Assembly (NCBI RefSeq): GCF_055900595.2
Contig: NZ_CM148325.1
Strand: one strand, 5' to 3'
DNA: 64,000 nucleotides
Shown: positions 1-64,000 of the stretch, piece by piece
How positions within the stretch are numbered: position 1 is the stretch's first letter
How the letters are laid out: every line of letters starts with the position of its first letter
Position numbers and translations under genes: made by a program
Notes under the pieces: generated by a model
What the model was told of the DNA's origin: nothing
Seen by the model: the letters and a program-made list of their open reading frames with translations, nothing else
Database searches by the model: none

Positions 1-675
1 GGAACCGTCATGCTGCTTCGTCTCATATTTCACGAGATAACTGGCTCTGTTCCGGGCTTTCTGCAGCGCTTCCACATCACCACGCTTGATCCAGAGAACA
101 GCGGCTTCACCCGGCTTTTTTTCTGAAGCCTTCCTGGTATCAGAACATCCACCCGACAAAGGCGTGTCATCGGAAGAAGGGCGAGCATCAGACGATGCTG
201 GTTTACGGGAAGGCGTCCACCTGGAAAAATGGACCAGGCCATCGCCTTGCCAGGCCTCAAGATGCAGGGCGCTGCACCATGCCTCCAGGATCATCGTCGC
301 CAGCGAAGATGGTTCGCTGAAATCCCCTGGCGAGCACCAGGTATCTTTGTTGAGCAGCAATATCACGTGATAATGTTTCCTGCCTTTTTCCTTGCCAAAC
401 TCCCGACACCAGAAATAACGCAGAGTGGTTGCACGCACACGCTTGTTGGCACGTCGTTTTTTCCGCTGGTAAGCCTGGATTTTGGCTTTCAGGGATTCGA
501 AAAAACGAGAAATCACCGCTGAATCCGGATCGGGATCCATGATGGTGACAGGCATATACTCAGGGAAACGTAAATCCACCCGGATTAACGAGACGGCACG
601 GTGCTGCGACAGGGCACTGTCGAGAAGGCTGTCAAAACGGGATAACCAGTAAGCATTGTGTATTGGTTGATTCAT
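1..675 (-). CDS. Island protein, YagK/YfjJ-like (inovirus Gp2-like family); partial, start codon at 675, continues beyond window start
   Basis: Reverse-strand reading frame open from ATG at 673-675 to position 1 without stop (about 225 codons, MNQPIHNAYWLSRFDSLLDS...); absent from ORF track presumably because no stop lies in the window. Family assignment from memory of CP4-type island proteins, not verified. Confidence 0.55.
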   Translation of the reverse strand, partial: MNQPIHNAYWLSRFDSLLDSALSQHRAVSLIRVDLRFPEYMPVTIMDPDPDSAVISRFFESLKAKIQAYQRKKRRANKRVRATTLRYFWCREFGKEKGRKHYHVILLLNKDTWCSPGDFSEPSSLATMILEAWCSALHLEAWQGDGLVHFSRWTPSRKPASSDARPSSDDTPLSGGCSDTRKASEKKPGEAAVLWIKRGDVEALQKARNRASYLVKYETKQHDGS

Positions 676-2252
676 GATGAGAGATCTCCGTTGATTTGGA
701 TTGACTTCACATCATTAATCACCGCGGTAAAACTTTACGGCATCATGTCATTAAGCAATGCTACAACTCTCTGATTAAGAGTGATTGAAACGGAACAAAC
801 CATCCCGGAACGAAAAGATAATCCTGCACACAGCAGCAAAACACGCAACAACAGCATGAATGGATTTAAAAACGACATGGACGACGAGAAAAGCCTGAAG
901 GGAAAAGGATCCACAGAACATTCGAACAAAACACCAGAAACGCAACCAGAACGCTTCCTGGCAATGCAAATCAACAACAACGCCAAAACCTACAGCTTAA
1001 TCACACAACTCAATCACGAATGCGAATGACACGTTTAAAACCTGTTTACAGATAACGCCGTAACACGATCATCCCCATCACCATCAGAATCGATTTTCTC
1101 ATCCCGAAAATGTTACGTTTCACTACGCACCATAAAAACGGTTAACCATCGATAACGTAAACCTTATCTGAATCAAAAACACCAAAACCGTTCATCACAC
1201 TTTCGCAATGCAAGAAGAAACCTCATGACAAAAAGAATGACCTTACACGGAAAAGAAAACGTCAGGAATCGTTAATGCCTCAATCTGATTGTTATCAAAA
1301 CATCCAGAAAGTCGTTTAACAGAATCGTCGTAAGCACATCGAAAAGAACGTCAGATCACCTCAGGAAAGTTCGGGTTGATTTAGCGTAAAGATACTTTTC
1401 TCAGCTTAACGTCGAAACACAAACCAAAAACCACAAACAACCAAAGCTCAGGAAAGGTTAAACGTCACATCAGTAAAATCGAATAGCAGATTGATTGCTT
1501 AAACAGGAAGGATTGTTTTACAGCAGCATTAAACTGATTTAGTTAACGTAAAATCAGAACTGACAGGTTTACTAACTTGGATGTGTATCAGTTCAAAAAT
1601 GTGTACAGCAATGCGTAATGAAACACATTTAAAGGAGATTAATGGGAAAGTGTGTAAATGCGTAAACAGGCACTAATGAATCACTGGAGGAATACATACA
1701 AAACGACTTAATGAAAACATAAAAGGACCTAATGGAAAAGGTGTATATAATACCATATCCGACATTCTCAACATCTTAAGACATCCATGCAGACTGAATG
1801 TTGGTTTCAGTTTTTCACGGTAAGCATGAATCTTTTCTGTTCAAAAGCAGAGCAGATTTACTCTGGAATTATTTTTCTTACTCCGTATTCTGTACAGCAA
1901 AAACTTGTGCTAACTTTACAGCAAACCATCATAATCAGCGTCTGTAGTCCCATCGCTTTACCCCATGAAAGTGAATCCATATGATGTGAGAGAGATAAGT
2001 CATCGTATCCGGTAAACACTGCTTACTATAACATAAGATCATTCAGTCAGTTTTATCTCTGAACTGACGATTATGGCATGCTCATTTATATGGCTCACAG
2101 AGGAGTGTTATTATCCGTAAGCTTTAATCATCAAATCACATGACCATACCAAACTGGCGCTATATCAGCTCATTTGACGCTCATTCCCTTTAGATTTCTT
2201 TATGTGTTTTTTGTTGATAATTAAAATGTAATATAAATTTAATATTTTCAAA

Positions 2253-3476
2253 TCATAAACACCATTTAAAACCATCATCCTGAACATCATACAACAATAT
2301 ATTTTTACTAAAGCATGAATTGTATACTTCTATTAATTCAGGAAAATTATCAGGATTCACCTTTAAATTCAACTGAATGTTACACTTAATTTCACTCAGC
2401 AGTTCTTCATGCGTGGATTTTATTATCCCTTTATCATAATCTATAAATACACACATGTTTTTCATGAATTCAAACCCTTTTCCTGTATACAGTTTGATGA
2501 ATGCCACAAGAGCAAACATTTCAAGATGCAGCCATAATGCCACGTGAGTTTTTCGCAAAGTATAAAAAATTGAATTCGCCACTTTTTTACTTATTGCTCT
2601 TTTGTACTGTGAGTGCGCCAGATTCAGTAGTGGCAATTCTCTCTCGATAAATGAAAGTGAAAAAGACGGGTAAATTGATGTCGGAAATATTTCAGGTCTT
2701 ATGATATTTTCGATTTCCACCATAAATCTATCCATAGAACGAAAATCATTTTCTTTTTTTATTCTGGTATAGAGACCGCCTTTATTCCTTACTGCGACTT
2801 TTTTTCGTGCTATCCCCCCCAACATTTCCTCTAATTGTTTATTTATCTTCGTATCATTAAATACAACCATTCTTCTTATCATCCTGGGAAGGATGATAAT
2901 ATCAGAGCTTGAATCACTTGAACGGCAATTATTATTGATCCATGCAACTTCAAGTTGAAGTATCGGAACATTAAATTCTCTGGGGTTAATAACTCTCTGA
3001 TATTGTTTTTTGTATGCGTTTTCATTAAGATATTCTCTGCTGTAGAGAAACTTATAGCAATATAATCTGACAATATCCTTTATGTAAGATTTAAATGAGT
3101 CACCTGTAACAGATATATTTTTTCTTCTCAGTAACTCCTGTGTATTGAGCCATTCCCGTGACCGGAGTACTCCATTATGAAGACTTTTTCTTACTTGCTT
3201 TGAATTGCGCAATTGATGTAATATTTTTGCGTCCTCAACAATTCTCTTTCCCGTTTGATTTCTTGCAGCATCTATTACTCTGTCAAATATCTCCCGGTCC
3301 AGACTTTTGTCATATTTACTGATTATACGACAAATATTCCTGACCCGACGGTTCTCTTTATTTCGTTTCCATAACTGATAATGATCATCACATAACCTCA
3401 GGGCATTTGCCTCATCAAATTCTGAAACAGGATTGCTGCATTTTTTATTCCGACAGATACCTTTGTTTTTAGCCAT
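2253..3476 (-). CDS. Hypothetical protein, 407 aa, strongly AT-rich, Lys/Asn/Ile-rich; N-terminal Cys-x4-Cys...Cys-x2-His motif; no family recognised
   Basis: Long uninterrupted ORF in ORF track; spot counts of lines give roughly 22-37% GC versus about 50% in flanking core genes; sits between YfjJ-like and YfjP-like island genes. Confidence 0.75.
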   Translation of the reverse strand: MAKNKGICRNKKCSNPVSEFDEANALRLCDDHYQLWKRNKENRRVRNICRIISKYDKSLDREIFDRVIDAARNQTGKRIVEDAKILHQLRNSKQVRKSLHNGVLRSREWLNTQELLRRKNISVTGDSFKSYIKDIVRLYCYKFLYSREYLNENAYKKQYQRVINPREFNVPILQLEVAWINNNCRSSDSSSDIIILPRMIRRMVVFNDTKINKQLEEMLGGIARKKVAVRNKGGLYTRIKKENDFRSMDRFMVEIENIIRPEIFPTSIYPSFSLSFIERELPLLNLAHSQYKRAISKKVANSIFYTLRKTHVALWLHLEMFALVAFIKLYTGKGFEFMKNMCVFIDYDKGIIKSTHEELLSEIKCNIQLNLKVNPDNFPELIEVYNSCFSKNILLYDVQDDGFKWCL

Positions 3477-3576
3477 ACTCTTCTTCCCGTCAATGGAAAA
3501 ATTTTCACGTCCATATTACCTGACTGAGAGGCCGGATTAATGTGATCCGGTTCAGTGAAATCAACAGGATAACGGT

Positions 3577-4461
3577 ATGTCATTCAGCCATTCTTCCCTC
3601 TCCGCACACGTAAAGTCACATCTGACCTTTCTTCCTGAAGAAATTCGCCAGAAAATCCTTGAACATCTTCGCAGCGTCATTCAGTACGAACCCGTTATTG
3701 GCATTATGGGTAAATCCGGTGCCGGAAAAAGCAGCCTGTGCAATGCCATTTTTCAGTCCCGTGTCTGCGCCACGCATCCGCTGAACGGCTGCACCCGTCA
3801 GGCTCATCGTCTTACCTTTCAGCCCGGTGAACGAAGAATGACGCTGGTCGATCTGCCCGGCACTGGCGAAACACCACAGCATGATCAGGAATACCGGGCA
3901 CTTTACAGTCAGTTACTGCCCGAACTGGATCTGATTATCTGGATCCTGCGGGCTGATGAACGTGCGTATGCTGCCGACATCGCCATGCATCAGTTTTTAC
4001 TGAATGAAGGTGCCGATCCCTCGCGTTTTCTGTTTGTTCTCAGCCATGCCGATCGCATCCACCCGGCTGAAGAATGGAACAACCAGAGCAGCACGCCATC
4101 CCGTCAGCAGGAACTCTCACTGGCGACGGTGACAGCCCGGGTGGCAACCCTGTTCCCTTCATCATTTCCGGTACTCCCCATAGCCGCTCCTGCCGGCTGG
4201 AATCTTCCGGCATTTGTGTCTCTGATGATCCACGCCCTGCCACCACAGGCAACCAGCGCGGTTTATTCGCATATCCGGAATGAAAAGCGCACTGCGCAGG
4301 ATCAGCAACACGCACAGCAGGCTTTTGGTGACGCCATCGGCCAGAGTTTTGACGCTGCCATTGCCCGGTTCAGCTTTCCGGCCTGGATGCTGCAGCTTCT
4401 GCGCAAAGCCCGTGATCGCATTATCCGCCTGCTGATCACACTGTGGGATCGCCTGTTCTGA
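3577..4461 (+). CDS. Island GTPase, YfjP/YkfA/YeeP-like (P-loop GTP-binding protein)
   Basis: 294-aa ORF with Walker A motif GIMGKSGAGKSS; sequence resembles K-12 prophage GTPases YfjP/YkfA. Confidence 0.85.
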   Translation: MSFSHSSLSAHVKSHLTFLPEEIRQKILEHLRSVIQYEPVIGIMGKSGAGKSSLCNAIFQSRVCATHPLNGCTRQAHRLTFQPGERRMTLVDLPGTGETPQHDQEYRALYSQLLPELDLIIWILRADERAYAADIAMHQFLLNEGADPSRFLFVLSHADRIHPAEEWNNQSSTPSRQQELSLATVTARVATLFPSSFPVLPIAAPAGWNLPAFVSLMIHALPPQATSAVYSHIRNEKRTAQDQQHAQQAFGDAIGQSFDAAIARFSFPAWMLQLLRKARDRIIRLLITLWDRLF

Positions 4462-4646
4462 ATGTCCCCGCTTTTTGACCGGCCCCGGCGATAACCAGGA
4501 AACGCATTTCCGGTTGCGTCACCACAATGCTGAAGGGCTTCGGTAAACCCTCATTCATTTCATCCATCAGGCCGCGTCTTCTCCGTGAGACGCGGCTTTT
4601 TCATTGATTACGTCATTCAGTCTTAACCACTGATAAGGAGCAAAGT

Positions 4647-5465
4647 ATGCGATTAGCCAGTCGTTTTGGTTATGCGAACCAGATACGCCGTGACCGTCCG
4701 CTGACCCGTGAAGAGCTGATGCACCATGTGCCCGGGATTTTCGGGGAAGATAAACACACCTCCCGGAGCCGGAACTATACATACATCCCCACCATCACCG
4801 TGCTGGAAAGCCTGCAGCGGGAAGGCTTTCAGCCATTCTTCGCCTGCCAGACCCGCGTACGTGACCCGGGCCGCCGGGGGTATACCAAACACATGCTGCG
4901 TCTGCGCCGTGACGGGGAGATAAACGGACAACATGTCCCTGAAATTATTCTGCTCAACTCTCATGACGGTACCTCCAGCTACCAGATGCTGCCGGGTTAC
5001 TTCAGGTTCGTCTGCCAGAACGGATGCGTCTGCGGTCAGTCTCTGGGGGAAGTGCGTGTTCCGCACCGGGGAAATGTGGTGGACAGAGTCATTGAAGGGG
5101 CTTACGAGGTGGTGGGCGTGTTTGACCGGATAGAGGAGAAGCGTGATGCCATGCAGTCGCTGGTCCTGCCGCCACCGGCACGCCAGGCGCTGGCACAGGC
5201 GGCACTGACTTACCGTTATGGTGACGAACATCAGCCCGTCACCACCGCCGACATTCTGACACCACGACGCCGGGAGGATTACGGTAAGGACCTGTGGAGT
5301 GCTTATCAGACCATCCAGGAGAATATGCTGAAAGGCGGGATTTCCGGTCGCAGTGCAAAAGGAAAACGTATCCATACCCGGGCCATTCACAGCATTGATA
5401 CCGATATAAAACTCAACCGCGCATTGTGGGTGATGGCAGAAACGCTGCTTGAGAGCATGCGCTGA
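4647..5465 (+). CDS. DUF932-family island protein, YfjQ-like
   Basis: 272-aa ORF; position after the GTPase gene and similarity to YfjQ as recalled. Confidence 0.75.
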   Translation: MRLASRFGYANQIRRDRPLTREELMHHVPGIFGEDKHTSRSRNYTYIPTITVLESLQREGFQPFFACQTRVRDPGRRGYTKHMLRLRRDGEINGQHVPEIILLNSHDGTSSYQMLPGYFRFVCQNGCVCGQSLGEVRVPHRGNVVDRVIEGAYEVVGVFDRIEEKRDAMQSLVLPPPARQALAQAALTYRYGDEHQPVTTADILTPRRREDYGKDLWSAYQTIQENMLKGGISGRSAKGKRIHTRAIHSIDTDIKLNRALWVMAETLLESMR

Positions 5466-5546
5466 TGCCGTTTCCCTGAGTGAGGGAATCATTCAGCTTT
5501 CGTTCCTGAAAAACACACATTTATTTGTTATTTAAGGCGTTATCTC

Positions 5547-6026
5547 ATGAAAACCGTTTCTCAGAATACCCCCACAATTTATTCAGCTACAACACCAGAG
5601 AATAATCCGCCTCAGTTGGTTGCCAGCCTCGTCCCTGATGAACAGCGCATCAGCTTCTGGCCGCAGCATTTTGGCCTCATTCCACAGTGGGTGACCCTGG
5701 AGCCCCGTGTCTTCGGCTGGATGGACCGTCTGTGCGAAGACTACTGCGGTGGTATCTGGAATCTGTACACCCTGAACAACGGCGGGGCATTTATGGCCCC
5801 CGAACCGGATGATGATGATGACGAAACATGGGTACTGTTCAATGCCATGAACGGTAACCGCGCTGAAATGAGCCCGGAAGCCGCCGGCATTGCTGCCTGT
5901 CTGATGACGTACAGTCATCACGCCTGCCGTACGGAGTGTTATGCCATGACGGTTCATTATTACCGTCTGCGGGATTACGCCCTGCAGCATCCGGAATGCA
6001 GCGCCATTATGCGCATCATTGACTGA
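5547..6026 (+). CDS. Antirestriction protein, KlcA/ArdB-like (YfjX/YafX family)
   Basis: 159-aa ORF with acidic DDDDDE tract; conserved position preceding RadC-like gene in CP4-type islands. Confidence 0.75.
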   Translation: MKTVSQNTPTIYSATTPENNPPQLVASLVPDEQRISFWPQHFGLIPQWVTLEPRVFGWMDRLCEDYCGGIWNLYTLNNGGAFMAPEPDDDDDETWVLFNAMNGNRAEMSPEAAGIAACLMTYSHHACRTECYAMTVHYYRLRDYALQHPECSAIMRIID

Positions 6027-6041
6027 AAGGGGGCCGGAACA

Positions 6042-6518
6042 ATGCAACAGATTTCCTTTCTGCCCGGAGAAATGACAACCAGAGAGCGCAGCCTCATTCA
6101 GCGGGCCCTGAAAGCCCTGGACCGCCATCTTCATGAACCCGGCGTGGTCTTCACCTCCACGCATGCGGCACGGGAATGGCTGATTCTGAACATGGCGGGA
6201 CTGGAGCGTGAAGAATTCCGGGTGCTGTATCTGAACAACCAGAATCAGCTGATTGCCGGTGAAACCCTCTTCACCGGCACCATCAACCGCACGGAAGTCC
6301 ATCCCCGGGAAGTGATTAAACGCGCCCTGTACCACAATGCCGCTGCCGTGGTGCTGGCACACAATCACCCGTCCGGTGAAGTCACACCCAGTAAGGCAGA
6401 CCGCCTTATTACGGAACGTCTGGTACAGGCGCTGGCCCTGGTGGATATCCGGGTGCCGGACCATCTGATAGTCGGTGGCAGCCAGGTTTTCTCCTTTGCC
6501 GAACATGGTCTGCTTTAA
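6042..6518 (+). CDS. RadC-like JAB/JAMM domain protein (YfjY/YeeS/YkfG family)
   Basis: 158-aa ORF containing JAMM metal-binding motif HNHPSG...D (VVLAHNHPSGEVTPSKADRLITERL). Confidence 0.85.
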   Translation: MQQISFLPGEMTTRERSLIQRALKALDRHLHEPGVVFTSTHAAREWLILNMAGLEREEFRVLYLNNQNQLIAGETLFTGTINRTEVHPREVIKRALYHNAAAVVLAHNHPSGEVTPSKADRLITERLVQALALVDIRVPDHLIVGGSQVFSFAEHGLL

Positions 6519-6580
6519 CCCGTCACAACCACATCACACCTGTTTTCACTTTTATCTTCTGTCTTCAGAGGTATCCCATT

Positions 6581-6802
6581 ATGAAAATCATCACCCGTGG
6601 TGAAGCCATGCGTATTCACCAACAGCATCCTGCATCCCGTCTTTTTCCGTTCTGTACCGGCAAATACCGCTGGCACGGCAGCACTGAAACGTATACCGGT
6701 CGTGAAGTGCAGGATATTCCCGGTGTGCTGGCTGTGTTTGCAGAACGTCGTAAGGACAGTTTTGGCCCGTATGTCCGGCTGATGAGCGTCACCCTGAACT
6801 GA
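6581..6802 (+). CDS. DUF987 protein (YeeT/YpjJ/YkfH family)
   Basis: 73-aa ORF in conserved island position after RadC-like gene. Confidence 0.7.
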   Translation: MKIITRGEAMRIHQQHPASRLFPFCTGKYRWHGSTETYTGREVQDIPGVLAVFAERRKDSFGPYVRLMSVTLN

Positions 6803-6816
6803 GTCAGGGCATTCTG

Positions 6817-7447
6817 ATGAGCAGAATTATCACCATCACAGTGTATACGCTGGATGAACTTTCCTGCCCGGCACGGGAAAAAGCCCGCGACGGGTACCGT
6901 CAGCATCATGCTGACAGCAACTGGTATGAAAACGTGTATGAAGACTTCAGGGAGGTCTGTGGCATTTTCGGAATTGACCTCCGCCAGCGCGTTTTCCGGC
7001 TCAGCAACGGCAGGTTTATGGAGGAGCCGAGCATCTGGTTCAGCGGATTCTGCAGCCAGGGACGGAGCCTGTTTTGAAGGACGCTGGCACTGGCAGTCAG
7101 CAACAACCAGGAGAGTCCGGGAGTATGCCCCGCAGAACCGTGAGCTTCATCGTATCGCGGATGCCCTGCAGGCGGTGCAGAAACGTAACTTCTGGCAACT
7201 GCAGGCTGAAATCCACCACCGGGGACGTTACTGCCATCCGTTATCACTGTTACCCGGAACAGTCCGACTGGTCAGGCTATGACAGCCGATGCGGAAGCCG
7301 CTGTCAGCGAAGCCCTGCGCGACCTGGCCTTCTGGCTGTACCGTCAACTGGAAAACGAGTACGACCAGATGACCTCAGACGCCGCTGTGGATGAGGCCAT
7401 TCTCATCAATGCATACATCTTCACCGAAACCGGTCAGCGCACCGGCT
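6817..7447 (+). pseudogene. Island gene apparently disrupted by frameshifts (about 210 codons spread over three reading frames)
   Basis: Contiguous overlapping ORFs 6817-7077 (frame 1), 6854-7282 (frame 2), 7074-7394 (frame 3) and a frame-1 tail 7279-7447; pattern typical of a frameshifted gene. Identity not recognised. Confidence 0.35.
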
Positions 7448-7498
7448 GACCTGTCATCGTTAAACCATTCTTAACCACTTTTCAGAGAGGATTTTATC

Positions 7499-7867
7499 GT
7501 GTCAGACACACTCTCCGGGATAACTCATCCCGACGACAATCACGACCGCCCCTGGTGGGGGCTTCCCTGCACAGTGAGGCCCTGTTTTGGCGCCCGTCTG
7601 GTGCAGGAGGGTAACCGCCTGCATTACCTTGCCGACCGCGCCGGCATCAGAGGCCGGTTCAGCGATGCGGATGCATACCATCTGGACCAGGCCTTTCCGC
7701 TGCTGATGAAACAACTGGAACTCATGCTCACCAGCGGTGAACTGAATCCCCGCCATCAGCATACCGTCACGCTGTATGCAAAAGGGCTGACCTGCGAAGC
7801 CGACACCCTCGGCAGTTGTGGTTACGTTTATCTGGCTGTTTATCCGACGCCCGAAACGAAAAAGTAA
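7499..7867 (+). CDS. Type IV antitoxin, CbeA/YfjZ/YafW family
   Basis: 122-aa ORF MSDTLSGITHPDDNHDRPWWGLPCTV... closely resembles K-12 CbeA (YeeU)/YfjZ. Confidence 0.85.
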   Translation: MSDTLSGITHPDDNHDRPWWGLPCTVRPCFGARLVQEGNRLHYLADRAGIRGRFSDADAYHLDQAFPLLMKQLELMLTSGELNPRHQHTVTLYAKGLTCEADTLGSCGYVYLAVYPTPETKK

Positions 7868-7957
7868 ACCACCGGAATAACCTTCTGCTCCGGCCAGGTG
7901 TTTTCACCACGCCACTCTCCCCATAATTTAATCTCTCATATCAGGAAAATCTTCAGT

Positions 7958-8368
7958 ATGAAATTATTACCCGACACACATGTACGGGAGGCATCGTGCT
8001 GCCCGTCTCCCGTCACCATCTGGCAGACACTGCTCATCCGTCTGCTGGACCAGCACTATGGCCTCACACTGAATGACACACCGTTCGCTGATGAACGTGT
8101 GATTGAGCAGCATATTGAGGCCGGCATTTCACTGTGCGATGCGGTGAACTTTCTCGTTGAAAAATACGCACTGGTACGTACCGACCAGCCGGGATTCAGC
8201 GCAGGAGCCCCGTCGCAGTTAATCAACAGCATCGATATTCTCCGGGCCCGCCGGGCAACAGGCCTGATGACACGTAATAACTACAGAATGGTAAATAACA
8301 TTACCCTGGGTAGCATCCGGGGGCGAAACGATGAAACTTTCCCTGACGCTGGAAGCCGACAGCATTAA
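7958..8368 (+). CDS. Type IV toxin, CbtA/YpjF/YkfI family (cytoskeleton-inhibiting toxin)
   Basis: ORF from ATG at 7958 (MKLLPD...[60 protein letters not shown]...) matches CbtA-like toxins; immediately downstream of antitoxin. C-terminal extent uncertain. Confidence 0.8.
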
Positions 8369-8753
8369 CGTGCAGGCACTGAACATGGGGCGCATTGTCG
8401 TTGACATTGATGGTGTAAATCTCGCTGAACTGATTAACAAGGTCGCTGAATACGGTTATTCACTCCGCGTGGTGGATGAACGTGACGCTACCGAAACACC
8501 GGCGACTTCTGCCAGCTCTCATCAGTTGCCGGAAGACAATACAGTGATACAGAGCGTGATGCCATTAACCACTGAAACAGCGCTGGATATCCTCATTGCG
8601 TGGCTGCAGGACAATATCGACTGCGGGTCCGGAATTATTTTCGACAACGATGAGGATAAAACGGATTCGGCAGCACTGCTGCCCTGTATTGAACAGGCCA
8701 GGGAGGATATCCGTACCCTGCACCAACTGCAACTTCTGCACCAGAACCGGTGA
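8331..8753 (+). CDS. YeeW-like island protein
   Basis: 140-aa ORF following the toxin gene as in CP4-44/CP4-57 modules; assignment by position and recalled similarity. Confidence 0.55.
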
Positions 8754-8837
8754 ATCTCACTCACCAGACTTCATTCTCCTGACGCCAGCCTGAACAGAGC
8801 TGGCGTTTTCGTTTATAAACAGAAAGGAAACCCCATA

Positions 8838-9623
8838 ATGTCATATATCACAATCCCCCACCCGAACGCGGTCAACGGACATACAGCCGTTATCTGTTCC
8901 ACAAGTATCAGACACATCCTGGCTGTACGAAAGAGTACACTGCTGCAAATCGACACGCTTATCCGGCAACTGACAGAAATCTCAGCACTGACGGAAAGTA
9001 TTGGCGGTAAAGCCGCCCCGGACTGGGCGATGAAACAGAATTTTCGCTGTGGTTGCTGGCTGATGGAGAAACCAGAAACAGCAATGAAAGCCATTACCCG
9101 GAATCTTGACCGCGAAATCTGGCGTAACCTGATGCAGCGTTCCGGGATGCTTTCCTTAATGGATGCACAGGCACGTGATACATGGTACAGGTCACTGGAA
9201 TATGATAATTTTCCGGAAATCAGTGAAGCGAACATTCTGAGCACATTTGAACAACTGCACCAGAATAAGGATGAAGTGTTTGAGCGGGGGGTGATCAACC
9301 TCTTCAAAGGGCTGAGCTGGGATTACAAAACCAACTCACCCTGTAAATTTGGCAGTAAAATTATCGTCAACAATCTGGTGAGGTGGGACCAGTGGGGATT
9401 TCATCTTATCAGTGGAATGCAGGCAGATCGCCTGGCTGACCTGGAAAGAATGTTGCATCTGCTCAGCGGTAAACCGATCCCCGACAACCGGGGAATATCA
9501 CCATTAATCTGGATGACCACATACAGTCCGTTCAGGGTAAAGGACGCTATGAAGATGAGATGTTCATCATTAAATACTTTAAGAAGGGAGCTGCACACAT
9601 CACTTTCAAAAGGCTGGAGCTGA
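8838..9623 (+). CDS. Hypothetical island-terminal protein, 261 aa
   Basis: Uninterrupted ORF with plausible RBS context; last gene before the tRNA-fragment repeat. Family not recognised. Confidence 0.6.
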   Translation: MSYITIPHPNAVNGHTAVICSTSIRHILAVRKSTLLQIDTLIRQLTEISALTESIGGKAAPDWAMKQNFRCGCWLMEKPETAMKAITRNLDREIWRNLMQRSGMLSLMDAQARDTWYRSLEYDNFPEISEANILSTFEQLHQNKDEVFERGVINLFKGLSWDYKTNSPCKFGSKIIVNNLVRWDQWGFHLISGMQADRLADLERMLHLLSGKPIPDNRGISPLIWMTTYSPFRVKDAMKMRCSSLNTLRRELHTSLSKGWS

Positions 9624-9789
9624 TTGACAGAATTAACGATATAATAGCCAGGCACTTTCCTTCTGTGCTCTCAGCCTGACCCCGAGTTTGATTCCCTTTC
9701 GATATCAAAAGGGACTGCGGGTACAAAAGAGGGTACATCTTTCACCAAACCAAACAAAATAAACCAATATCAACATGATAGAAGCATTC

Positions 9790-9811
9790 TTCGATTCCGA
9801 GTCCGGCACCA
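9790..9811 (+). repeat. tRNA-Phe 3'-end fragment (attR-type direct repeat of island integration site)
   Basis: TTCGATTCCGAGTCCGGCACCA matches the 3' end of E. coli tRNA-Phe (TTCGATTCCGAGTCCGGGCACCA) with one G missing; upstream sequence does not continue as tRNA. Confidence 0.7.
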
Positions 9812-9822
9812 AATTCATATAA

Positions 9823-9848
9823 ACGGACCTCCACGGAGGTCCGTTTTT
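9823..9848 (+). terminator. Rho-independent terminator (native pheU terminator)
   Basis: Perfect inverted repeat ACGGACCTCC / GGAGGTCCGT followed by TTTTT. Confidence 0.75.
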
Positions 9849-10442
9849 CGTTTCAGGACGCCATGTGATTTAAGCGTTCTGCCTTCAAATCATTTCTAAC
9901 AATCTCAACCAAATTTTCCCTAATCGCCAGCATGTTACGGGTATACCCCAGCTCTGGGAAATTTATCCCTAAGCTATGAATGACTCTCACGAAATGTCGT
10001 GCGGCTGCGTGATGCAGTTGAAAATCAAATGATGTCATCAAGAGCTTAACGGTATCGTTGCCGATGACATATATAAAGCACAACCTCGGGCAGAACGCCG
10101 ACTGATGAGATTTTCTGAATGAGAACAAAGAGTAATGTCTCAGTTCGTTTGCTCATGCAAAGACTAATAATCCATGAAAATAGTAAGTGCTCTGAGAAAT
10201 TTTCCATGGATTATTTTCTGAACATTTTTCTTTGGCAAAGATGATGAATTTTGATGATAAGGAATATTACTTCTGGTTCTCAGTAAACTCCTTTCGTAAT
10301 ACTATGTAATCAAGAAGTTTATGGCGGGTAAAAATAACGTCTTACATTCACCAACAATATGTAAATAAACCCATCTATAGATGGTAAAAATAGGTCATGG
10401 CAATTATCATTGAACCATTCCCTTTTCGAATGAGTTTCTATT

Positions 10443-11152
10443 ATGCAACAACCTGTAGTTCGCGTTGGCGAATGGCTTGTTACTCCGTCCATAAACCAAA
10501 TTAGCCGCAATGGGCGTCAACTTACCCTTGAGCCGAGATTAATCGATCTTCTGGTTTTCTTTGCTCAACACAGTGGCGAAGTACTTAGCAGGGATGAACT
10601 TATCGATAATGTCTGGAAGAGAAGTATTGTCACCAATCACGTTGTGACGCAGAGTATCTCAGAACTACGTAAGTCATTAAAAGATAATGATGAAGATAGT
10701 CCTGTCTATATCGCTACTGTACCAAAGCGCGGCTATAAATTAATGGTGCCGGTTATCTGGTACAGCGAAGAAGAGGGAGAGGAAATAATGCTATCTTCGC
10801 CTCCCCCTATACCAGAGGCGGTTCCTGACACAGATTCTCCCTCCCAAAGTCTTAACATTCAAAACACCGCAACACCACCTGAACAATCCCCAGTTAAAAG
10901 CAAACGATTCACTACCTTTTGGGTATGGTTTTTTTTCCTGTTGTCGTTAGGTATCTGTGTAGCACTGGTAGCGTTTTCAAGTCTTGATACACGTCTTCCT
11001 ATGAGCAAATCGCGTATTTTGCTCAATCCACGCGATATTGACATTAATATGGTAAATAAAAGTTGTAACAGCTGGAGTTCCCCGTATCAGCTCTCTTACG
11101 CGATAGGCGTGGGTGATTTGGTGGCGACATCACTTAACACCTTCTCCACCTT
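10443..11152 (+). pseudogene. cadC: cadC 5' fragment (DNA-binding domain and transmembrane segment) truncated by IS1 insertion
   Basis: ORF MQQPVVRVGEWLVTPSINQISRNGRQLTLEPRLIDLL... equals CadC N-terminus; reading frame runs into IS1 and ends 6 codons later (VMLPTY-stop at 11174). Confidence 0.9.
11144..11152. repeat. IS1 target-site duplication, left copy (CTCCACCTT)
   Basis: Identical 9-bp sequence immediately flanks both IS1 ends. Confidence 0.85.
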
Positions 11153-11207
11153 GGTGATGCTGCCAACTTACTGATTTAGTGTATGATGGTGTTTTTGAGG
11201 TGCTCCA

Positions 11208-11483
11208 GTGGCTTCTGTTTCTATCAGCTGTCCCTCCTGTTCAGCTACTGACGGGGTGGTGCGTAACGGCAAAAGCACCGCCGGACATCAGCGCTATCTC
11301 TGCTCTCACTGCCGTAAAACATGGCAACTGCAGTTCACTTACACCGCTTCTCAACCCGGTACGCACCAGAAAATCATTGATATGGCCATGAATGGCGTTG
11401 GATGCCGGGCAACTGCCCGCATTATGGGCGTTGGCCTCAACACGATTTTACGTCACTTAAAAAACTCAGGCCGCAGTCGGTAA
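11208..11483 (+). CDS. insA: IS1 InsA (transposition repressor / N-terminal part of InsAB' transposase)
   Basis: 91-aa [94 protein letters not shown]. Confidence 0.95.
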
Positions 11484-11905
11484 CCTCGCGCATACAGCCG
11501 GGCAGTGACGTCATCGTCTGTGCGGAAATGGACGAACAGTGGGGCTATGTCGGGGCTAAATCGCGCCAGCGCTGGCTGTTTTACGCGTATGACAGGCTCC
11601 GGAAGACGGTTGTTGCGCACGTATTCGGTGAACGCACTATGGCGACGCTGGGGCGTCTTATGAGCCTGCTGTCACCCTTTGACGTGGTGATATGGATGAC
11701 GGATGGCTGGCCGCTGTATGAATCCCGCCTGAAGGGAAAGCTGCACGTAATCAGCAAGCGATATACGCAGCGAATTGAGCGGCATAACCTGAATCTGAGG
11801 CAGCACCTGGCACGGCTGGGACGGAAGTCGCTGTCGTTCTCAAAATCGGTGGAGCTGCATGACAAAGTCATCGGGCATTATCTGAACATAAAACACTATC
11901 AATAA
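11402..11905 (+). CDS. insB: IS1 InsB (C-terminal part of InsAB' transposase)
   Basis: 167-aa ORF matching IS1 InsB (…[33 protein letters not shown]…). Confidence 0.95.
11457..11465 (+). promoter_or_regulatory. IS1 programmed -1 ribosomal frameshift site (A6C motif TTAAAAAAC)
   Basis: Sequence TTAAAAAAC at the insA/insB overlap, the known site producing InsAB' transposase. Confidence 0.75.
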
Positions 11906-11920
11906 GTTGGAGTCATTACC

Positions 11921-11929
11921 CTCCACCTT
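11921..11929. repeat. IS1 target-site duplication, right copy (CTCCACCTT)
   Basis: Identical to 11144-11152. Confidence 0.85.
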
Positions 11930-12758
11930 TATGGTGCATGACAAAATCAACTACAACATTGATGAACCGAGCAGTTCCGGTAAAACATTATCTATTGCGT
12001 TTGTTAATCAGCGCCAATACCGTGCTCAACAATGCTTTATGTCGGTAAAATTGGTAGACAATGCAGATGGTTCAACCATGCTGGATAAACGTTATGTCAT
12101 CACTAACGGTAATCAGCTGGCGATTCAAAATGATTTACTGGAGAGTTTATCAAAAGCGTTAAACCAACCGTGGCCACAACGAATGCAGGAGATGCTCCAG
12201 CAAATTTTGCCTCATCGTGGTGCGTTATTAACTAATTTTTATCAGGCACATGATTATTTACTGCATGGCGATGATAAATCATTGAACCGTGCCAGTGAAT
12301 TACTAGGTGAGATTGTTCAATCATCCCCCGAATTTACCTACGCGAGAGCAGAAAAAGCATTAGTTGATATCGTGCGCCATTCTCAACATCCTTTAGATGA
12401 AAAACAATTAGCAGCACTGAATACAGAAATAGATAACATTGTTACACTGCCGGAATTGAACAACCTGTCCATTATATATCAAATAAAAGCGGTCAGTGCT
12501 CTGGTAAAAGGTAAAACAGATGAGTCTTACCAGGCGATAAATACTGGCATTGATCTTGAAATGTCCTGGCTAAATTATGTGTTGCTTGGCAAGGTTTATG
12601 AAATGAAGGGGATGAACCGGGAAGCAGCTGATGCATATCTCACCGCCTTTAATTTACGCCCAGGGGCAAACACCCTTTACTGGATTGAAAATGGTATATT
12701 CCAGACTTCTGTTCCTTATGTTGTACCTTATCTCGACAAATTTCTCGCCTCAGAATAA
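11921..12758 (+). pseudogene. cadC: cadC 3' fragment (periplasmic sensor domain) separated from its 5' part by IS1
   Basis: Frame reading STFMVHDKINYNIDEPSSSGKTLSIAFVNQRQYRAQQCF... to stop at 12758 matches the CadC periplasmic domain. Confidence 0.9.
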
Positions 12759-13122
12759 GTGACTCCCGGGTTGACTCATGCTCGGGAATATTTGTTGTTG
12801 ATTTTTTGTATGTTATTGTTGGTATAATATGTTGCGGCAATTTATTTGCCGCATAATTTTTATCACATAAATTTAACCATGGAATATTCTGCAATCTATT
12901 GTAAACATTGAATGTTTATCTTTTCATGATATCAACTTGCGATCCTGATGTGTTAATAAAAAACCTCAAGTTCTCACTTACAGAAACTTTTGTGTTATTT
13001 CACCTAATCTTTAGGATTAATCTTTTTTTTTGAGTAATCTTGTCGCCAGTTTGGTCTGGTCAGTAAATAGTTACGCATCATGACCCGGACTCCAAATTCA
13101 AAAATGAAATTAGGAGAAGAGC
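12759..13122 (+). promoter_or_regulatory. cadBA promoter region (Pcad; CadC-binding region inferred)
   Basis: AT-rich 364-bp intergenic region upstream of cadB; position-based inference from the known cad operon organisation, individual sites not mapped. Confidence 0.45.
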
Positions 13123-14457
13123 ATGAGTTCTGCCAAGAAGATCGGGCTATTTGCCTGTACCGGTGTTGTTGCCGGTAATATGATGGGGAGCGGCATTGCA
13201 TTATTGCCTGCGAACCTTGCAAGTATCGGTGGTATTGCTATCTGGGGTTGGATTATCTCTATTATTGGTGCAATGTCGTTGGCTTATGTATATGCCCGAC
13301 TGGCAACAAAAAACCCGCAACAAGGTGGCCCAATTGCTTATGCCGGAGAAATTTCTCCTGCATTTGGTTTTCAGACAGGTGTTCTTTATTACCATGCTAA
13401 CTGGATTGGTAACCTGGCGATTGGTATTACCGCTGTATCTTATCTTTCCACCTTCTTCCCTGTATTAAATGATCCTGTTCCGGCGGGTATCGCTTGTATT
13501 GCTATCGTCTGGGTATTTACCTTTGTAAATATGCTCGGCGGTACCTGGGTAAGCCGTTTAACCACTATTGGTCTGGTGCTGGTTCTTATTCCTGTAGTTA
13601 TGACTGCTATTGTTGGCTGGCATTGGTTTGATGCTGCAACTTATGCTGCTAACTGGAATACCGCAGGTACTACTGATGGTCATGCGATCATTAAAAGTAT
13701 TCTGCTCTGCCTGTGGGCCTTCGTGGGTGTTGAATCCGCAGCGGTAAGTACTGGTATGGTTAAAAACCCGAAACGTACCGTTCCGCTGGCAACCATGCTG
13801 GGTACTGGTTTAGCAGGTATTGTTTACATCGCTGCGACTCAGGTGCTTTCCGGTATGTATCCGTCTTCTGTAATGGCAGGCTCCGGTGCTCCGTTTGCAA
13901 TCAGTGCTTCTACTATCCTGGGTAACTGGGCTGCGCCGATGGTTTCTGCATTCACCGCTTTTGCGTGCCTGACTTCTCTGGGCTCCTGGATGATGCTGGT
14001 AGGTCAGGCAGGTGTGCGTGCCGCTAACGACGGTAACTTCCCGAAAGTTTATGGTGAAGTCGACAGCAACGGTATTCCGAAAAAAGGTCTGCTGCTGGCT
14101 GCAGTGAAAATGACTGCCCTGATGATCCTCATCACTCTGATGAACTCTGCCGGTGGTAAAGCATCTGACCTGTTCGGTGAACTGACCGGTATCGCAGTAC
14201 TGCTGACTATGCTGCCGTACTTCTACTCTTGCGTTGACCTGATTCGTTTTGAAGGCGTTAACATCCGCAACTTTGTCAGCCTGATCTGCTCTGTACTGGG
14301 TTGCGTGTTCTGCTTCATCGCGCTAATGGGCGCAAGCTCCTTCGAGCTGGCAGGTACCTTCATCGTCAGCCTGATTATCCTGATGTTCTACGCTCGCAAA
14401 ATGCACGAGCGCCAGAGCCACTCAATGGATAACCACACAGCGTCTAACGCACATTAA
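13123..14457 (+). CDS. cadB: Lysine:cadaverine antiporter
   Basis: 444-aa [40 protein letters not shown]...; APC-family transporter; conserved position. Confidence 0.95.
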   Translation: MSSAKKIGLFACTGVVAGNMMGSGIALLPANLASIGGIAIWGWIISIIGAMSLAYVYARLATKNPQQGGPIAYAGEISPAFGFQTGVLYYHANWIGNLAIGITAVSYLSTFFPVLNDPVPAGIACIAIVWVFTFVNMLGGTWVSRLTTIGLVLVLIPVVMTAIVGWHWFDAATYAANWNTAGTTDGHAIIKSILLCLWAFVGVESAAVSTGMVKNPKRTVPLATMLGTGLAGIVYIAATQVLSGMYPSSVMAGSGAPFAISASTILGNWAAPMVSAFTAFACLTSLGSWMMLVGQAGVRAANDGNFPKVYGEVDSNGIPKKGLLLAAVKMTALMILITLMNSAGGKASDLFGELTGIAVLLTMLPYFYSCVDLIRFEGVNIRNFVSLICSVLGCVFCFIALMGASSFELAGTFIVSLIILMFYARKMHERQSHSMDNHTASNAH

Positions 14458-14536
14458 TTAAAAGTATTTTCCGAGGCTCCTCCTTTCATTTTGTCCCATG
14501 TGTTGGGAGGGGCCTTTTTTACCTGGAGATATGACT

Positions 14537-16684
14537 ATGAACGTTATTGCAATATTGAATCACATGGGGGTTTATTTTAAAGAAGAACCCATCCGTGAAC
14601 TTCATCGCGCGCTTGAACGTCTGAACTTCCAGATTGTTTACCCGAATGACCGTGACGACTTATTAAAACTGATCGAAAACAATGCGCGTCTGTGCGGTGT
14701 TATTTTTGACTGGGATAAATATAATCTCGAGCTGTGCGAAGAAATTAGCAAAATGAACGAGAACCTGCCGTTGTACGCGTTCGCTAATACGTATTCCACT
14801 CTCGATGTCAGCCTGAATGACCTGCGTTTACAGATTAGCTTCTTTGAATATGCGCTGGGTGCTGCTGATGATATTGCTAACAAGATCAAGCAGACCACTG
14901 ACGAATATATCAACACTATTCTGCCTCCGCTGACCAAAGCACTGTTTAAATATGTTCGTGAAGGTAAATATACTTTCTGTACTCCTGGTCACATGGGCGG
15001 TACTGCATTCCAGAAAAGCCCGGTAGGTAGCCTGTTCTATGATTTCTTTGGTCCGAACACCATGAAATCTGATATTTCCATTTCAGTATCTGAACTGGGT
15101 TCTCTGCTGGATCACAGTGGTCCACACAAAGAAGCAGAACAGTATATCGCTCGCGTATTTAACGCAGACCGCAGCTACATGGTGACCAACGGTACTTCCA
15201 CTGCGAACAAAATTGTTGGTATGTACTCTGCTCCGGCAGGCAGCACCATTCTGATTGACCGTAACTGCCACAAATCGCTGACCCACCTGATGATGATGAG
15301 CGATGTTACGCCAATCTATTTCCGCCCGACCCGTAACGCTTACGGTATTCTTGGTGGTATCCCACAGAGTGAATTCCAGCACGCTACCATTGCTAAGCGC
15401 GTAAAAGAAACACCAAACGCGACCTGGCCGGTACATGCCGTAATTACTAACTCTACCTATGATGGCCTGCTGTACAACACCGACTTCATTAAGAAAACGC
15501 TGGATGTGAAATCCATCCACTTTGACTCCGCGTGGGTGCCTTACACCAACTTCTCACCGATTTACGAAGGTAAATGCGGTATGAGCGGTGGCCGTGTAGA
15601 AGGGAAAGTGATTTACGAAACCCAGTCTACTCACAAACTGCTGGCGGCGTTCTCTCAGGCTTCCATGATCCACGTTAAAGGTGATGTAAACGAAGAAACC
15701 TTTAACGAAGCCTACATGATGCACACCACCACTTCTCCGCACTACGGTATCGTGGCGTCCACTGAAACCGCTGCGGCGATGATGAAAGGTAATGCTGGTA
15801 AGCGTCTGATCAACGGTTCCATTGAACGTGCGATCAAGTTCCGTAAAGAGATCAAACGCCTGAGAACGGAATCTGATGGCTGGTTCTTTGATGTATGGCA
15901 GCCGGATCATATCGATACCACTGAATGCTGGCCGCTGCGTTCTGACAGCTCCTGGCACGGCTTCAAGAACATCGACAATGAGCACATGTATCTTGACCCG
16001 ATTAAAGTCACCCTGCTGACTCCGGGGATGGAAAAAGACGGCACCATGAGCGACTTCGGTATTCCGGCCAGCATCGTGGCGAAATACCTCGACGAACATG
16101 GCATCGTTGTTGAGAAAACCGGTCCGTATAACCTGCTGTTCCTGTTCAGCATCGGTATCGATAAGACCAAAGCACTGAGCCTGCTGCGTGCTCTGACTGA
16201 CTTCAAACGTGCGTTCGACCTGAACCTGCGTGTGAAAAACATGCTGCCGTCTCTGTATCGTGAAGATCCTGAATTCTATGAAAACATGCGTATTCAGGAA
16301 CTGGCTCAGAATATCCACAAACTGATTGTTCACCACAATCTGCCGGATCTGATGTATCGCGCATTTGAAGTGCTGCCGACTATGGTAATGACTCCATATG
16401 CTGCGTTCCAGAAAGAGCTGCACGGTATGACCGAAGAAGTTTACCTCGACGAAATGGTAGGTCGTATTAACGCCAATATGATCCTTCCGTATCCGCCGGG
16501 AGTTCCTCTGGTAATGCCGGGTGAAATGATCACCGAAGAAAGCCGTCCGGTGCTGGAGTTCCTGCAGATGCTGTGTGAAATCGGCGCTCACTATCCGGGC
16601 TTTGAAACCGATATTCACGGTGCATACCGTCAGGCTGATGGTCGCTATACCGTTAAGGTATTGAAAGACGAAAGCAAAAAATAA
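14537..16684 (+). CDS. cadA: Inducible lysine decarboxylase
   Basis: 715-aa frame from ATG 14537 (MNVIAILNHMGVYFKEEPIRELHRALERLNFQIVYPNDRDD...) matching CadA; intact. Confidence 0.95.
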   Translation: MNVIAILNHMGVYFKEEPIRELHRALERLNFQIVYPNDRDDLLKLIENNARLCGVIFDWDKYNLELCEEISKMNENLPLYAFANTYSTLDVSLNDLRLQISFFEYALGAADDIANKIKQTTDEYINTILPPLTKALFKYVREGKYTFCTPGHMGGTAFQKSPVGSLFYDFFGPNTMKSDISISVSELGSLLDHSGPHKEAEQYIARVFNADRSYMVTNGTSTANKIVGMYSAPAGSTILIDRNCHKSLTHLMMMSDVTPIYFRPTRNAYGILGGIPQSEFQHATIAKRVKETPNATWPVHAVITNSTYDGLLYNTDFIKKTLDVKSIHFDSAWVPYTNFSPIYEGKCGMSGGRVEGKVIYETQSTHKLLAAFSQASMIHVKGDVNEETFNEAYMMHTTTSPHYGIVASTETAAAMMKGNAGKRLINGSIERAIKFRKEIKRLRTESDGWFFDVWQPDHIDTTECWPLRSDSSWHGFKNIDNEHMYLDPIKVTLLTPGMEKDGTMSDFGIPASIVAKYLDEHGIVVEKTGPYNLLFLFSIGIDKTKALSLLRALTDFKRAFDLNLRVKNMLPSLYREDPEFYENMRIQELAQNIHKLIVHHNLPDLMYRAFEVLPTMVMTPYAAFQKELHGMTEEVYLDEMVGRINANMILPYPPGVPLVMPGEMITEESRPVLEFLQMLCEIGAHYPGFETDIHGAYRQADGRYTVKVLKDESKK

Positions 16685-16693
16685 TTAGCTCGT

Positions 16694-16726
16694 ACAAGGG
16701 AAGTGGCTTGCCACTTCCCTTTTTTG
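16694..16726 (+). terminator. Rho-independent terminator downstream of cadA
   Basis: GGGAAGTGGC/GCCACTTCCC hairpin followed by TTTTTT. Confidence 0.65.
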
Positions 16727-16742
16727 CTCATAAGGAGAACAC

Positions 16743-18200
16743 ATGAAAACACCCTCACAGCCGCGCGCGATATACTATATCGTGGCGATCCAAATCTGGG
16801 AGTACTTCAGTTTTTACGGCATGCGTGCCTTACTCATTCTCTATCTCACCCATCAGCTTGGTTTTGATGATAACCATGCCATCAGCCTGTTCAGCGCATA
16901 TGCATCTCTGGTTTACGTTACCCCTATTCTCGGCGGCTGGCTTGCCGACCGCCTGCTCGGCAATCGTACTGCGGTAATTGCCGGCGCGCTGTTAATGACC
17001 CTTGGCCATGTAGTGCTGGGCATTGATACAAATTCAACCTTTAGCCTGTATCTGGCGCTGGCAATCATTATTTGTGGCTACGGTTTATTCAAATCAAACA
17101 TCAGCTGTTTGCTTGGCGAGCTCTACGACGAGAACGATCATCGACGTGATGGCGGTTTTTCGCTGCTGTATGCTGCGGGCAATATCGGTTCTATCGCAGC
17201 CCCCATCGCCTGCGGCCTGGCTGCTCAGTGGTATGGATGGCATGTTGGCTTTGCCCTTGCGGGTGGCGGCATGTTTATCGGTTTGTTGATTTTCTTAAGC
17301 GGTCATCGTCATTTCCAGTCAACGCGTAGTATGGATAAAAAAGCGCTCACTCGCGTGAAATTTGCCTTACCGGTATGGAGCTGGTTAGTGGTGATGCTCT
17401 GTTTAGCCCCAGTATTTTTTACCCTACTGCTGGAGAACGACTGGTCCGGATATTTGCTGGCGATCGTTTGCCTTATTGCTGCACAAATCATTGCCCGCAT
17501 GATGATCAAATACCCCGAACACCGTCGTGCTCTTTGGCAAATTGTATTGTTGATGTTTGTCGGGACGTTGTTCTGGGTACTGGCACAACAGGGCGGCAGT
17601 ACCATCAGTTTGTTTATCGATCGCTTTGTGAATCGTCAGGCATTCAATATTGAAGTACCTACTGCACTATTCCAGTCAGTGAACGCAATTGCGGTGATGC
17701 TCGCTGGGGTTGTTCTGGCCTGGCTGGCGTCGCCAGAAAGCCACGGCAACTCAACATTGCGCGTCTGGCTGAAGTTTGCCTTTGGCTTACTGCTGATGGC
17801 TTGTGGCTTTATGTTGCTGGCATTTGATGCCCGACATGCAGCGGCTGACGGTCAAGCGTCAATGGGCGTGATGATATCCGGGCTGGCGCTAATGGGCTTT
17901 GCCGAACTCTTTATTGACCCGGTGGCGATTGCGCAAATCACGCGTCTGAAAATGTCTGGCGTATTAACCGGGATTTATATGCTGGCAACAGGCGCGGTCG
18001 CCAACTGGCTGGCAGGCGTAGTGGCACAGCAGACGACAGAGTCGCAAATTAGCGGTATGGCAATTGCAGCTTACCAGCGATTCTTTTCTCAGATGGGAGA
18101 GTGGACGTTGGCTTGTGTCGCGATCATCGTCGTATTGGCCTTTGCTGCCCGTTTTCTGTTTAGCACGCCGACGAATATGATACAGGAGAGCAACGATTAA
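16743..18200 (+). CDS. dtpC: Dipeptide/tripeptide:H+ permease DtpC (YjdL)
   Basis: 485-aa POT-family [39 protein letters not shown]... Confidence 0.9.
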
Positions 18201-18436
18201 CTGTCGTAAAAACAATTGGTTATGAATAAATTAACTTTCAGTTTATCACACTAGTAAATTGAGATTAATAAGTCATTTAAACCATTTTTATGGTTATTTA
18301 TTAGTGATATCAACTTGAGGTAAGCGTTAGTTTCGATAAGATAAACTGAGTTATTAATAGTCGAGGCAGATAATACAGTGTACCGATCTGTCTCTTTATC
18401 TACGCTAAATTGAAAGCTGGATTTAGAGGAACCAAA

Positions 18437-19954
18437 ATGTCTGAACAAGAAACACGGGGAGCCAATGAGGCTATTGATTTTAACGATGAACTGAGAAATC
18501 GCCGCGAAAAACTGGCGGCACTGCGTCAGCAAGGTGTGGCGTTTCCTAATGATTTTCGCCGCGACCATACCTCTGACCAGTTGCACGAAGAGTTTGATGC
18601 GAAGGATAACCAGGAACTGGAATCCTTAAACATTGAAGTCTCGGTTGCTGGCCGAATGATGACCCGTCGTATCATGGGGAAAGCCTCCTTTGTAACGTTG
18701 CAGGATGTCGGTGGCCGTATTCAACTGTACGTTGCAAGAGATAGCCTGCCAGAAGGTGTTTATAATGATCAGTTTAAAAAATGGGACCTCGGCGACATTA
18801 TCGGTGCCCGCGGTACGCTGTTTAAGACGCAAACTGGTGAGCTTTCCATTCACTGTACTGAGTTACGCCTGCTGACTAAGGCACTGCGTCCATTGCCGGA
18901 TAAATTCCATGGCTTACAGGATCAGGAAGTCCGTTATCGTCAACGTTATCTGGACCTCATCGCTAACGATAAATCCCGTCAAACGTTTGTTGTCCGTTCA
19001 AAAATTCTGGCCGCTATCCGTCAGTTCATGGTCGCTCGCGGTTTTATGGAAGTAGAAACCCCAATGATGCAGGTAATTCCAGGTGGGGCATCTGCTCGCC
19101 CGTTTATTACCCATCATAACGCTCTGGATTTAGATATGTACCTGCGTATCGCGCCGGAGCTGTATCTGAAACGTCTGGTTGTAGGCGGTTTTGAACGGGT
19201 ATTCGAAATCAACCGTAACTTCCGTAATGAAGGTATTTCTGTTCGCCATAATCCTGAGTTCACAATGATGGAACTCTACATGGCATATGCGGATTACCAT
19301 GATTTGATTGAACTGACGGAGTCACTGTTCCGCACCCTGGCACAAGAGGTACTGGGTACCACTAAAGTCACTTATGGCGAGCATGTGTTTGATTTCGGCA
19401 AACCGTTTGAAAAACTCACCATGCGCGAAGCAATCAAAAAATATCGTCCAGAAACCGATATGGCGGATCTGGATAATTTTGATGCTGCTAAAGCATTAGC
19501 TGAATCTATCGGAATTACGGTAGAGAAAAGCTGGGGGCTGGGACGCATTGTCACGGAGATCTTTGATGAAGTGGCAGAAGCACATCTGATTCAGCCAACC
19601 TTTATCACGGAATATCCGGCAGAAGTGTCACCGCTGGCGCGCCGTAATGATGTTAACCCGGAAATCACCGACCGTTTTGAATTCTTCATCGGTGGTCGTG
19701 AAATCGGTAATGGTTTTAGCGAATTAAACGACGCAGAAGATCAGGCGGAACGTTTCCAGGAACAGGTTAACGCTAAAGCTGCAGGTGACGACGAAGCCAT
19801 GTTCTATGACGAAGATTACGTGACTGCGCTGGAATATGGTCTGCCGCCAACCGCGGGTCTGGGTATTGGTATCGACCGAATGATTATGCTGTTTACTAAC
19901 AGCCATACTATTCGCGACGTTATTCTCTTCCCGGCGATGCGTCCACAGAAATAA
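18437..19954 (+). CDS. lysU: Lysine--tRNA ligase, heat-inducible
   Basis: 505-aa frame from ATG 18437 ([33 protein letters not shown]...); lysU rather than lysS inferred from cad/dtpC context. Confidence 0.9.
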
Positions 19955-20072
19955 ATTTCATTTTAACGAACGAAGCAGTCAGACGACTGCTTCGTTCGTC
20001 GTTCCACAAATCCAGTTTCGAGGAGAGACGCTTCGTTTCAAGATAACCAGCGGGTCCACTCAACTACAGCTC

Positions 20073-20246
20073 CTAAAAGAGAGAAAAAAGCAATGCCACA
20101 GGCAGACTCATTGGCCAGGTTATTCCGACCAGAAATGCACTAAGTAAACGAATATGTGTTTTCTCATGTGAGATAAACCAGATAATGACAAAGGATATGT
20201 TCACACCAATCACATAAAAAATTAATATTTTAGAGAATAGTGCCAT
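20073..20246 (-). CDS. ghoT: Type V toxin GhoT (small membrane-lytic peptide, 57 aa)
   Basis: Hand-translated minus-strand ORF MALFSKILIFYVIGVNISFVIIWFISHEKTHIRLLSAFLVGITWPMSLPVALLFSLF; below ORF-track size cutoff. Confidence 0.85.
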   Translation of the reverse strand: MALFSKILIFYVIGVNISFVIIWFISHEKTHIRLLSAFLVGITWPMSLPVALLFSLF

Positions 20247-20273
20247 TTTTTATGTTCTTCTTATCCTTCCTGA

Positions 20274-20570
20274 CTACTTGTAAAACTGACGGAAATAGTC
20301 ATCAACTGTCATAATGTTGAGGTCAAAATCAATATCCGGTAAGTCTAAGCATTTGAGCCTGATTAAATCTTCGATTTCACTTGCGGCTAACGATGTCGTT
20401 ATTGCGAAGGAATTTTCATTCAATTGTCGTGGTATCCCATATTCATCAGCCACGATAGAGGAGAAATTCATATCATACATCAATGATCTTAACCTTAAGA
20501 ACACTGAGGAATAAGATGATGGATAATCAAAAGAAACAACATAAGTATTGAACTTGTTTTTACCTTCCAT
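20274..20570 (-). CDS. ghoS: Type V antitoxin GhoS (sequence-specific endoribonuclease)
   Basis: Frame from ATG (complement 20568-20570): MEGKNKFNTYVVSFDYPSSYSSVFLRLRSLMYDMNFSSIVADEYGIPRQLNE... Confidence 0.85.
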   Translation of the reverse strand: MEGKNKFNTYVVSFDYPSSYSSVFLRLRSLMYDMNFSSIVADEYGIPRQLNENSFAITTSLAASEIEDLIRLKCLDLPDIDFDLNIMTVDDYFRQFYK

Positions 20571-20798
20571 AATATGACTCCTATCAATATTAAACGATCT
20601 GGGGCCGCACAACTTATTAACCCCGATCGATGATTCTCATATAGGAGATATTCTTTTTTTTTTGCTCAGTAAAGGGGATGACTTGGGACAAGAAAACGCT
20701 CTCTCTGACCATTCTTTGTTCATCCCCCTACCCTTCAGATTCTCTCCTGCATCACACCGCGGAGAGCATGAAAAATATCGTGACTCTGTACTCTCCCA

Positions 20799-21071
20799 TC
20801 AACTGCGAATATCATCATACTCACGCGTTTTATCAAATTCGTGTTTCGCAAATGGACATAATGGGATAATTTTTCGTTTTTCCCGACGCATTTTTTCCAC
20901 GACTTTCGCAACCAGCTGTTTACCAATCCCCTGCCCTTTCAGGCTTTCATCGACATCGGTATGTTCGATAATCGCTAAATTCTTGCCGGTCGGCACAAAG
21001 ACAATTTCAGCAATTTGCTTGCCCTGTTCGTCATTAATGTAAAATTTATTGTGGCCTTCGCGTATTTCCAT
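20799..21071 (-). CDS. yjdJ: GNAT-family acetyltransferase YjdJ
   Basis: 90-aa [57 protein letters not shown]... Confidence 0.8.
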
Positions 21072-21082
21072 TTTACCCTCGC

Positions 21083-21313
21083 TTATTTATGACGGTATTT
21101 CAGCGCGCCGCTCGGGCACATATCAATCACTTTCATTACAGTGGTGACATCAACTTCATCCGGCATGATCCACGGCTTACGTTTGAGGTTAAATAACCTG
21201 CCGTTGCCACGTACGCAATTGCCAGAATGCTGACATATTGCAGTGTTGAAATAGACATCGATCTTTTCGCCGGTATAACAGCGATAACCCCCGTCCAGTA
21301 GCGCCTGATCCAT
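21083..21313 (-). CDS. yjdI: Small Cys-rich protein YjdI
   Basis: 76-aa ORF in conserved position between yjdJ and dcuS. Confidence 0.75.
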
Positions 21314-21493
21314 GACCTTCCCTCTCTCATCAGTATGGTTTTCACTATAAGCATAGCCCCGGAATCTTCATACAGCACTGGCAGTTTCCGTTGCCAGAGT
21401 CTCTTCCCCTATATAGCCAATCATTCTTACTCCCTTTGAATTACCCGCCTCATCAGAGATAATGCTTAAGAAATTTGTCACACAAGGAAGCTG

Positions 21494-23125
21494 ATGAGAC
21501 ATTCATTGCCCTACCGTATGTTACGCAAACGTCCGATGAAATTGAGTACCACTGTGATCTTAATGGTCAGCGCGGTACTGTTCTCGGTGCTATTGGTGGT
21601 GCATCTGATTTACTTCTCGCAAATCAGTGATATGACGCGAGACGGGCTAGCCAACAAGGCACTGGCAGTGGCGCGTACCCTCGCCGACTCGCCGGAAATC
21701 CGTCAGGGCTTGCAGAAAAAACCGCAGGAGAGCGGCATCCAGGCCATCGCGGAAGCCGTGCGCAAACGCAACGATCTGCTGTTTATTGTCGTTACCGATA
21801 TGCAAAGTCTTCGCTACTCGCATCCTGAAGCCCAGCGTATTGGTCAGCCATTTAAAGGTGATGACATCCTTAAAGCGCTGAATGGCGAAGAAAATGTCGC
21901 TATCAATCGCGGTTTTCTGGCGCAGGCTTTACGCGTATTTACCCCCATCTACGATGAAAATCATAAACAAATTGGCGTGGTGGCGATCGGCCTTGAGTTA
22001 AGTCGCGTGACCCAACAGATCAATGACAGTCGCTGGAGCATCATCTGGTCGGTATTATTTGGCATGCTGGTCGGGCTGATTGGCACCTGCATTCTGGTTA
22101 AAGTACTGAAAAAAATCCTTTTCGGCCTGGAACCCTACGAAATCTCCACGCTGTTTGAGCAACGCCAGGCTATGTTGCAGTCTATCAAAGAAGGCGTCGT
22201 TGCCGTGGACGATCGCGGCGAGGTCACGCTGATCAACGATGCCGCACAAGAATTGCTGAATTACCGTAAGTCGCAGGACGATGAGAAACTGTCGACGCTA
22301 AGCCACTCGTGGTCACAGGTGGTAGATGTCTCGGAAGTGTTACGCGACGGTACCCCGCGGCGCGACGAAGAGATTACGATTAAAGATCGGCTATTACTGA
22401 TCAACACCGTTCCGGTGCGCAGTAATGGCGTTATCATCGGTGCCATTTCAACCTTCAGGGACAAAACTGAAGTACGTAAACTGATGCAGCGACTCGACGG
22501 TCTGGTCAACTATGCTGACGCACTTCGTGAACGATCCCACGAATTTATGAATAAATTGCATGTGATTCTCGGATTATTGCATCTGAAGAGTTATAAGCAG
22601 TTGGAAGATTACATTCTCAAAACAGCCAATAACTATCAGGAAGAGATTGGCTCTCTGCTGGGTAAGATCAAATCTCCGGTTATCGCTGGTTTTTTAATCA
22701 GCAAGATTAACCGCGCGACCGATTTAGGCCATACGCTGATTTTAAACAGTGAAAGCCAGCTGCCAGACAGCGGCAGTGAGGACCAGGTCGCGACGCTGAT
22801 TACCACGTTGGGAAATCTGATAGAAAACGCGCTGGAAGCATTAGGGCCGGAACCCGGTGGCGAAATTAGCGTAACATTGCACTACCGTCACGGCTGGCTG
22901 CACTGTGAAGTTAACGATGATGGACCGGGGATCGCACCCGACAAAATCGATCACATTTTTGACAAAGGTGTCTCGACAAAAGGAAGCGAGCGAGGCGTCG
23001 GTTTAGCACTTGTCAAACAACAGGTAGAAAATCTCGGCGGCAGCATCGCCGTGGAATCGGAACCCGGGATTTTCACACAATTTTTTGTCCAGATACCCTG
23101 GGACGGGGAGAGGTCGAACAGATGA
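21494..23125 (+). CDS. dcuS: C4-dicarboxylate sensor histidine kinase
   Basis: 543-aa ORF with N-terminal TM segments and C-terminal HATPase region; matches DcuS. Confidence 0.9.
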   Translation: MRHSLPYRMLRKRPMKLSTTVILMVSAVLFSVLLVVHLIYFSQISDMTRDGLANKALAVARTLADSPEIRQGLQKKPQESGIQAIAEAVRKRNDLLFIVVTDMQSLRYSHPEAQRIGQPFKGDDILKALNGEENVAINRGFLAQALRVFTPIYDENHKQIGVVAIGLELSRVTQQINDSRWSIIWSVLFGMLVGLIGTCILVKVLKKILFGLEPYEISTLFEQRQAMLQSIKEGVVAVDDRGEVTLINDAAQELLNYRKSQDDEKLSTLSHSWSQVVDVSEVLRDGTPRRDEEITIKDRLLLINTVPVRSNGVIIGAISTFRDKTEVRKLMQRLDGLVNYADALRERSHEFMNKLHVILGLLHLKSYKQLEDYILKTANNYQEEIGSLLGKIKSPVIAGFLISKINRATDLGHTLILNSESQLPDSGSEDQVATLITTLGNLIENALEALGPEPGGEISVTLHYRHGWLHCEVNDDGPGIAPDKIDHIFDKGVSTKGSERGVGLALVKQQVENLGGSIAVESEPGIFTQFFVQIPWDGERSNR

Positions 23126-23841
23126 TCAATGTATTAATTATCGATGACGACGCAATGGTCGCGGAGCTGAATCGCCGATACGTGGCACAAATCCCAGGCT
23201 TTCAATGCTGTGGAACGGCCTCGACGCTGGAGAAAGCCAAAGAGATTATCTTCAATAGCGATACGCCTATCGACCTGATATTGCTCGATATCTATATGCA
23301 AAAAGAGAACGGGCTCGATTTACTGCCTGTCCTGCATAACGCACGTTGCAAAAGTGATGTGATTGTCATCTCCTCCGCTGCCGATGCGGCAACCATTAAA
23401 GATTCGCTGCATTACGGAGTCGTGGATTACCTGATCAAACCCTTCCAGGCTACCCGCTTTGAAGAGGCGCTCACCGGCTGGCGGCAAAAGAAAATGGCGC
23501 TGGAAAAACATCAGTATTATGACCAGGCCGAGCTTGATCAGCTAATCCACGGCAGCAGCTCCAACGAGCAGGATCCTCGTCGCTTGCCAAAAGGCTTAAC
23601 GCCGCAGACGTTACGCACGCTGTGCCAGTGGATTGACGCGCATCAGGACTATGAGTTTTCAACCGACGAGCTGGCTAACGAGGTTAACATCTCGCGTGTT
23701 TCCTGCCGTAAATACCTCATTTGGCTGGTCAACTGCCACATCTTGTTCACCAGTATCCATTATGGCGTCACGGGGCGTCCAGTTTACCGTTACCGTATTC
23801 AGGCAGAACACTACTCACTACTGAAACAATATTGCCAATAA
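23122..23841 (+). CDS. dcuR: C4-dicarboxylate response regulator
   Basis: 239-aa ORF MINVLIIDDDAMVAELNRRYVAQIPGF...; overlaps dcuS stop by 4 nt. Confidence 0.9.
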   Translation: MINVLIIDDDAMVAELNRRYVAQIPGFQCCGTASTLEKAKEIIFNSDTPIDLILLDIYMQKENGLDLLPVLHNARCKSDVIVISSAADAATIKDSLHYGVVDYLIKPFQATRFEEALTGWRQKKMALEKHQYYDQAELDQLIHGSSSNEQDPRRLPKGLTPQTLRTLCQWIDAHQDYEFSTDELANEVNISRVSCRKYLIWLVNCHILFTSIHYGVTGRPVYRYRIQAEHYSLLKQYCQ

Positions 23842-24411
23842 CGGATCGCTGGTTATCTGTAAGTAATAATTATTACCGTAATGCAAAATACCCCTGGCAC
23901 AAGTTACATCGTTCATCAGTAAAACTTGTGCCAGATCAAATATAATTATCCCTCCATCATCGCTAAAAATTAATATCTCTTCAGGTGAACGGTGTTTTTA
24001 ATTTCAAAACGCTAACAAAAGTTAATTAACTATTATGTCACCCACATTATGTGTATTTTTACCCACAAATGGGTAGATCAGATTAATCTATAAACCTAAT
24101 GATATCTGCCCTGAGAACAAAAAACAGACCGATAAATATCAATAAGATAACAGCAAACAAAACATTAACATCTGCGTAGTACAAACTATAAACCCATCGC
24201 CAGAGAGTATTTCTCTCTGAAAAAACCGCTTATCACAGTGCATAAATTTGCCGCTGCTTTAATCAGCCAATATTCACTGTGAGGTATTTACTCAAGCCGG
24301 TAACGACCAAACGGATATTTAGTCAAGCTCTGAAAACAGTTCATACAAAACAGAACGTGACTGTGATCTATTCAGCAAAAATTTAAATAGGATTATCGCG
24401 AGGGTTTACAC

Positions 24412-25752
24412 ATGTTATTTACTATCCAACTTATCATAATACTGATATGTCTGTTTTATGGTGCCAGAAAGGGCGGTATCGCGCTGGGTTTATTAGGCGG
24501 TATCGGCCTGGTCATTCTGGTCTTCGTCTTCCACCTTCAGCCAGGTAAACCACCGGTTGATGTCATGCTGGTTATCATTGCGGTGGTGGCGGCCTCGGCG
24601 ACCTTGCAAGCTTCGGGCGGTCTTGATGTCATGCTGCAAATTGCCGAGAAGCTGCTGCGCCGCAATCCGAAATATGTCTCCATTGTCGCACCGTTTGTAA
24701 CCTGCACGCTGACCATTCTTTGCGGTACGGGCCACGTGGTTTACACCATTCTGCCGATCATCTACGACGTTGCTATTAAGAACAACATCCGTCCGGAACG
24801 TCCGATGGCGGCAAGTTCTATCGGTGCACAGATGGGGATTATCGCAAGCCCAGTGTCGGTTGCGGTCGTATCTCTGGTTGCGATGCTGGGTAATGTCACC
24901 TTTGATGGTCGCCATCTTGAGTTCCTTGACCTGCTGGCAATCACCATTCCATCGACGTTAATCGGTATCCTGGCGATCGGTATCTTCAGTTGGTTCCGCG
25001 GTAAAGATCTGGATAAAGATGAAGAGTTCCAGAAATTCATCTCCGTACCGGAAAACCGTGAGTATGTTTACGGTGATACCGCGACGCTGCTGGATAAAAA
25101 ACTGCCGAAAAGCAACTGGCTGGCAATGTGGATCTTCCTCGGGGCAATCGCTGTAGTTGCACTTCTTGGTGCTGATTCGGACCTGCGTCCATCCTTCGGT
25201 GGCAAACCGCTGTCGATGGTACTGGTTATTCAGATGTTTATGCTGCTAACCGGGGCGCTGATTATTATCCTGACCAAAACCAATCCTGCGTCTATCTCAA
25301 AAAACGAAGTCTTCCGTTCCGGTATGATCGCCATCGTGGCGGTGTACGGTATCGCATGGATGGCGGAAACCATGTTCGGTGCGCATATGTCTGAAATTCA
25401 GGGCGTACTGGGTGAAATGGTGAAAGAGTATCCGTGGGCCTATGCCATTGTTCTGCTGCTGGTTTCCAAGTTTGTAAACTCTCAGGCCGCGGCGCTAGCG
25501 GCGATTGTTCCGGTCGCGCTGGCGATCGGCGTTGACCCGGCATACATCGTGGCTTCAGCACCGGCTTGCTATGGTTATTACATCCTGCCGACTTATCCGA
25601 GCGACCTGGCAGCGATTCAGTTTGACCGTTCCGGCACCACCCACATCGGTCGCTTCGTCATCAACCACAGCTTTATTCTGCCGGGGTTGATTGGTGTGAG
25701 CGTATCGTGCGTCTTCGGCTGGATCTTCGCTGCGATGTACGGGTTCTTATAA
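24412..25752 (+). CDS. dcuB: Anaerobic C4-dicarboxylate antiporter
   Basis: 446-aa polytopic membrane ORF matching DcuB; long AT-rich upstream regulatory region. Confidence 0.9.
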
Positions 25753-25829
25753 ATGCACTTAGCGTGCCGCCCGTGACTGCGCGGCACGCCATTTTCGAAT
25801 AACAAATACAGAGTTACAGGCTGGAAGCT

Positions 25830-27476
25830 ATGTCAAACAAACCCTTTATCTACCAGGCACCTTTCCCGATGGGGAAAGACAATACCGAATACTATCTACT
25901 CACGTCCGATTACGTTAGCGTTGCCGACTTCGACGGCGAAACCATCCTGAAAGTGGAACCAGAAGCCCTGACCTTGCTGGCGCAGCAAGCCTTCCATGAC
26001 GCTTCGTTCATGCTCCGCCCGGCACACCAGAAACAGGTTGCTGCTATTCTTCACGATCCAGAAGCCAGCGAAAACGACAAGTACGTGGCGCTGCAATTCT
26101 TAAGAAACTCAGAAATCGCCGCCAAAGGCGTGCTGCCAACCTGCCAGGATACTGGCACCGCGATCATCGTCGGTAAAAAAGGTCAGCGTGTGTGGACCGG
26201 CGGTGGCGATGAAGAAGCGCTGTCGAAAGGTGTCTATAACACTTATATCGAAGATAACCTGCGTTACTCACAAAACGCGCCGTTGGACATGTACAAAGAG
26301 GTCAACACCGGCACGAACCTGCCTGCGCAAATCGACCTGTACGCGGTAGATGGCGACGAATACAAATTCCTCTGCGTCGCCAAAGGCGGTGGCTCTGCCA
26401 ATAAAACGTATCTCTACCAGGAAACCAAAGCCCTGCTGACTCCCGGCAAACTGAAAAACTTCCTCGTCGAGAAAATGCGTACACTCGGTACTGCAGCCTG
26501 CCCGCCGTACCATATCGCGTTTGTGATTGGCGGTACGTCTGCGGAAACCAACCTGAAAACCGTCAAGTTAGCAAGCGCTCACTATTACGATGAACTGCCG
26601 ACCGAAGGGAACGAACATGGTCAGGCGTTCCGCGATGTCCAGCTTGAACAGGAACTGCTGGAAGAGGCCCAGAAACTCGGCCTTGGCGCGCAGTTTGGCG
26701 GTAAATACTTCGCGCACGACATCCGCGTGATCCGTCTGCCACGTCACGGCGCATCCTGCCCGGTAGGTATGGGCGTCTCCTGCTCCGCTGACCGTAACAT
26801 TAAAGCGAAAATCAACCGCGAAGGTATCTGGATCGAAAAACTGGAACACAATCCAGGCCAGTACATTCCACAAGAACTGCGTCAGGCCGGTGAAGGCGAA
26901 GCGGTGAAAGTCGACCTTAACCGCCCGATGAAAGAGATCCTCGCCCAGCTTTCGCAATACCCGGTATCCACCCGCTTGTCGCTCACCGGCACCATTATCG
27001 TGGGTCGAGATATTGCACACGCCAAGCTGAAAGAGCTGATTGACGCCGGTAAAGAACTGCCGCAGTACATCAAAGATCACCCGATCTACTACGCGGGTCC
27101 GGCGAAAACGCCTGCCGGTTATCCATCAGGTTCACTTGGCCCAACCACCGCAGGTCGTATGGACTCCTACGTGGATCTGCTGCAATCCCACGGCGGCAGC
27201 ATGATCATGCTGGCGAAAGGTAACCGCAGTCAGCAGGTCACCGACGCGTGTCATAAACACGGCGGCTTCTACCTCGGTAGTATCGGCGGTCCGGCGGCGG
27301 TACTGGCGCAGCAGAGCATCAAGCATCTGGAATGCGTCGCTTATCCGGAGCTGGGTATGGAAGCTATCTGGAAAATCGAAGTAGAAGATTTCCCGGCGTT
27401 TATCCTGGTCGATGACAAAGGCAACGACTTCTTCCAGCAAATCGTCAACAAACAGTGCGCGAACTGCACTAAGTAA
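25830..27476 (+). CDS. fumB: Fumarate hydratase class I, anaerobic
   Basis: 548-aa [48 protein letters not shown]... Confidence 0.9.
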
Positions 27477-27598
27477 CCTCTTCGGCCCAGCGCCTGGCAG
27501 CATGCTGCCAGGTGATCCCCCTGGGCCACCTCTTTTGCGATTGTAATTTCACGCTTGCTGGTGAATAGTCAGTATTTTTCCTGACTTGCGAACTCACC

Positions 27599-28249
27599 AT
27601 GACCCGCACACTCAAGCCGTTAATTCTTAACACCGGCGCACTGGCGCTAACGTTAATCCTGATTTATACCGGCATTTCGGCCCATGACAAACTCACCTGG
27701 CTGATGGAAGTGACGCCGGTGATTATTGTCGTGCCGCTACTGCTTGCCACCGCCAGACGTTACCCGTTAACGCCGCTGCTCTATACGCTCATTTTCTTTC
27801 ATGCCATCATCCTGATGGTCGGCGGACAATACACCTACGCGAAAGTCCCCGTTGGTTTTGACGTGCAAGAATGGCTGGGATTGAGCCGTAATCCGTATGA
27901 CAAGCTGGGGCATTTTTTCCAGGGGCTGGTGCCTGCACTGGTGGCGCGAGAAATTCTCGTTCGCGGGATGTACGTGCGCGGACGTAAAATGGTGGCGTTT
28001 CTGGTCTGCTGCGTGGCGCTGGCGATAAGCGCGATGTATGAATTAATCGAGTGGTGGGCAGCGCTGGCAATGGGTCAGGGAGCGGATGATTTTCTCGGTA
28101 CCCAAGGCGACCAATGGGACACACAATCCGATATGTTCTGCGCGCTACTTGGTGCATTAACGACGGTGATGTTCCTCGCTCGCTTTCATTACCGCCAGCT
28201 ACGGCGCTTTGGCTTAATCACCAGAGCGCCGGAAGCGATTACCTCTTAA
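27599..28249 (+). CDS. yjdF: Inner membrane protein YjdF
   Basis: 216-aa membrane ORF MTRTLKPLILNTGALALTLILIYTGISAHDKL...; its stop codon overlaps the melA stop on the other strand. Confidence 0.8.
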   Translation: MTRTLKPLILNTGALALTLILIYTGISAHDKLTWLMEVTPVIIVVPLLLATARRYPLTPLLYTLIFFHAIILMVGGQYTYAKVPVGFDVQEWLGLSRNPYDKLGHFFQGLVPALVAREILVRGMYVRGRKMVAFLVCCVALAISAMYELIEWWAALAMGQGADDFLGTQGDQWDTQSDMFCALLGALTTVMFLARFHYRQLRRFGLITRAPEAITS

Positions 28250-29601
28250 CGGTGCAACCAGCCTGGCAGCCAGTCGCCGTGGGCGGCAATCAGGTCGTCA
28301 ACAAGAGCATATATTTCGTCAATGCCCAGCACGGCGGCAGTATGCGGGTCCATCATCGCGGCGTGGTAAACACGGTCGCGATTTTCCGTAAGAATGGCTT
28401 CGGTCAGCAGCGTCTGTACGTTGATGTTGGTTTGCATCAGGGCGGCCAGATGCGAAGGTAGCGTACCGACTTTGGTCGGCTGAATGCCATTAGCATCAAC
28501 TAAACAGGCCACTTCCACGCAACATCCTTGTGGCAGGTTATCAATCAAACCATCGTTACGGACGTTGCCGTAAATCACACTCGGCTCGCCAGTCCAGATA
28601 GCGTTCATGATTGTGCTGGCATATTCCCGTGACGGTTTAATATCAATCCGGGAGGCGTTCTTATACTCCTCCAGCTCTTTATGCCAGTTTGCCAATTGTT
28701 CGACGCAGCGTTTCGGGTACTCATCCAGCGGCACTTTATAACGCTCAATCAAATCCTCACGACCTGGCTTAATAAACCACGGCGTGTACTCAGCAAAATG
28801 TTCTGACGATTCCGTGACGAAGTAGCCCAGCTTTTTGAACATTTCATAGCGCACAATATTCTGGCAGCGAGTATTGCCATGAATATTCGGCTTCGGTGCC
28901 TGCCCTGCTTCATAAGCCGCCAGCAGTTCCGGGTAGAGATTCACGTAACTGCCGTCGGCGGTTTTGCGCTCCAGTTCCAGGTAAAACGCCATATGGTTGA
29001 TACCTGCGCAACGGTAACGCAGCGTAGCCGGGTCGATATTGAGGTCACGCGCCAGCTCTTCCGCCGTTCCCTGCACCGAATGGCACAGCCCTACCTGTTT
29101 GATATGCGGATAACGGGCATACATCGCCCAGGTATTCATCGCCATTGGGTTAACATAGTTGAGCATGGTGGCATCGGGGCAGATTTCCGTCATGTCCTCG
29201 CAAATTTGCCACAGGTGAGGAATGGTACGTAGCGCGCGCATAATACCGCCCGGCCCCAGCGTATCGGCAATGGTTTGTTCCAGACCGTGGCGCTTACAGA
29301 CCTCAAAATCAGTCACCGTGCAAGGTTCATAACCGCCAATCTGAAATGCCACTACGACAAAATCGGCATCCTGTAAGGCTTCTTTCTGTTGGGTGTGGCA
29401 GGTGATTTTGCCACTGGCCCCTGCTGAATCCATCAGCTTGCGCACCACAATATGCGACTCTTCCAGGCGGGTGGGATCAATGTCCATCAGGGCAATATGC
29501 GCCGTTTTCAGCGCCTCGCGATGGAACACATCACCAAGAATATTTTTAACGAAAATCGTCGAACCAGCGCCGATAAATGTAATTTTGGGTGCAGACATCA
29601 T
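28246..29601 (-). CDS. melA: Alpha-galactosidase (melibiase)
   Basis: 451-aa ORF MMSAPKITFIGAGSTIFVKNILGDVFHREALKTAHIALMDIDPTRLEE... ending ...GDWLPGWLHR. Confidence 0.9.
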   Translation of the reverse strand: MMSAPKITFIGAGSTIFVKNILGDVFHREALKTAHIALMDIDPTRLEESHIVVRKLMDSAGASGKITCHTQQKEALQDADFVVVAFQIGGYEPCTVTDFEVCKRHGLEQTIADTLGPGGIMRALRTIPHLWQICEDMTEICPDATMLNYVNPMAMNTWAMYARYPHIKQVGLCHSVQGTAEELARDLNIDPATLRYRCAGINHMAFYLELERKTADGSYVNLYPELLAAYEAGQAPKPNIHGNTRCQNIVRYEMFKKLGYFVTESSEHFAEYTPWFIKPGREDLIERYKVPLDEYPKRCVEQLANWHKELEEYKNASRIDIKPSREYASTIMNAIWTGEPSVIYGNVRNDGLIDNLPQGCCVEVACLVDANGIQPTKVGTLPSHLAALMQTNINVQTLLTEAILTENRDRVYHAAMMDPHTAAVLGIDEIYALVDDLIAAHGDWLPGWLHR

Positions 29602-29883
29602 GCAGATCTCCTGGCTTGCTTGAATAACTTCATCATGGCAGGCGAATCTGCAGAAAACCTCCGGCTTCCAGGTTGAGCATTCCCATAAACTCAGATCCTG
29701 CGTGAAGTATCAGTAAATCTGAGTTTATGGGAATAAATTACCTGAAAAGCAGAGTTTTCGGCCTCAGAATGCTCGGACGGTCCCCTCGCCCCTCTGGGAA
29801 GAGAGTGAAAACCGTGCTCCCACTCGCAGTCATCCTCCCTCACTCCTGCCATAATTCTGATATTCCAGGAAAGAGAGTCATCC
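29602..29883. promoter_or_regulatory. melR-melA divergent promoter/operator region (inferred)
   Basis: Intergenic region between divergent melA and melR; specific sites not mapped. Confidence 0.45.
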
Positions 29884-30792
29884 ATGAATACAGATACGTT
29901 TATGTGCAGCAGCGACGAAAAACAGACCCGCAGCCCGCTGTCGCTGTATTCGGAATACCAGCGGATGGAGATTGAGTTTCGCGCACCGCATATCATGCCC
30001 ACCAGCCACTGGCATGGTCAGGTCGAAGTGAATGTGCCTTTCGATGGCGATGTGGAATACCTGATCAACAATGAAAAAGTGAGTATCAATCAGGGACATA
30101 TCACGCTGTTCTGGGCCTGTACACCGCACCAACTAACAGATACCGGAAACTGTCAGAGCATGGCGATTTTTAATCTGCCGATGCATCTGTTTCTCTCCTG
30201 GCCGCTGGATAAAGACCTGATTAACCACGTCACTCACGGCATGGTGATCAAATCACTGGCGACACAGCAACTTAGCCCGTTTGAAGTGCGCCGCTGGCAG
30301 CAGGAATTGAACAGTCCGAACGAGCAAATTCGCCAGCTCGCCATTGATGAAATTGGCCTGATGCTCAAGCGATTTAGCCTCTCTGGCTGGGAACCGATTC
30401 TGGTCAATAAAACCTCGCGCACACACAAAAACAGCGTCTCGCGCCATGCGCAATTTTATGTCAGCCAGATGCTGGGCTTTATTGCCGAAAACTATGATCA
30501 GGCGCTGACCATCAACGATGTGGCTGAGCACGTCAAACTTAACGCCAACTATGCAATGGGGATATTCCAGCGGGTCATGCAATTGACGATGAAACAGTAC
30601 ATTACCGCGATGCGCATCAACCACGTTCGCGCGTTACTGAGCGATACCGATAAAAGTATTCTCGATATTGCCCTGACGGCAGGCTTTCGTTCGAGTAGCC
30701 GTTTTTACAGCACGTTCGGCAAATATGTCGGCATGTCACCGCAACAATACCGCAAACTTAGCCAACAGCGCCGCCAGACGTTTCCCGGCTAA
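29884..30792 (+). CDS. melR: Melibiose operon AraC-family activator
   Basis: 302-aa ORF with C-terminal AraC-type HTH; matches MelR. Confidence 0.9.
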   Translation: MNTDTFMCSSDEKQTRSPLSLYSEYQRMEIEFRAPHIMPTSHWHGQVEVNVPFDGDVEYLINNEKVSINQGHITLFWACTPHQLTDTGNCQSMAIFNLPMHLFLSWPLDKDLINHVTHGMVIKSLATQQLSPFEVRRWQQELNSPNEQIRQLAIDEIGLMLKRFSLSGWEPILVNKTSRTHKNSVSRHAQFYVSQMLGFIAENYDQALTINDVAEHVKLNANYAMGIFQRVMQLTMKQYITAMRINHVRALLSDTDKSILDIALTAGFRSSSRFYSTFGKYVGMSPQQYRKLSQQRRQTFPG

Positions 30793-30990
30793 AGACGATA
30801 TCAGTATCAGCCAAAAAAATAGTTTAGCCGTCGATAATAAGCAGTGAAAATAAATCAAAATAATCACATAACATATTGTTTATAAAAATGAATATTTAAA
30901 AAATGTTTGTTTTTCATGCGCTTTACAGCCCGAAAAGGCCGGAAGATACTTGCCCGCAACGAAGATTCCTTCATAACCGGGTAAGCAATG

Positions 30991-33258
30991 ATGAAAGTAT
31001 TAATTGTTGAAAGCGAGTTTCTCCATCAGGACACCTGGGTCGGTAACGCCGTTGAGCGTCTGGCAGATGCTTTAAGCCAGCAAAATGTTACCGTGATTAA
31101 ATCCACCTCCTTTGATGATGGCTTTGCCATTCTCTCTTCAAACGAAGCCATTGACTGCCTGATGTTCAGCTATCAAATGGAACATCCGGACGAACATCAA
31201 AACGTCAGACAATTGATCGGTAAGCTTCATGAGCGCCAACAAAACGTGCCGGTCTTCCTGTTGGGCGATCGGGAAAAAGCCCTCGCCGCAATAGACCGAG
31301 ATCTGCTGGAGCTTGTCGATGAATTCGCCTGGATTCTGGAAGATACCGCCGACTTTATCGCCGGACGCGCCGTTGCCGCAATGACCCGCTACCGCCAGCA
31401 GCTGTTGCCGCCACTGTTCAGCGCGCTGATGAAATATAGCGACATCCATGAATATTCCTGGGCAGCGCCAGGCCACCAGGGCGGCGTTGGCTTTACCAAA
31501 ACACCCGCCGGACGTTTTTACCATGACTACTATGGTGAAAATCTGTTCCGCACCGACATGGGCATCGAACGGACTTCCCTCGGTTCTTTGCTTGACCATA
31601 CTGGCGCATTTGGCGAAAGCGAAAAATATGCCGCACGCGTATTTGGTGCCGATCGCTCCTGGTCGGTAGTCGTCGGTACTTCCGGCTCTAACCGTACCAT
31701 CATGCAGGCTTGCATGACCGATAACGATGTAGTGGTCGTTGACCGTAACTGCCATAAATCCATCGAACAAGGCTTGATGCTGACGGGCGCGAAACCGGTC
31801 TACATGGTGCCAAGCCGCAACCGCTACGGCATTATCGGGCCAATCTATCCGCAGGAAATGCAACCTGAAACCTTGCAGAAGAAAATCAGTGAAAGCCCGC
31901 TGACCAAAGACAAAGTCGGGCAAAAACCGTCTTACTGCGTGGTGACCAACTGCACCTATGACGGCGTGTGTTATAACGCTAAAGAAGCGCAGGATCTGCT
32001 GGAAAAAACTTCCGATCGTCTGCACTTTGACGAAGCCTGGTACGGTTATGCACGTTTCAACCCGATCTATGCCGATCACTATGCCATGCGCGGTGAACCT
32101 GGCGATCACAACGGTCCTACCGTTTTCGCCACCCACTCAACCCACAAACTGCTGAATGCGCTGTCACAGGCCTCTTACATTCATGTGCGTGAAGGTCGTG
32201 GGGCGATTAACTTCTCCCGCTTCAACCAGGCATACATGATGCATGCCACCACATCCCCGCTGTATGCCATCTGTGCATCTAACGACGTGGCGGTGTCGAT
32301 GATGGACGGCAACAGCGGCCTGTCACTGACCCAGGAAGTGATCGACGAAGCGGTTGATTTCCGTCAAGCGATGGCACGGCTGTATAAAGAGTTCACCCAT
32401 GACGGTAGCTGGTTCTTCAAACCGTGGAACAAAGAAGTGGTCACCGATCCACAAACCGGCAAAACCTACGACTTTGCTGACGCGCCAACCAAACTGCTGA
32501 CCACCGTTCAGGACTGCTGGGTAATGCATCCGGGCGAAAGCTGGCACGGCTTCAAAGATATTCCGGATAACTGGAGTATGCTCGACCCAATTAAAGTCAG
32601 CATTCTCGCACCGGGAATGGGTGAAGATGGTGAACTGGAAGAAACCGGTGTTCCGGCGGCGCTGGTCACTGCCTGGCTTGGTCGCCACGGCATTGTGCCT
32701 ACCCGCACCACTGACTTCCAGATTATGTTCCTGTTCTCTATGGGCGTAACCCGTGGGAAATGGGGAACTCTGGTTAACACCCTTTGCTCCTTCAAACGCC
32801 ACTACGACGCCAACACACCGCTGGCGCAGGTGATGCCGGAACTTGTTGAACAATATCCTGACACTTACGCGAATATGGGGATTCACGATCTGGGTGACAC
32901 CATGTTTGTCTGGCTAAAAGAAAATAACCCTGGCGCACGGTTGAACGAAGCCTATTCCGGCCTGCCGGTGGCGGAAATCACCCCGCGTGAAGCGTACAAC
33001 GCAATTGTCGATAACAATGTCGAACTGGTATCCATTGAAAATCTGCCTGGACGCATCGCGGCAAACTCAGTTATCCCGTATCCGCCAGGAATCCCGATGC
33101 TACTGTCTGGTGAAAACTTCGGCGATAAAAACAGTCCACAGGTAAGTTATTTACGCTCCCTGCAATCCTGGGACCATCATTTCCCTGGATTTGAACACGA
33201 AACTGAAGGGACTGAAATTATTGACGGTATTTACCACGTCATGTGTGTGAAAGCGTAA
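30991..33258 (+). CDS. adiA: Biodegradative arginine decarboxylase
   Basis: 755-aa frame from ATG 30991 (MKVLIVESEFLHQDTWVGNAVERLADALSQQN...); paralogous fold to CadA. Confidence 0.9.
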   Translation: MKVLIVESEFLHQDTWVGNAVERLADALSQQNVTVIKSTSFDDGFAILSSNEAIDCLMFSYQMEHPDEHQNVRQLIGKLHERQQNVPVFLLGDREKALAAIDRDLLELVDEFAWILEDTADFIAGRAVAAMTRYRQQLLPPLFSALMKYSDIHEYSWAAPGHQGGVGFTKTPAGRFYHDYYGENLFRTDMGIERTSLGSLLDHTGAFGESEKYAARVFGADRSWSVVVGTSGSNRTIMQACMTDNDVVVVDRNCHKSIEQGLMLTGAKPVYMVPSRNRYGIIGPIYPQEMQPETLQKKISESPLTKDKVGQKPSYCVVTNCTYDGVCYNAKEAQDLLEKTSDRLHFDEAWYGYARFNPIYADHYAMRGEPGDHNGPTVFATHSTHKLLNALSQASYIHVREGRGAINFSRFNQAYMMHATTSPLYAICASNDVAVSMMDGNSGLSLTQEVIDEAVDFRQAMARLYKEFTHDGSWFFKPWNKEVVTDPQTGKTYDFADAPTKLLTTVQDCWVMHPGESWHGFKDIPDNWSMLDPIKVSILAPGMGEDGELEETGVPAALVTAWLGRHGIVPTRTTDFQIMFLFSMGVTRGKWGTLVNTLCSFKRHYDANTPLAQVMPELVEQYPDTYANMGIHDLGDTMFVWLKENNPGARLNEAYSGLPVAEITPREAYNAIVDNNVELVSIENLPGRIAANSVIPYPPGIPMLLSGENFGDKNSPQVSYLRSLQSWDHHFPGFEHETEGTEIIDGIYHVMCVKA

Positions 33259-33581
33259 CCACTATTCCGCTGAAGGCGTAATTGTTAAATAACATTACGC
33301 CGCCTGGCTTGAGGCCTTTTTAGTATGGCAACGTTTTCATAAAAATTGCTGCAAACAAAAATGTCATACTTTTTGCGCGGTCCCACCCCGCGCTTTTTTT
33401 CGCCTGTTATTTATCCTGTAAAAAAATATGTACATGAGAAATTACTATAAAAATTTGTAATATTAGTAAAACTCGTTATTTTTATGCATGTTTATATTCA
33501 TCATACAATTATATAACCATTTCCCGGTATCGCTTTGCTTTAGCGAGAACTGGTCTTTTATTCGCACTCAGGAGTACATGT

Positions 33582-34343
33582 ATGAGGATTTGCAGCGACC
33601 AACCTTGTATTGTTTTATTGACTGAAAAAGATGTCTGGATAAGGGTGAATGGGAAAGAACCTATTAGCCTTAAAGCTAACCATATGGCGTTATTAAATTG
33701 TGAAAATAATATTATCGACGTCTCCTCTCTTAATAACACTTTGGTTGCTCATATTAGTCACGACATCATCAAAGATTACCTCCGGTTTCTGAATAAAGAT
33801 CTCTCGCAAATACCAGTATGGCAACGTAGTGCTACGCCCATCCTCACCCTGCCATGCCTGACGCCAGACGTCTTTCGCGTTGCCGCGCAACATAGCATGA
33901 TGCCCGCTGAAACTGAGTCAGAAAAGGAACGAACACGTGCATTATTATTCACTGTGCTATCCCGTTTTCTCGACAGTAAAAAATTCCTTTCATTAATGAT
34001 GTATATGTTACGTAATTGTGTAAGTGACAGCGTTTATCAAATTATTGAAAGCGATATCCACAAAGACTGGAATCTTAGTATGGTAGCCAGTTGTTTATGT
34101 CTTAGCCCAAGTCTGTTAAAGAAAAAGCTGAAAAGCGAAAACACCAGTTATAGCCAAATAATCACCACCTGCCGCATGCGTTATGCCGTCAATGAATTAA
34201 TGATGGACGGTAAAAATATCTCTCAGGTCTCACAGTCGTGTGGCTACAACAGTACGTCGTACTTTATTTCTGTCTTTAAAGGCTTCTACGGTATGACGCC
34301 TCTGCATTATGTTAGTCAGCACAGAGAACGCACTGTCGCCTGA
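33582..34343 (+). CDS. adiY: AraC-family regulator AdiY
   Basis: 253-aa ORF MRICSDQPCIVLLTEKDVWIRVNGKEPISLKANHMALLN... Confidence 0.9.
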   Translation: MRICSDQPCIVLLTEKDVWIRVNGKEPISLKANHMALLNCENNIIDVSSLNNTLVAHISHDIIKDYLRFLNKDLSQIPVWQRSATPILTLPCLTPDVFRVAAQHSMMPAETESEKERTRALLFTVLSRFLDSKKFLSLMMYMLRNCVSDSVYQIIESDIHKDWNLSMVASCLCLSPSLLKKKLKSENTSYSQIITTCRMRYAVNELMMDGKNISQVSQSCGYNSTSYFISVFKGFYGMTPLHYVSQHRERTVA

Positions 34344-34479
34344 TTTTTAACCTTAACGAAGAGCTATATTAATAACGGCATCAGCGATAACCCGGTCGAT
34401 AATAATTCAACTATCGAATGCAGGCGTATGATATGACGTAATTTATTGTCACGAAGCTCGCCTTCGCAGGAGTTTAATT

Positions 34480-35817
34480 ATGTCTTCGGATGCTGATGCT
34501 CACAAAGTGGGCTTAATCCCCGTCACCCTGATGGTGTCGGGGAATATTATGGGGTCAGGTGTTTTTCTGTTACCTGCAAACCTGGCCTCCACTGGCGGGA
34601 TTGCCATTTATGGATGGTTGGTGACGATTATCGGTGCGCTGGGGCTCTCGATGGTATACGCCAAAATGTCGTTCCTCGACCCAAGTCCTGGTGGTTCTTA
34701 CGCTTACGCCCGCCGCTGCTTTGGCCCGTTTCTCGGTTATCAAACCAACGTCCTCTACTGGCTGGCCTGCTGGATCGGCAATATCGCCATGGTGGTCATT
34801 GGCGTAGGATATTTAAGTTACTTCTTCCCGATTCTGAAAGATCCACTGGTATTAACCATCACCTGCGTCGTGGTGCTGTGGATCTTCGTCCTGCTGAACA
34901 TTGTCGGTCCGAAAATGATCACCCGCGTGCAGGCCGTTGCCACCGTGCTGGCGCTGATCCCCATCGTCGGGATTGCCGTATTTGGCTGGTTCTGGTTCCG
35001 TGGTGAAACCTATATGGCGGCATGGAACGTCAGCGGCCTGGGCACCTTCGGCGCGATTCAAAGTACCCTTAACGTTACGCTGTGGTCGTTCATCGGTGTG
35101 GAAAGTGCCTCCGTTGCCGCAGGTGTGGTGAAAAACCCGAAACGCAACGTCCCTATCGCCACCATTGGTGGGGTATTGATTGCCGCCGTTTGCTATGTAC
35201 TTTCTACCACCGCGATTATGGGGATGATCCCTAATGCCGCACTGCGCGTTTCTGCTTCGCCATTCGGTGATGCCGCACGGATGGCGCTGGGTGACACCGC
35301 CGGGGCCATTGTTTCTTTCTGCGCAGCTGCGGGTTGCTTAGGTTCACTGGGCGGCTGGACGTTGCTGGCGGGTCAAACGGCGAAAGCCGCTGCCGATGAC
35401 GGGCTGTTCCCACCGATTTTTGCCCGTGTAAACAAAGCGGGTACGCCAGTGGCAGGGCTGATTATCGTCGGTATTTTGATGACCATCTTCCAGCTCAGTA
35501 GCATTTCGCCAAACGCGACTAAAGAGTTCGGTCTGGTTTCTTCCGTGTCGGTCATCTTTACACTGGTGCCATATCTTTACACCTGTGCGGCGTTACTGCT
35601 GCTCGGCCACGGTCACTTTGGTAAAGCACGCCCGGCATATCTGGCAGTTACTACCATTGCCTTCCTCTACTGCATCTGGGCCGTGGTGGGGTCCGGGGCG
35701 AAAGAGGTTATGTGGTCATTTGTCACCCTGATGGTCATCACCGCCATGTATGCGCTGAATTACAACCGGCTGCATAAAAACCCGTATCCCTTAGATGCAC
35801 CAATAAGCAAAGATTAA
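34480..35817 (+). CDS. adiC: Arginine:agmatine antiporter
   Basis: 445-aa APC-family [40 protein letters not shown]... Confidence 0.9.
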
Positions 35818-35920
35818 TTCCCCTTAATCCAGCAAACATAAAAGCCAACCTTAAGAACTTAAGGTTGGCTTAATTTTGCTTTGCGAGCATATGCGCACTT
35901 TGTTCGATGGAAACACCGTG

Positions 35921-37564
35921 ATGTTGAAGCGCCTACTAAATAGACCCTCTTTGAATTTACTCGCCTGGCTATTGTTGGCCGCTTTTTATATCTCTATCTG
36001 CCTGAATATTGCCTTTTTTAAACAGGTGTTGCAGGCGCTGCCGCTGGACTCGCTGCATAACGTACTGGTTTTCTTGTCGATGCCGGTCGTCGCTTTCAGC
36101 GTGATTAATATTGTCCTGACACTAAGCTCTTTCTTATGGCTTAATCGACCGCTGGCCTGCCTGTTTATTCTGGTTGGCGCGGCTGCACAATATTTCATAA
36201 TGACTTACGGCATCGTCATCGACCGCTCGATGATTGCCAATATTATTGATACCACCCCAGCAGAAAGTTATGCGCTGATGACACCGCAAATGTTATTAAC
36301 GCTGGGATTCAGCGGCGTGCTTGCTGCGCTGATTGCCTGCTGGATTAAAATCAAACCTGCCACCTCGCGCCTGCGCAGTGTTCTTTTCCGTGGAGCCAAT
36401 ATTCTGGTTTCTGTGCTCCTGATTCTGCTGGTCGCCGCACTGTTTTATAAAGACTACGCCTCGCTGTTTCGCAACAACAAAGAGCTGGTGAAGTCCTTAA
36501 GCCCCTCTAACAGCATTGTTGCCAGCTGGTCATGGTACTCCCATCAGCGACTGGCAAATCTGCCGCTGGTGCGAATTGGTGAAGACGCGCACCGCAACCC
36601 GTTAATGCAGAACGAGAAACGTAAAAATTTGACCATCCTGATTGTCGGCGAAACCTCGCGGGCGGAGAACTTCTCCCTCAACGGCTACCCGCGTGAAACG
36701 AACCCGCGGCTGGCGAAAGATAACGTGGTCTATTTCCCCAATACTGCGTCTTGCGGCACGGCAACGGCAGTTTCAGTACCATGCATGTTCTCGGATATGC
36801 CGCGTGAGCATTACAAAGAAGAACTGGCACAACATCAGGAAGGCGTGCTGGATATCATTCAGCGGGCGGGCATAAACGTGCTGTGGAATGACAACGATGG
36901 TGGCTGCAAAGGCGTCTGCGATCGCGTGCCTCACCAGAACGTCACTGCGCTGAACCTGCCTGGTCAGTGTATCAACGGCGAATGTTATGACGAAGTGCTT
37001 TTCCACGGGCTGGAAGAGTACATCAATAACCTGCAAGGTGATGGCGTAATTGTCTTACACACCATCGGCAGTCACGGCCCGACCTATTACAATCGCTATC
37101 CGCCACAGTTCAGGAAATTTACCCCTACCTGCGACACCAACGAGATCCAGACCTGTACCCAAGAGCAACTGGTAAACACTTACGACAATACGCTGGTCTA
37201 CGTCGACTATATTGTTGATAAAGCAATTAATCTACTGAAAGAACATCAGGGTAAATTTACCACCAGCCTGGTTTATCTTTCTGACCACGGTGAATCGTTA
37301 GGTGAAAATGGCATCTATCTGCACGGTTTGCCTTATGCCATCGCCCCGGATAGCCAAAAACAGGTGCCGATGCTGCTGTGGCTGTCTGAGGATTATCAAA
37401 AACGGTATCAGGTTGACCAAAGTTGCCTACAGAAACAGGCGCAAACGCAACACTATTCACAAGACAATTTATTCTCCACGCTATTGGGATTAACTGGCGT
37501 TGAGACGAAGTATTACCAGGCTGCGGATGATATTCTGCAAACTTGCAGGAGAGTGAGTGAATGA
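35921..37564 (+). CDS. eptA: Lipid A phosphoethanolamine transferase EptA (PmrC)
   Basis: 547-aa frame from ATG 35921 ([33 protein letters not shown]...); overlaps basR start. Confidence 0.85.
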
Positions 37565-38229
37565 AAATTCTGATTGTTGAAGACGATACGCTGTTATTGC
37601 AGGGATTGATTCTGGCGGCGCAAACCGAAGGCTACGCGTGCGATGGCGTGACAACCGCGCGGATGGCGGAACAAAGCCTTGAGACCGGTCATTACAGCCT
37701 GGTGGTACTGGATTTAGGCTTACCCGATGAAGATGGGCTGCATTTTCTCGCCCGTATCCGGCAGAAAAAATATACCCTGCCGGTACTGATCCTCACCGCT
37801 CGCGATACGCTGACCGACAAAATCGCCGGGCTGGATGTCGGTGCCGATGACTATCTGGTGAAGCCTTTTGCGCTGGAAGAGTTACATGCCCGTATCCGCG
37901 CCCTGCTACGACGCCATAATAATCAGGGTGAAAGTGAGCTGATTGTTGGCAATCTGACGCTGAATATGGGTCGCCGTCAGGTATGGATGGGCAGTGAAGA
38001 GTTGATTCTGACGCCCAAAGAATATGCTCTGCTATCACGGTTAATGCTCAAAGCAGGCAGTCCGGTGCATCGGGAAATTCTCTACAACGACATCTATAAC
38101 TGGGACAATGAACCCTCGACCAACACCCTGGAAGTGCATATCCACAATCTGCGCGACAAAGTGGGCAAAGCCCGTATCCGCACCGTGCGCGGCTTTGGCT
38201 ATATGCTGGTCGCGAATGAGGAAAACTAA
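37561..38229 (+). CDS. basR: Response regulator BasR (PmrA)
   Basis: 222-aa [33 protein letters not shown]... Confidence 0.9.
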
Positions 38230-38238
38230 TTGAATCTG

Positions 38239-39330
38239 ATGCGTTTTCTGCGCCGACCAATATCGCTGCGCCAACGGCTGATATTGACCATCGGGGCCAT
38301 TTTGTTGGTGTTTGAGCTGATCAGCGTCTTCTGGCTATGGCATGAAAGTACCGAGCAGATTCAGCTGTTTGAGCAGGCGCTACGCGACAATCGTAACAAC
38401 GATCGCCACATCATGCGTGAGATCCGCGAGGCGGTCGCCAGCCTGATTGTCCCTGGCGTCTTTATGGTCAGCCTGACGCTATTTATCTGCTATCAGGCGG
38501 TACGCCGCATCACCCGCCCGCTGGCGGAGCTGCAAAAAGAGCTGGAAGCGCGCACCGCCGACAACTTAACGCCCATTGCCATTCACAGCGCCACCCTCGA
38601 AATCGAAGCGGTGGTTTCAGCGTTAAACGATCTGGTCAGTCGCCTGACCAACACGCTGGATAACGAAAGGTTGTTTACCGCTGACGTCGCGCACGAACTG
38701 CGAACGCCACTGGCGGGGGTGCGTTTGCATCTGGAACTGCTGGCGAAAACGCATCACATTGATGTAGCACCGTTAGTGGCACGACTTGATCAGATGATGG
38801 AGAGTGTCTCCCAGCTACTGCAACTGGCGCGTGCCGGACAGTCATTTTCTTCCGGTAATTATCAACATGTAAAACTGCTGGAAGATGTCATTCTCCCCTC
38901 GTATGACGAACTCAGTACCATGCTCGACCAGCGCCAGCAAACCCTGCTATTGCCAGAGAGCGCCGCCGACATCATCGTTCAGGGTGATGCAACCCTGCTG
39001 CGGATGTTATTGCGAAACCTGGTAGAAAATGCCCATCGTTACAGCCCGCAAGGCAGCAACATTATGATTAAGCTGCAAGAAGATGGCGGAGCGGTCATGG
39101 CCGTTGAAGATGAAGGACCGGGTATTGATGAGAGTAAATGCGGGGAGTTGAGTAAAGCGTTTGTACGTATGGACAGCCGTTATGGCGGGATTGGTCTGGG
39201 GTTAAGTATTGTCAGCCGCATTACACAGTTGCATCACGGGCAGTTTTTCCTGCAAAACCGGCAAGAGACTTCTGGCACACGGGCCTGGATACGGCTGAAA
39301 AAAGATCAGTACGTGGCAAACCAGATATAA
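38239..39330 (+). CDS. basS: Sensor histidine kinase BasS (PmrB)
   Basis: 363-aa frame from ATG 38239 (MRFLRRPISLRQRLILTIGAILLVFELISVFWLWHESTEQ...); ORF track extends to an upstream TTG at 38230. Confidence 0.85.
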   Translation: MRFLRRPISLRQRLILTIGAILLVFELISVFWLWHESTEQIQLFEQALRDNRNNDRHIMREIREAVASLIVPGVFMVSLTLFICYQAVRRITRPLAELQKELEARTADNLTPIAIHSATLEIEAVVSALNDLVSRLTNTLDNERLFTADVAHELRTPLAGVRLHLELLAKTHHIDVAPLVARLDQMMESVSQLLQLARAGQSFSSGNYQHVKLLEDVILPSYDELSTMLDQRQQTLLLPESAADIIVQGDATLLRMLLRNLVENAHRYSPQGSNIMIKLQEDGGAVMAVEDEGPGIDESKCGELSKAFVRMDSRYGGIGLGLSIVSRITQLHHGQFFLQNRQETSGTRAWIRLKKDQYVANQI

Positions 39331-39395
39331 AGAAAGCTGCTGACCACCAGCACGCTGAACACGGTAGTTAAACTTTCATAAACACGGTTTTTCAT
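39306..39395 (-). CDS. pmrR: Small membrane peptide PmrR (29 aa)
   Basis: Hand-translated minus-strand ORF MKNRVYESLTTVFSVLVVSSFLYIWFATY; overlaps the 3' end of basS on the opposite strand. Confidence 0.6.
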   Translation of the reverse strand: MKNRVYESLTTVFSVLVVSSFLYIWFATY

Positions 39396-39506
39396 TGCAC
39401 TCTCCTCCGTTAACCTGGAGGAGAGTATGCGCGTCAGAGATTAAGTGAACCTTAAGAGTTCAATTGGCCTGATAAGACAGCATCACATCAGGCCATCCGT
39501 TTCAGC

Positions 39507-41009
39507 TTATTCATCAATTCGCGGATGCTGCTGCACCAGGCGGGTACGTTTCGCCTGCAAATCGGCAATCTCGTGGTCAATATCATCGATTTTCTGCTCG
39601 ATATTATCGTAATGCTCGACGAGAATTTCCTTCGCTTCCTGTATATCTGACGCCGCCGGTGTCGCACCTTTCAACGGACGATTCGCCGTCTCTTTCATGG
39701 TTACGCCGGTGATTAAACCAACCACCGCCACTACCATCAGGTAATAGGCAGGCATCATCAGATTCTGCGAGCTTTCGACCAGCCAGGCCGCCAACGTTGG
39801 CGTCAGACCGGCAACCAGCACCGAAATATTAAATGCCGCCGCCAGCGCGCTGTAACGGATATGCGTCGGGAACATCGCTGGCAAGGTAGAAGCCATAACG
39901 CCCGTAAAGCAGTTAAGGATCACCGCCAGCATCAGTAACCCGGCAAAAATCAGGCCGATGACGTTACTGTTAATCAGAATAAACGCCGGGATCGCCAACA
40001 CAAACAGTGCAACACTACCAAGTAGCACAAACGGACGACGGCCAAAACGGTCACTCAGCAAGCCCATCACCGGCTGGACAAACAGCATACCGATCATAAT
40101 GGCGATAATAATTAGCACCCCGTGGTCTTCGGAGTAATGCAGGTTATGCGACAAATAACTCGGCATATAGGTCAGCAACATGTAGTAAGTCACGTTGGTG
40201 GCAATTACCAGACCAATACATGTCAACAGGCTGCGCCAGTATTTAGTGGCAATCTCTTTAAACGAGACTTTCGGGCCATCCTGCAAACCTTCGCGGTCGC
40301 CCTGTTCCAGTTTATCAACATGCTGCTGGAACGCCGGAGTTTCTTCCAGCGCATGGCGCAGGTAAAGCCCGATAATCCCTAACGGCAGAGCAATAAAGAA
40401 CGGAATACGCCAGCCCCAGTCGAGGAAGTTCGCTTCGCCGACAATGGTCGAAATTAACACCACCACGCCCGCACCCAGCACAAACCCGGCAATAGAACCG
40501 AAGTCCAGCCAGCTGCCCATAAAGCCACGTTTACGGTCAGGGGAGTATTCCGCAACAAATATCGACGCCCCGGTATATTCACCGCCGACCGAGAAACCTT
40601 GTGCCATCTTACAGATCAACAGCAGAATCGGTGCCCAAATACCAATCGTGTCGTAGGACGGTATTAAGCCAATACAGAACGTACTGATCGACATAATCAC
40701 AATAGTGATAGCGAGGATCTTCTGGCGACCATATTTATCGCCCAACATACCAAAGAAGAGTCCGCCAAGCGGTCGAATCAGAAAGGGAACGGAGAAAGTG
40801 GCAAGTGCAGCAACCATCTGCACGCTGGGGTCAGCCCCCGGGAAAAAAACTTTACCTAATGCGTAAGCAACAAAACCATAAACACCAAAATCGAACCATT
40901 CCATTGCATTACCCAGTGATGCTGCGGTAATGGCTTTACGCAGTTTACCGTCATCAATAATAGTGACATCACGAAGGGTAATCGGTTTTACTTTTTTCCT
41001 TTTCAGCAT
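39507..41009 (-). CDS. proP: Proline/glycine betaine:H+ symporter (osmosensor)
   Basis: 500-aa MFS frame from the MLKRKKVKPITLRDVTIIDDGKLRKAIT start; C-terminal coiled-coil tail. Confidence 0.9.
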   Translation of the reverse strand: MLKRKKVKPITLRDVTIIDDGKLRKAITAASLGNAMEWFDFGVYGFVAYALGKVFFPGADPSVQMVAALATFSVPFLIRPLGGLFFGMLGDKYGRQKILAITIVIMSISTFCIGLIPSYDTIGIWAPILLLICKMAQGFSVGGEYTGASIFVAEYSPDRKRGFMGSWLDFGSIAGFVLGAGVVVLISTIVGEANFLDWGWRIPFFIALPLGIIGLYLRHALEETPAFQQHVDKLEQGDREGLQDGPKVSFKEIATKYWRSLLTCIGLVIATNVTYYMLLTYMPSYLSHNLHYSEDHGVLIIIAIMIGMLFVQPVMGLLSDRFGRRPFVLLGSVALFVLAIPAFILINSNVIGLIFAGLLMLAVILNCFTGVMASTLPAMFPTHIRYSALAAAFNISVLVAGLTPTLAAWLVESSQNLMMPAYYLMVVAVVGLITGVTMKETANRPLKGATPAASDIQEAKEILVEHYDNIEQKIDDIDHEIADLQAKRTRLVQQHPRIDE

Positions 41010-41272
41010 AGCTTTCCTCGCAGAGTTGGCCCATTTCCGCAAACGCCAGAAAAATCAGCGCGACGGCCGCAAAAGGGGAGCGGGAATTGCAGGATGCAAT
41101 CTCTGTAACAAGCGTAGCGGGTTTGCTTACACCCTCCGGTTAAGGAATGTACAATCAAACCAGTTGACGCCTGAATTGGGCAGTTAATGAGCTTTTTACC
41201 CTACCAGTGTTTAAATTTGTGATCAACTTCACACATGATTTTCGTTTAGGAGTCATTGATGTAACTGATTAT

Positions 41273-42151
41273 TTACACCAAATTTACAGAGAAGATTTCC
41301 TCGACCATTGCCCCCGCCAGACGCTGCGCTGAACAGAGTCGTGGCATCCCCAGTGCGACAGTTTGCCAGCGTTGGGTCACTGACCAGCAAACGGGTTGTT
41401 TATCTGCCGTGGACCACTTTCCCAGCCAACTTAAAAAATCAGCATGATCCCCACCCGTCGGGGCGGTTGAAGAGGTAAACCACTGATGGTAATAGTGACG
41501 AGTGGTCGTTGCCGCATTAATACTCTCTGCCAGATGTTGTGTCGCTTTCACGCGCAAATCACCCAGCAACAACGCCACCGCTTGCGGGCTTCCCAGACGG
41601 CAGGCATCGCCAAATGCCCCCCAGCGCAACTCCTCCAGAACGATAAAACAGCGCCCAGGCAACGACCAGGCGTTATACGCCCCAGCACGCCAGCGGGTAA
41701 AAATTTGCTCGCTCTGATCACCTGCCTGCACCAGTAGGCCTCGTTGCGTTAACGCCTTTTCCTTCCAGCGACAACGGGCTGAAAACCACTCATACAAGGC
41801 GGCAATTTGCTGGGGGAGCTCCGGGAAAGCAGAGTGCTGGCGGTGATCCATTTTTTGCAGCAGCGCCAGATGCTGCGCGATCTGCGTCAGCGCCAGATGA
41901 CCGGGATCCAGCATCGACGCCAGTTTTTCCACCAATGTCAGACGCAGGCTAAGCGGCGCATTTAACATCCCGCCGTTCGTCCATGCCTGAAGCTGCACAC
42001 GCGCAAGAAGTTCCTGCATCAGTCGTTCACGAAACTGCTGCTGATGGGCTTGTGGATGGCGGGCATCATCGCCCTGCGCCAGATCCACTAAAAAGCGGGG
42101 ATGAATCGACTCCAGCACACGACCGGGGCCGTCCAGCAACGTCTTGGTCAA
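41273..42151 (-). CDS. yjcZ: Uncharacterised protein YjcZ
   Basis: 292-aa ORF in conserved position between proP and crfC. Confidence 0.75.
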   Translation of the reverse strand: MTKTLLDGPGRVLESIHPRFLVDLAQGDDARHPQAHQQQFRERLMQELLARVQLQAWTNGGMLNAPLSLRLTLVEKLASMLDPGHLALTQIAQHLALLQKMDHRQHSAFPELPQQIAALYEWFSARCRWKEKALTQRGLLVQAGDQSEQIFTRWRAGAYNAWSLPGRCFIVLEELRWGAFGDACRLGSPQAVALLLGDLRVKATQHLAESINAATTTRHYYHQWFTSSTAPTGGDHADFLSWLGKWSTADKQPVCWSVTQRWQTVALGMPRLCSAQRLAGAMVEEIFSVNLV

Positions 42152-44376
42152 TATCGTTCTGCCGTGAAAAGTGTTTGAATATCATCGCGTAACAGCTGAG
42201 CGTCGGTGTAAATCCAGCCATGAGTCATCACAGTCTGCTGCAATTGCTGCTGCATCAGCCTGACCACCGATTCATTTTGTTGACGCAGAGCCAGACTTTC
42301 GCGTAAACGCGTCTGTAATTCCGTCAAACATGAAGCGAACTCAGCGAAAAAAGTATTCATGCCTGCCGTAACAGATTCATCGACCTGCTCTGCCAGAACT
42401 TTAGCCATTTGTTGGCAATAAAGATCGACTTCTGTGCTTAATGCTCGTTGCAACGCACTGTAATCAACCGTCTCTATCGGGGATTTCTCATTTCCCCGTC
42501 CCCAGTCGGGCTGATTCAACCAGCGCGAAAAAGTCTCACGCACAACGCCTAAACGCGTGCTCTGCTCGTCCATTGCGTCCTGGCGGGAGATGACTTCACT
42601 GAACAACTGGCGAGTGTTGAAGTGGGGAACTGCGCCGTGAAAAACAGGAAAATGAAACCCAGGACGAAACCCTGACTCGCTCAATTCCATTTTGACTTGT
42701 TGCTCAATGGGCCGAATAACATCGGTTAACACCCGGCAAAGAGTGGATTCAAGCTCGGCAAAACGCAGCGTAAAGTCGCGACTGATGGTGTTCTGCGCCG
42801 TCTGTAACAGTGTCTCACAGCAGGTACGAATCTCGCTTAATGACCCCGAATCATCCTGAAACAACGCGGCTAACTGGGCATTCACCGCATCTTGCTGTTG
42901 ACGCAGAAAGAGGTTGGCGGAGGTCAGGGCCAGCTCGATTTCATGTTTAATCTCGCCGCTCACCTGAGCCTGATTGAGTTGAAATAGCTGCAAACTTTCT
43001 TCGATCTGGTGGATATTTTGCCGCAATTGTTCACAAGCGACGTTTAACCCGTGCGCACGAAAATCCAGGTATTCCCGCGCCTGCTGCGCGTAATTCAACA
43101 GTTTATGCGCGGCAGATCGCAGAGCATACAACGAGGCGTTAGCGTAAGCGGCATGAAGCAACGCCTGAATTGGCTGGGCGAACAGCGAATCTTCCCACAA
43201 CTGATCGGCAGCATGACGAATATGTTCGAGGTCCGCCAGGTCGGCATGACGCCAGCGCCTGCCGAGCGCGGCATGGGCAAAATCTTCCACCCAGCGTTGT
43301 TGCTCTGGCGCGGGTAACTTACCGTTGTTGGCTAACTCATTACGCGCCCGATTCGCCAGGTAGCCCCACATCGACGACACTGGAAATATCTGCTGTGGCG
43401 TAATACAGCCTTTCATCAGCGTCCCGGAAATCAGTGCCCGCACCTGGTCGGCGTCGTCACTGTTACGATCCTGTTGATCGAACTTATTGACCAGCACATA
43501 CAGCGGCACCGATTGCCCCACCGCCAAAATCGCCTCACGGACCTCTTCATCGGAGATCGATTTCAGTTGCGTATAATCCAGCACCGCCAGTACCGCCGAG
43601 GCGCGAGCCAGCTGCTGGTTAAGCATTTTTTGCAGATGCGGTTGCCCGGCTTCATTTGGCCCAGGGGTATCCAGTAACGTCAACTGACCGGGATAACTCT
43701 CCAGCCCCGCCAGATGGACAAACTCCACTTCAATCACGGGAATATGCTCAATGGCGGCGTAAGCAGAAAAAGGAAAATCGACGTCCAGCGCCTTCGCCAG
43801 TCGCACCAAATCATTCAAACTTTTCAGACAATGAAAAATAGGCTGGGCACCCAAATAATATTTTTCGAAAGCGACGCCATTTTCGATCCGCTGCATAAGC
43901 GCACGCATATCTTTATCTATTTCCAGCACATCGGTCAGATGCTTAATATCGCAGTCACGCAGGCGCTGGTGTAATTGTTGAATTAAACAGTCGATTGGCG
44001 CGACATGTGAAAAATGCAGTACCGGTTCTTTTTGCCCGGGCGTATGGCGAATAAGCGTCGGCAGCGCAGTCATTGGGCGATTGCGATTAGGCAGAACCTC
44101 CGTACCAACAATAGCATTAATGGTGGTTGATTTCCCTGCTTTCATAGTACCGACAATCGCCAGCACCATTTCCAGTCGGGAAATTTTACGCAACTCATTA
44201 TTCAGCATCGCGTGACGTTCGGCGATATTAGGCTGACTCCAGGGTAAAGCCAGTTGTGGCGCATCGTCTCCGGGTACAGAGAGAGGCATTTTTTCCAGTA
44301 ACTGCAACTGTTGGCGAGAAAGCTGTAGCAGGCGTTCAGCCTCCTGACTTAACTCATACAGGGTCTGTGTGTACAT
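42148..44376 (-). CDS. crfC: Dynamin-like GTPase CrfC (YjdA), clamp-binding sister replication fork colocalisation protein
   Basis: 742-aa ORF with GTPase motif region GTMKAGKSTTINAIVGTEVLP... Confidence 0.85.
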   Translation of the reverse strand: MYTQTLYELSQEAERLLQLSRQQLQLLEKMPLSVPGDDAPQLALPWSQPNIAERHAMLNNELRKISRLEMVLAIVGTMKAGKSTTINAIVGTEVLPNRNRPMTALPTLIRHTPGQKEPVLHFSHVAPIDCLIQQLHQRLRDCDIKHLTDVLEIDKDMRALMQRIENGVAFEKYYLGAQPIFHCLKSLNDLVRLAKALDVDFPFSAYAAIEHIPVIEVEFVHLAGLESYPGQLTLLDTPGPNEAGQPHLQKMLNQQLARASAVLAVLDYTQLKSISDEEVREAILAVGQSVPLYVLVNKFDQQDRNSDDADQVRALISGTLMKGCITPQQIFPVSSMWGYLANRARNELANNGKLPAPEQQRWVEDFAHAALGRRWRHADLADLEHIRHAADQLWEDSLFAQPIQALLHAAYANASLYALRSAAHKLLNYAQQAREYLDFRAHGLNVACEQLRQNIHQIEESLQLFQLNQAQVSGEIKHEIELALTSANLFLRQQQDAVNAQLAALFQDDSGSLSEIRTCCETLLQTAQNTISRDFTLRFAELESTLCRVLTDVIRPIEQQVKMELSESGFRPGFHFPVFHGAVPHFNTRQLFSEVISRQDAMDEQSTRLGVVRETFSRWLNQPDWGRGNEKSPIETVDYSALQRALSTEVDLYCQQMAKVLAEQVDESVTAGMNTFFAEFASCLTELQTRLRESLALRQQNESVVRLMQQQLQQTVMTHGWIYTDAQLLRDDIQTLFTAERY

Positions 44377-44777
44377 AGAAAATTTTTCCTTAAAGCAAAT
44401 TTTATTACTTTTATTTAGCCAGATTGTTTTTGAGTTCTGTTTTCGGCTTTTATAATTACTGCAAGAAATAATTTTATATTTAGAGTGTTGTTTTTTATTA
44501 GAATAAATAACGTCTTCCGATACGTTTAAAACGTCAGAAAGATAAAAATATCATTTGAATTAAAAAAAGAACAAGTAGAGCATTAACCTTATCTTAAATA
44601 ATAAATGGAGGCAAAAAGATTATTTTCTTTTTGCGTTTCCTTTCAAATGAAAACGATCGTCGTCTAAAATCAGCAGTACCCCCGACAAACTCAGGGATTT
44701 TGTGTATAATTGCGGCCTTTTTCGGCAATCTGCCGTTTTTTGGCGCTTTTGCCCTGCTGACTTTTGAGGAAATCCAC

Positions 44778-45113
44778 ATGTCATTACCACACTGCCCAAA
44801 ATGCAACTCCGAATACACCTACGAAGATAACGGCATGTACATCTGCCCGGAATGTGCCTACGAATGGAACGACGCAGAACCTGCACAGGAAAGCGACGAG
44901 CTGATCGTTAAAGATGCTAACGGCAATCTTCTGGCTGATGGCGACAGCGTTACCATCATTAAAGATCTGAAGGTGAAAGGTAGCTCTTCGATGCTGAAGA
45001 TCGGTACCAAAGTGAAAAACATTCGCCTGGTTGAAGGCGACCACAACATCGATTGCAAAATCGACGGTTTTGGTCCGATGAAACTGAAATCTGAGTTTGT
45101 GAAAAAGAACTGA
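44778..45113 (+). CDS. phnA: Zinc-ribbon protein PhnA
   Basis: 111-aa frame from ATG 44778 ([30 protein letters not shown]...). Confidence 0.85.
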
Positions 45114-45139
45114 TTGTATTGCTCAATGTAATATTGGCA

Positions 45140-45300
45140 CATGATCGGTAGGCCGGATAAGGCGCTCGCGCCGCATCCGGCTACGGTGCCGACTGCCTGA
45201 TGCGACGCTCGCGCGTCTTATCAGGCCTACAAATTCTCGCACCATCCGGCAACGGTGCCTAATGCGACGCTTACCGAGTCTTATCAGCCCCCGCTTATCT
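45140..45300. repeat. REP/BIME cluster (about three REP palindromes)
   Basis: GCCGGATAAGGCGCTCGCGCCGCATCCGGC and GCCTGATGCGACGCTCGCGCGTCTTATCAGGCC-type palindromes between phnA and phnB. Confidence 0.7.
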
Positions 45301-45352
45301 GTATAATTTTCGAACTACACTTAACTGGCTTCTCTTAACTGAGGTCACCATC

Positions 45353-45796
45353 ATGCCGTTAAGTCCCTACCTCTCTTTTGCTGGTAACTGTTCCGATGCG
45401 ATTGCCTATTATCAACGCACGTTGGGCGCGGAACTGCTTTATAAAATCAGCTTCGGCGAAATGCCGAAATCAGCGCAGGACAGCGCCGAGAACTGCCCTT
45501 CCGGTATGCAATTTCCCGATACCGCTATCGCCCATGCTAACGTGCGTATTGCCGGAAGCGATATCATGATGAGCGATGCCATACCGTCAGGAAAAGCCAG
45601 CTACTCCGGTTTTACACTGGTACTCGATTCGCAACAGGTCGAAGAAGGAAAACGCTGGTTTGATAACCTTGCTGCTAACGGAAAAATCGAAATGGCCTGG
45701 CAGGAAACTTTCTGGGCGCATGGCTTCGGCAAAGTCACCGATAAATTTGGCGTACCGTGGATGATTAATGTCGTCAAACAACAACCAACGCACTAA
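45353..45796 (+). CDS. phnB: PhnB (glyoxalase-fold protein)
   Basis: 147-aa ORF MPLSPYLSFAGNCSDAIAYYQRTLGAELLYKISFGEMPK... Confidence 0.85.
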   Translation: MPLSPYLSFAGNCSDAIAYYQRTLGAELLYKISFGEMPKSAQDSAENCPSGMQFPDTAIAHANVRIAGSDIMMSDAIPSGKASYSGFTLVLDSQQVEEGKRWFDNLAANGKIEMAWQETFWAHGFGKVTDKFGVPWMINVVKQQPTH

Positions 45797-45851
45797 CCCG
45801 CCGGGAGGCCCGCCCTCCCGCACTGTCATCGAATTCCCGTTAACTCTTCAT

Positions 45852-45873
45852 CTGTTAGTCACTTTTAGTTAAC
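45852..45873 (+). promoter_or_regulatory. Putative Pho box upstream of phnC
   Basis: CTGTTAGTCACTTTTAGTTAAC resembles PhoB-box half-sites (CTGTCAT-like repeats); a second CTGTCAT at about 45823. Confidence 0.4.
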
Positions 45874-45928
45874 AAAATCGTCACGATAATCCGCCACGAT
45901 GGAGCCACTTTTTTAGGGAGGCTGCATC

Positions 45929-46717
45929 ATGCAAACGATTATCCGTGTCGAGAAGCTCGCCAAAACCTTCAATCAGCATCAGGCGCTGCATGCGGTTGAT
46001 CTGAACATTCATCACGGTGAAATGGTGGCTCTGCTTGGGCCGTCCGGTTCCGGCAAATCCACCCTTTTACGTCATTTAAGCGGTTTGATTACCGGCGATA
46101 AATCTGCCGGTAGCCATATCGAGCTGCTGGGCCGCACAGTCCAGCGCGAAGGCCGCCTGGCCCGCGATATCCGCAAAAGCCGCGCCAACACCGGCTACAT
46201 CTTCCAACAATTCAACCTGGTGAATCGCCTGAGCGTACTGGAGAACGTGCTGATTGGCGCGCTCGGCAGCACGCCATTCTGGCGCACCTGTTTTAGCTAC
46301 TTCACCCGCGAGCAGAAACAGCGCGCGTTACAGGCGCTGACCCGCGTTGGCATGGTGCACTTTGCCCATCAGCGCGTTTCCACCCTCTCCGGCGGACAGC
46401 AGCAGCGTGTGGCGATTGCCCGTGCGCTGATGCAGCAGGCGAAGGTGATTCTGGCCGATGAACCGATCGCCTCGCTGGACCCGGAATCGGCCCGCATCGT
46501 GATGGATACCCTGCGCGACATCAACCAGAACGACGGCATCACCGTGGTGGTGACGCTGCATCAGGTGGATTACGCCCTGCGCTACTGCGAACGCATCGTC
46601 GCCCTGCGCCAGGGGCACGTCTTCTACGACGGCAGCAGCCAACAGTTTGATAACGAACGTTTTGACCATCTCTACCGCAGCATTAACCGCGTCGAAGAGA
46701 ACGCGAAAGCTGCCTGA
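45929..46717 (+). CDS. phnC: Phosphonate ABC transporter ATP-binding protein
   Basis: 262-aa ORF with Walker [10 protein letters not shown] and ABC signature LSGGQQQR. Confidence 0.9.
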
Positions 46718-46741
46718 CATCCCCATCATTGAGGAAAACGA

Positions 46742-47758
46742 ATGAACGCTAAGATAATTGCCTCGCTGGCCTTCACCAGCATGTTCAGCCTCAGCACCCT
46801 GTTAAGCCCGGCGCACGCCGAAGAGCAGGAAAAGGCGCTGAATTTCGGCATTATTTCAACGGAATCACAGCAAAACCTGAAACCGCAATGGACGCCGTTC
46901 TTACAGGATATGGAGAAGAAGCTGGGCGTAAAGGTCAACGCCTTCTTTGCCCCGGACTACGCGGGCATTATCCAGGGGATGCGCTTCAACAAAGTGGACA
47001 TCGCCTGGTACGGCAATCTGTCGGCGATGGAAGCGGTGGATCGCGCCAACGGTCAGGTCTTCGCCCAGACGGTCGCGGCGGATGGATCGCCGGGTTACTG
47101 GAGCGTGTTGATCGTCAACAAAGACAGTCCGATCAACAACCTGAACGATCTGCTGGCAAAGCGTAAAGATCTCACCTTCGGCAATGGCGATCCTAACTCC
47201 ACCTCTGGCTTCCTCGTCCCCGGCTACTACGTCTTCGCCAAAAACAATATCTCCGCCAGCGACTTCAAGCGCACCGTCAACGCCGGGCATGAAACCAACG
47301 CGCTGGCCGTCGCCAACAAGCAGGTGGATGTGGCGACCAACAACACCGAGAACCTCGACAAGCTGAAAACCTCCGCACCGGAGAAGCTCAAAGAACTGAA
47401 GGTGATCTGGAAATCGCCGCTGATCCCAGGCGATCCGATCGTCTGGCGCAAAAATCTTTCCGAAACCACCAAAGACAAGATCTACGACTTCTTTATGAAC
47501 TACGGCAAAACGCCGGAAGAGAAAGCGGTGCTGGAGCGCCTGGGCTGGGCCCCGTTCCGCGCCTCCAGCGACCTGCAACTGGTGCCGATTCGCCAGCTCG
47601 CGCTGTTTAAAGAGATGCAGGGCGTGAAAGGCAATAAAGGGCTGAATGAGCAGGACAAGCTGGCAAAAACCAGCGCCATTCAGGCGCAACTGGATGACCT
47701 GGACCGCCTGAACAACGCGTTAAGCGCGATGAGTTCGGTGAGTAAAGCGGTGCAGTAA
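46742..47758 (+). CDS. phnD: Phosphonate ABC transporter periplasmic binding protein
   Basis: 338-aa ORF with N-terminal signal peptide. Confidence 0.9.
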   Translation: MNAKIIASLAFTSMFSLSTLLSPAHAEEQEKALNFGIISTESQQNLKPQWTPFLQDMEKKLGVKVNAFFAPDYAGIIQGMRFNKVDIAWYGNLSAMEAVDRANGQVFAQTVAADGSPGYWSVLIVNKDSPINNLNDLLAKRKDLTFGNGDPNSTSGFLVPGYYVFAKNNISASDFKRTVNAGHETNALAVANKQVDVATNNTENLDKLKTSAPEKLKELKVIWKSPLIPGDPIVWRKNLSETTKDKIYDFFMNYGKTPEEKAVLERLGWAPFRASSDLQLVPIRQLALFKEMQGVKGNKGLNEQDKLAKTSAIQAQLDDLDRLNNALSAMSSVSKAVQ

Positions 47759-47764
47759 TGTGCT

Positions 47765-47875
47765 CGATCGGTCCCCTCTCCCTTGAGGGAGAGGGTTAGG
47801 GTGAGGAAGAAATGCGCACGCTGGTGCCCTCACCCCGGCCCTCTCCCACAGGGAGAGGGAGAAAACATTAAACGG
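47765..47875. repeat. GC-rich palindromic intergenic repeat pair (boxC-like)
   Basis: Two inverted copies built on CCCTCTCCC...GGGAGAGGG and GGGTGAGGG/CCCTCACCCC cores between phnD and phnE; same element recurs at 53110-53240. Confidence 0.6.
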
Positions 47876-47883
47876 AGCCAAAC

Positions 47884-48663
47884 ATGCAAACCATCACCAT
47901 TGCCCCACCCAAGCGCAGCTGGTTCTCGATCTTCAGCTGGGCCATTGTTCTCGCCGTACTGGTCGTCTCGTGGCAGGGCGCGGAAATGGCCCCGCTCACG
48001 CTGATTAAAGACGGCGGCAACATGGCGACGTTCGCCGCCGACTTCTTCCCGCCCGATTTCAGCCAGTGGCAGGATTACCTCACCGAAATGGCCGTCACGC
48101 TGCAAATCGCCGTCTGGGGCACCGCGCTGGCAGTCGTTCTCTCCATCCCCTTCGGCCTGATGAGCGCCGAAAACCTGGTGCCGTGGTGGGTTTACCAGCC
48201 CGTTCGCCGCCTGATGGACGCCTGCCGCGCCATTAACGAGATGGTCTTCGCCATGCTGTTCGTGGTCGCCGTCGGTCTCGGTCCGTTCGCTGGCGTACTG
48301 GCGCTGTTTATCCACACCACCGGCGTGCTCTCCAAACTGCTTTCCGAAGCGGTAGAAGCAATTGAACCCGGCCCGGTGGAAGGCATTCGCGCCACCGGTG
48401 CCAACAAGCTCGAAGAGATCCTCTATGGCGTGCTGCCGCAGGTGATGCCGCTGCTAATCTCCTACTCCCTCTATCGCTTCGAATCCAACGTCCGCTCGGC
48501 CACCGTTGTTGGCATGGTCGGCGCTGGCGGGATCGGCGTCACGCTGTGGGAAGCGATTCGCGGTTTCCAGTTCCAGCAAACCTGTGCCCTGATGGTGCTG
48601 ATTATCGTCACGGTCAGCCTGCTGGATTTCCTCTCTCAACGGTTGCGTAAGCACTTTATCTGA
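47884..48663 (+). CDS. phnE: Phosphonate ABC transporter permease (intact)
   Basis: 259-aa uninterrupted membrane ORF. Confidence 0.85.
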
Positions 48664-48683
48664 TAAGCGAGGCATTAATATCT

Positions 48684-49409
48684 ATGCACTTGTCTACACA
48701 TCCGACCAGCTACCCAACACGCTATCAGGAGATAGCCGCAAAACTTGAGCAGGAGCTTCGTCAACACTACCGCTGCGGCGACTATCTTCCCGCCGAGCAG
48801 CAACTGGCAGCGCGCTTTGAGGTGAATCGCCACACCCTGCGCCGTGCCATCGACCAACTGGTGGAAAAAGGCTGGGTACAGCGCCGTCAGGGCGTCGGCG
48901 TGCTGGTGCTGATGCGCCCGTTCGATTACCCGCTCAACGCCCAGGCGCGTTTTAGCCAGAACCTGCTGGATCAGGGTAGCCATCCCACCAGCGAAAAACT
49001 GCTGTCCGTGCTGCGCCCGGCCTCCGGTCACGTCGCTGACGCGCTGGGGATAACCGAGGGCGAGAACGTTATCCACCTGCGCACCCTGCGCCGGGTCAAC
49101 GGCGTCGCACTCTGTTTAATCGACCACTACTTTGCGGACCTCACTCTCTGGCCGACGCTGCAACGCTTCGACAGCGGCTCGCTGCACGATTTTTTGCACG
49201 AGCAAACGGGGATTGCGCTGCGCCGCAGCCAGACGCGGATCAGCGCCCGCCGCGCCCAGGCCAAAGAGTGCCAGCGTCTTGAAATCCCGAATATGTCGCC
49301 GCTGCTGTGCGTGCGCACCCTTAACCACCGTGACGGTGAAAGCAGCCCGGCGGAGTACTCCGTCAGCCTGACGCGCGCCGACATGATTGAATTCACTATG
49401 GAGCACTGA
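48684..49409 (+). CDS. phnF: GntR-family repressor of the phn operon
   Basis: 241-aa ORF with N-terminal HTH region. Confidence 0.85.
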   Translation: MHLSTHPTSYPTRYQEIAAKLEQELRQHYRCGDYLPAEQQLAARFEVNRHTLRRAIDQLVEKGWVQRRQGVGVLVLMRPFDYPLNAQARFSQNLLDQGSHPTSEKLLSVLRPASGHVADALGITEGENVIHLRTLRRVNGVALCLIDHYFADLTLWPTLQRFDSGSLHDFLHEQTGIALRRSQTRISARRAQAKECQRLEIPNMSPLLCVRTLNHRDGESSPAEYSVSLTRADMIEFTMEH

Positions 49410-49862
49410 ATGCACGCAGATACCGCGACCCGCCAGCACTGGATGTCCGTGCTGGCGCACAGCCAACCGGCTGAACTGGCTAACCGCCTTAAAGCGCTAA
49501 ACATCACCGCCGACTATGACATTATCCGCGCCGCCGAAACCGGCCTGGTACAGATTCAGGCGCGGATGGGTGGCACCGGCGAACGCTTTTTTGCCGGCGA
49601 CGCCACGCTCACCCGCGCCGCCATACGCCTGACTGACGGCACGCTCGGCTACAGCTGGGTGCTGGGGCGCGACAAACAGCACGCCGAACGCTGCGCGCTG
49701 ATTGACGCGCTGATGCAGCAATCTCGCCACTTTCAAAACTTATCAGAAACCCTTATTGCCCCGCTGGACGCTGACCGTATGGCACGCATTGCCGCACGCC
49801 AGGCCGAAGTGAACGCCAGTCGGGTCGACTTCTTTACGATGGTTCGCGGAGACAACGCATGA
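49410..49862 (+). CDS. phnG: C-P lyase core complex subunit PhnG
   Basis: 150-aa ORF; operon order. Confidence 0.85.
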
Positions 49863-50443
49863 CCCTGGAAACCGCTTTTATGCTTCCCGTGCAGGATGCC
49901 CAGCACAGTTTTCGTCGCCTGTTAAAGGCCATGAGCGAGCCGGGCGTGATTGTCGCCCTACATCAACTCAAACGCGGCTGGCAGCCGCTGAATATTGCCT
50001 CTACCAGCGTATTGCTGACGCTGGCTGATAACGACACGCCGGTGTGGCTTTCCGCGCCATTAAGTAACGATATCGTCAGCCAGAGCCTGCGTTTTCATAC
50101 CAACGCCCCGCTGGTCAATCAGCCGGAACAGGCGACCTTCGCAGTGACGGATGAGGCGATTGCCAGCGAGCAGCTCAACGCCCTTTCCACCGGCACCGCC
50201 GTTGCGCCGGAAGCCGGTGCGACGTTGATTTTACAGGTCACCAGCCTGAGCGGCGGACGCATGCTGCGCCTCACCGGCGCGGGTATTGCCGAAGAACGGA
50301 TGATCGCCCCGCAACTGCCGGAGTGCATTCTGCACGAACTCACCGAGCGCCCGCACCCGTTCCCGCTCGGCATCGACCTGATCCTGACCTGCGGCGAGCG
50401 CCTGCTGGCTATTCCGCGAACCACTCATGTGGAGGTGTGCTGA
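49859..50443 (+). CDS. phnH: C-P lyase core complex subunit PhnH
   Basis: 194-aa ORF; translationally coupled to neighbours. Confidence 0.85.
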
Positions 50444-51507
50444 TGTACGTTGCCGTGAAAGGGGGCGAGAAGGCGATCGACGCCGCCCACGCCCTGCAAG
50501 AGAGCCGACGCCGGGGCGATACCGATTTGCCTGAACTGAGCGTCGCCCAGATTGAACAGCAGCTTAATCTCGCGGTGGATCGCGTGATGACCGAAGGCGG
50601 CATTGCCGACCGCGAACTGGCCGCACTGGCGCTGAAACAGGCCAGTGGCGATAACGTTGAAGCAATTTTCCTGCTGCGCGCCTACCGCACGACGCTGGCA
50701 AAACTGGCGGTGAGCGAACCGCTCGACACCACCGAGATGCGTCTCGAACGCCGTATCTCCGCCGTTTATAAAGACATTCCTGGCGGCCAGTTGCTTGGCC
50801 CGACCTACGACTACACCCATCGCCTGCTCGATTTCACCCTGCTGGCGAATGGCGAAGCGCCGACGCTGACCACCGCCGACAGCGAGCAAGCCCCATCACC
50901 GCACGTTTTCAGCCTGCTGGCGCGTCAGGGGCTGGCGAAGTTTGAAGAGGATAGCGGCACACAGCCGGATGACATCACCCGCACGCCGCCGGTTTACCCC
51001 TGCTCACGCTCCTCCCGCCTGCAGCAGCTCATGCGCGGAGACGAAGGCTATTTGCTGGCGCTGGCCTACTCCACCCAGCGTGGTTACGGACGCAATCACC
51101 CGTTCGCAGGCGAAATCCGCAGTGGCTATATCGACGTGTCTATTGTGCCGGAAGAGCTGGGATTTGCGGTGAACATCGGCGAACTGCTGATGACCGAGTG
51201 TGAAATGGTCAACGGTTTTATCGACCCGCCGGATGAGCCGCCGCACTTCACGCGCGGCTACGGGCTGGTGTTCGGCATGAGCGAGCGCAAAGCGATGGCA
51301 ATGGCGCTGGTTGACCGTGCGTTGCAGGCTCCGGAGTACGGCGAGCACGCGACAGGCCCGGCGCAGGATGAAGAGTTCGTGCTGGCGCATGCCGACAACG
51401 TCGAAGCCGCAGGCTTTGTCTCGCACCTCAAACTCCCGCACTACGTCGATTTCCAGGCCGAGCTGGAGCTACTCAAACGTCTGCAACAGGAGCAGAACCA
51501 TGGCTAA
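50443..51507 (+). CDS. phnI: C-P lyase core complex subunit PhnI
   Basis: Frame from ATG 50443 ([27 protein letters not shown]...), 354 aa. Confidence 0.85.
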   Translation: MYVAVKGGEKAIDAAHALQESRRRGDTDLPELSVAQIEQQLNLAVDRVMTEGGIADRELAALALKQASGDNVEAIFLLRAYRTTLAKLAVSEPLDTTEMRLERRISAVYKDIPGGQLLGPTYDYTHRLLDFTLLANGEAPTLTTADSEQAPSPHVFSLLARQGLAKFEEDSGTQPDDITRTPPVYPCSRSSRLQQLMRGDEGYLLALAYSTQRGYGRNHPFAGEIRSGYIDVSIVPEELGFAVNIGELLMTECEMVNGFIDPPDEPPHFTRGYGLVFGMSERKAMAMALVDRALQAPEYGEHATGPAQDEEFVLAHADNVEAAGFVSHLKLPHYVDFQAELELLKRLQQEQNHG

Positions 51508-52345
51508 TCTGAGCGGCTACAACTTTGCCTACCTCGACGAGCAGACCAAACGCATGATCCGCCGCGCCATCTTAAAAGCGGTGGCGATCCCCGGCTATCA
51601 GGTGCCGTTTGGCGGGCGCGAGATGCCGATGCCATACGGCTGGGGAACCGGCGGCATACAGCTTACCGCCAGCGTGATTGGCGAAAGCGACGTGTTGAAG
51701 GTGATTGACCAGGGCGCGGATGACACCACCAACGCCGTATCAATTCGCAACTTTTTCAAGCGCGTGACCGGGGTAAACACCACTGAACGTACGGACGATG
51801 CGACGCTTATCCAGACGCGCCACCGCATCCCCGAAACGCCGCTGACCGAAGATCAGATCATTATCTTCCAGGTGCCGATCCCGGAACCGCTGCGCTTTAT
51901 CGAGCCGCGCGAAACGGAGACCCGCACCATGCACGCGCTGGAGGAGTACGGCGTGATGCAGGTGAAACTATATGAAGATATCGCCCGCTTCGGTCATATC
52001 GCCACCACTTATGCCTATCCGGTGAAGGTGAACGGGCGCTACGTCATGGACCCATCGCCGATCCCGAAATTCGATAACCCGAAAATGGACATGATGCCCG
52101 CCCTGCAACTGTTTGGCGCGGGGCGCGAGAAGCGTATTTATGCGGTGCCGCCGTTTACCCGCGTGGAAAGCCTCGATTTTGACGATCACCCGTTCACCGT
52201 TCAGCAGTGGGATGAACCCTGCGCGATTTGCGGATCAACCCACAGCTATCTCGATGAAGTGGTGCTGGATGACGCCGGAAACCGCATGTTTGTCTGCTCC
52301 GATACCGATTATTGCCGCCAACAGAGCGAGGCGAAAAGCCAATGA
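51500..52345 (+). CDS. phnJ: C-P lyase (radical SAM-like) PhnJ
   Basis: Frame from ATG 51500 (MANLSGYNFAYLDEQTKRMIRRAILKAVAIPGYQVPFGGREMPMPYGWGTGG...), 281 aa, C-terminal Cys cluster CAICGS...C. Confidence 0.85.
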   Translation: MANLSGYNFAYLDEQTKRMIRRAILKAVAIPGYQVPFGGREMPMPYGWGTGGIQLTASVIGESDVLKVIDQGADDTTNAVSIRNFFKRVTGVNTTERTDDATLIQTRHRIPETPLTEDQIIIFQVPIPEPLRFIEPRETETRTMHALEEYGVMQVKLYEDIARFGHIATTYAYPVKVNGRYVMDPSPIPKFDNPKMDMMPALQLFGAGREKRIYAVPPFTRVESLDFDDHPFTVQQWDEPCAICGSTHSYLDEVVLDDAGNRMFVCSDTDYCRQQSEAKSQ

Positions 52346-53100
52346 ATCAACCGTTACTTTCGGTCAATAACCTGACCCACCTTTACGCGCCGGGCAAAGG
52401 CTTCAGCGATGTCTCTTTTGATTTATGGCCGGGGGAAGTGCTGGGCATTGTCGGGGAATCCGGTTCCGGGAAGACCACGCTGCTGAAATCAATCTCCGCC
52501 CGTCTGACGCCGCAACAGGGGGAGATTCACTATGAAAACCGTTCCCTCTATGGCATGAGCGAGGCCGACCGCCGTCGCCTGCTGCGCACCGAATGGGGCG
52601 TGGTGCATCAGCATCCGCTCGACGGCCTGCGCCGCCAGGTCTCGGCAGGCGGCAATATCGGCGAACGGCTGATGGCGACCGGGGCGCGTCATTACGGCGA
52701 CATTCGCGCCACCGCGCAGAAGTGGCTGGAAGAGGTGGAGATTCCCGCCAACCGTATCGACGACCTGCCGACCACTTTTTCCGGCGGTATGCAGCAGCGT
52801 TTGCAGATTGCCCGCAACCTGGTGACGCATCCGAAGCTGGTGTTTATGGATGAACCGACCGGCGGGCTGGATGTATCGGTACAGGCGCGCCTGCTCGACC
52901 TGCTGCGCGGCCTGGTGGTGGAACTGAACCTGGCGGTGGTGATTGTCACCCATGATTTAGGCGTCGCCCGCCTGCTGGCGGACCGTTTGCTGGTGATGAA
53001 GCAGGGGCAGGTGGTGGAGAGTGGGTTAACCGACCGCGTGCTCGACGACCCGCATCACCCGTATACCCAGTTGCTGGTGTCATCGGTTTTGCAGAATTGA
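52342..53100 (+). CDS. phnK: C-P lyase system ATP-binding protein PhnK
   Basis: Frame from ATG 52342 (MNQPLLSVNNLTHLYAPGKGF...), Walker A GESGSGKTT. Confidence 0.85.
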   Translation: MNQPLLSVNNLTHLYAPGKGFSDVSFDLWPGEVLGIVGESGSGKTTLLKSISARLTPQQGEIHYENRSLYGMSEADRRRLLRTEWGVVHQHPLDGLRRQVSAGGNIGERLMATGARHYGDIRATAQKWLEEVEIPANRIDDLPTTFSGGMQQRLQIARNLVTHPKLVFMDEPTGGLDVSVQARLLDLLRGLVVELNLAVVIVTHDLGVARLLADRLLVMKQGQVVESGLTDRVLDDPHHPYTQLLVSSVLQN

Positions 53101-53109
53101 ATGCAACAC

Positions 53110-53240
53110 CGTGCGCGCTGATCCCCTCACCCCGGCCCTCTCCCGGAGGGAGAGGGAGAAAACCGGCGCAATATTCAACACCGCGCACAATCGGTCCCCT
53201 CGCCCCTTCGGGGAGAGGGTTAGGGTGAGGGGCAATGCGC
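53110..53240. repeat. GC-rich palindromic intergenic repeat pair (boxC-like), second site
   Basis: CCCTCACCCCGGCCCTCTCCCGGAGGGAGAGGGAGAA and GGTCCCCTCGCCCCTTCGGGGAGAGGGTTAGGGTGAGGG between phnK and phnL. Confidence 0.6.
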
Positions 53241-53276
53241 GCACCGCTCCCCAATATGCGAACCACGAGGCGAAAA

Positions 53277-53957
53277 ATGATTAACGTACAAAACGTCAGT
53301 AAAACCTTCATCCTGCACCAGCAAAACGGCGTGCGCCTGCCCGTCTTACAACGCGCCTCGCTCACCGTCAACGCGGGCGAATGCGTGGTGCTCCACGGTC
53401 ACTCCGGCAGCGGCAAATCGACCCTGCTACGTTCGCTGTACGCCAACTATCTGCCCGACGAAGGGCAAATCCAGATTAAACACGGTGACGAATGGATAGA
53501 CCTGGTCACCGCCCCAGCGCGCAAAGTGGTGGAAATCCGCAAAACCACTGTCGGCTGGGTAAGTCAGTTTCTGCGCGTCATCCCGCGTATTTCGGCACTG
53601 GAAGTGGTGATGCAGCCGCTGCTCGATACCGGCGTTCCGCGTGAAGCCTGCGCCGCTAAAGCCGCCCGATTACTGACGCGCCTGAACGTGCCTGAACGCC
53701 TGTGGCACCTGGCACCATCGACCTTCTCCGGCGGCGAACAGCAGCGCGTCAACATCGCCCGTGGCTTTATCGTCGACTATCCGATTCTGCTGCTGGATGA
53801 ACCCACCGCCTCGCTGGACGCCAAAAACAGCGCCGCCGTAGTGGAACTGATCTGCGAAGCCAAAGCCCGCGGCGCGGCCATCGTCGGTATCTTCCATGAC
53901 GAAGCCGTACGCAATGACGTCGCCGACCGCCTGCACCCAATGGGAGTCTCTTCATGA
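53277..53957 (+). CDS. phnL: C-P lyase system ATP-binding protein PhnL
   Basis: Frame from ATG 53277 ([24 protein letters not shown]...), Walker [10 protein letters not shown]. Confidence 0.85.
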
Positions 53958-55090
53958 TTATCAATAACGTCAAACTGGTGCTGGAAAATGAAGTGGTGCA
54001 CGGTTCACTGGAAGTACAGGATGGCGAAATTCGCGCCTTTGCCGAAAGCCAGAGCCGCCTGCCAGAGGCGATGGACGGCGAAGGCGGCTGGCTGCTGCCG
54101 GGGCTGATTGAGCTGCATACCGACAACCTCGATAAATTCTTCACTCCGCGCCCAAAAGTGGACTGGCCTGCCCACTCGGCGATGAGCAGCCACGACGCGC
54201 TGATGGTGGCGAGCGGCATCACCACCGTACTGGATGCCGTGGCGATTGGCGACGTGCGCGACGGCGGCGATCGGCTGGAGAATCTGGAGAAGATGATCAA
54301 CGCCATCGAAGAGACGCAGAAACGCGGCGTCAACCGCGCCGAGCACCGTCTGCACCTGCGCTGTGAACTGCCACATCACACCACGCTGCCGCTGTTTGAA
54401 AAACTGGTGCAGCGCGAGCCGGTAACGCTGGTGTCGCTAATGGACCACTCGCCGGGCCAGCGCCAGTTCGCCAATCGCGAGAAGTATCGCGAATATTATC
54501 AGGGCAAATACTCGCTCACCGATGCGCAGATGCAGCTGTACGAAGAGGAACAGCTGGCGCTTGCCGCACGCTGGTCGCAGCCGAATCGCGAAACCATCGC
54601 CGCAATGTGCCGCGCGCGACAAATTGCCCTCGCCAGCCACGATGACGCCACGCACGCGCACGTTGCCGAATCCCACCAGCTTGGCAGCGTAATCGCCGAA
54701 TTTCCCACCACGTTCGAAGCGGCGGAAGCTTCGCGCAAGCATGGCATGAATGTATTGATGGGCGCGCCGAATATTGTGCGCGGCGGTTCGCACTCCGGCA
54801 ACGTGGCGGCCAGTGAACTGGCACAGCTTGGTCTGCTGGATATCCTCTCTTCCGACTACTACCCCGCCAGCCTGCTCGATGCGGCATTTCGCGTCGCCGA
54901 TGACGAGAGCAACCGCTTTACGCTGCCGCAGGCGGTGAAGCTGGTGACTAAAAATCCGGCGCAGGCGCTGAATCTTCAGGATCGCGGGGTGATTGGCGAG
55001 GGCAAACGCGCCGACCTGGTGCTGGCGCATCGCAAGGGTAATCACATTCATATCGACCACGTCTGGCGTCAGGGGAAAAGGGTGTTTTGA
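53954..55090 (+). CDS. phnM: PhnM (amidohydrolase-family, alpha-D-ribose 1-methylphosphonate 5-triphosphate diphosphatase)
   Basis: 378-aa ORF; operon order. Confidence 0.85.
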
Positions 55091-55647
55091 TGATGGGAAA
55101 ACTGGTTTGGTTGATGGGGCCGTCCGGCTCCGGGAAAGATAGCCTGCTGGCGGAGCTCCGCCTGCGGGAACAAGCTCAGTTACTGGTGGCGCATCGCTAC
55201 ATCACGCGCGATGCCAGCGCCGGAAGCGAAAATCATATCGCCCTGAGTGAGCAGGAGTTTTTTGCCCGCGCGGGGCAGCAACTCTTCGCATTAAGCTGGC
55301 ATGCTAATAGCTACTATTACGGTGCCGGGCTGGAAATTGACCTCTGGCTGCACGCCGGATTCGACGTGGTGGTCAACGGTTCACGCGCCCATCTGCCGCA
55401 GGCGCGGGCGCGCTATCAATCGGCGCTGCTGCCCATCTGTTTACAGGTTTCGCCAGAGATCCTGCGCCAGCGCCTGGAAAACCGTGGACGGGAAAACGCG
55501 ACAGAAATTAACGCCCGACTCGCACGCGCCGCCCGCTATACTCCTCAGGATTGCCATACGCTCAACAATGACGGCAGCCTGCGCCAGTCGGTCGACACGC
55601 TGCTGACGCTGATCCATCAGAAGGAGAAACACCATGCCTGCTTGTGA
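55090..55647 (+). CDS. phnN: Ribose 1,5-bisphosphate phosphokinase PhnN
   Basis: Frame from ATG 55090 ([20 protein letters not shown]...), P-loop present. Confidence 0.85.
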
Positions 55648-56068
55648 GCTTCGCCCGGCCACGCAGTACGATACCGACGCGGTTTACGCGCTGATTTGCG
55701 AGCTAAAACAGGCGGAGTTTGACCACCACGCGTTTCGCGTGGGGTTTAACGCCAATCTGCGCGACCCGAACATGCGCTACCATCTGGCGCTGCTGGATGG
55801 CGAAGTTGTCGGCATGATCGGCCTGCATTTGCAGTTTCATCTGCATCATGTCAACTGGATCGGCGAAATTCAGGAACTGGTGGTGATGCCGCAGGCACGT
55901 GGTTTGAACGTGGGTAGCAAATTGCTGGCATGGGCGGAAAAAGAAGCTCGCCAGGCCGGGGCCGAAATGACCGAGCTTTCCACCAACGTCAAGCGCCACG
56001 ACGCGCACCGTTTCTATCTGCGCGAAGGCTACGAGCAGAGCCACTTCCGCTTCACCAAGGCGCTGTAA
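55634..56068 (+). CDS. phnO: Aminoalkylphosphonate N-acetyltransferase PhnO
   Basis: 144-aa GNAT-like ORF. Confidence 0.85.
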
Positions 56069-56069
56069 C

Positions 56070-56828
56070 ATGAGCCTGACCCTCACACTTACTGGCACTG
56101 GCGGCGCACAGGGTGTTCCCGCATGGGGCTGTGAGTGCGCGGCCTGCGCCAGAGCGCGGCGCTCACCGCAGTATCGCCGCCAGCCATGCAGCGGCGTCGT
56201 GAAGTTTAACGACGCGATCACCCTGATCGACGCCGGGCTGCACGGTCTCGCCGATCGCTGGTCGCCCGGATCGTTCCAGCAGTTTTTGCTGACACACTAC
56301 CATATGGATCACGTGCAGGGGCTGTTTCCGCTGCGCTGGGGCGTGGGCGATTCGATCCCGGTCTACGGCCCGCCGGATGAACAGGGCTGCGACGATCTGT
56401 TTAAACATCCGGGCCTGCTTGATTTCAGCCACACGGTGGAGCCATTTGTGATGTTTGATTTGCAGGGATTACAGGTCACGCCGCTGCCGCTCAACCATTC
56501 GAAACTCACTTTCGGCTATCTACTGGAAACGGCACATAGCCGGGTGGCGTGGCTGTCTGACACCGCAGGCCTGCCGGAAAAAACGGTGAAATTTTTACGC
56601 AATAATCAGCCGCAGGTGATGGTGATTGATTGCAGTCACCCACCGCGCGCGAATTCGCCACGCAATCACTGTGATTTAAACACCGTGCTGGCGCTGAATG
56701 AAGTTATCCGCTCGCCGCGCGTGGTTCTGACACATATCAGCCATCAGCTTGATGTGTGGCTGATGGAGAACGTACTGCCGTCAGGGTTTGAGGCGGGGTT
56801 TGATGGGATGGAGATTGGGGTGGAGTGA
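56070..56828 (+). CDS. phnP: Phosphodiesterase PhnP (metallo-beta-lactamase fold)
   Basis: 252-aa ORF with HxHxDH motif ([10 protein letters not shown]). Confidence 0.85.
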
Positions 56829-56862
56829 TGGGTGAGGGGCGATGCCTGCTCTAAACTCAACA

Positions 56863-57192
56863 TCACCGCCCATACTCATCTTCCATTCTCCGCTCTTCAT
56901 CTTCTAGCTGCCGACGCTCCTGATCCAGCTGGCGCTGGCGATCGTCCAGCTGCCTGCGGCGATCTTCAAACTGGCGGCGGCGATCGTCATATTGTCTGCG
57001 CCGATCGTCGTTCACTTCACGCTGCCAGCCGTCGTCGCGCGAATCTTCATAGTCTCGCCCACGGTCAGGGTTATAAGCATCGTTAATCGCCTGCTGAATA
57101 TTACCAATGGTGTCGTCGATAATATCGGCCTGGGCCGGAACGGTGGACAGCGTGAGCAGGGTGAATAAAAGAAATAGCGGAAAACGTTTCAT
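56863..57192 (-). CDS. yjdP: Small secreted Arg/Asp-rich protein YjdP
   Basis: 109-aa ORF with signal peptide and RRQ/DDR repeats. Confidence 0.75.
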   Translation of the reverse strand: MKRFPLFLLFTLLTLSTVPAQADIIDDTIGNIQQAINDAYNPDRGRDYEDSRDDGWQREVNDDRRRQYDDRRRQFEDRRRQLDDRQRQLDQERRQLEDEERRMEDEYGR

Positions 57193-57260
57193 TAGCCAAC
57201 CTCAAAAAGAAACTCTATCCACATTAGTCATTACTCATCCATGCAAGTAGTGGATGAATC

Positions 57261-57578
57261 TCAATTTTTCCGCTGCTCTATTGCCGTAATCGCCTCCACA
57301 CGTTGTTGATGACGACCGCCTTCGTACTGCGCGCCCAGCCACGCATCCACAATCATTTTTGCCAGTTCGAGGCCAACCACTCGTGAACCAAAAGCCAGTG
57401 CAACTTCACTGGCGTAATGCGGATAATCAGTGCGCTCTGACGACCTGGTTTCTTTATCAATCCCCTCACTCATTGACCATGAATAAAAGGCTGGCACAGC
57501 AACGCAGAATCCTGCGGTGCCAGCGACATGACCGCCCATTGCTCCGGTACGTTTTTTAATAAGAAACACCGGTTGCAT
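57261..57578 (-). pseudogene. rpiB: rpiB remnant (ribose-5-phosphate isomerase B with internal deletion)
   Basis: 105-aa ORF contains SSERTDYPHYAS and C-terminal FGSRVVGLELAKMIVDAWLGAQYEGGRHQQRVEAITAIEQR matching RpiB, but lacks about 50 central residues. Confidence 0.7.
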
Positions 57579-57830
57579 TGATTAATTGTGCTCAGTATTT
57601 GCCGAAGTACAATATATATAATAAATATATAAAACACCTCATATTATTTACAGAGATAATAAATTCGCATACTTTTCCCTCTTCAGCACAAATGCCTAAT
57701 AAAATGGCTCGTTCCGCTCACACTTCCACTTATTAAAATCGCAATTTCCCAATTATGATAACGCCAGCTTTAAATGACGTATTTTGCATGGATTACATAT
57801 TTACGACACAAATGATAAATGGAGATTTAT

Positions 57831-59816
57831 ATGAATAACTCTCGGTTATTCCGTTTGAGCAGGATTGTTATTGCGTTAACTGCCGCCAGCGGCATGATGG
57901 TAAATACCGCTCACGCAACAGATGAAGCGAAAGCCGCCACTCAATATACCCAACAGGTTAATCAGAATTACGCCAAATCATTACCGTTTAGCGATCGTCA
58001 GGATTTTGACGATGCCCAGCGCGGATTTATCGCCCCGCTGCTGGATGAAGGTATTCTGCGCGATGCGAATGGCAAAGTTTACTACCGCGCGGATGATTAC
58101 AAATTTGATATTAATGCCGCTGCGCCGGAAACCGTAAACCCCAGCCTGTGGCGTCAGTCGCAGATCAACGGCATTTCTGGCCTGTTCAAAGTCACCGATA
58201 AAATGTATCAGGTGCGCGGCCAGGATATCTCTAACATTACATTCGTTGAGGGCGAGAAAGGCATTATTGTTATCGACCCACTGGTGACACCGCCTGCCGC
58301 AAAAGCCGCACTTGACCTTTACTTCCAGCATCGTCCGCAAAAACCGATTGTTGCTGTTATTTACACCCACAGCCACGCCGACCATTATGGCGGTGTGAAA
58401 GGCATTATCTCTGAAGCGGATGTTAAATCTGGCAAAGTGCAGGTGATCGCTCCGGCAGGCTTTATGGACGAAGCCATCAGCGAAAACGTGCTGGCGGGTA
58501 ACATCATGAGCCGCCGTGCGCTCTACTCTTACGGTCTGTTACTGCCGCACAACGCGCAAGGCAACGTGGGCAACGGCCTGGGCGTGACGCTGGCAACGGG
58601 CGATCCGAGCATTATTGCGCCAACCAAAACGATTGTCAGAACTGGCGAGAAGATGGTTATCGACGGTCTGGAGTTTGACTTTCTGATGACTCCGGGTAGC
58701 GAAGCGCCAGCCGAAATGCACTTCTATATTCCGGCCCTGAAAGCCCTGTGTACCGCCGAAAACGCCACGCATACCCTGCACAACTTCTACACCCTGCGCG
58801 GCGCGAAAACCCGCGATACCAGCAAGTGGACAGCGTATCTGAACGAAACGCTGGATATGTGGGGTAACGACGCGGAAGTACTGTTTATGCCGCACACCTG
58901 GCCGGTCTGGGGCAATAAGCATATCAATGATTATATTGGTAAATATCGCGATACTATCAAATACATTCACGACCAGCCCCTGCACCTGGCGAACCAGGGT
59001 TACACCATGAATGAAATCGGCGACATGATTAAGCTGCCACCTGCGCTTGCCAATAACTGGGCCAGCCGCGGCTATTACGGTTCTGTTAGCCACAACGCCC
59101 GTGCAGTGTATAACTTCTATCTCGGCTATTATGACGGCAATCCAGCTAACCTACATCCGTACGGTCAGGTGGAGATGGGCAAACGTTACGTGAAAGCGCT
59201 GGGCGGTTCCGCCCGTGTCATCAACCTGGCGCAAGAAGCGAACAAGCAAGGGGATTACCGCTGGTCAGCAGAGTTGCTGAAACAATTGATTGCCGCCAAT
59301 CCGGGTGACCAGGTGGCGAAGAATCTGCAAGCAAATAACTTTGAACAGTTGGGTTATCAGGCCGAGTCCGCCACCTGGCGCGGTTTCTACCTGACCGGCG
59401 CAAAAGAGCTGCGCGAAGGGGTGCATAAGTTCAGCCACGGCACCACCGGTTCTCCGGACACCCTTCGCGGGATGTCGGTCGAAATGCTGTTCGACTTTAT
59501 GGCCGTTCGCCTCGATAGCGCGAAAGCCGCAGGTAAGAATATCAGCCTGAACTTCAATATGAGCAACGGCGATAACCTCAACCTGACGCTGAACGATAGC
59601 GTGCTTAACTACCGTAAAACGCTGCAACCTGAAGCCAACGCCTCTTTCTACATCAGCCGTGAAGATCTTCACGCCGTGCTGACCGGACAAGCCAAAATAG
59701 CGGATCTGGTAAAAGTGAAGAAAGCCAAAATTATTGGCAATGGCGCGAAACTGGAAGAAATTATTGCCTGTCTGGATAATTTCGATTTGTGGGTGAATAT
59801 CGTAACCCCAAATTAA
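57831..59816 (+). CDS. yjcS: Putative alkyl/aryl-sulfatase YjcS (metallo-beta-lactamase fold)
   Basis: 661-aa frame from ATG 57831 ([29 protein letters not shown]...) with signal peptide and [10 protein letters not shown] motif. Confidence 0.85.
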
Positions 59817-59824
59817 TGCCACTC

Positions 59825-59862
59825 ACTTTTGGGGGCGCTTAAGCCCCCAAAAGTATTTATTT
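59825..59862 (+). terminator. Rho-independent terminator downstream of yjcS
   Basis: TTTTGGGGGCGCTTAAGCCCCCAAAAG hairpin followed by T-rich tract. Confidence 0.65.
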
Positions 59863-60024
59863 TAAAAATACATACAACCAATTAATACATAAAATATATA
59901 AGTTATGAATGCGGTGGCTGAATAAAGCTATTTTTATTCATCGAGAAAATAGCCATACTGACGCCTTCAATGGATATTGATATTCACTACAGATATTGTT
60001 CGCAGCAGACAGGATGTATTTAAT

Positions 60025-60300
60025 ATGCCAACAGTTCTCTCTCGCATGGCGATGCAACTCAAAAAAACAGCCTGGATAATTCCCGTCTTCATGGTTTCGG
60101 GATGCTCATTATCTCCGGCAATCCCGGTGATCGGCGCTTATTATCCCAGCTGGTTTTTCTGCGCCATTGCCAGCCTTATTTTGACGCTCATCACGAGGCG
60201 AATTATTCAGCGGGCAAATATCAATCTGGCATTTGTCGGAATTATTTATACCGCCCTTTTTGCTCTCTACGCCATGCTGTTCTGGCTGGCATTTTTCTAA
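60025..60300 (+). CDS. ytcA: Small lipoprotein/membrane protein YtcA
   Basis: 91-aa frame from ATG 60025 (MPTVLSRMAMQLKKTAWIIPVFMVSGCSLSPA...). Confidence 0.8.
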   Translation: MPTVLSRMAMQLKKTAWIIPVFMVSGCSLSPAIPVIGAYYPSWFFCAIASLILTLITRRIIQRANINLAFVGIIYTALFALYAMLFWLAFF

Positions 60301-60318
60301 TCTATTTGAGACGCGCTC

Positions 60319-61350
60319 ATGGAAAGTACGCCGAAAAAAGCTCCTCGCAGTAAATTCCCTGCTCTGTTAGTGGTTGCGTTGGCGCTGGTTGCCCTTGTTT
60401 TCGTTATCTGGCGCGTAGACAGTGCGCCATCAACTAATGACGCCTACGCGTCAGCAGATACCATTGATGTGGTGCCGGAAGTCAGCGGTCGCATTGTAGA
60501 ACTGGCGGTCACCGACAACCAGGCGGTGAAACAGGGCGATTTGCTGTTCCGCATCGACCCGCGCCCGTACGAAGCCAATCTGGCGAAAGCCGAAGCCTCC
60601 CTCGCGGCGCTGGATAAGCAAATTATGCTCACCCAGCGTAGCGTTGACGCACAACAGTTTGGTGCCGACTCGGTTAATGCCACGGTAGAAAAAGCCCGTG
60701 CCGCCGCGAAACAGGCCAGCGATACATTACGCCGCACCGAGCCATTACTGAAAGAAGGTTTTGTCTCAGCGGAAGACGTTGACCGCGCAAGAACCGCACA
60801 GCGTGCGGCAGAAGCAGATCTTAATGCCGTATTGTTACAGGCGCAGTCAGCCGCCAGCGCTGTCAGCGGCGTTGATGCACTCGTTGCCCAACGTGCAGCT
60901 GTTGAAGCGGATATCGCCCTGACCAAGTTGCATCTGGAAATGGCAACCGTTCGCGCGCCGTTTGATGGCCGAGTCATTTCCCTCAAAACTTCGGTTGGGC
61001 AATTTGCTTCTGCCATGCGCCCTATTTTCACCCTAATCGACACCCGTCACTGGTACGTGATCGCCAACTTCCGCGAAACCGATCTGAAAAATATTCGCTC
61101 GGGTACACCCGCAACGATTCGCCTGATGAGCGACAGCGGCAAAACCTTCGCAGGTAAAGTGGATTCGATTGGCTACGGCGTGCTACCGGATGACGGCGGC
61201 CTGGTGCTGGGCGGCCTGCCGAAAGTGTCTCGTTCTATTAACTGGGTCCGCGTTGCCCAGCGTTTTCCGGTCAAAATCATGGTTGAAAAACCTGACCCGG
61301 AAATGTTCCGCATCGGCGCTTCGGCAGTCGCTAATCTTGAGCCGCAATAA
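60319..61350 (+). CDS. mdtN: Multidrug efflux membrane fusion protein MdtN
   Basis: 343-aa ORF, HlyD-like. Confidence 0.85.
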   Translation: MESTPKKAPRSKFPALLVVALALVALVFVIWRVDSAPSTNDAYASADTIDVVPEVSGRIVELAVTDNQAVKQGDLLFRIDPRPYEANLAKAEASLAALDKQIMLTQRSVDAQQFGADSVNATVEKARAAAKQASDTLRRTEPLLKEGFVSAEDVDRARTAQRAAEADLNAVLLQAQSAASAVSGVDALVAQRAAVEADIALTKLHLEMATVRAPFDGRVISLKTSVGQFASAMRPIFTLIDTRHWYVIANFRETDLKNIRSGTPATIRLMSDSGKTFAGKVDSIGYGVLPDDGGLVLGGLPKVSRSINWVRVAQRFPVKIMVEKPDPEMFRIGASAVANLEPQ

Positions 61351-63401
61351 TGAGCGCGCTCAACTCCCTGCCATTACCGGTGGTCAGGCTGCTGGCGTTC
61401 TTTCATGAAGAGTTAAGCGAGCGGCGACCAGGTCGCGTGCCGCAGACTATGCAACTCTGGGTAGGCTGCTTGCTGGTGATTCTGATCTCGATGACTTTTG
61501 AGATCCCTTTTGTGGCGTTATCACTGGCAGTGCTGTTTTACGGTATTCAGTCGAACGCGTTTTACACCAAATTTGTCGCGATCTTGTTTGTGGTCGCCAC
61601 GATGCTGGAAATCGCCAGCCTGTTTTTGATCTACAAATGGTCATATGGCGAACCGTTGATCCGATTGATCATTGCCGGACCGATCCTGATGGGCTGTATG
61701 TTTTTGATGCGCACCCATCGGTTGGGGCTGGTCTTTTTCGCCGTCGCCATTGTCGCTATTTACGGGCAAACCTTCCCCGCCATGCTCGACTATCCGGAAG
61801 TGGTCGTGCGCTTAACCCTGTGGTGTATTGTTGTCGGCCTCTACCCGACGTTATTGATGACGTTAATCGGCGTGCTGTGGTTTCCCAGCCGCGCTATCAC
61901 GCAGATGCATCAGGTGCTTAATGATCGGCTTGATGATGCCATTAGCCACCTGACGGACAGCCTCGCACCGCTACCCGAAACGCGGATTGAAAGAGAGGCG
62001 CTGGCGCTGCAAAAACTCAATGTCTTTTGCCTCGCGGACGATGCCAACTGGCGAACTCAGAGCGCATGGTGGCAAAGCTGCGTGGCAACGGTAACCTACA
62101 TTTACTCGACGCTGAATCGCTACGATCCCACCTCTTTTGCTGATTCTCAGGCAATTATTGAATTTCGGCAAAAATTAGCCTCAGAAATCAACAAACTGCA
62201 GCATGCCATTGCCGAAGGTCAGTGCTGGCAAAGCGACTGGCGGATCACTGAAAGTGAAGCGATGGCGGCACGGGAATGTAACCTGGAGAATATCTGCCAG
62301 ACATTGTTGCAACTGGGTCAGATGGACCCGAATACGCCGCCAACGCCCGCCGCCAAACCGCCATCAATGGTCGCCGATGCTTTTACCAATCCAGACTATA
62401 TGCGCTACGCGGTAAAAACGCTGCTCGCCTGTTTGATCTGTTACACCTTCTACAGCGGCGTGGACTGGGAAGGCATTCACACCTGTATGCTGACCTGCGT
62501 GATCGTCGCTAACCCCAATGTCGGTTCGTCGTACCAGAAGATGGTGTTGCGTTTTGGCGGGGCTTTTTGCGGCGCAATTCTGGCGCTGTTATTCACGCTA
62601 CTGGTCATGCCCTGGCTGGACAATATTGTCGAATTGCTGTTTGTGCTGGCACCGATTTTCCTGTTGGGCGCATGGATTGCCACCAGCTCTGAACGCTCTT
62701 CTTATATCGGCACACAGATGGTGGTCACCTTCGCGCTCGCCACGCTCGAAAACGTTTTTGGCCCGGTGTACGACCTGGTGGAAATTCGCGATCGCGCCCT
62801 GGGTATCATCATTGGTACCGTGGTGTCCGCGGTGATTTACACCTTTGTCTGGCCTGAAAGTGAAGCGCGCACACTGCCGCAAAAACTGGCTGGCGCGCTG
62901 GGTATGTTGAGTAAAGTAATGCGGATCCCACGCCAGCAGGAAGTCACGGCTCTGCGCACTTATCTGCAAATTCGCATAGGTCTGCATGCGGCGTTTAATG
63001 CCTGTGAAGAGATGTGCCAACGCGTGGCGCTGGAACGTCAACTGGATAGCGAAGAACGCGCGTTACTGATTGAACGTTCGCAAACGGTTATTCGTCAGGG
63101 CCGCGATATTCTTCACGCCTGGGATGCAACCTGGAACTCGGCGCAGGCGCTGGATAACGCACTACAGCCGGACAGAGCAGGCCTGTTTGCCGACGCACTG
63201 GAGAAATACGCCGCCGGCCTGGCAAGCGCATTCAGTCGTTCTCCTCAAATAACGCTTGAAGAAACACCCGCCTCGCAGGCCATTCTGCCGACCTTATTAA
63301 AACAGGAGCAACACGTCTGCCAGCTTTTCGCCCGCTTGCCAGACTGGACAGCCCCGGCATTAACGCCCGCCACGGAACAGGCACAAGGAGCCACGCAATG
63401 A
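61350..63401 (+). CDS. mdtO: Multidrug efflux inner-membrane protein MdtO
   Basis: 683-aa polytopic membrane ORF. Confidence 0.85.
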   Translation: MSALNSLPLPVVRLLAFFHEELSERRPGRVPQTMQLWVGCLLVILISMTFEIPFVALSLAVLFYGIQSNAFYTKFVAILFVVATMLEIASLFLIYKWSYGEPLIRLIIAGPILMGCMFLMRTHRLGLVFFAVAIVAIYGQTFPAMLDYPEVVVRLTLWCIVVGLYPTLLMTLIGVLWFPSRAITQMHQVLNDRLDDAISHLTDSLAPLPETRIEREALALQKLNVFCLADDANWRTQSAWWQSCVATVTYIYSTLNRYDPTSFADSQAIIEFRQKLASEINKLQHAIAEGQCWQSDWRITESEAMAARECNLENICQTLLQLGQMDPNTPPTPAAKPPSMVADAFTNPDYMRYAVKTLLACLICYTFYSGVDWEGIHTCMLTCVIVANPNVGSSYQKMVLRFGGAFCGAILALLFTLLVMPWLDNIVELLFVLAPIFLLGAWIATSSERSSYIGTQMVVTFALATLENVFGPVYDLVEIRDRALGIIIGTVVSAVIYTFVWPESEARTLPQKLAGALGMLSKVMRIPRQQEVTALRTYLQIRIGLHAAFNACEEMCQRVALERQLDSEERALLIERSQTVIRQGRDILHAWDATWNSAQALDNALQPDRAGLFADALEKYAAGLASAFSRSPQITLEETPASQAILPTLLKQEQHVCQLFARLPDWTAPALTPATEQAQGATQ

Positions 63402-64000
63402 TCAATCGTCAACTTTCACGCCTGCTGTTGTGCAGCATTCTCGGCAGCACGACGCTGATTTCCGGCTGTGCCCTGGTACGTAAGGATTCTGCGCCTCATC
63501 AACAGCTCAAACCGGAACAAATCAAACTGGCCGATGATATTCATCTTGCCAGCTCCGGTTGGCCGCAGGCGCAGTGGTGGAAACAACTCAATGACCCGCA
63601 GTTGGATGCTTTGATCCAACGGACGCTAAGTGGTTCACACACCCTCGCCGAAGCGAAACTGCGGGAAGAAAAAGCGCAGTCGCAGGCCGATTTGTTAGAT
63701 GCCGGTTCACAATTACAGGTCGCAGCGTTAGGGATGCTCAACCGCCAACGTGTCTCGGCGAACGGCTTTTTAAGCCCTTATGCTATGGATGCGCCAGCAC
63801 TGGGTATGGACGGGCCGTACTATACGGAAGCCACAGTCGGTTTGTTTGCCGGACTGGATCTTGATTTGTGGGGTGTGCATCGCTCAGCGGTTGCCGCCGC
63901 CATTGGCGCGCATAATGCAGCGCTGGCAGAAACCGCAGCAGTAGAGCTATCGCTGACCACGGGCGTAGCGCAGCTTTATTACAGTATGCAGGCCAGCTAT
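63398..64000 (+). CDS. mdtP: Multidrug efflux outer-membrane factor MdtP (5' part; continues beyond window end)
   Basis: Frame from ATG 63398 (MINRQLSRLLLCSILGSTTLISGCALV...) with lipoprotein signal, open to window end. Confidence 0.8.
   Translation, partial: MINRQLSRLLLCSILGSTTLISGCALVRKDSAPHQQLKPEQIKLADDIHLASSGWPQAQWWKQLNDPQLDALIQRTLSGSHTLAEAKLREEKAQSQADLLDAGSQLQVAALGMLNRQRVSANGFLSPYAMDAPALGMDGPYYTEATVGLFAGLDLDLWGVHRSAVAAAIGAHNAALAETAAVELSLTTGVAQLYYSMQASY

Follow-up and report, generated by a model that had tools for sequence, protein, structure and literature searches.

A predicted island end at pheU: the distal arm and attR-type repeat of a mosaic P4-integrase, tRNA-Phe-targeting island

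In SHI-1 a P4-type integrase is present, and the ends are marked by an imperfect repeat, about 22 bp long, of the tRNA 3' end. This island, the she PAI/SHI-1 of Shigella flexneri, occupies pheV and is classed as a pathogenicity island (PMC7545054, a review). For the GI-pheV islands, Table 1 of PMC11537424 (PLoS Genet 2024) gives an attR repeat, TTCGATTCCGAGTCCGG-CACCA, and an 8.9-kb "yee module" is described in the same paper. Both pheU and pheV are reported to have a direct repeat of 22 bp that is offset by one base with respect to K-12 (PMC6174562, Gut Pathog 2018). Two K-12 elements are also relevant to what follows: CP4-44, with the order yeeP-flu-yeeR-yeeS-yeeT-cbeA-cbtA-yeeW, and CP4-57, which lies just downstream of smpB with the order intA...alpA-yfjI-yfjJ...yfjP-yfjQ...lfgA-lfgB-ypjJ-yfjZ-ypjF. 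The integration site of CP4-57 we take to be ssrA and not tRNA-Phe.

The DNA analysed here (the window) is 64,000 nucleotides long, and in an earlier note its left part was read as belonging to an island inserted at tRNA-Phe (pheU), of which it would be the distal arm, closed by an attR-type remnant. In its core that reading is supported: judged from sequence comparison, positions 1-9811 very probably represent the distal ~9.8 kb of a mosaic P4-integrase, tRNA-Phe-targeting island of the GI-pheU/GI-pheV kind at chromosomal pheU. Like those islands it has an identical attR, a distal yee module and a mosaic structure, and in its relatives a P4-type integrase adjoins the tRNA gene; it differs from the GI-pheV islands of PMC11537424 in standing at pheU and not at pheV, and in nothing else of substance, although the window's lineage has a gene for a 407-amino-acid protein together with DUF932 and antirestriction genes where GI-pheV (PMC11537424) and CP4-44 of K-12 carry flu (Ag43) instead. 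Unlike SHI-1, which was compared by description only, the window does not show the cargo genes pic and set.

The boundary itself is sharp. A single copy of a 22-mer, TTCGATTCCGAGTCCGGCACCA, is present in the window, on the forward strand at 9790-9811, and corresponds to the 3' 23 nt of K-12 pheU (TTCGATTCCGAGTCCGGGCACCA) minus one G of the GGG run, as had been claimed; no match was found in 100 dinucleotide-preserving shuffles even with 2 mismatches allowed, and with the K-12 alignment and the published repeat this marks it as the attR core, an imperfect copy of the tRNA-Phe 3' end (22/23 nt). ARAGORN, run on the whole window, gave no tRNA gene and hence no intact tRNA-Phe at 9740-9815, where the earlier note had likewise seen none. 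When the empty pheU site of K-12 was compared, the alignment broke exactly at the repeat: island-specific DNA stops there and the DNA natively downstream of the tRNA gene begins, with 9812-9859 identical to the K-12 DNA immediately downstream of pheU and the window colinear with K-12 from 9790 to 57398. The repeat thus stands where K-12 has pheU, in the order dicD-pheU-yjdQ'-cadC, and the distance of about 630 bp given for it upstream of cadC was measured as 632 bp (from 9811 to the cadC start at 10443). The strong terminator noted after the repeat is present, as a forward-strand hairpin at 9821-9846 of 11 pairs followed by a T-run (-18.4 kcal/mol, z = -5.25 against shuffles), and can be described more precisely as pheU's own intrinsic terminator, since the identical sequence directly follows pheU in K-12.

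Between the terminator and cadC, blastn and tblastn of 10008-10300 (forward strand) against the integrase of the relative GPEC389 matched the last ~60 residues and downstream DNA of that gene at ~69% DNA identity, and the region is annotated as the yjdQ pseudogene in K-12 and as an integrase fragment in the RefSeq record of a relative. It is what remains, after an internal deletion, of a P4-type integrase gene equivalent to yjdQ, with its downstream DNA, and it belongs to the chromosomal flank as the relic of an older island. In relatives the attL/attR repeat is not confined to 22 nt but runs on for ~120-175 nt, since this decayed older island end makes up the attR flank. Separately, cadC is interrupted by IS1 (cadC::IS1), and the truncated CadC product has its one record in a 1.3-kb read-assembly contig; this IS1 is the sole IS copy in the window, which has no long repeats.

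The same island end is found elsewhere. Across genomes, the G-less 22-mer and the island end preceding it abut at least four different flanks, namely pheU, a kps-adjacent sequence, a sigma-54 activator and another island's integrase, and one genome match (H23) covers window positions 2-9811, ending exactly at the repeat. The kps-adjacent flank is presumably the usual pheV neighbourhood. The occurrence of the G-less repeat at several sites is an indirect sign of past island mobility. From the junction and the relatives we infer that integration took place at pheU in the source genome. Going by what is generally known of tyrosine-recombinase islands, a circular island carrying attP would have undergone recombination with the final ~23 bp of pheU (attB), restoring at the proximal end (attL) a complete tRNA-Phe gene next to the integrase and leaving the partial tRNA copy at 9790-9811 at the distal end as attR; from 9812 onwards lies the original DNA downstream of pheU, with the pheU terminator, the decayed older yjdQ-like integrase and cadC. 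The one-G deletion is on the part of the site contributed by the island and moves with it, which would place strand exchange 3' of the G-run; in the literature, the mismatch arising from the missing G has been suggested to lower the frequency of excision.

The proximal part of the island, with attL, falls outside the window, and the earlier note's expectation that the rebuilt tRNA and the integrase lie to its left is not guaranteed to hold. What lies to the left of such an arm was followed in relatives. The best complete E. coli genomes reached 98.3-99% identity and none was identical. In GPEC389, the closest (99% over 1-12000), dicD, an intact pheU and a gene for a 421-amino-acid P4-type integrase lie 55 kb to the left, and in PKF11 dicD, pheU and the integrase lie 41 kb to the left, so that both have the tRNA-Phe gene with an adjacent P4-type integrase at the proximal boundary, while in B771 and AR_0085 the arm has been rearranged away from it. 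B771 (98.8% identical) has the same arm and cadC, but leftwards these are contiguous with tRNA-Sec, a selC integrase and another island, with IS3 and group II intron copies at the transition; in AR_0085, dicD-pheU-int is on the forward strand at 3.04 Mb and attR-cadC on the reverse strand at 2.78 Mb, ~250 kb apart and inverted. These two genomes, and the occurrence of the backbone module at several sites per genome, which offers substrates for recombination, give some weight to the possibility that a secondary rearrangement (by inversion, or by homologous or IS-mediated recombination joining islands at different tRNA sites) brought the arm next to its present neighbours, in place of an integration of the island now found leftwards; the DNA left of the window would then lead to another tRNA and integrase, such as selC, or to an inversion breakpoint. 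We consider this unlikely for the window, which has its single IS in cadC and lacks long repeats, given the simple pheU-int...attR layout of GPEC389 and PKF11, and even such a history would still need an ancestral integration at pheU to produce the junction between attR and flank.

It could also be supposed that the 22-mer is not an attR at all but what is left of pheU after a 5' deletion, with the island genes coming from an unrelated event, and the presence of only the 3' part of the tRNA, with a 1-nt deletion, would fit this. A local deletion cannot, however, produce identical island sequence plus 22-mer at other sites with different flanks; moreover the 5' limit of the repeat is that of the published direct repeat of the island family (PMC11537424, PMC6174562), and in relatives with the same junction the opposite island end retains an intact pheU. 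The same junction at other chromosomal sites effectively refutes a truncated pheU, which is left as hardly credible, and the attR of an island integrated at pheU is the reading retained here.

A 321-nt probe spanning the junction was covered over at least 80% of its length in 1214 of 5426 complete genomes, about one fifth of complete E. coli, a figure that is an upper bound for pheU junctions because the ~120-nt flank also occurs upstream of this island family's integrase, so that tandem island-island junctions would be counted as well. A dicD-pheU-int probe was rejected for counting since the integrase arm is shared and copies at pheU and pheV are inseparable by it.

All of the genes that had been listed for the arm (GTPase, DUF932, antirestriction, RadC-like, DUF987, antitoxin and toxin) were found again by Pfam on the window's ORFs, which also gave DUF5983_N, DUF4942 and, running off the left edge of the window, a YagK/YfjJ-type gene. 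The last is represented by its 5' 675 nt at 1-675 on the reverse strand, its 3' end lying beyond the window start (YagK_YfjJ_C 3.6e-33, REP_ORF2-G2P 3.5e-9), and is annotated "inovirus Gp2 family" by RefSeq in the 99%-identical relative. The remaining genes of this set are on the forward strand: a YfjP/YeeP-type island GTPase at 3577-4461 (MMR_HSR1 3.4e-14; 35% amino acid identity to K-12 YfjP), a YfjQ-like DUF932 protein at 4647-5465 (7.1e-52; 75% to YfjQ of K-12), an LfgA/YfjX-like antirestriction protein at 5547-6026 (Antirestrict 3.1e-37; 67% to the CP4-57 copy), a YeeS-like RadC/JAB domain protein at 6042-6518 (Pfam RadC 6.5e-45, also NCBIfam RadC; 95% to K-12 YeeS) and a YeeT-like DUF987 protein at 6581-6802 (4.2e-39; 96% to K-12 YeeT). 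A frameshifted pseudogene follows at 6817-7449, split into ORFs at 6817-7077, 6854-7282, 7074-7394 and 7279-7449; its fragments had no Pfam family among the matches listed (E <= 0.001), and RefSeq names it in a relative as "antitoxin of toxin-antitoxin stability system, frameshifted". A CbeA/YeeU-type antitoxin at 7499-7867 (CbeA_antitoxin 9.3e-55; 92% to K-12 CbeA) and a CbtA/YeeV-type toxin at 7958-8368 (CbtA_toxin 2.9e-59; 85% to K-12 CbtA) are adjacent with the antitoxin first and carry both domains, and are thus predicted to form a type IV toxin-antitoxin pair; the mechanical ORF of the toxin begins at 7898 and the 136-amino-acid call in relatives corresponds to 7958. A YeeW-like DUF5983 protein is encoded at 8331-8753 (DUF5983_N 1.1e-28), overlapped by a 65-amino-acid ORF at 8596-8793 whose counterpart in a relative RefSeq names DUF957, a family absent from the Pfam matches listed here. 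The last island gene, at 8838-9623, encodes a DUF4942 protein (6.7e-46) that also weakly matches a DNA methyltransferase family in PHROGs. By Pfam and K-12 identities a conserved distal backbone, the yee module, therefore precedes attR, and the GTPase, DUF932, antirestriction, RadC, DUF987, CbeA/CbtA, DUF5983 and DUF4942 genes are backbone genes without a cargo role.

The earlier description of this set as CP4-57-type holds for gene order and not for sequence. As in CP4-57, the order runs YfjJ-type gene, GTPase, DUF932, antirestriction, RadC, DUF987, antitoxin and toxin, but protein identity to CP4-57 is 35-77%, the site here is pheU, and the slot between yfjJ and yfjP, which holds abpAB and rnlAB in CP4-57 of K-12, holds the gene for the 407-amino-acid protein in the window. 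RadC, DUF987, CbeA and CbtA are instead nearest to CP4-44, being 85-96% identical in amino acids to yeeS, yeeT, cbeA and cbtA, with DNA 87-95% identical over window positions 6066-8585. Unlike CP4-44, which the K-12 annotation does not place at pheU, the window island is without flu and yeeR and has DUF932, antirestriction and DUF4942 genes that are absent from the CP4-44 region compared, and its GTPase is 31% identical to the yeeP remnant of CP4-44.

The gene for the 407-amino-acid protein (2253-3476, reverse strand, 33% GC) is uncharacterised and hypervariable, and is paired with the GTPase gene, the two being transcribed in divergent directions. Its product has an N-terminal C-x4-C...C-x2-H motif, possibly a zinc ribbon, and a helical body; it had zero matches in Pfam, NCBIfam, PADLOC and PHROGs, and an AF2 model (pLDDT 83) gave no specific fold match. 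The family has 43 representatives among 1.84 billion proteins. The gene keeps the same position in Citrobacter and Klebsiella, remote homologues fill its slot in other islands, and its alleles are only 16-36% identical compared with 79-91% identity for the flanking DNA.

Between this gene and the YfjJ-like gene lies an ORF-free, A-rich spacer of ~1.5 kb (676-2252), with no long ORF in any version scanned; an ORF of 82 amino acids (781-1029) probably arises only because the sequence is poor in T. Homology breakpoints divide it into a left ~1.2 kb that travels with the YfjJ-like gene and a right ~0.36 kb that travels with the 407-amino-acid gene. Similar sequence occurs in 1866 of 5426 genomes, and an annotated feature lay under the match in 0 of the 25 matches listed. 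A structured RNA was rejected for the spacer, as an Rfam scan of 1-13000 (E <= 1) had zero matches and RNA folding in sliding windows across 600-2475, for either strand, yielded z-scores of ~0; no iteron-like repeat family was found in it. Conservation beyond neutral expectation was also rejected, the spacer diverging as fast as or faster than its neighbours' third codon positions (66-87% identity to the window, where the YfjJ-like and 407-amino-acid genes have 85-93% at third codon positions).

An island end at pheU is an ordinary, already published kind of feature, here real and already known, and the finding as stated yields no new biology. Its value is mainly for annotation, in fixing the exact right boundary (9811/9812) for an island that was gained horizontally at a classical hotspot, and it shows that the "empty site" at K-12 pheU is itself an old island scar. 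For the tRNA-Phe island family it also carries a caution, that an attR beside its native flank does not reveal what occupies the other end, because inversions and recombination between islands are favoured by the backbone modules that they share and by IS copies. It is conceivable, although we think it quite improbable, that the 407-amino-acid gene represents a fast-diversifying family which is always head-to-head with the GTPase gene and is exchanged as an allelic cassette, the two forming a new functional unit; if so, the pair may be, for example, a defence, anti-defence or island-maintenance system in which a variable specificity subunit would act with a GTPase partner.

The island ends on its right at a 22-nt copy of the tRNA-Phe 3' end, TTCGATTCCGAGTCCGGCACCA (9790-9811, plus strand), which serves as the attR core and occurs only once in the window. 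It corresponds to the terminal 23 nt of E. coli tRNA-Phe less one G of a GGG run, as seen in alignments against pheU of K-12 and against the intact gene in a close relative, and no match to it arose in 100 dinucleotide-preserving shuffles, even with two mismatches permitted. ARAGORN, run over the full window, found no tRNA gene, including at 9740-9815, where the earlier note had named an intact tRNA-Phe gene as the finding that would count against its reading. The repeat is followed by a hairpin of 11 pairs and a T-run (9821-9846; -18.4 kcal/mol, z = -5.25 versus shuffles), and cadC starts at 10443, 632 bp past the repeat. The short tRNA copy, the strong terminator and the distance to cadC of about 630 bp, and with them every element that the earlier note had observed, were therefore confirmed as real and correctly placed.

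The gene order in K-12 is dicD, pheU, yjdQ (an annotated pseudogene) and cadC. Comparison with this site, proposed as a check and run in the orientation of the window, showed no relationship to K-12 left of the repeat, identity beginning at the repeat and extending across the terminator (9812-9859), and colinearity thereafter (9790-57398, approximately 97.6% identity by local BLAST), so that similarity to K-12 starts at the repeat, with island DNA to its left. From this colinearity it follows that the terminator is pheU's own and that the sequence from 9812 onwards is native chromosome. The reading of the left of the window as the distal arm of a pheU island with an attR-type remnant is supported, with caveats, the island sequence stopping at the repeat and the native flank following it.

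A Pfam search on the window's own ORFs identified, on the minus strand, a YagK_YfjJ_C / REP_ORF2-G2P gene running from 675 to 1, where it is cut by the window edge, and, on the plus strand, genes for an MMR_HSR1 GTPase (3577-4461), DUF932 (4647-5465), Antirestrict (5547-6026), RadC (6042-6518), DUF987 (6581-6802), CbeA_antitoxin (7499-7867), CbtA_toxin (7958-8368), DUF5983_N (8331-8753) and DUF4942 (8838-9623) proteins, which bears out the list from GTPase to toxin that had been drawn up previously. These backbone gene identities, the anatomy of the junction and the native flank were all shown directly. The description of the genes as CP4-57-type held for their order but not for their sequence, as the distal genes are the "yee module" of the K-12 cryptic prophage CP4-44, with whose yeeS, yeeT, cbeA and cbtA products the window's RadC, DUF987, CbeA and CbtA proteins share 85-96% identity, whereas the counterparts of the GTPase, DUF932 and antirestriction proteins in the cryptic prophage CP4-57 are only 35-75% identical. 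The DUF987 gene is separated from cbeA by a frameshifted pseudogene (6817-7449); the pseudogene fragments had no Pfam family among the matches listed, and the equivalent in a relative bears the RefSeq name "antitoxin of toxin-antitoxin stability system".

As the window ends within the island, the layout further left was taken from E. coli relatives carrying the same arm. In GPEC389, 99% identical to the window over 1-12000, attR is found 55 kb to the right of dicD, an intact tRNA-Phe and a tyrosine integrase of 421 aa, and the interval contains mosaic cargo and numerous IS copies. PKF11 is laid out likewise, its interval being 41 kb long and containing resistance genes, so in some relatives the tRNA and integrase do lie at the other island end. 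In B771 (98.8% identical), the arm and cadC directly adjoin, on their left, the selC gene for tRNA-Sec, another integrase and a further island, the transition to the selC island being marked by IS3 and group II intron copies. In AR_0085 (NZ_CP029741.1), the attR-cadC junction is on the minus strand at 2.78 Mb and dicD-pheU-integrase on the plus strand at 3.04 Mb, the two being mutually inverted. B771 and AR_0085 exemplify recombination between islands that occupy different tRNA sites. With two relatives simple in layout and two rearranged, the arrangement implied by the earlier note is the likeliest but is not guaranteed, and it is fairly probable that in this genome pheU and the integrase lie left of the window.

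In public genomes the same island end, with the same G-less 22-mer, adjoins at least four different flanks: the pheU flank, one beside kps capsule genes (the classical pheV neighbourhood), one beside a sigma-54 activator gene and one running directly into the integrase of another island. One such alignment covers 2-9811 of the window and ends exactly at the repeat, and a pheU-site copy elsewhere (locus L007) has the perfect 23-mer. On these sequence comparisons, the presence of the repeat across sites is a signature of mobility. As the G-less variant accompanies the island to different attB sites and attL retains an intact tRNA, the missing G most likely belongs to the P side of the core, contributed by the island, with strand exchange presumably occurring 3' of the G-run. 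Tyrosine-recombinase islands recombine attP with attB at the 3' end of a tRNA gene, which is rebuilt at attL, and this island would have entered the pheU 3' end by such recombination, with the tRNA remade at attL. It may have accreted in tandem onto an older island scar, and the repeat mismatch may have lowered its excision.

Within the flank, 10008-10300 resembles the last 60 or so codons and downstream DNA of a relative's P4-type integrase (about 69% DNA identity), and in the K-12 flank the first 11 codons of the integrase are also recognisable, joined to that tail; the flank therefore contains an internally deleted integrase. We infer that the "empty" pheU site of K-12 is itself a scar left by an older island. 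The DNA past intact pheU at attL of GPEC389 matches the attR flank over the 22-23 nt and then over about another 120-175 nt, made up of the terminator and the integrase upstream region (91-94% identity), which fits with successive islands entering one tRNA end. Within the pheU-cadC spacer, the part with the yjdQ-like integrase remnant (9860-10110) has a 16-bp insertion and differs from K-12 and GPEC389 far more than the sequence around it does; over 9790-11152 the identity is 93.9%, compared to 97.6% further on, and a public locus (L009) has the same allele start, gacgccatgtgattt. This divergence points to gene conversion or to another decayed allele of the integrase.

The cadC gene (10443 to about 12758) is interrupted by a 768-bp IS1 (11153-11920) with a 9-bp target duplication, CTCCACCTT, at 11144-11152 and 11921-11929, and the reading frame terminates after 243 codons. 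The CadC activator is thus predicted to be lost and the phenotype to be lysine-decarboxylase-negative, such as is known in Shigella and enteroinvasive E. coli. Among the best matches listed, no complete E. coli genome exceeded 98.5% identity across cadC::IS1. Further along, at 28225-28246, about 1.66 kb of K-12 (4343266-4344932) is absent, removing melB, and colinearity with the fetched K-12 stretch stops at 57398 inside rpiB, of which only a C-terminal fragment is present, followed by a metallo-beta-lactamase-fold protein, mdtN and mdtO (57261-63401). The als operon, beyond rpiB in K-12, had no match in the window.

Of 5426 complete E. coli genomes, 1214 covered at least 80% of a 321-nt junction probe; this count is an upper bound on pheU junctions because the flank also occurs in the family's integrase arm. 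The attR of GI-pheV islands in many strains has been given as TTCGATTCCGAGTCCGG-CACCA, an 8.9-kb "yee module" has been defined as their distal module, and repeat mismatches can reduce island loss (PMC11537424); pheU and pheV insertions finish with a 22-bp direct repeat, one base shifted compared to K-12 (PMC6174562), and, according to a review, pheU islands occur in many pathotypes. As both junction repeat and yee module are in the literature, the reading is a correct one of a kind of element already known, and the sequence is in effect already described.

Between the YfjJ-like gene and a gene for a 407-aa protein is an A-rich, ORF-free spacer of about 1.5 kb (676-2252), similar sequence being found in 1866 of the 5426 genomes. 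No version scanned had a long ORF, none of 25 among the matches listed had an annotated feature beneath it, and it gave no Rfam match, folding signal or repeat family. It has diverged at least as much as the synonymous sites of its neighbours, about the neutral rate, and yet is retained undeleted; a functional RNA here is unsupported by Rfam, folding or divergence.

The 407-aa protein gene itself (2253-3476, minus strand, 33% GC) had no match in Pfam, NCBIfam, PADLOC or PHROGs, and a set of 1.84 billion proteins contained only 43 representatives of its family, the named members all being Enterobacterales. Its AF2 model is confident (pLDDT 83) and resembled nothing among solved folds beyond generic helical bundles. 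Homologues in Citrobacter and Klebsiella (33-36% identity) occupy the corresponding position, head-to-head with the GTPase of the island, and in other E. coli islands the slot holds a 376-aa or 314-aa gene that is a remote homologue (hhalign probability 99.8% and 96% respectively, 16-19% identity), while the DNA on either side is 79-91% identical between islands, with homology breakpoints at about 1876-1889 and at 3502. With the gene always head-to-head with the GTPase and alleles only 16-36% identical, the slot looks like an allelic, hypervariable and uncharacterised cassette with limits of about 1876-3502, and this 407-aa/GTPase pair is the sole lead from the island with some novelty.

What the first reader, a model, noticed from the sequence alone, without database searches (positions are those of the whole stretch)
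700..2252. About 1.5 kb ORF-free region with a strongly T-depleted A/C-rich tract (about 780-1480) and recurring short motifs
Between the YfjJ-like gene and the 407-aa gene there is no credible ORF for about 1.5 kb. From about 780 to 1480 the plus strand is roughly 40% A and 10-15% T by line counts, an unusual skew for E. coli. Short motifs recur: GAAAAGAA(AA)CGTCAG at about 1249-1266 and 1341-1354, AACGTCA again at 1461-1467, and CTCAGGAAAG at about 1361-1370 and 1447-1456; several are CAGGA-type. The adjoining gene belongs to a family named after the inovirus replication initiator, so this could be a cis-acting origin or packaging-like region for the island. A structured or protein-sequestering non-coding RNA, or a decayed gene remnant, are alternatives.
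Basis: seen in the sequence. Interest (0 to 1): 0.6.

Follow-up and report, generated by a model that had tools for sequence, protein, structure and literature searches.

The report
Drifting A/C-rich spacer beside conserved control module
The 1.5-kb gene-free stretch is the control region of a common E. coli genomic island: its odd A/C-rich part looks like drifting low-complexity filler, and only a short promoter-like module at its right end is conserved across genera.

Summary
The ORF-free gap (676-2252) and the A/C-rich skew are real. A is 41% over 781-1480. T falls to 12% only in 781-1030 and is 18% over the whole tract. The recurring short motifs are no more frequent than in shuffles and are not conserved in the second allele clade.

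The tract shows no sign of function:
- no codon periodicity, no conserved ORF, no Rfam match, no folding signal on either strand;
- it diverges faster than 4-fold sites of the neighbouring gene;
- one E. coli island variant replaces its core with unrelated sequence, and distant relatives of the island lack it;
- its indels are A/C-only tandem expansions, such as (CATCAC)n;
- polarised substitutions show the skew eroding (A/C to G/T 108, reverse 72).

I read it as a lineage-specific, neutrally evolving low-complexity spacer.

The conserved part lies at about 1600-1880: an AT-rich repeat array, Box A (TATAAT-N7-CCGACA, 1746-1764) and Box B (ACTCTGGAATTAT, 1860-1872). This bipartite module occurs in 9 of 11 island lineages, out to Providencia and Brenneria. 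It sits between the GTPase/antirestriction arm and the 'inovirus Gp2' gene, which models as an HUH nickase. It is most likely a promoter plus leader, possibly bidirectional, and less likely the nickase's origin. Overall the finding is ordinary, with one modest new lead.

The parts
1..675 (-). N-terminal 225 codons of the 'inovirus Gp2 family' (YagK/YfjJ-like) gene; the window cuts off its 3' end. Models as an HUH nickase.
676..760 (.). Gp2-proximal conserved segment: the ribosome-binding site (complement of CTCC at 686-689) and a GGTAAAAC-type motif near 723-732. Presumed 5' UTR or promoter-operator of the Gp2 operon.
   Evidence: Mean pairwise identity is 0.97-0.98 over 676-735, against 0.92 at 4-fold sites of the gene. 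This is the only part shared by all 1877 matching E. coli genomes. A similar G(G/T)TGTAAAAA motif sits at the same distance from the start codon in Brenneria, Morganellaceae and the Logan-contig loci.
781..1480 (+). A/C-rich, T/G-poor low-complexity spacer, specific to the E. coli lineage of the island. No coding, structural or sequence constraint was detected.
   Evidence: Composition. No periodicity and no excess of repeats. No internal duplication. The plus-strand RNA would be almost unstructured, and no fold z-score is below -1.7. Identity of 0.84-0.86 is lower than at 4-fold sites. The skew is eroding. The core is replaced in L015/L016 and absent from distant relatives.
1066..1084 (+). 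Remnant of a CATCAC hexamer repeat (CATCCCCATCACCATCAG) whose copy number varies between strains.
   Evidence: L024 carries (CATCAC) x 7.8 at 100% match at the homologous position. L010 and L023 have intermediate numbers.
1421..1439 (+). Lineage-specific insertion made only of A and C (AAACCAAAAACCACAAACA).
   Evidence: Present in only 3 of 22 loci (window, L001, L017). L014 carries an independent 40-nt expansion of A/C-rich heptamers at the same site (TRF on the opposite strand: TGAGTTT x 8).
1600..1745 (.). Array of short AT-rich direct repeats with variable copy number: TAATGRRA-type units here, and AACACTTAGTAAAA / ACGTGTAT units of about 12 nt in other alleles. Candidate operator or iteron array.
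   Evidence: Unit number differs between loci (L010, L011, L012 and L006 have more; L007 and L013 have fewer). Analogous repeats lie next to Box A in distant lineages: AAACACATA x 3 in L019 and 22 nt x 3.5 at 94% match in L033.
1746..1764 (+). Box A: TATAAT-ACCATAT-CCGACA. A -10-like hexamer followed by a conserved start region. The complementary strand also carries -10-like hexamers, so the promoter core may be bidirectional.
   Evidence: The pattern TATAWT-N5-8-CCRACA is found in 8 of 10 non-E. coli lineages, against 0.16 expected. See also the alignment. A minus-strand TTGAGA-N16-TATATA is present in 12 of 12 E. coli loci. There is no stable conserved DNA hairpin around the box.
1759..1872 (+). 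Leader of about 114 nt of conserved length, running from CCGACA to Box B. Probably the 5' leader of the GTPase/antirestriction arm, or a short orphan transcript in alleles where cargo is inserted after it.
   Evidence: The distance from CCRACA to Box B is 101 nt in E. coli and 57-92 nt in other lineages. In Providencia L019 the module lies about 190 nt upstream of the GTPase start codon. RNAalifold gives only weak support for a fold (-6.45 kcal/mol, 2 compensatory pairs).
1860..1872 (+). Box B: ACTCTGGAATTAT, a conserved primary-sequence motif.
   Evidence: Box A plus Box B occurs in 9 of 11 lineages, against 0.007 expected in shuffles.
1848..1878 (+). Weak terminator-like hairpin (CAGAG...CTCTG) followed by a T-run. 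Similarity between island alleles ends just after it.
   Evidence: The T-run is not conserved in distant lineages.
1890..2252 (.). Cargo-linked sequence lying 3' of the 407-aa gene. It travels with that cargo type and is not part of the conserved control region.
   Evidence: It aligns only with loci that carry the same 407-aa cargo (L001, L010, L016, L017, L027). Other alleles have unrelated sequence here.
2253..3476 (-). 407-aa cargo gene of unknown function. It is one of several alternative cargo sets at this slot.
   Evidence: No significant NCBIfam, PHROGs or PADLOC match.

Best explanation
The gap is the divergent control region of a family of integrative islands. On one side is an operon that begins with an HUH-nickase-like gene (Gp2/YfjJ family, followed by YfjI/AlpA-type genes). 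On the other side is the GTPase, antirestriction, DUF932, RadC and toxin-antitoxin arm.

Only two parts look functional. The first is the roughly 80 nt next to the Gp2 start codon. The second is an ancient module at about 1600-1880, made of an AT-rich direct-repeat array, Box A (a -10-like hexamer plus CCGACA) and Box B about 100 nt downstream. I infer that this module is the promoter, operator and leader of the right arm, and that it may fire in both directions.

The A/C-rich tract (781-1480) is extra DNA found only in the E. coli lineage. It arose by slippage-type expansion of short A/C-rich units such as CATCAC and CAAACCA. Ordinary strand-symmetric point mutation is now randomising it. It acts, at most, as a passive spacer between the two regulatory ends.

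Shown here: the anatomy, the lack of constraint, the erosion of the skew, the A/C-only indels, the deep conservation of Box A and Box B, and the HUH fold of the protein. Inferred: the promoter function, the direction of transcription, and the absence of any function for the tract.
For: Layout: the order Gp2 (-), 1.5-1.8 kb unannotated, variable cargo, GTPase (+) is the same in every E. coli locus examined. Distant relatives have the same divergent arrangement with gaps of only 400-1350 nt.

The tract is an addition: the distance from the Gp2 start to CCRACA is about 1084 nt in E. coli and 158-295 nt (822 in L022) elsewhere.

No constraint: pairwise identity is 0.84-0.86 in the tract, against 0.92 at 4-fold sites of the adjacent gene. 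Polarised events per site are the same in the tract and its flank (0.33 each). The core 863-1161 is replaced by about 1150 nt of unrelated sequence in L015/L016.

Not coding and not structured.

Origin by slippage: indels within the tract are A 0.44, C 0.32, G 0.11, T 0.14. They include (CATCAC) x 7.8 in L024, a 19-nt pure A/C insertion in the window lineage, and an independent heptamer expansion in L014.

Erosion: A/C to G/T changes number 108 against 72 in reverse (p = 0.009 against stationarity). This fits the strand-symmetric expectation of 0.647 (p = 0.19). T is gained 71 times and lost 40. Complementary rates are equal. The control flank gives 54 against 47.

Module: Box A plus Box B occurs in 9 of 11 lineages against 0.007 expected. 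Repeats lie beside Box A in several lineages. In Providencia the module lies directly upstream of the GTPase gene.
Against: No transcription data were available, so the promoters, their direction and the transcription status of the tract are all unproven. Promoter-like hexamers are common in this AT-rich DNA, and the consensus scan found no excess over shuffles. The -35 for the plus-strand Box A promoter is poor.

A 700-nt non-functional spacer that persists in 1388 of 5426 E. coli genomes is unusual, given the deletion bias of bacterial genomes. Some length- or composition-dependent role cannot be excluded.

The polarisation uses two recombining clades and parsimony. The neutral benchmark (4-fold sites of one neighbouring gene) may have a different genealogy because the region is mosaic.
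Confidence: 0.6

Rival explanations
1. The tract is transcribed on the minus strand as part of a leader of about 1.07 kb for the Gp2 operon, starting at a bidirectional Box A promoter. The resulting G/U-rich, C-poor untranslated RNA would be a poor Rho substrate. That would let a long leader reach the gene, and the repeat array and tract could carry regulatory input.
For: Box A carries -10-like hexamers on the minus strand (TATAGT, TATGAT, TATTAT) in all lineages. A minus-strand TTGAGA-N16-TATATA is present in 12 of 12 E. coli loci. In distant relatives Box A is the only conserved promoter-like element in a short gap of 150-290 nt serving two divergent operons. The minus strand of 1031-1250 has G 0.27 and C 0.12.
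Against: The 80 nt next to the Gp2 start are the most conserved part and may hold the real promoter. The skew is eroding at the neutral rate, so C-poverty is not being maintained. The tract core is dispensable in L015/L016. No transcription start data exist.
Confidence: 0.2
2. The tract is made as a plus-strand, unstructured, A/C-rich and G-poor RNA. It would act either as a Rho-loading insulator between the two arms or as a sponge for an RNA-binding protein such as Hfq, CsrA or an island-encoded ProQ/FinO protein.
For: The predicted plus-strand RNA is exceptionally unstructured (-0.07 to -0.10 kcal/mol per nt, against -0.27 +/- 0.06 elsewhere). C exceeds G by 1.6- to 2.3-fold. Plus-strand promoter-like sites exist at 691-719 and 705-732. 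A ProQ/FinO gene occurs in one island allele.
Against: ARN triplet runs are not enriched (9 against 9.3). GGA is barely enriched (12 against 7.9) and the CAGGA sites are not conserved. There is no sequence constraint and the skew is eroding. The tract is absent from distant relatives and replaced in one E. coli variant. There is no terminator or defined 3' end.
Confidence: 0.07
3. The conserved module (repeat array plus Box A, with or without Box B) is the origin used by the HUH nickase. The repeats would be binding iterons and Box A would hold the nick site, so that the excised island replicates or is mobilised by a rolling-circle mechanism. This rescues the first reader's origin idea, but places it at 1600-1880 and not in the tract.
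For: The adjacent protein has the three rolling-circle Rep motifs and an HUH fold. Direct repeats abut Box A, including a clean 22 nt x 3.5 array in L033. Box A conservation extends about 12 nt beyond the -10 hexamer across genera, which is more than a promoter usually needs. The layout, with iterons and a conserved AT-rich box in a divergent intergenic region next to rep, resembles geminivirus and rolling-circle plasmid origins (from my own knowledge, not tested here).
Against: There is no stable conserved hairpin presenting Box A in a loop and no DnaA box. Many E. coli copies of the gene are truncated before the catalytic Tyr (206-214 aa forms), yet they keep the module. The resemblance to the phiX174 origin is limited to about 9 AT-rich bases. 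A promoter explains the position upstream of the GTPase arm more simply.
Confidence: 0.2
4. The tract is the decayed remnant of a protein-coding gene.
For: A 57/82-aa ORF is annotated in some genomes. One island variant (L016) has an intact 176-aa ORF in the same slot.
Against: There is no 3-base periodicity (z -0.4). Indels are not in multiples of three and the ORF is broken in about half of the loci. The 176-aa ORF has no similarity to the tract. The small ORF has no family match. The A/C-only tandem indels point to slippage, not to coding decay.
Confidence: 0.04

Closest known systems
Polymorphic simple-sequence (short tandem repeat) tracts in bacterial intergenic DNA
   Same: Short units (CATCAC, 7-mers, and a 17-mer in the adjacent 1481-1600 segment) expand and contract between strains. 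Insertions consist of the local motif. The overall composition is strand-biased and of low complexity.
   Different: Most of the tract is no longer recognisably repetitive: TRF finds nothing in the window copy. At 700 nt it is much longer than typical contingency-locus repeats. No link to phase variation is shown.
Iteron-containing origins of HUH (rolling-circle) replicons, such as the pMV158 dso and the geminivirus common region
   Same: An HUH nickase gene lies next to an intergenic region that has direct repeats and a short, highly conserved AT-rich box. The region also sits between divergent transcription units.
   Different: There is no stem-loop presenting the box. Nicking is untested. 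The element is a chromosomal island with an integrase/AlpA-type module, not a plasmid or virus. Many copies of the nickase gene are truncated.
Compact bidirectional sigma-70 promoters built on the symmetry of the -10 element
   Same: Box A has -10-like hexamers on both strands within 12 bp and lies between two divergent operons.
   Different: No start-site data exist. The -35 elements are weak. Conservation extends into the CCRACA start region.
Ff (inovirus) intergenic region upstream of gene II
   Same: A large non-coding region lies directly upstream of a gene that Pfam relates to gpII.
   Different: The Ff region is densely structured as single-stranded DNA (packaging signal and origin hairpins). 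Here no strand folds better than shuffles and the A/C-rich tract cannot form hairpins.
CsrB/RsmZ-type or CrcZ-type protein-sequestering RNAs
   Same: A long non-coding stretch with a few CAGGA motifs and an A-rich composition.
   Different: There is no Rfam match, no hairpin-presented GGA, no enrichment of ARN runs, no conservation of the motifs, and no promoter or terminator defining a transcript.

Membership tests
CsrB/RsmZ-type CsrA-sequestering RNA | Many GGA/AGGA motifs, well above the composition expectation, mostly in hairpin loops | tested here: not met
   GGA 12 against 7.9 expected and AGGA 6 against 2.7 in 750 nt. No stable hairpins.
CsrB/RsmZ-type CsrA-sequestering RNA | Motifs conserved among homologues; covariance-model match | tested here: not met
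   The CAGGA sites change in the second allele clade. Rfam finds nothing at E <= 1 in 1-6000.
Structured non-coding RNA (any Rfam family or a new one) | Folding energy below that of shuffles, or covarying base pairs | tested here: not met
   All 150-nt stretches on both strands have z above -1.7. The 1755-1885 block gives z -1.2 and -1.9. RNAalifold gives -6.45 kcal/mol with only 2 compensatory pairs.
Pseudogene (decayed coding sequence) | Homology to an intact gene elsewhere | tested here: not met
   tblastn of the 176-aa ORF from L016 finds nothing in the tract. blastn finds the tract only in these islands. The small ORF has no family match. A protein database search with the small ORF itself was not run.
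Pseudogene (decayed coding sequence) | Residual 3-base periodicity or frame-preserving indels | tested here: not met
   Periodicity z -0.4, against 3.1-6.5 in the flanking genes. Indels of 4, 5, 7, 8, 13, 14 and 19 nt.
Rolling-circle (HUH) origin with iterons | Adjacent gene encodes an HUH nickase with motifs I-III | tested here: met
   [not shown]
Rolling-circle (HUH) origin with iterons | Direct repeats (binding sites) next to a conserved short sequence | tested here: met
   Repeat array at 1600-1745. A 22 nt x 3.5 array in L033. Box A in 8 of 10 distant lineages. All of this applies to 1600-1765, not to the A/C-rich tract.
Rolling-circle (HUH) origin with iterons | Nick sequence exposed in the loop of a stable stem-loop | tested here: not met
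   DNA folding around Box A in 10 lineages gives -0.4 to -5.3 kcal/mol and z -1.4 to +1.2, with no common hairpin.
Rolling-circle (HUH) origin with iterons | Site-specific nicking and Rep-dependent replication | not testable with these tools
   Needs biochemistry or genetics.
Sigma-70 promoter (possibly bidirectional) | Conserved -10 hexamer at a fixed position relative to the downstream gene or leader | tested here: met
   TATAWT lies 6-7 nt before CCRACA in 9 of 11 lineages. In L019 it lies about 200 nt upstream of the GTPase start.
Sigma-70 promoter (possibly bidirectional) | Matching -35 element and a mapped transcription start | tested here: inconclusive
   The plus-strand -35 is poor. 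The minus strand has TTGAGA-N16-TATATA in 12 of 12 loci. The consensus scan finds no excess over shuffles. There are no start-site data.
Polymorphic simple-sequence tract | Copy number of short tandem units differs between alleles, and insertions are made of the local motif | tested here: met
   (CATCAC) x 7.8 in L024 against a remnant in the window. Heptamer x 8 in L014. A/C-only insertions; indel composition A 0.44, C 0.32.
Single-strand promoter (Frpo/ssi-type) of conjugative leading regions | Long imperfect hairpin in single-stranded DNA that rebuilds a duplex promoter | tested here: not met
   No stretch on either strand folds better than shuffles with RNA parameters. DNA-parameter folding was done only around Box A and found no hairpin there.

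The most novel reading that the evidence does not exclude
The repeat array, Box A and Box B at 1600-1880 form the origin (binding iterons plus a nick or loading site) of the island's HUH nickase. On this reading the very common 'cryptic P4-like' islands of E. coli and other Enterobacterales, which carry the GTPase, antirestriction, DUF932, RadC and CbtA genes, would be rolling-circle replicating or self-mobilising elements whose cis site has now been located. A variant reading is that in E. coli, where cargo is inserted right after Box B, the module produces an orphan RNA of about 115 nt with a conserved 5' CCGACA end.
Probability: 0.2. Interest if true: 0.6.

Novelty: new member of a known kind. 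Interest (0 to 1): 0.3.

Why it matters
As flagged, the finding does not point to a new RNA or a new kind of origin. The A/C-rich tract is best read as drifting low-complexity filler, and saying so prevents over-interpretation.

The useful by-product is a precise map of the control region of an island family present in about a third of complete E. coli genomes (1861 of 5426 carry the module). That map comprises an uncharacterised y-gene family (YfjJ/YagK) that models as an HUH nickase, a bipartite DNA box conserved from E. coli to Providencia and Brenneria, and a cargo-insertion point immediately after it.

This gives a testable entry point into how these so-called cryptic islands are regulated, and whether they replicate or are mobilised.

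Tried and rejected
- Rfam scan of 1-6000 at E <= 1: nothing.
- K-12 prophages CP4-57 and CP4-6: no homologue of the region or of Box B, so K-12 transcriptome resources cannot be used.
- Phage collection: no match. Plasmid collection: only 4.
- Internal duplication within the tract: none above shuffles.
- Tandem repeats in the window copy of the tract: none.
- Candidate small RNA at 1755-1885: weak fold, 2 compensatory pairs, and a T-run not conserved in distant lineages. It is kept only as a minor reading.
- Esr41, a known small RNA of the related O157 island OI-43, lies between z1181 and z1182 and has a GC-rich terminator, so it is not this element (PMC8565820).
- Resemblance of Box A to the phiX174 origin: I checked it against the real sequence. 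Only AAYACTATA is shared, so I treat it as chance.
- DnaA boxes: none in the region.
- Stem-loop around Box A: none conserved.
- Cargo proteins against PADLOC, NCBIfam and PHROGs: no informative hit.
- PDB sequence search with the Gp2 profile: nothing. The relationship is visible only at the fold level.
- Literature searches found nothing on this non-coding region or on HUH activity of YfjJ/YagK, and the y-ome review lists yfjJ and yagK as uncharacterised.
Full report
**Observation**

Window 676-2252 is a 1577-nt gap. On its left is the start codon of a minus-strand 'inovirus Gp2 family' (YagK/YfjJ-like) gene at 1-675. On its right is the stop of a minus-strand 407-aa gene at 2253-3476.

Over 781-1480 the plus strand is A 0.41, C 0.25, G 0.16 and T 0.18. 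T is as low as 0.12 only in 781-1030. A+C peaks at 0.70, the most extreme 300-nt stretch in the 64-kb window (mean 0.51, sd 0.042).

As a class they are not unusual. The number of repeated 8- to 11-mers in 700-2252 matches dinucleotide-preserving shuffles, and GGA is only mildly enriched. In the second allele clade the motifs are changed.

**Context**

The region is not a one-off.
- megablast finds it in 1877 of 5426 complete E. coli genomes, at 2902 places and 60-99% identity, almost always on chromosomes.
- It is rare on plasmids and absent from phage genomes.
- In every locus fetched the order is the same: Gp2 gene (-), then 1.5-1.8 kb with no or only tiny annotated ORFs, then a variable cargo of hypothetical genes, then the GTPase gene (+), followed by DUF932, antirestriction, RadC, DUF987 and CbeA/CbtA genes.
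- The left 1200 nt or so of the gap is shared between cargo types. Similarity stops at about 1880, and 1890-2252 travels with the 407-aa cargo.

**Is the tract constrained?**

No.
- Mean pairwise identity is 0.92 at 4-fold degenerate sites of the adjacent Gp2 gene. It is 0.81-0.89 in segments of the gap and 0.84-0.86 in the tract.
- Only the 60 nt next to the Gp2 start (0.97-0.98) exceed the synonymous benchmark.
- The region is a recombination mosaic of two main allele clades that are about 78% identical in the tract.
- There is no 3-base periodicity (z -0.4, against 3.1-6.5 for the flanking genes).
- The 57/82-aa ORF is intact in about half of 22 loci.
- Indels are not in multiples of three.
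- Rfam finds nothing.
- No 150-nt stretch on either strand folds better than shuffles. The plus-strand RNA of 876-1325 would be nearly unstructured, at -0.07 to -0.10 kcal/mol per nt against -0.27 elsewhere.
- There is no internal duplication.

**Is the tract always there?**

No.
- In an E. coli island variant whose Gp2 protein is 65-68% identical (L015, L016), window 863-1161 is replaced by about 1150 nt of unrelated sequence. That sequence carries a 176-aa ORF, intact in L016 and frameshifted in L015. The ORF has no similarity to the tract.
- In islands whose Gp2 homologue is 33-42% identical (Brenneria, Providencia, Morganellaceae, metagenomic and IMG/VR contigs), the same divergent layout exists. 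Most of these gaps are 400-750 nt, and none has a long A/C-rich tract.
- The distance from the Gp2 start to the conserved CCRACA box is about 1084 nt in E. coli and 158-295 nt in most other lineages.
- The tract is therefore an addition of about 850-900 nt specific to the E. coli lineage. It is present in 1388 of 5426 genomes.

**Where did it come from, and is the skew maintained?**

Lineage-specific indels within the tract are themselves A/C-rich low-complexity sequence (A 0.44, C 0.32, G 0.11, T 0.14). Examples:
- a CATCAC hexamer present as 7.8 perfect copies in L024, with intermediate numbers in L010 and L023 and a remnant at window 1066-1084;
- a 19-nt insertion made only of A and C at window 1421-1439, found in 3 of 22 loci;
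- an independent 40-nt heptamer expansion at the same site in L014.

I polarised substitutions within each allele clade, using the other clade as outgroup. A/C to G/T changes number 108 against 72 in reverse. This differs from stationarity (p = 0.009) and fits what strand-symmetric mutation predicts for this composition (0.647; p = 0.19). T is gained 71 times and lost 40. Complementary substitution rates are equal. The unskewed flank 1481-1885 gives 54 against 47.

So the skew is created by slippage of A/C-rich units and is then eroded by ordinary mutation. Neither selection nor strand-specific mutation maintains it.

**What is conserved?**

Aligning the right end of the gap across lineages reveals a module.
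1. An AT-rich array of short direct repeats whose unit and copy number vary: window 1600-1745; about 12-nt AACACTTAGTAAAA / ACGTGTAT units in other E. coli alleles; AAACACATA x 3 in Providencia; a clean 22 nt x 3.5 array in L033.
2. Box A, TATAWT-N5-8-CCRACA (window 1746-1764).
3. Box B, ACTCTG(G)A..TTA(T/G) (window 1860-1872), 57-101 nt further on.

Box A alone occurs in 8 of 10 non-E. coli lineages, against 0.16 expected. Box A plus Box B occurs in 9 of 11 lineages, against 0.007 expected.

In Providencia the module lies about 190 nt upstream of the GTPase start codon. The simplest reading is that it is the promoter and 5' leader of the GTPase/antirestriction arm. In E. coli the variable cargo is inserted immediately after Box B.

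Box A also carries -10-like hexamers on the minus strand, and a TTGAGA-N16-TATATA arrangement is present in 12 of 12 E. coli loci. It may therefore be a compact bidirectional promoter that also feeds the Gp2 operon.

**The neighbouring gene**

In the paper library searched, YfjJ and YagK are still listed as uncharacterised, and nothing was found on HUH activity.

This keeps open the idea that the repeats plus Box A are the nickase's origin. Three things argue against it:
- no conserved hairpin presents Box A;
- there is no DnaA box;
- many E. coli copies of the gene lack the Tyr motif.

The resemblance to the phiX174 origin is limited to about 9 AT-rich bases.

**Verdict**

None of the interpretations holds for the A/C-rich tract. 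The 'cis-acting region next to a replication-initiator-like gene' idea survives only for the module at 1600-1880.

I put the passive-spacer reading of the tract, with a promoter-leader module beside it, at about 0.6. The long G/U-rich Gp2 leader stands at about 0.2, the module as an HUH origin at about 0.2, a functional plus-strand RNA at 0.07, and a decayed gene at 0.04. The readings for the tract and those for the module are not all mutually exclusive. Transcription start mapping and a nicking assay would settle the matter.

Noticed in passing
[not shown]
   Followed up: yes
window about 1880-3576; L002 7694-9429; L008 4566-5696; L013 4800-5819: The slot between Box B and the GTPase gene holds alternative cargo in different strains: 407 aa; 262 + 316 aa; 376 aa; 339 aa. 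None matches PADLOC, NCBIfam or PHROGs. This behaves like a cargo hot spot with a sharp left boundary just after ACTCTGGAATTATTTTTCT.
   Followed up: partly
L016 3801-4331 (-); L015 about 3727-4259: One island variant replaces the A/C-rich core with about 1150 nt carrying a 176-aa ORF. The ORF is intact in L016 and frameshifted in L015. It has no confident family match (only a weak, sub-threshold PHROGs hit).
   Followed up: partly
L024 1708-1754 and 2179-2241: There is a perfect (CATCAC) x 7.8 array, and a 17-nt x 3.7 array (GATTTACTAAACGTAAA) at the position of window about 1545-1575. The control region carries strain-variable tandem repeats.
   Followed up: partly
L033 2821-2897: A 22-nt unit is repeated 3.5 times at 94% match, a few tens of nucleotides from Box A. 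The contig is from IMG/VR and its Gp2 homologue is 38% identical. This is the cleanest iteron-like array seen.
   Followed up: no
proteins P0046, P0058, P0074 (206-214 aa): Several E. coli Gp2-family genes end before the catalytic-Tyr motif, and P0079 is frameshifted through the HUH motif. Many island copies therefore probably encode an inactive nickase.
   Followed up: partly
window 3577-4461 (+): The island GTPase (YeeP/YfjP-like) gives a weak PADLOC match to LeoBC (E 3.8e-7, C-terminal 100 residues only).
   Followed up: no
window 2224-2245: A short tandem repeat, AAATGTAATAT x 2, lies just past the stop codon of the 407-aa gene in very AT-rich DNA (GC 0.24-0.29).
   Followed up: no
L007 (contig JAEYLX010000008.1): A contig labelled 'Bacillota bacterium' MAG carries this E. 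coli-type island segment, with an 88% identical Gp2 gene and the full non-coding region. This is probably a binning or contamination artefact.
   Followed up: no

What the first reader, a model, noticed from the sequence alone, without database searches (positions are those of the whole stretch)
2253..3476. Orphan AT-rich 407-aa gene in the variable defence slot of a CP4-57-like island: candidate uncharacterised anti-phage or abortive-infection protein
The ORF lies between a YfjJ/YagK-like gene and the YfjP-like GTPase gene. In K-12 CP4-57 the same slot holds yfjK-yfjL and rnlA-rnlB, which are phage-defence genes, so this is a recognised variable cargo position. The gene is far more AT-rich than its neighbours (spot counts about 22-37% GC), points the opposite way to the downstream conserved module, and encodes a Lys/Asn/Ile-rich protein with an N-terminal Cys-x4-Cys...Cys-x2-His motif (possible zinc ribbon). 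I recognise no family or catalytic signature. This is the strongest candidate in the window for an undescribed system.
Basis: partly seen in the sequence, partly recalled or inferred. Interest (0 to 1): 0.8.

Follow-up and report, generated by a model that had tools for sequence, protein, structure and literature searches.

The report
Nuclease-dead HNH-like island backbone gene
The AT-rich 407-aa gene is real and uncharacterised, but it is a conserved, selected backbone gene of one lineage of CP4-57-like genomic islands, not an orphan in a variable defence slot, and it looks like an HNH-type nuclease relative that has lost its catalytic residues; no evidence ties it to phage defence.

Summary
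The ORF (2253-3476, minus strand, 407 aa, 33.9% GC) exists as described, and its Cys-x4-Cys...Cys-x2-His motif is conserved across the family. It matches nothing in Pfam, NCBIfam, PADLOC, PHROGs or the PDB. It is not an orphan: it occurs in 974 of 5,426 complete E. coli genomes and is under purifying selection (dN/dS about 0.28). It belongs to a very small Enterobacterales-only family. In eight independent lineages (27-36% identity), the gene keeps the same place. It has a conserved promoter box and is followed by alpA and/or a yfjJ-like rolling-circle Rep gene. In seven of the eight it is divergent from a YfjP-like GTPase gene. Recognisable defence cargo lies elsewhere in those islands. Low GC is a family trait (28-37% in every lineage), not a sign of recent acquisition. 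A sister clade carries an invariant H...N...N block that aligns in register with the McrA and Cas8f-HNH active sites. In the query clade those positions are Trp, Asp and Arg. Best reading: a non-catalytic, DNA-binding HNH derivative that serves the island's own life-cycle module. A defence role is neither supported nor excluded. Interest is moderate.

The parts
2253..3476 (-). Gene X: 407-aa basic protein (WP_059328212.1, 'hypothetical protein'), clade A of a small Enterobacterales family
   Evidence: dN/dS 0.27-0.29 between E. coli alleles. AF2 model pLDDT 79, pTM 0.69.
3381..3455 (-). Codons for residues 8-32: C8-x4-C13...C29-x2-H32, a putative zinc ribbon
   Evidence: Invariant in A1 and at least 90% conserved in A2 and A6, including clade B.
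2865..2960 (-). Codons for residues 173-204 (LQLEVAWINNNCRSSDSSSDIIILPRMIRRMV): predicted beta-beta-alpha block homologous to the H-N-N block of clade B, with W179, D192 and R201 in place of His, Asn and Asn
   Evidence: hhalign of clade A vs clade B: 99.8%, E 2.4e-29, block aligned column for column. Strands 175-179 and 193-197, helix 198-218. Clade B block vs McrA and Cas8f-HNH.
3477..3576 (.). 100-bp divergent spacer between X and the GTPase gene (92-105 bp where the GTPase gene is present)
3511..3519 (-). GTAATATGG box, likely -10 element of the X promoter (or of the overlapping divergent promoter), 36 nt upstream of the X ATG in the window
   Evidence: Invariant GTAATAT(A/G)G in all 8 loci and in L019/L020. 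Not called by the consensus promoter scan.
3532..3550 (-). Inverted repeat CCGGAT-N7-ATCCGG, 13 nt upstream of the box; candidate operator or leader hairpin
   Evidence: A dyad at the same place but with a different sequence occurs in L016, L004, L012 and L015. It exceeds shuffles only in L016 and L004 (2-3 of 500); in the window 51 of 500 shuffles reach it. Weak evidence.
3577..4461 (+). YfjP-like GTPase gene, divergent neighbour of X in 7 of 8 independent clade A lineages
   Evidence: Absent in L019/L020.
1..675 (-). yfjJ/yagK-like 'inovirus Gp2 family' (REP_ORF2-G2P, HUH-type Rep) gene, truncated by the window edge; downstream of X in all clade A loci
1030..2252 (.). 1.2 kb AT-rich stretch without ORFs, downstream of X, where other genera have alpA
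   Evidence: Only 68-72% identical between the two E. coli alleles, against 91% for X.

Best explanation
Gene X is a conserved backbone gene of one lineage of CP4-57-like, tRNA-targeting integrative islands. Shown: it heads the arm that carries alpA (excision regulator) and a yfjJ/yagK-type HUH rolling-circle Rep gene, and it is transcribed from a conserved promoter box in a ~100-bp spacer. In most lineages that spacer is shared with the divergent operon GTPase-(WYL)-DUF932-ArdB-RadC-CbeA/CbtA. Shown in part: the protein has an N-terminal Cys3-His zinc ribbon, a mostly helical body with no solved structural relative, and a small beta-beta-alpha insert. That insert is homologous to an HNH-like (H-N-N) block in a sister clade, but the general-base His and the metal-ligand Asn are replaced by Trp/Phe/Tyr and Arg. 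Inferred: X no longer cuts DNA by the HNH mechanism. It acts as a sequence-specific or structure-specific DNA-binding factor for the island itself. It could control the divergent promoters through the lineage-specific dyad, or it could assist AlpA and Rep in excision or replication. D192 and R201 probably form a salt bridge that takes the place of the lost metal site.
For: Synteny across eight independent lineages at 27-36% identity. Invariant GTAATAT(A/G)G box at a fixed distance from the start codon. Pairwise identity of X tracks that of the GTPase (Pearson 0.72, Spearman 0.45, p 0.016). Purifying selection (dN/dS 0.27-0.29) in islands whose integrase, cbtA, DUF4942 and antitoxin genes are broken, while the DNA just downstream of X has drifted to 68-72% identity. 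Clades A and B are homologous over the full length. Clade B has an invariant LE[VI]xHxYPNxxGGxN...N...P..INR block. The only PDB hits of that block at E<=10 are HNH active sites in register: McrA at E 0.23 and Cas8f-HNH at E 1.4. hhalign of clade B vs McrA gives pairwise E 4e-4 over 22 active-site columns. There are weak hits at the same block to the IscB and Cas9d models. Distant AFDB structural neighbours are named 'HNH endonuclease'. In clade A the three positions are W/F/Y(K), D and R. The protein is basic (pI 9.6) with a conserved zinc ribbon. The island class was independently described as int + xis + HUH endonuclease + cargo + RadC/ArdB-CbtA/CbeA module (PMC12458937).
Confidence: 0.4

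Rival explanations
1. Anti-phage or abortive-infection protein, acting alone or as a two-gene module with the divergent YfjP-like GTPase. X would sense phage DNA or protein through the zinc ribbon and dead-HNH domain, and the GTPase would act as effector or switch.
For: The equivalent interval in K-12 CP4-57 holds AbpAB and RnlAB. These islands are defence carriers (PMC12458937). X stays intact in immobile, decayed islands. X evolves faster than its neighbours. The GTPase has a weak partial PADLOC match to the dynamin-like LeoBC model (E 3.8e-7). X is paired with the GTPase in 7 of 8 lineages.
Against: No PADLOC hit for X or any relative. No toxin, nuclease, NADase, membrane or other effector domain was recognised, and the only nuclease-like motif is degenerate. 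The position is fixed across genera, unlike cargo, which varies between the same loci. X is never found on phages, plasmids or viral contigs. The GTPase is widespread without X, and X occurs without the GTPase in L019/L020.
Confidence: 0.2
2. Establishment or anti-defence factor. A catalytically inert nuclease-like protein would shield incoming island DNA or act as a decoy for host nucleases, working with the neighbouring ArdB/KlcA antirestriction, RadC and DUF932 genes.
For: X shares a promoter region with the operon that contains antirestriction, RadC and DUF932 genes. Pseudo-enzyme character. Fast divergence.
Against: X is transcribed away from that operon and towards alpA and rep. It has no similarity to known anti-restriction or anti-defence proteins in any library searched. 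At 407 aa it is much larger than the neighbouring antirestriction protein (159 aa).
Confidence: 0.12
3. Active nuclease that uses a non-canonical site. For example, invariant E176, D192, R201, K142, R147, Y149, E319 and Y385 could form a different catalytic centre that processes island DNA (origin nicking, packaging or homing).
For: Several polar residues are invariant across both clades. The sister clade probably is a nuclease. X sits next to a rolling-circle Rep gene.
Against: The HNH general base and the metal ligand are both lost, and no other nuclease signature was found by Pfam, NCBIfam, PDB sequence or fold searches.
Confidence: 0.1
4. Decaying or spurious ORF in AT-rich junk DNA.
For: The island in this window is a remnant with several pseudogenes, and the adjoining 1.2 kb has no ORFs.
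Against: Full-length 407-aa ORF in 967 genomes. dN/dS 0.27-0.29. Full-length homologues at 21-36% identity with dozens of invariant residues. Confident AF2 model.
Confidence: 0.02

Closest known systems
HNH (beta-beta-alpha-Me) endonucleases, e.g. EcoKMcrA (PDB 6ghc) and Cas8f-HNH fusions (8ydb)
   Same: The sister clade B has LE[VI]xHxYPNxxGGxN...N...INR, which aligns in register with LEVHHVIPLSSGGADTTDN of McrA. The predicted beta-beta-alpha is at the same place in both clades. Zinc-binding Cys/His motifs are present.
   Different: In X the general-base His is Trp and the helix Asn/His is Arg. The CxxC pairs that flank classical HNH motifs are absent. No HNH profile in Pfam, NCBIfam or PHROGs reaches significance. 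The rest of the 400-aa protein has no counterpart in known HNH enzymes.
Clade B relatives (P0034, P0038, P0054-P0061; 'hypothetical', some AFDB neighbours labelled 'HNH endonuclease')
   Same: Full-length homology (hhalign 99.8%, E 2.4e-29). Same zinc ribbon and same C-terminal YNSxF motif. Also located in tRNA-type integrative islands near alpA.
   Different: Clade B keeps the H-N-N triad and has an extra CxxC...CxxxH finger. It follows int-alpA-DUF3987 (with or without ParM/StbB) and has no adjacent GTPase gene.
AbpAB (YfjL/YfjK) and RnlAB in the yfjJ-yfjP interval of K-12 CP4-57
   Same: They occupy the interval between a yfjJ-like gene and a yfjP-like gene.
   Different: No sequence or domain similarity. 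Those genes are lineage-specific cargo, whereas X keeps its position, promoter box and neighbours across genera. K-12 has no remnant of X or of the box.
Divergently transcribed master regulators of phage-inducible islands (e.g. SaPI Stl). Recalled from memory; a lead only.
   Same: X sits at the junction of two divergent transcription units of an integrative island, evolves faster than its neighbours, and has a lineage-specific dyad beside its promoter.
   Different: No helix-turn-helix domain and no sequence or fold similarity. X is co-oriented with alpA and rep, not opposed to them. Repressor activity was not tested.

Membership tests
HNH / beta-beta-alpha-Me endonuclease | General-base His at the end of strand beta1 | tested here: not met
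   W179 in X and W/F/Y/K across clade A. His is invariant only in sister clade B.
HNH / beta-beta-alpha-Me endonuclease | Metal-ligand Asn/His in the alpha helix, and structural Asn in beta2 | tested here: not met
   R201 and D192 in X, both invariant in the eight close clade A members. N173 and N164 are invariant in clade B.
HNH / beta-beta-alpha-Me endonuclease | Beta-beta-alpha fold at the motif | tested here: inconclusive
HNH / beta-beta-alpha-Me endonuclease | Significant match to an HNH profile | tested here: not met
   No Pfam HNH hit for any of 24 members. Only sub-threshold, in-register hits for clade B: McrA at E 0.23, Cas8f-HNH at E 1.4, IscB model at E 0.004, and hhalign vs McrA at 35% probability. 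Clade A vs McrA: nothing.
Known anti-phage defence systems (PADLOC-DB v2) | Match to a model of a known or candidate defence protein | tested here: not met
   0 families for X and for six relatives at E<=0.1-1.
Known anti-phage defence systems | Behaves as exchangeable cargo in a hotspot (different occupants between conserved flanks, or the same gene in different contexts) | tested here: not met
   Same flanks and same promoter box in eight lineages. Absent from plasmids, phages and viral contigs.
Known anti-phage defence systems | Confers phage resistance or abortive infection | not testable with these tools
   Needs cloning and a phage challenge.
Reverse transcriptase (UniProt label of homologue A0AAX3CP38) | RT palm motifs (YxDD) and a Pfam RVT match | tested here: not met
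   No conserved YxDD; the C-terminal VQDD of X is variable. No RVT hit. NCBI names the same protein 'hypothetical'.
Backbone of CP4-57-like islands (int, alpA, HUH Rep, GTPase-DUF932-ArdB-RadC-CbeA/CbtA module) | Conserved position relative to backbone genes across divergent islands | tested here: met
   However, X is present in only a sub-lineage: 1,067 places with X, against 3,746 places in E. coli that match some part of the 4.6-kb yfjJ-X-GTPase query, and it is absent from K-12.
Toxin-antitoxin / two-gene Abi module | Tightly linked, co-oriented small partner gene | tested here: not met
   No conserved overlapping or adjacent co-oriented ORF. The next gene (alpA) lies 286-431 bp downstream, and in E. 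coli 1.2 kb without ORFs follows X.

The most novel reading that the evidence does not exclude
X and the divergently transcribed YfjP-like GTPase form an undescribed two-component module, either anti-phage or island-maintenance. A nuclease-dead HNH/zinc-ribbon protein would act as the nucleic-acid sensor for a dynamin-related GTPase. The module would be carried as fixed equipment by a lineage of defence-island vehicles, not as cargo.
Probability: 0.12. Interest if true: 0.75.

Novelty: new variant of a known kind. Interest (0 to 1): 0.4.

Why it matters
CP4-57-like islands are among the most common vehicles of defence, virulence and resistance genes in E. coli and its relatives, yet how they are regulated, replicated and moved is largely unknown (PMC12458937). 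X is in 18% of complete E. coli genomes, including UTI89 (AFDB Q1R2M8). No database names it and no paper in the searched library mentions it by accession. Placing it in the island backbone, next to alpA and the HUH Rep gene and behind a conserved promoter, gives a concrete candidate for a missing life-cycle or regulatory component. Linking it to an HNH-like ancestor with a dead active site gives testable predictions: it should bind DNA without cutting it, and the clade B relatives should cut. The case also shows that low GC and a position 'in a defence slot' are not sufficient evidence for defence cargo.

Tried and rejected
- **Reverse transcriptase lead.** The UniProt name of P0016 suggested it, but there is no YxDD motif, no RVT domain, and NCBI calls the same protein hypothetical. 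Rejected.
- **Library searches.** Pfam, NCBIfam, PHROGs, PADLOC and PDB-sequence searches of X and of family profiles gave nothing usable.
- **alpA remnant or ncRNA in window 1030-2252.** No tblastn hit, no Rfam hit, no meaningful repeats. The block is only 68-72% conserved between the E. coli alleles, so it is probably decaying DNA.
- **Remnant of X or its box upstream of K-12 yfjP.** None.
- **Phage, plasmid or viral carriage.** None.
- **Strict X-GTPase dependence.** Rejected: L019/L020 lack the GTPase gene, and the GTPase is common without X.
- **Dyad as a firm operator.** It exceeds shuffles in only 2 of 8 loci.
- **Literature.** Searches by accession and by yfjP/yeeP/ykfA found nothing on this protein.
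- **Profile-seeded locus scan.** A scan with the wide alignment A2 failed for lack of a conserved stretch; A1 was used instead.

Full report
**1. Observation**

The ORF is there exactly as described: 2253..3476 on the minus strand, ATG start, 407 aa.
- GC is 0.339 overall, 0.28-0.39 in 300-nt windows, and 0.31 at third codon positions. The genes to its right are 0.53-0.61 GC, and the GTPase gene has a GC3 of 0.57.
- To the left lies a yfjJ/yagK-like 'inovirus Gp2 family' gene, truncated by the window edge (to 675, minus strand). To the right, across a 100-bp spacer, lies a divergent YfjP-like GTPase gene (3577..4461, plus strand).
- The protein is basic (pI 9.6), rich in L, K, I, R and N, and has no membrane segment.
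- The C8-x4-C13...C29-x2-H32 motif is real and conserved across the whole family.
- RefSeq calls the protein WP_059328212.1, 'hypothetical protein'.
- There is no match in Pfam, PADLOC or PDB sequences, and only noise in NCBIfam and PHROGs.
- The K-12 statement is also right: in CP4-57 the yfjJ-yfjP interval holds abpB/abpA (yfjK/yfjL), yfjM and rnlA/rnlB (AbpAB is a phage defence system, PMC10732053).

**2. The gene is not an orphan**

- The gene occurs in 974 of 5,426 complete E. coli genomes, with up to 4 copies per genome and almost always on the chromosome. There are two allele groups: 35 genomes at >=99% and 933 at 90-95% identity.
- The window allele sits in an island remnant beside cadC. 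The common allele sits beside yghD/gspL.
- The exact protein was seen on 248 contigs and is labelled 'MULTISPECIES ... Enterobacteriaceae'.
- Beyond E. coli the family is very small. Only 26 cluster representatives out of 1.84 billion match, and only 2 of about 100,000 species-representative genomes. All are Enterobacterales.
- It is absent from the phage, plasmid and viral-contig collections.
- Between the two E. coli alleles dN/dS is 0.27-0.29. The GTPase gene gives 0.12-0.22 and yfjJ gives 0.36.
- The 1.2 kb just downstream of X has drifted to 68-72% identity, against 91% for X.
- X is therefore a functional gene held by selection, even in islands whose integrase, cbtA, DUF4942 and antitoxin genes are broken.

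**3. The position is conserved, not variable**

I obtained the genomic context for homologues at only 27-36% identity: Klebsiella michiganensis L002, Citrobacter L004, four metagenomic or short-read contigs (L007, L012, L013, L015), and Enterobacteriaceae RIT691 (L019).
- Together with E. coli, this makes eight independent lineages. In all of them X is followed by alpA and/or a yagK/yfjJ-type REP_ORF2-G2P gene.
- In seven of the eight, X is divergent from a YfjP-like GTPase gene across 92-105 bp.
- The recognisable defence genes in these loci lie beyond yfjJ or at the far end of the other arm. They include type I R-M, TIR, BrxR/WYL with methyltransferases, PDDEXK and McrBC.
- All lineages carry an invariant GTAATAT(A/G)G box 28-43 nt upstream of the X start codon.
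- X is 28-37% GC in every lineage, next to a 45-58% GC GTPase gene. Low GC is therefore an inherited property of the gene, not a mark of recent import.
- Pairwise identities of X and the GTPase are correlated (Pearson 0.72, Spearman 0.45, p 0.016), although X diverges about twice as far.
- X is not universal in this island class. K-12 has no trace of it. In E. coli, X occupies 1,067 places, against 3,746 places that match some part of the 4.6-kb yfjJ-X-GTPase query. X therefore defines a sub-lineage.
- In L019/L020 the GTPase gene is missing, and a second, degenerate copy of the box region survives about 300 bp upstream. This looks like a rearrangement scar. It shows that X is tied more tightly to its own promoter and to the rep/alpA arm than to the GTPase.
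- This island class was recently described as carrying an integrase, an excisionase, an HUH rolling-circle endonuclease, cargo, and a RadC/ArdB-CbtA/CbeA module. The passages I read do not mention X (PMC12458937).

**4. What the protein is**

- AF2 gives usable models for X (pLDDT 79, pTM 0.69) and for a sister-clade member (pLDDT 81.5, pTM 0.73).
- Each model shows a small N-terminal zinc-ribbon-like element, a largely helical body, and one beta-beta-alpha insert.
- The family splits into clade A (X) and clade B (P0034, P0038, P0054-P0061). The clades are homologous over their full length (hhalign 99.8%, E 2.4e-29).
- Clade B has an invariant block, LE[VI]xHxYPNxxGGxN...N...P..INR.
- A 42-column profile of that block hits only three of 177,635 PDB sequences at E<=10. 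All three are HNH nucleases aligned at their active sites: McrA at E 0.23 and two Cas8f-HNH fusions at E 1.4.
- hhalign of clade B against McrA aligns 22 active-site columns (pairwise E 4e-4, probability 35%).
- Two clade B members give weak hits (E 0.004-0.02) at the same block to the IscB and Cas9d models. Some distant AFDB neighbours are named 'HNH endonuclease'.
- Against this, no Pfam HNH model matches any member.
- I therefore treat HNH ancestry as likely but unproven.
- In clade A the three key positions are W/F/Y (K in one member), Asp and Arg: W179, D192 and R201 in X. Clade A shows no HNH-level match to McrA.
- Whatever the ancestor was, X lacks the residues needed for HNH catalysis. 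A D192-R201 salt bridge replacing the metal site is my inference.
- The 'Reverse transcriptase' label on one UniProt homologue has no support.

**5. How it most likely works**

- Shown: backbone position, own conserved promoter, purifying selection, conserved zinc ribbon, degenerate catalytic block, basic charge.
- Inferred: X is a non-catalytic DNA-binding protein that serves the island itself.
- It may regulate the divergent promoters. A dyad with lineage-specific sequence lies 10-13 nt upstream of the box in five of the eight loci. It exceeds shuffles in only two of them.
- Alternatively, it may assist AlpA and the HUH Rep in excision or replication.
- I put this at about 0.4.

Rival explanations:
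- **Defence or Abi protein, alone or with the GTPase (0.2).** The K-12 analogy, the fast divergence and a weak LeoBC-like hit of the GTPase speak for it. The fixed synteny, the absence of any effector domain, the absence of PADLOC hits, and the mutual independence of X and the GTPase speak against it.
- **Establishment or anti-defence decoy (0.12).**
- **Non-canonical nuclease (0.1).**
- **Junk ORF (0.02).** Refuted by selection and conservation.

**6. Novelty and verdict**

- The gene is uncharacterised and worth an experiment, but the arguments offered for defence do not hold (orphan status, AT-richness, a variable slot).
- It is best filed as a new variant of a known kind: a catalytically degenerate offshoot of an unannotated HNH-like family, fixed in the backbone of a lineage of CP4-57-like islands.
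- No paper in the searchable library mentions it by accession.
- Interest is moderate (0.4). The gene is common in pathogenic E. coli and could illuminate how these islands work, but nothing found here is very surprising and the function remains inferred.

Noticed in passing
window 1030-2252: 1.2 kb AT-rich stretch (GC 0.36) with no ORF of 65 aa or more, no Rfam hit and no alpA remnant, lying where other genera have alpA. Parts of it (about 1030-1890) match 1,461 E. coli genomes and are almost never annotated. It is only 68-72% identical between the two X-bearing E. coli island alleles and is absent from the other genera. It is probably decaying DNA, but an origin or a non-coding RNA for the yfjJ-like Rep is not excluded.
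   Followed up: partly
window 3477-3576; spacers of L002, L004, L007, L012, L013, L015, L016: When the spacer is read towards the GTPase gene, the predicted leader folds into a hairpin in 7 of 8 loci (-13 to -19 kcal/mol). In several loci the hairpin pairs a CUCC stretch with the GGAG Shine-Dalgarno sequence of the GTPase gene. This could be translational control of the GTPase operon instead of a protein operator.
   Followed up: partly
L019 7324-8000 (and L020): A second, degenerate copy of the X promoter box region (GGTGATATAGGCGTGAAATAATCTGG) closely resembles the L007 promoter. It lies about 300 bp upstream of the functional box, in a locus that has lost the GTPase gene. This looks like a scar of allele replacement or rearrangement.
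   Followed up: partly
L020 (CACSKA010000007.1, 'Chryseobacterium sp. 18061'): This contig is 97.5% identical over 7.7 kb to the Enterobacteriaceae RIT691 island and has 47% GC. The Chryseobacterium label is probably contamination or a mislabelled assembly.
   Followed up: no
window 3577-4461: The YfjP-like GTPase gives a partial PADLOC match to the LeoBC model (E 3.8e-7, residues 183-284) and a weak one to LeoA. This suggests a distant link between the island-backbone GTPases and dynamin-like defence GTPases.
   Followed up: no
window about 6817-9623 and about 10000-10400; L001, L008: The island in this window is a remnant. The antitoxin-like gene, cbtA and DUF4942 are frameshifted, and the integrase next to cadC is truncated in the closest genome (GPEC389). 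X, the GTPase, DUF932, antirestriction and RadC genes are all intact. The window contains no tRNA gene.
   Followed up: partly
P0034/P0038 residues 47-67; P0018 residues 1-57: Clade B has an extra C-x2-C...C-x3-H finger that clade A lacks. One clade A member (P0018) has a tandem duplication of the N-terminal zinc ribbon.
   Followed up: no
L008 1-5100 (E. coli PK8275): In this strain a tet(A)-tetR, aph(6)-Id, aph(3'')-Ib, sul2 resistance block lies a few kb beyond the yfjJ arm of the same island. The arm can therefore accumulate resistance cargo.
   Followed up: no
UniProt A0AAX3CP38 (= P0016): This protein is named 'Reverse transcriptase' in UniProt, although it has no RT motif or domain and NCBI calls it hypothetical. 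This is probably an annotation error that could spread to other entries.
   Followed up: yes

What the first reader, a model, noticed from the sequence alone, without database searches (positions are those of the whole stretch)
6817..7447. Island gene apparently inactivated by two frameshifts
Three overlapping ORFs in three frames cover one contiguous roughly 630-bp stretch between the DUF987 gene and the antitoxin gene, the pattern expected from a gene broken by indels. I do not recognise the family. It may be decayed cargo or a sequencing artefact in homopolymer tracts.
Basis: seen in the sequence. Interest (0 to 1): 0.3.

Follow-up and report, generated by a model that had tools for sequence, protein, structure and literature searches.

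The report
Broken DUF8835 island gene (pseudogene)
This stretch is the dead remnant of one 214-codon mobile-element gene of unknown function, knocked out by a 2-base and a 10-base deletion; many other E. coli genomes carry the same lesions, already annotated as a pseudogene, so the finding is real but ordinary.

Summary
Window 6817-7449 (+), between the DUF987/yeeT gene and the cbeA antitoxin gene, is covered by overlapping ORFs in all three frames.

It is one gene, a member of the 214-aa family that RefSeq calls "antitoxin of toxin-antitoxin stability system" or DUF8835. Two deletions relative to intact 645-bp E. coli alleles broke it:
- **First lesion:** GG lost from a G5 run (now G3 at 7059-7061). 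It destroys the family's most conserved motif, SQGDGA, and gives a stop at 7075-7077.
- **Second lesion:** the 10 bases ACAGCATGGA lost between 7241 and 7242.

Gene information lies in frame 1 (codons 1-82), frame 2 (84-142) and frame 1 again (147-214). This reconstruction is 89-92% identical to intact proteins. The frame-3 ORF (7074-7394) is a chance ORF.

It is not a sequencing artefact:
- 31 independent complete genomes carry both lesions.
- Other genomes carry only one lesion, or the 10-base lesion plus an extra 5-base deletion.
- PGAP flags every broken allele I inspected as "frameshifted".

The neighbouring island genes are also decayed.

The intact family is uncharacterised, with no Pfam hit and no solved-fold relative. 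Its conserved neighbours are the SSB/DUF932/RadC block of conjugative elements, not a toxin. The "antitoxin" name is therefore unsupported.

Low interest; already known.

The parts
6817..7062 (+). Pseudogene segment 1, frame 1: codons 1-82 of the ancestral 214-codon gene (ATG at 6817).
   Evidence: Translation MSRIITITVY...FSGFCSQG aligns to residues 1-82 of the intact proteins.
7059..7061 (+). Lesion 1: the G-run is G3 here and G5 in intact alleles, a 2-bp deletion. It falls inside the codons for Q81-G82-D83-G84 of the conserved SQGDGA motif.
   Evidence: Alignments A1, columns 246-247. The motif's conservation is shown.
7075..7077 (+). Premature TGA stop in frame 1, five codons after lesion 1. 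It ends the 86-aa N-terminal ORF.
   Evidence: In intact alleles the same bases are read as TGT TTT GAA.
7064..7240 (+). Pseudogene segment 2, frame 2: codons 84-142 of the ancestral gene. It has no start codon of its own near the segment.
   Evidence: Translation GACFEGRWHW...RGRYCHP aligns to residues 84-142.
7241..7242 (+). Lesion 2: junction of a 10-bp deletion (ACAGCATGGA in intact alleles). It removes codons 143-146 (YSMD) just after the conserved YxH motif and returns reading to frame 1.
   Evidence: Alignments A1, columns 431-440.
7243..7449 (+). Pseudogene segment 3, frame 1: codons 147-214 plus the native stop. It contains the 56-aa ORF 7279..7449, which starts at the native internal Met159.
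7074..7394 (+). Frame-3 ORF of 106 aa. It is a chance ORF and not part of the gene.
   Evidence: Local score 24 against the intact protein, compared with a shuffle mean of 26.5. No Pfam or NCBIfam hit.
6942..7030 (+). An 89-bp patch holding all 7-8 substitutions that separate the window's allele from the other double-lesion alleles. At most of these sites the window carries the base seen in intact paralogues, so this is probably a gene-conversion tract.
7337..7449 (+). The 3' 113 bp of the gene. This is the only part retained, directly after the yeeT stop codon, in islands such as those of O157:H7 that lack the gene.
   Evidence: (H72-H90).
6581..6802 (+). Upstream neighbour: DUF987 (yeeT-like) gene, intact.
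7499..7867 (+). Downstream neighbour: CbeA/YeeU type IV antitoxin gene, intact.

Best explanation
Window 6817-7449 is a pseudogene of a single 214-codon gene of the DUF8835 family, which RefSeq also labels 'antitoxin of toxin-antitoxin stability system'. The gene sits in a CP4-type integrative island, in the order DUF932, antirestriction, RadC, DUF987, this gene, cbeA, cbtA. Two real, inherited deletions inactivated it. The first removed GG from a G5 run (7059-7061). It shifts the frame inside the family's most conserved motif and produces a stop at 7075-7077. The second removed 10 bp at 7241|7242. Together the deletions total -12 bp, so the first and last thirds share frame 1 and the middle 59 codons lie in frame 2. 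No full-length product can be made by normal translation. The lesions are young: the alleles that carry them barely differ from one another. They have been shuffled among paralogous island copies by recombination. By inference, the intact protein is an accessory 'establishment' factor of conjugative elements and phages, possibly with an anti-defence role. It is not a dedicated antitoxin, and it is dispensable once the island is fixed and decaying in the chromosome.
For: Shown:
- Alignment to intact 645-bp alleles (Nissle 1917 WP_000094915.1, 17MR471 WP_065304415.1, isolateI WP_000086752.1) reveals exactly two gaps, -2 and -10.
- The frameshift-aware translation is 89-92% identical to the intact proteins over all three segments.
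- PGAP marks the identical-length locus as a 'frameshifted' pseudogene.
- 31 complete E. coli genomes carry the 633-bp double-lesion allele. Ch1 and GPEC1040 carry only the 10-bp deletion. TUM9803 and ERP001 carry only the 2-bp deletion. ACN002 carries the 10-bp deletion plus a further 5-bp deletion, and three more genomes have the same 630-bp length.
- Intact alleles evolve under purifying selection (dN/dS 0.18-0.28). The window against intact alleles gives 0.34-0.36.
- Lesion 1 removes D83 and displaces the invariant G84 and A85.
- Neighbouring island genes are also damaged: cbtA has a 1-bp deletion, DUF5983 and DUF4942 are truncated, and only an integrase remnant is left.

Inferred function of the intact family:
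- It is a large family, with 3,572 representatives of 50%-identity clusters.
- Its members are acidic, with a median pI of 4.8.
- It occurs on 105 plasmids, 41 of them typed conjugative, and in 61 phage records. In the giant Caulobacter phages it lies within the terminal repeats.
- It shows conserved synteny with SSB, DUF932, RadC, ArdC, ParB and a methyltransferase/helicase gene in alphaproteobacterial elements that have no toxin nearby.
- Such gene sets are what PMC11541004 describes for plasmid leading regions.
Confidence: 0.93

Rival explanations
1. The frameshifts are sequencing or assembly artefacts in homopolymer tracts, and the gene is intact in the real genome.
For: Lesion 1 lies in a G homopolymer. 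No reads are available for this window.
Against: Both lesions are present base for base in 31 independent complete assemblies from different laboratories, hosts and countries. Alleles with only one of the two lesions exist. Lesion 2 is a 10-bp deletion in non-repetitive sequence. Lesion 1 is a 2-base loss rather than the usual 1-base homopolymer error.
Confidence: 0.02
2. The gene is expressed through programmed ribosomal frameshifting: a +1 shift near 7072-7077 and a -1 shift near 7241-7282. The product would be near full length.
For: After lesion 1, frame 1 reads CUG UUU UGA with GGAG four bases upstream (7064-7067). A +1 slip of tRNA-Phe on UUUU at a slowly decoded UGA would re-enter the native frame after only four aberrant codons. 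This rests on direct reading of the sequence and on my own knowledge of the prfB-type site.
Against: The same bases are ordinary TGT TTT GAA codons in intact alleles, so the site is accidental. About 1,900 E. coli genomes hold a copy covering at least 80% of the query, and every copy I sampled outside the roughly 40 top-ranked lesion alleles is about 645 bp with neither deletion; distant homologues are 214-aa single-frame proteins. I see no X XXY YYZ heptamer between 7238 and 7282 for the second shift (direct reading). Even if translation were rescued, D83, G84 and A85 and residues 143-146 would be missing. Single-lesion alleles exist.
Confidence: 0.02
3. The ORFs are genuinely separate small genes, or the surviving fragments (the 86-aa N-terminal ORF 6817..7077 and the 56-aa C-terminal ORF 7279..7449) keep a function of their own.
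For: The N-terminal ORF keeps its native start and the two N-terminal helices of the predicted fold. The C-terminal ORF starts at a native Met. Truncated products of similar size appear as called proteins in public data, for example P0254 at 87 aa.
Against: All the coding signal maps to one protein family in collinear order. The AF2 model is a single compact domain whose beta-sheet and C-terminal helices need all three segments. The frame-3 ORF has no homologue and no family hit. Homologues are single proteins of about 214 aa.
Confidence: 0.04
4. Lesion 1 is a phase-variable contingency switch, with slipped-strand mispairing in the G tract turning the gene on and off.
For: The indel lies in a G-run, and alleles with G5 and with G3 both circulate.
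Against: The tract is only 3-5 bases long. Only two lengths were seen, differing by 2 with no +/-1 intermediates, in the 13 alleles aligned. The G3 state co-occurs with a second, non-repeat lesion that would make switching pointless.
Confidence: 0.01

Closest known systems
RefSeq/PGAP pseudogene 'antitoxin of toxin-antitoxin stability system' / 'DUF8835 domain-containing protein', note 'frameshifted' (e.g. AM464_RS30715 in E. coli AR_0085, KZY06_RS26325 in PK8276, ACYX38_RS21225 in GPEC389)
   Same: Same locus and same 633-bp length, with the same 2-bp and 10-bp deletions. The island context next to cadC is the same, and identity is 98.6-98.9%.
   Different: The window's allele differs at 7-8 substitutions, all within 6942-7030. 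The window also has an IS1 in cadC that GPEC389, the genome I compared, lacks.
Intact E. coli alleles: WP_000094915.1 (Nissle 1917), WP_065304415.1 (17MR471), WP_000086752.1 (isolateI)
   Same: Same position between the DUF987 gene and cbeA. They are about 92% identical in DNA, and 89-92% identical in protein after frameshift correction.
   Different: They are 645 bp in a single frame and encode 214 aa, with the SQGDGA motif and residues 143-146 present.
phrog_5162 (phage protein family of unknown function)
   Same: The intact protein matches across its whole length (E 9e-35, residues 3-210). Phage homologues are about 200 aa.
   Different: The relationship is distant (about 32-38% identity). 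The phage copies lie in early or terminal-repeat regions, not beside a toxin-antitoxin pair.
CbeA/YeeU type IV antitoxin (PF06154), the adjacent gene
   Same: It is the neighbouring gene in enterobacterial islands and is probably co-transcribed. Rare 342-343-aa proteins joining the two are on record.
   Different: No sequence similarity: the intact protein has no PF06154 hit. The sizes differ (214 against about 122 aa). Relatives outside the Enterobacteria have no CbeA or CbtA nearby.
Phd/YefM/StbD-type antitoxins, the usual bearers of the phrase 'antitoxin of toxin-antitoxin stability system'
   Same: Only the database product name is shared.
   Different: No PF02604 hit or any other Pfam hit. 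The predicted fold is a 214-aa alpha/beta domain with no solved relative. The full-text search found no paper on this 214-aa family under either product name.

Membership tests
DUF8835 / 214-aa 'antitoxin of toxin-antitoxin stability system' family (phrog_5162) | Collinear sequence homology to the proteins of about 214 aa over their whole length | tested here: met
   After correction for the two deletions, identity to three intact E. coli proteins is 89-92% over residues 1-82, 84-142 and 147-214.
DUF8835 / 214-aa 'antitoxin of toxin-antitoxin stability system' family (phrog_5162) | A single uninterrupted ORF of about 214 codons | tested here: not met
   The frame is broken at 7059-7061 and at 7241|7242, with a stop at 7075-7077. 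It is therefore a pseudogene member, not a functional one.
DUF8835 / 214-aa 'antitoxin of toxin-antitoxin stability system' family (phrog_5162) | Conserved core motif SGFxSQGDGAxFEG (Q81, G82, D83 nearly invariant; G84, A85 invariant) | tested here: not met
   Lesion 1 falls inside the motif. Frame 1 reads SQGRSLF followed by a stop.
DUF8835 / 214-aa 'antitoxin of toxin-antitoxin stability system' family (phrog_5162) | Synteny downstream of DUF932 and RadC within a mobile element | tested here: met
   The window order is DUF932 4647..5465, antirestriction 5547..6026, RadC 6042..6518, DUF987 6581..6802, then this gene. The same DUF932-RadC-...-gene order occurs on alphaproteobacterial plasmids.
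Bona fide antitoxin of a toxin-antitoxin system | Homology to a known antitoxin family | tested here: not met
   No Pfam, NCBIfam or PADLOC hit for the intact proteins. No consistent Pfam hit across 44 diverse members.
Bona fide antitoxin of a toxin-antitoxin system | Conserved adjacency to a cognate toxin gene across the family | tested here: not met
   It is adjacent to cbeA/cbtA only in Enterobacteria. In the Mesorhizobium chromosome and the two alphaproteobacterial plasmids examined no toxin gene lies near it; in one metagenome contig a weak Phd/YefM-type antitoxin hit lies about 3.7 kb upstream, but not beside it. The phage copies are annotated only as hypothetical proteins, and their neighbours were not examined.
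Bona fide antitoxin of a toxin-antitoxin system | Neutralises the toxin's activity | not testable with these tools
   This needs co-expression with CbtA in vivo.
Programmed-frameshift gene (prfB-, dnaX- or IS3-like) | The frameshift is conserved among homologues | tested here: not met
   Homologues are single-frame proteins of about 214 aa. The shifts correspond to deletions relative to those homologues.
Programmed-frameshift gene (prfB-, dnaX- or IS3-like) | Slippery sequence and stimulator at each shift site | tested here: inconclusive
   A UUU UGA context with an upstream GGAG exists after lesion 1, but it is native coding sequence in intact alleles. I see no heptamer for the second shift (direct reading).
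Phase-variable contingency locus | Long simple-sequence tract with +/-1-unit length polymorphism | tested here: not met
   The tract is G3 or G5 only, and the second lesion is not in a repeat.

The most novel reading that the evidence does not exclude
The broken gene belongs to a large, acidic, structurally unclassified protein family (DUF8835/phrog_5162; confident AF2 model with no solved-fold neighbour). The family is mislabelled as an antitoxin. It may instead be an early-entry establishment or anti-defence factor, shared by conjugative plasmids and ICEs (always with SSB, DUF932 and RadC) and by phages (inside the terminal repeats of giant Caulobacter phages). Its repeated loss in E. coli CP4-type islands would then mark relaxed selection once the element stops moving. 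That loss takes several forms: this double deletion, single-lesion alleles, an internal stop codon, and the 534-bp deletion that leaves only 113 bp in O157-type islands.
Probability: 0.3. Interest if true: 0.45.

Novelty: already known. Interest (0 to 1): 0.1.

Why it matters
For this locus the result matters very little. It is a correctly recognisable pseudogene that RefSeq already flags in near-identical islands. Its main use is as an annotation note: one pseudogene, not three small genes.

Two side-points have modest value. First, the product name "antitoxin of toxin-antitoxin stability system" is not supported by homology or by conserved gene context, and it should not be used to count toxin-antitoxin systems. 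Second, the intact family is abundant, strongly conserved, confidently foldable and wholly uncharacterised. It sits in the gene block of mobile elements where anti-defence functions are now being found, so it is a reasonable candidate for experimental screening.

Tried and rejected
- **Fragment searches:** Pfam and NCBIfam on each fragment ORF gave no meaningful hit.
- **Intact-protein searches:** Pfam, NCBIfam and PADLOC on the intact proteins, and Pfam on 44 diverse members, gave no consistent hit. The held Pfam copy predates DUF8835.
- **Solved structures by sequence:** a single-sequence search and a profile search of the PDB found nothing below E 0.2.
- **Literature:** "antitoxin of toxin-antitoxin stability" gave 7 papers, none of which appears, from its title and abstract, to concern this 214-aa family; "DUF8835" gave none.
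- **Promoter idea:** I asked whether the conserved 3' 113 bp holds a cbeA promoter. No sigma-70-like site was found in 6500-8000, so this is unsupported.
- **RNA and minus strand:** there is no Rfam hit in 6400-8000. The minus-strand ORFs 6906..7247, 6616..6909, 7097..7237 and 7228..7347 have no Pfam hit and are treated as chance antisense ORFs.
- **Rejected readings:** sequencing artefact, programmed frameshifting, phase variation and three separate genes. The reasons are given under the rival explanations.

Full report
**Observation.** On the + strand, one search lists ORFs at 6817..7077 (frame 1, 86 aa), 6854..7282 (frame 2, 142 aa), 7074..7394 (frame 3, 106 aa) and 7279..7449 (frame 1, 56 aa). 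Together they tile a 633-bp stretch. Pfam confirms the flanks: DUF987 at 6581..6802 and a CbeA/YeeU antitoxin at 7499..7867, followed by CbtA toxin at 7958..8368. Upstream lie RadC (6042..6518), an antirestriction gene (5547..6026) and DUF932 (4647..5465). None of the fragment ORFs hits Pfam or NCBIfam on its own.

**What it is.** A megablast of the region against complete E. coli genomes finds the same locus in many strains. The product name is "antitoxin of toxin-antitoxin stability system" or, in newer annotations, "DUF8835 domain-containing protein". Alleles about 92% identical but 645 bp long are annotated as intact 214-aa proteins in the same position between DUF987 and cbeA. Examples are Nissle 1917 WP_000094915.1, 17MR471 WP_065304415.1 and isolateI WP_000086752.1.

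**The lesions.** Aligning the window with these alleles (A1; a wider set) shows exactly two gaps.
- **Lesion 1:** the intact sequence CCAGGGGGACGG is CCAGGGACGG here. Two G's are lost from a G5 run, leaving G3 at 7059-7061.
- **Lesion 2:** the ten bases ACAGCATGGA are missing between 7241 and 7242.

The total is -12 bp, so the first and last parts share frame 1 and the middle part is in frame 2.

**Frameshift-aware reconstruction.** Translating 6817-7062, 7064-7240 and 7243-7449 yields residues 1-82, 84-142 and 147-214. These are 89-92% identical to the three intact proteins. Local alignment scores against an intact protein are 431, 337 and 235 for the frame-1 N-terminal, frame-2 and frame-1 C-terminal ORFs, against about 28 +/- 5 for shuffled sequences. 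The frame-3 ORF scores 24, no better than shuffles, so it is a chance ORF.

**Consequences for the protein.** Lesion 1 falls inside the codons for Q81-G82-D83-G84. This is the centre of the family's best-conserved motif, SGFxSQGDGAxFEG: G84 and A85 are invariant, and Q81, G82 and D83 are conserved in at least 42 of 44 diverse members. Frame 1 then reads ...SQGRSLF and stops at 7075-7077. Lesion 2 removes residues 143-146, directly after the conserved Y139-x-H141. The AF2 model of the intact protein is a single compact alpha/beta domain (pLDDT 95, pTM 0.87) built from all three segments. Neither fragment would be expected to fold as the native protein.

**Real mutation or artefact?** The best-hit list for the 633-bp query shows these classes of allele:

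| Allele length | Genomes | Lesions |
|---|---|---|
| 633 bp | 31 complete genomes (chicken, human, pig and wild-bird isolates from many countries) | both deletions |
| 635 bp | Ch1, GPEC1040 | 10-bp deletion only |
| 643 bp | TUM9803, ERP001 | 2-bp deletion only |
| 630 bp | ACN002, plus three more genomes of the same length | 10-bp deletion plus a further 5-bp deletion (aligned for ACN002 only) |

PGAP flags every broken allele I fetched as frameshifted. The lesions are therefore heritable alleles. They segregate separately on mosaic backgrounds, which indicates recombination among the paralogous island copies; genomes hold up to 8 places matching this gene. The window's own allele is identical to the other double-lesion alleles except for 7-8 substitutions, all within 6942-7030. 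At most of those sites it carries the base found in intact paralogues, which looks like a conversion patch. The artefact alternative is rejected, although I could not see the reads for this assembly.

**Selection.** Intact alleles show dN/dS of 0.18-0.28 among themselves. The window against intact alleles gives 0.34-0.36. This fits a functional gene that was inactivated recently.

**Context of decay.** The island lies next to cadC-cadBA, and its right-hand part is eroded.
- cbtA has a 1-bp deletion near 8311/8312 that rewrites its C-terminus. PGAP marks the toxin "frameshifted" in near-identical islands.
- The DUF5983 and DUF4942 genes are truncated, and only an integrase fragment remains.

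"Decayed cargo" is the right description.

**What the intact gene may do (inference).**
- **Size and spread.** The family is large: 2,618 proteins in the 90% clusters and 3,572 representatives of 50% clusters. Members are about 205-225 aa and occur in Enterobacteria and many Alphaproteobacteria, among others.
- **Phage relatives.** It matches phrog_5162, of unknown function.
- **Composition.** Members are acidic, with a median pI of 4.8 and a median net charge of -14.
- **Gene context outside Enterobacteria.** A Mesorhizobium chromosomal element has ArdC, DUF2958, ParB..., the gene, DUF4326, an AAA_34 helicase and Toprim. A metagenome contig has ParB..., DUF6878, DUF6915, the gene and AAA_34. 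Alphaproteobacterial plasmids have SSB, a nuclease, DUF932, RadC, DUF6878, three small ORFs, the gene, and then a methyltransferase/helicase and toprim.
- **Plasmids and phages.** It is on 105 plasmids, 41 of them typed conjugative, and in 61 phage records. In the giant Caulobacter phages it lies inside the terminal repeats and is therefore present twice.
- **Link to the toxin-antitoxin pair.** Only in Enterobacteria is it beside cbeA/cbtA. In Klebsiella michiganensis it lies between them, and 342-343-aa proteins joining it to a CbeA domain are on record.

The conserved partnership is thus with the SSB/DUF932/RadC/antirestriction block, which matches the composition reported for plasmid leading regions (PMC11541004). 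I therefore favour an establishment or anti-defence accessory role, at roughly 0.3-0.4 confidence. I regard the "antitoxin" name as unsupported. The full-text search found no paper on this family under either product name.

**Alternatives considered.**
- **Programmed frameshifting.** After lesion 1, frame 1 reads CUG UUU UGA with GGAG just upstream, which superficially resembles the prfB +1 site. However, the same bases are ordinary TGT TTT GAA codons in intact alleles. There is no slippery heptamer for the second shift. Homologues are single-frame, and single-lesion alleles exist.
- **Phase variation.** The tract is only G3 or G5, with no +/-1 intermediates, and the second lesion is not in a repeat.
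- **Separate small genes.** All the coding signal is collinear with one protein.
- **Non-coding or antisense function.** There is no Rfam hit, no sigma-70-like promoter and no family hit for the minus-strand ORFs.

**Verdict.** The finding is correct and ordinary. It is a recently inactivated pseudogene of a DUF8835-family gene in a decaying CP4-type island, already flagged as such in RefSeq. Interest is low (0.1) and the novelty class is "already known". The only mildly interesting residue is the uncharacterised and probably misnamed family itself.

Noticed in passing
window 10410-12764 (insertion 11144-11920): cadC is interrupted by a 777-bp insertion: IS1 (IRL GGTGATGCTGCC...; InsB ORF 11402..11905) plus a 9-bp target duplication, CTCCACCTT. 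The CadC N-terminal part is ORF 10443..11174 and the C-terminal part is 11907..12758. GPEC389, the closest E. coli genome and the one I aligned, has an intact cadC. Insertional loss of cadC is typical of Shigella/EIEC-like lineages (from my own knowledge).
   Followed up: partly
window 7958-8368: The cbtA toxin gene has a 1-bp deletion near 8311/8312. It replaces the last ~7 residues and extends the ORF to 136 aa, running into the next gene. The CbtA Pfam domain (1-112) is still complete. PGAP marks this toxin 'frameshifted' in near-identical islands.
   Followed up: partly
window 8331-9623 and on to about 10400: The right end of the island is eroded. ORF 8331..8753 has only the DUF5983 N-terminal domain; related genomes annotate a truncated DUF5983 gene followed by a separate DUF957 gene there. 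DUF4942 (8838..9623) is truncated or frameshifted. Related genomes annotate only a 160-bp integrase remnant before cadC.
   Followed up: partly
window 7337-7449; L015:1501-1613, L016:1501-1613: In islands with the classical yeeS-yeeT-yeeU-yeeV order (e.g. O157:H7), the 'intergenic' region between the yeeT-like and yeeU-like genes begins with the last 113 bp of this DUF8835 gene, joined directly to the yeeT stop codon. It is the relic of a 534-bp deletion. About 885 of the 2,827 E. coli genomes with any match have no copy covering 80% or more of the gene.
   Followed up: partly
L021/L022:5610-6996 (Klebsiella michiganensis); proteins P0004, P0005, P0017 and others: In K. michiganensis islands the DUF8835 gene lies between cbeA and cbtA rather than upstream of cbeA. 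Several 342-343-aa E. coli proteins on record join DUF8835 to a CbeA domain. This may hint at a lineage-specific functional link to the toxin-antitoxin module, or may simply reflect read-through fusions.
   Followed up: no
phage hits H207-H223; plasmid loci L029, L030: Homologues of the intact protein lie inside the terminal repeats of giant Caulobacter phages (CcrPW/CcrBL9 type), so they are present twice per genome. On alphaproteobacterial plasmids they lie in an SSB, DUF932, RadC, DUF6878..., gene, methyltransferase/helicase block. The AF2 model (pLDDT 95) has no solved structural neighbour.
   Followed up: partly
window 7064-7077: After the 2-bp deletion, frame 1 reads GGAG-CCUG-UUU-UGA. 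This is a prfB-like +1 slippage context that would re-enter the native frame after four aberrant codons. I judge it coincidental because the same bases are ordinary codons in intact alleles.
   Followed up: partly
window 2253-3476 (- strand): A 407-aa ORF on the opposite strand, upstream of the YfjP-like GTPase gene (3577..4461), has no Pfam hit. It is annotated 'hypothetical protein' (WP_059328212.1) in GPEC389.
   Followed up: no

Follow-up and report, generated by a model that had tools for sequence, protein, structure and literature searches.

Does a toxin gene that has lost its native end, close to the edge of a genomic island, still encode a toxin? The question is raised by two adjacent open reading frames in the window, the 64,000-nucleotide stretch of contig NZ_CM148325.1 (assembly GCF_055900595.2) analysed here. 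A sequence-only reading had likened them to the YeeU/YeeV and YfjZ/YpjF pairs of E. coli K-12, and profile, pairwise and context comparisons all agree with that likeness. By homology and gene order, the pair is a CbeA/CbtA (YeeU/YeeV, 'type IV') toxin-antitoxin module of E. coli, an ordinary one that has been catalogued before; for its family and architecture the sequence evidence is overwhelming. The family is well known, the exact proteins are already named in RefSeq and UniProt, the frameshift in the toxin gene is already flagged by PGAP, the annotation pipeline of NCBI, and nothing at the locus is new in kind. What is added here is an explanation of the long toxin tail, the reality and recombination of the allele that encodes it, and the exact island junction. 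These results matter little beyond correct annotation.

Both frames, the antitoxin-like one of 122 residues and the toxin-like one, are present on the plus strand where they had been placed (Table 1). The antitoxin matches the Pfam family CbeA_antitoxin (PF06154) with an E-value of 7.8e-55 and 184.1 bits against a cut-off of 27, and is 92% identical to K-12 CbeA, 66% to YfjZ and 63% to YafW. Its sequence matches the YeeU structures 2h28 and 2inw in the PDB (E about 1e-78) and also those of YfjZ, 2ea9 and 2jn7. It is RefSeq protein WP_039023579.1, as annotated in identical genomes, and the exact sequence is found on at least 997 public contigs. The toxin covers the complete CbtA_toxin profile (PF06755, positions 1-112 of 112; E = 1.6e-59, 199.2 bits against a cut-off of 25). 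Alignment with CbtA, YpjF and YkfI, which the earlier reading had put forward as a check, gives identities of 83%, 63% and 58%, respectively. The two genes share one strand, the antitoxin gene directly preceding the toxin gene with 90 nt between them, and the arrangement is colinear with cbeA-cbtA of K-12; the order antitoxin then toxin, also claimed before, is that of the K-12 modules, and in the DNA alignment the ribosome-binding regions of both genes are those of cbeA and cbtA. Several complete E. coli chromosomes match positions 7400-8800 at 100% identity, and in them PGAP names the products 'type IV toxin-antitoxin system YeeU family antitoxin' and 'TA system toxin CbtA family protein'. 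NCBIfam gave no model for the toxin, the antitoxin or their neighbours, and none of the PADLOC defence models matched the pair.

Table 1. Features of the toxin-antitoxin locus and of the right-hand end of the island (positions in the window).
Feature	Position	Strand	Description	Basis
DUF932 gene	4647-5465		5' of the pair	Pfam
Antirestriction gene	5547-6026		5' of the pair	Pfam
RadC gene	6042-6518		5' of the pair	Pfam
DUF987 gene	6581-6802		5' of the pair	Pfam
DUF8835-like pseudogene	6817-7449	+	'antitoxin of toxin-antitoxin stability system' / DUF8835, 'frameshifted'	PGAP
Antitoxin gene, cbeA/yeeU-type	7499-7867	+	intact; GTG start, 122 aa	ORF, Pfam
Antitoxin-toxin spacer	7868-7957	+	90 nt; toxin ribosome-binding site ATCAGGAAAATCTTCAGTATG identical to K-12
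Toxin ORF, cbtA/yeeV-type	7958-8368	+	ATG start; 411 nt with stop, 136 aa	ORF, Pfam
1-bp deletion site	8311-8312	+	GGTAAG to GGTAG	alignments with K-12 and EC958
ATGA junction	8331-8334	+	ancestral toxin TGA (8332-8334) overlaps DUF5983 ATG (8331-8333)	sequence, restored translation, PGAP coordinates
DUF5983_N-DUF957 fusion ORF	8331-8753	+	140 aa; partial DUF5983 and DUF957 in PGAP	Pfam (DUF5983_N only), PGAP
DUF4942 gene	8838-9623	+	last gene of the island; profile 1-130 of 190 only; 'frameshifted' in PGAP	Pfam, PGAP
Right junction attR, pheU 3' remnant	9790-9811	+	last 22 nt of the tRNA-Phe gene pheU, one G missing

The toxin frame had been given as 137 residues long, one too many, as its 411 nt include the stop codon. 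The suspicion that its C-terminus might differ from references was well founded: it is unlike that of every reference, and the cause is a lesion, not natural variation. One A is gone at 8312 and the frame shifts at codon 119, leaving residues 1-118 native and replacing the last seven (KHPGAKR) by an 18-residue frameshift tail. The long tail thus goes back to the loss of one base close to the 3' end of the gene. When one A is put back, a 125-residue protein ending in NITLGKHPGAKR is obtained, with its TGA at the ATGA junction. As read, the stop codon has moved from this junction to 8366-8368, inside the next gene, and the toxin frame shares 38 nt with the fusion frame that follows, an overlap that had been noticed before. 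An uninterrupted frame with the native C-terminus at the ATGA junction, as is characteristic of the family, is absent. PGAP attaches the note 'frameshifted' to the toxin gene in three genomes; over 7400-8800, one of them is identical to the window and the other two are at least 99.3% identical. The lesion lies beyond the Pfam domain and takes off only seven residues past it; the tail that replaces them is probably disordered.

Comparison with known systems places these features in context. The K-12 CbeA/CbtA module (CP4-44) consists of the same two Pfam families, with the same order, strand, spacer and ribosome-binding sequences, and Phe65 (F65) of the toxin is kept; CP4-44 and the window also have in common RadC and DUF987 genes upstream and a DUF5983 gene (yeeW) downstream. 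The window toxin differs from K-12 CbtA by divergence at the N-terminal residues 3-27, with Cys15 for Arg15, and by its length, 136 residues through the 1-bp deletion against 124. Furthermore, CP4-44 has no DUF8835-like gene, whereas the window has a broken one between DUF987 and the antitoxin, and the island of the window is located at pheU/cadC and not at the CP4-44 site. YfjZ/YpjF (CP4-57) and YafW/YkfI (CP4-6) share families and architecture with the window pair, and their toxins have Cys15 as well, but they are only 58-66% identical to it. The YfjZ and YafW antitoxins do not have the 14-residue N-terminal extension of the window antitoxin, and the YpjF and YkfI toxins are shorter (109 and 113 residues), ending before the position of the lesion. 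EC0585 (WP_039023579.1 / WP_000771610.1) has the identical antitoxin with an intact toxin, and the toxin of EC958 (WP_001285598.1 / WP_000854689.1) differs at five of 118 residues. Unlike the window toxin, those of EC958 and EC0585 are 124-125 residues long and end at the ATGA junction, and in EC958 the DUF8835-like, DUF5983, DUF957 and DUF4942 genes are all intact, which is not the case here. Multi-copy CbtA loci have been documented in E. coli lineages (PMC10790755).

Single-base indels are the commonest assembly error, and the extra length could be imagined to be such an error in a gene that really encodes a normal 125-residue toxin. We consider this very improbable. The base was lost from a run of two (AA) and not from a long homopolymer, and a 45-mer spanning the deletion is present in 44 independently assembled genomes, a good number of them from poultry, among the 5,426 complete genomes of E. 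coli; in five genomes it occurs twice. The exact 136-residue toxin turns up in 1,076 indexed blocks of public assemblies and is public as 'TA system toxin CbtA family protein' (UniProt A0A0U4BLW2), while the exact repaired 125-residue sequence was not found among 15 billion proteins. The 136-residue toxin gene stands in at least three chromosomal contexts, next to cadC, next to an ABC-transporter operon and next to a short-chain dehydrogenase gene. In a fourth, near ulaD, a diverged allele (95.4% identical) bears the same deletion in its 3' half. Sequencing error was rejected on the recurrence of the deletion in the 44 genomes, the AA site and the allele at the second locus. Judged by these comparisons, the deletion allele is real and inherited and no assembly artefact.

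Its pattern of identities characterizes the toxin alleles as recombination mosaics. Codons 1-81 show zero nucleotide differences from the intact EC0585 toxin gene, and in a comparison over 7958-8311 the 5' half is free of nucleotide differences from an intact toxin gene at the setC locus; from codon 56 to the end, there are zero nucleotide differences from the allele at the ulaD locus. It follows from this mosaic pattern that recombination between islands has transferred the 3' half that carries the deletion. With mosaic alleles, divergence since the deletion is not measurable and dN/dS among the frameshift alleles is uninformative. No further indel was found in 43 toxin copies at 95-100% identity, the alignments all being exactly 411 nt long. 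In strain 135 (CP080260.1; about 3042-3410 of locus sequence L013), a second identical toxin copy adjoins an antitoxin gene with a 1-bp deletion in an AAAAGGG run; this antitoxin lesion could be real decay or an assembly error.

The pair had been described as standing at an island terminus, and the junction found here bears this out. From gene content and the boundary of backbone homology, it sits in the right-hand block of a CP4-like island that has inserted at pheU, next to cadC; 1.4 kb separate it from the right junction. The order of the block (DUF932, antirestriction, RadC, DUF987, ..., cbeA, cbtA, DUF5983, DUF957, DUF4942) is shared with CP4-44, CP4-57 and CP4-6 of K-12 and with EC958. 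In the dicD-pheU-yjdQ-cadC alignment, homology to the K-12 backbone begins exactly at TTCGATTCCGAGTCCGGCACCA, the pheU remnant, which is followed by the pheU terminator (9821-9846), a yjdQ integrase remnant and then cadC from 10443. The pheU 3' end was missed by a pattern search allowing up to three mismatches because of its 1-nt deletion, and was found by eye and by alignment. A tRNA scan found no complete tRNA within the window, so only the right-hand 9.8 kb or so of the pheU island is inside it; the complete pheU gene and the integrase of the island must be located to the left of the window.

Comparison with EC958 also indicates that this end of the island is decaying. The DUF8835-like gene, 214 codons long in its intact EC958 version, is broken into three open reading frame fragments by deletions of 2 bp (at 7059) and 10 bp (at 7242); Pfam, NCBIfam and PADLOC gave nothing for the intact protein. 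Downstream of the toxin, about 280 bp of the EC958 sequence are missing (around 8486-8534), which has joined the DUF5983 N-terminal domain in frame to a DUF957/ANF00264-type small protein. The EC958 protein keeps both its N- and C-terminal DUF5983 domains, the latter of which is lost here; the exact 140-residue fusion protein occurs on 168 public contigs. In the DUF4942 gene, a 1-bp deletion at 9493 results in a protein of 261 residues instead of the 281 in EC958; related genomes have this gene intact (280 residues in one of them) or cut further. With EC958 as the reference, six genes lie between 6817 and the junction, and the only ones free of lesions are the antitoxin and the DUF957-type region, the latter now fused. 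The damaged neighbours make selection on the island end look relaxed.

For fusions of this kind in DUF5983/ANF00264 genes, a 2026 paper speculated that programmed frameshifting is behind them (PMC13294457). The fusion in the window is accounted for by the plain deletion of about 280 bp, which on the alignment is the simpler explanation. Transposed to the toxin gene, programmed ribosomal frameshifting might bypass the frame change, in which case toxins with the native end and with the extension would both be made. This is scarcely credible, and the neighbouring fusion is itself explained by a deletion. Programmed frameshifting in the toxin was rejected: reading of the sequence at or after 8312 reveals no slippery heptamer of the X XXY YYZ type, and about 99% of the E. 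coli genomes with the family encode the toxin in one frame.

What the lesion removes can be judged against the conservation and the predicted structure of the toxin. In an alignment of 29 diverse members, conservation stops around residue 103 (RARRATGL) and the lengths of homologues vary beyond it. In the alignment with CbtA, YpjF and YkfI, Phe65 is an invariant column, and residue 15 of the window toxin is Cys, not Arg. The AlphaFold2 model (mean pLDDT of 80) contains confident helices at residues 18-34, 46-55, 59-70 and 91-101, a weaker last helix at 106-121 and a low-confidence tail from residue 122. A PDB sequence search gave no solved relative of the toxin, and a Foldseek search of the model against the PDB returned nothing below E = 1; the toxin fold thus has no solved relative.

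In K-12, the toxin attaches to FtsZ at the H6/H7 loop and to MreB at the flat face and blocks the assembly of both (PMC5624674, PMC5371832), and F65 is required for FtsZ binding by CbtA, YpjF and YkfI (PMC5624674). By analogy, the window toxin, in which this residue is kept, would bind the H6/H7 loop of FtsZ and block its polymerisation; perhaps it would also bind MreB, and its overproduction would lead to lemon-shaped or filamentous cells. Targeting of MreB is uncertain: the R15C mutation abolishes MreB binding of K-12 CbtA, yet C15 is the native residue of YpjF and YkfI, both of which affect elongation all the same, and C15R is without effect on them (PMC5624674). The Cys at this position bears on CbtA proper, not on membership of the CbtA/CbeA family. 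The antitoxin would counteract the toxin by binding and bundling FtsZ and MreB filaments, not by binding the toxin itself. This type IV hallmark is known only for K-12 CbeA, as summarised in two papers (PMC5371832, PMC5624674). In K-12, antitoxins protect across the three systems, and the operon lacks autoregulation (PMC5624674, PMC5371832). We infer targets, toxicity and mode of neutralisation for the window pair from this literature on the K-12 homologues.

The window toxin is probably still active, because the conserved core is not reached by the frameshift and because YpjF and YkfI, which are toxic (PMC5371832, PMC5624674), end even earlier. The region of the tail looks dispensable in view of these shorter toxic homologues, the end of conservation around residue 103 and the weak end of the AlphaFold model, and also of His6-CbtA-GFP, which remains toxic with a large fusion at its C-terminus and makes cells lemon-shaped (PMC5624674). 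However, C-terminally His-tagged YpjF reportedly did not inhibit growth (work of Brown and Shaw, as discussed in PMC5371832), which means that C-terminal changes may matter.

That report is also compatible with a different reading, which we regard as quite possible though not the favoured one: the toxin gene may be a dead or crippled pseudogene and the module a remnant, its antitoxin being kept either because decay is recent or as a protection against paralogous CbtA-family toxins from other islands within one and the same genome. The 'frameshifted' label given by PGAP to the toxin gene agrees with this, as does the damage to the DUF8835-like gene upstream and to the DUF5983 and DUF4942 genes downstream. 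Paralogous toxins would be at hand, E. coli genomes holding a median of two to three such loci, and each of the three K-12 antitoxins neutralises all three toxins (PMC5371832). Some genomes that carry the present toxin allele (ACN002, XB2, GPEC389 and E41), however, are without any other such locus and still have the antitoxin intact. The identical toxin beside a frameshifted antitoxin in strain 135 would be harmless as a dead protein, but it could also be tolerated through other antitoxin copies that protect in trans. A dead toxin is also less readily reconciled with a lesion that costs so little past the Pfam domain, with the toxicity of the shorter natural homologues and of the C-terminal GFP fusion (PMC5624674), and with the lack of a second lesion in any of the 43 copies. 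We therefore retain an active toxin as the preferred reading, in which a pseudogene flagged by PGAP may still encode a toxin that targets the cytoskeleton. If the allele were shown to be active, this would be experimental confirmation that the CbtA C-terminus is dispensable.

It is unlikely, but conceivable, that the 136-residue allele is not decaying at all and represents a functional variant spread by inter-island recombination, the hydrophilic tail of which might alter stability or the balance between FtsZ and MreB. If true, read-through of the ATGA junction would end translational coupling to DUF5983 and rewire the end of the operon. For annotation, it is relevant that intact and frameshifted alleles are counted together when CbtA copy numbers are surveyed across E. 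coli lineages. The locus also marks the right end of the pheU island by cadC, with a gradient of decay in which the antitoxin alone is untouched.

Some further observations concern the surroundings of the pair. A promoter scan found no sigma-70-like site 5' of the antitoxin gene or in the spacer; 6400-9900 contains just one such site, at 8812-8839, and shuffled sequences contain more. An Rfam search of positions 1-12000 gave nothing at the gathering threshold, leaving the spacer between the two genes without an Rfam family. Towards the left edge of the window, a 407-residue open reading frame on the minus strand (2253-3476) has no Pfam or PADLOC family match, and is followed on the plus strand (3577-4461) by a gene for a YeeP-like GTPase (MMR_HSR1) with a weak match to the PADLOC LeoBC model (E = 3.8e-7). 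On the other side of the junction, the yjdQ-like integrase remnant before cadC (10010-10169) contains 16 nt that are absent from K-12.
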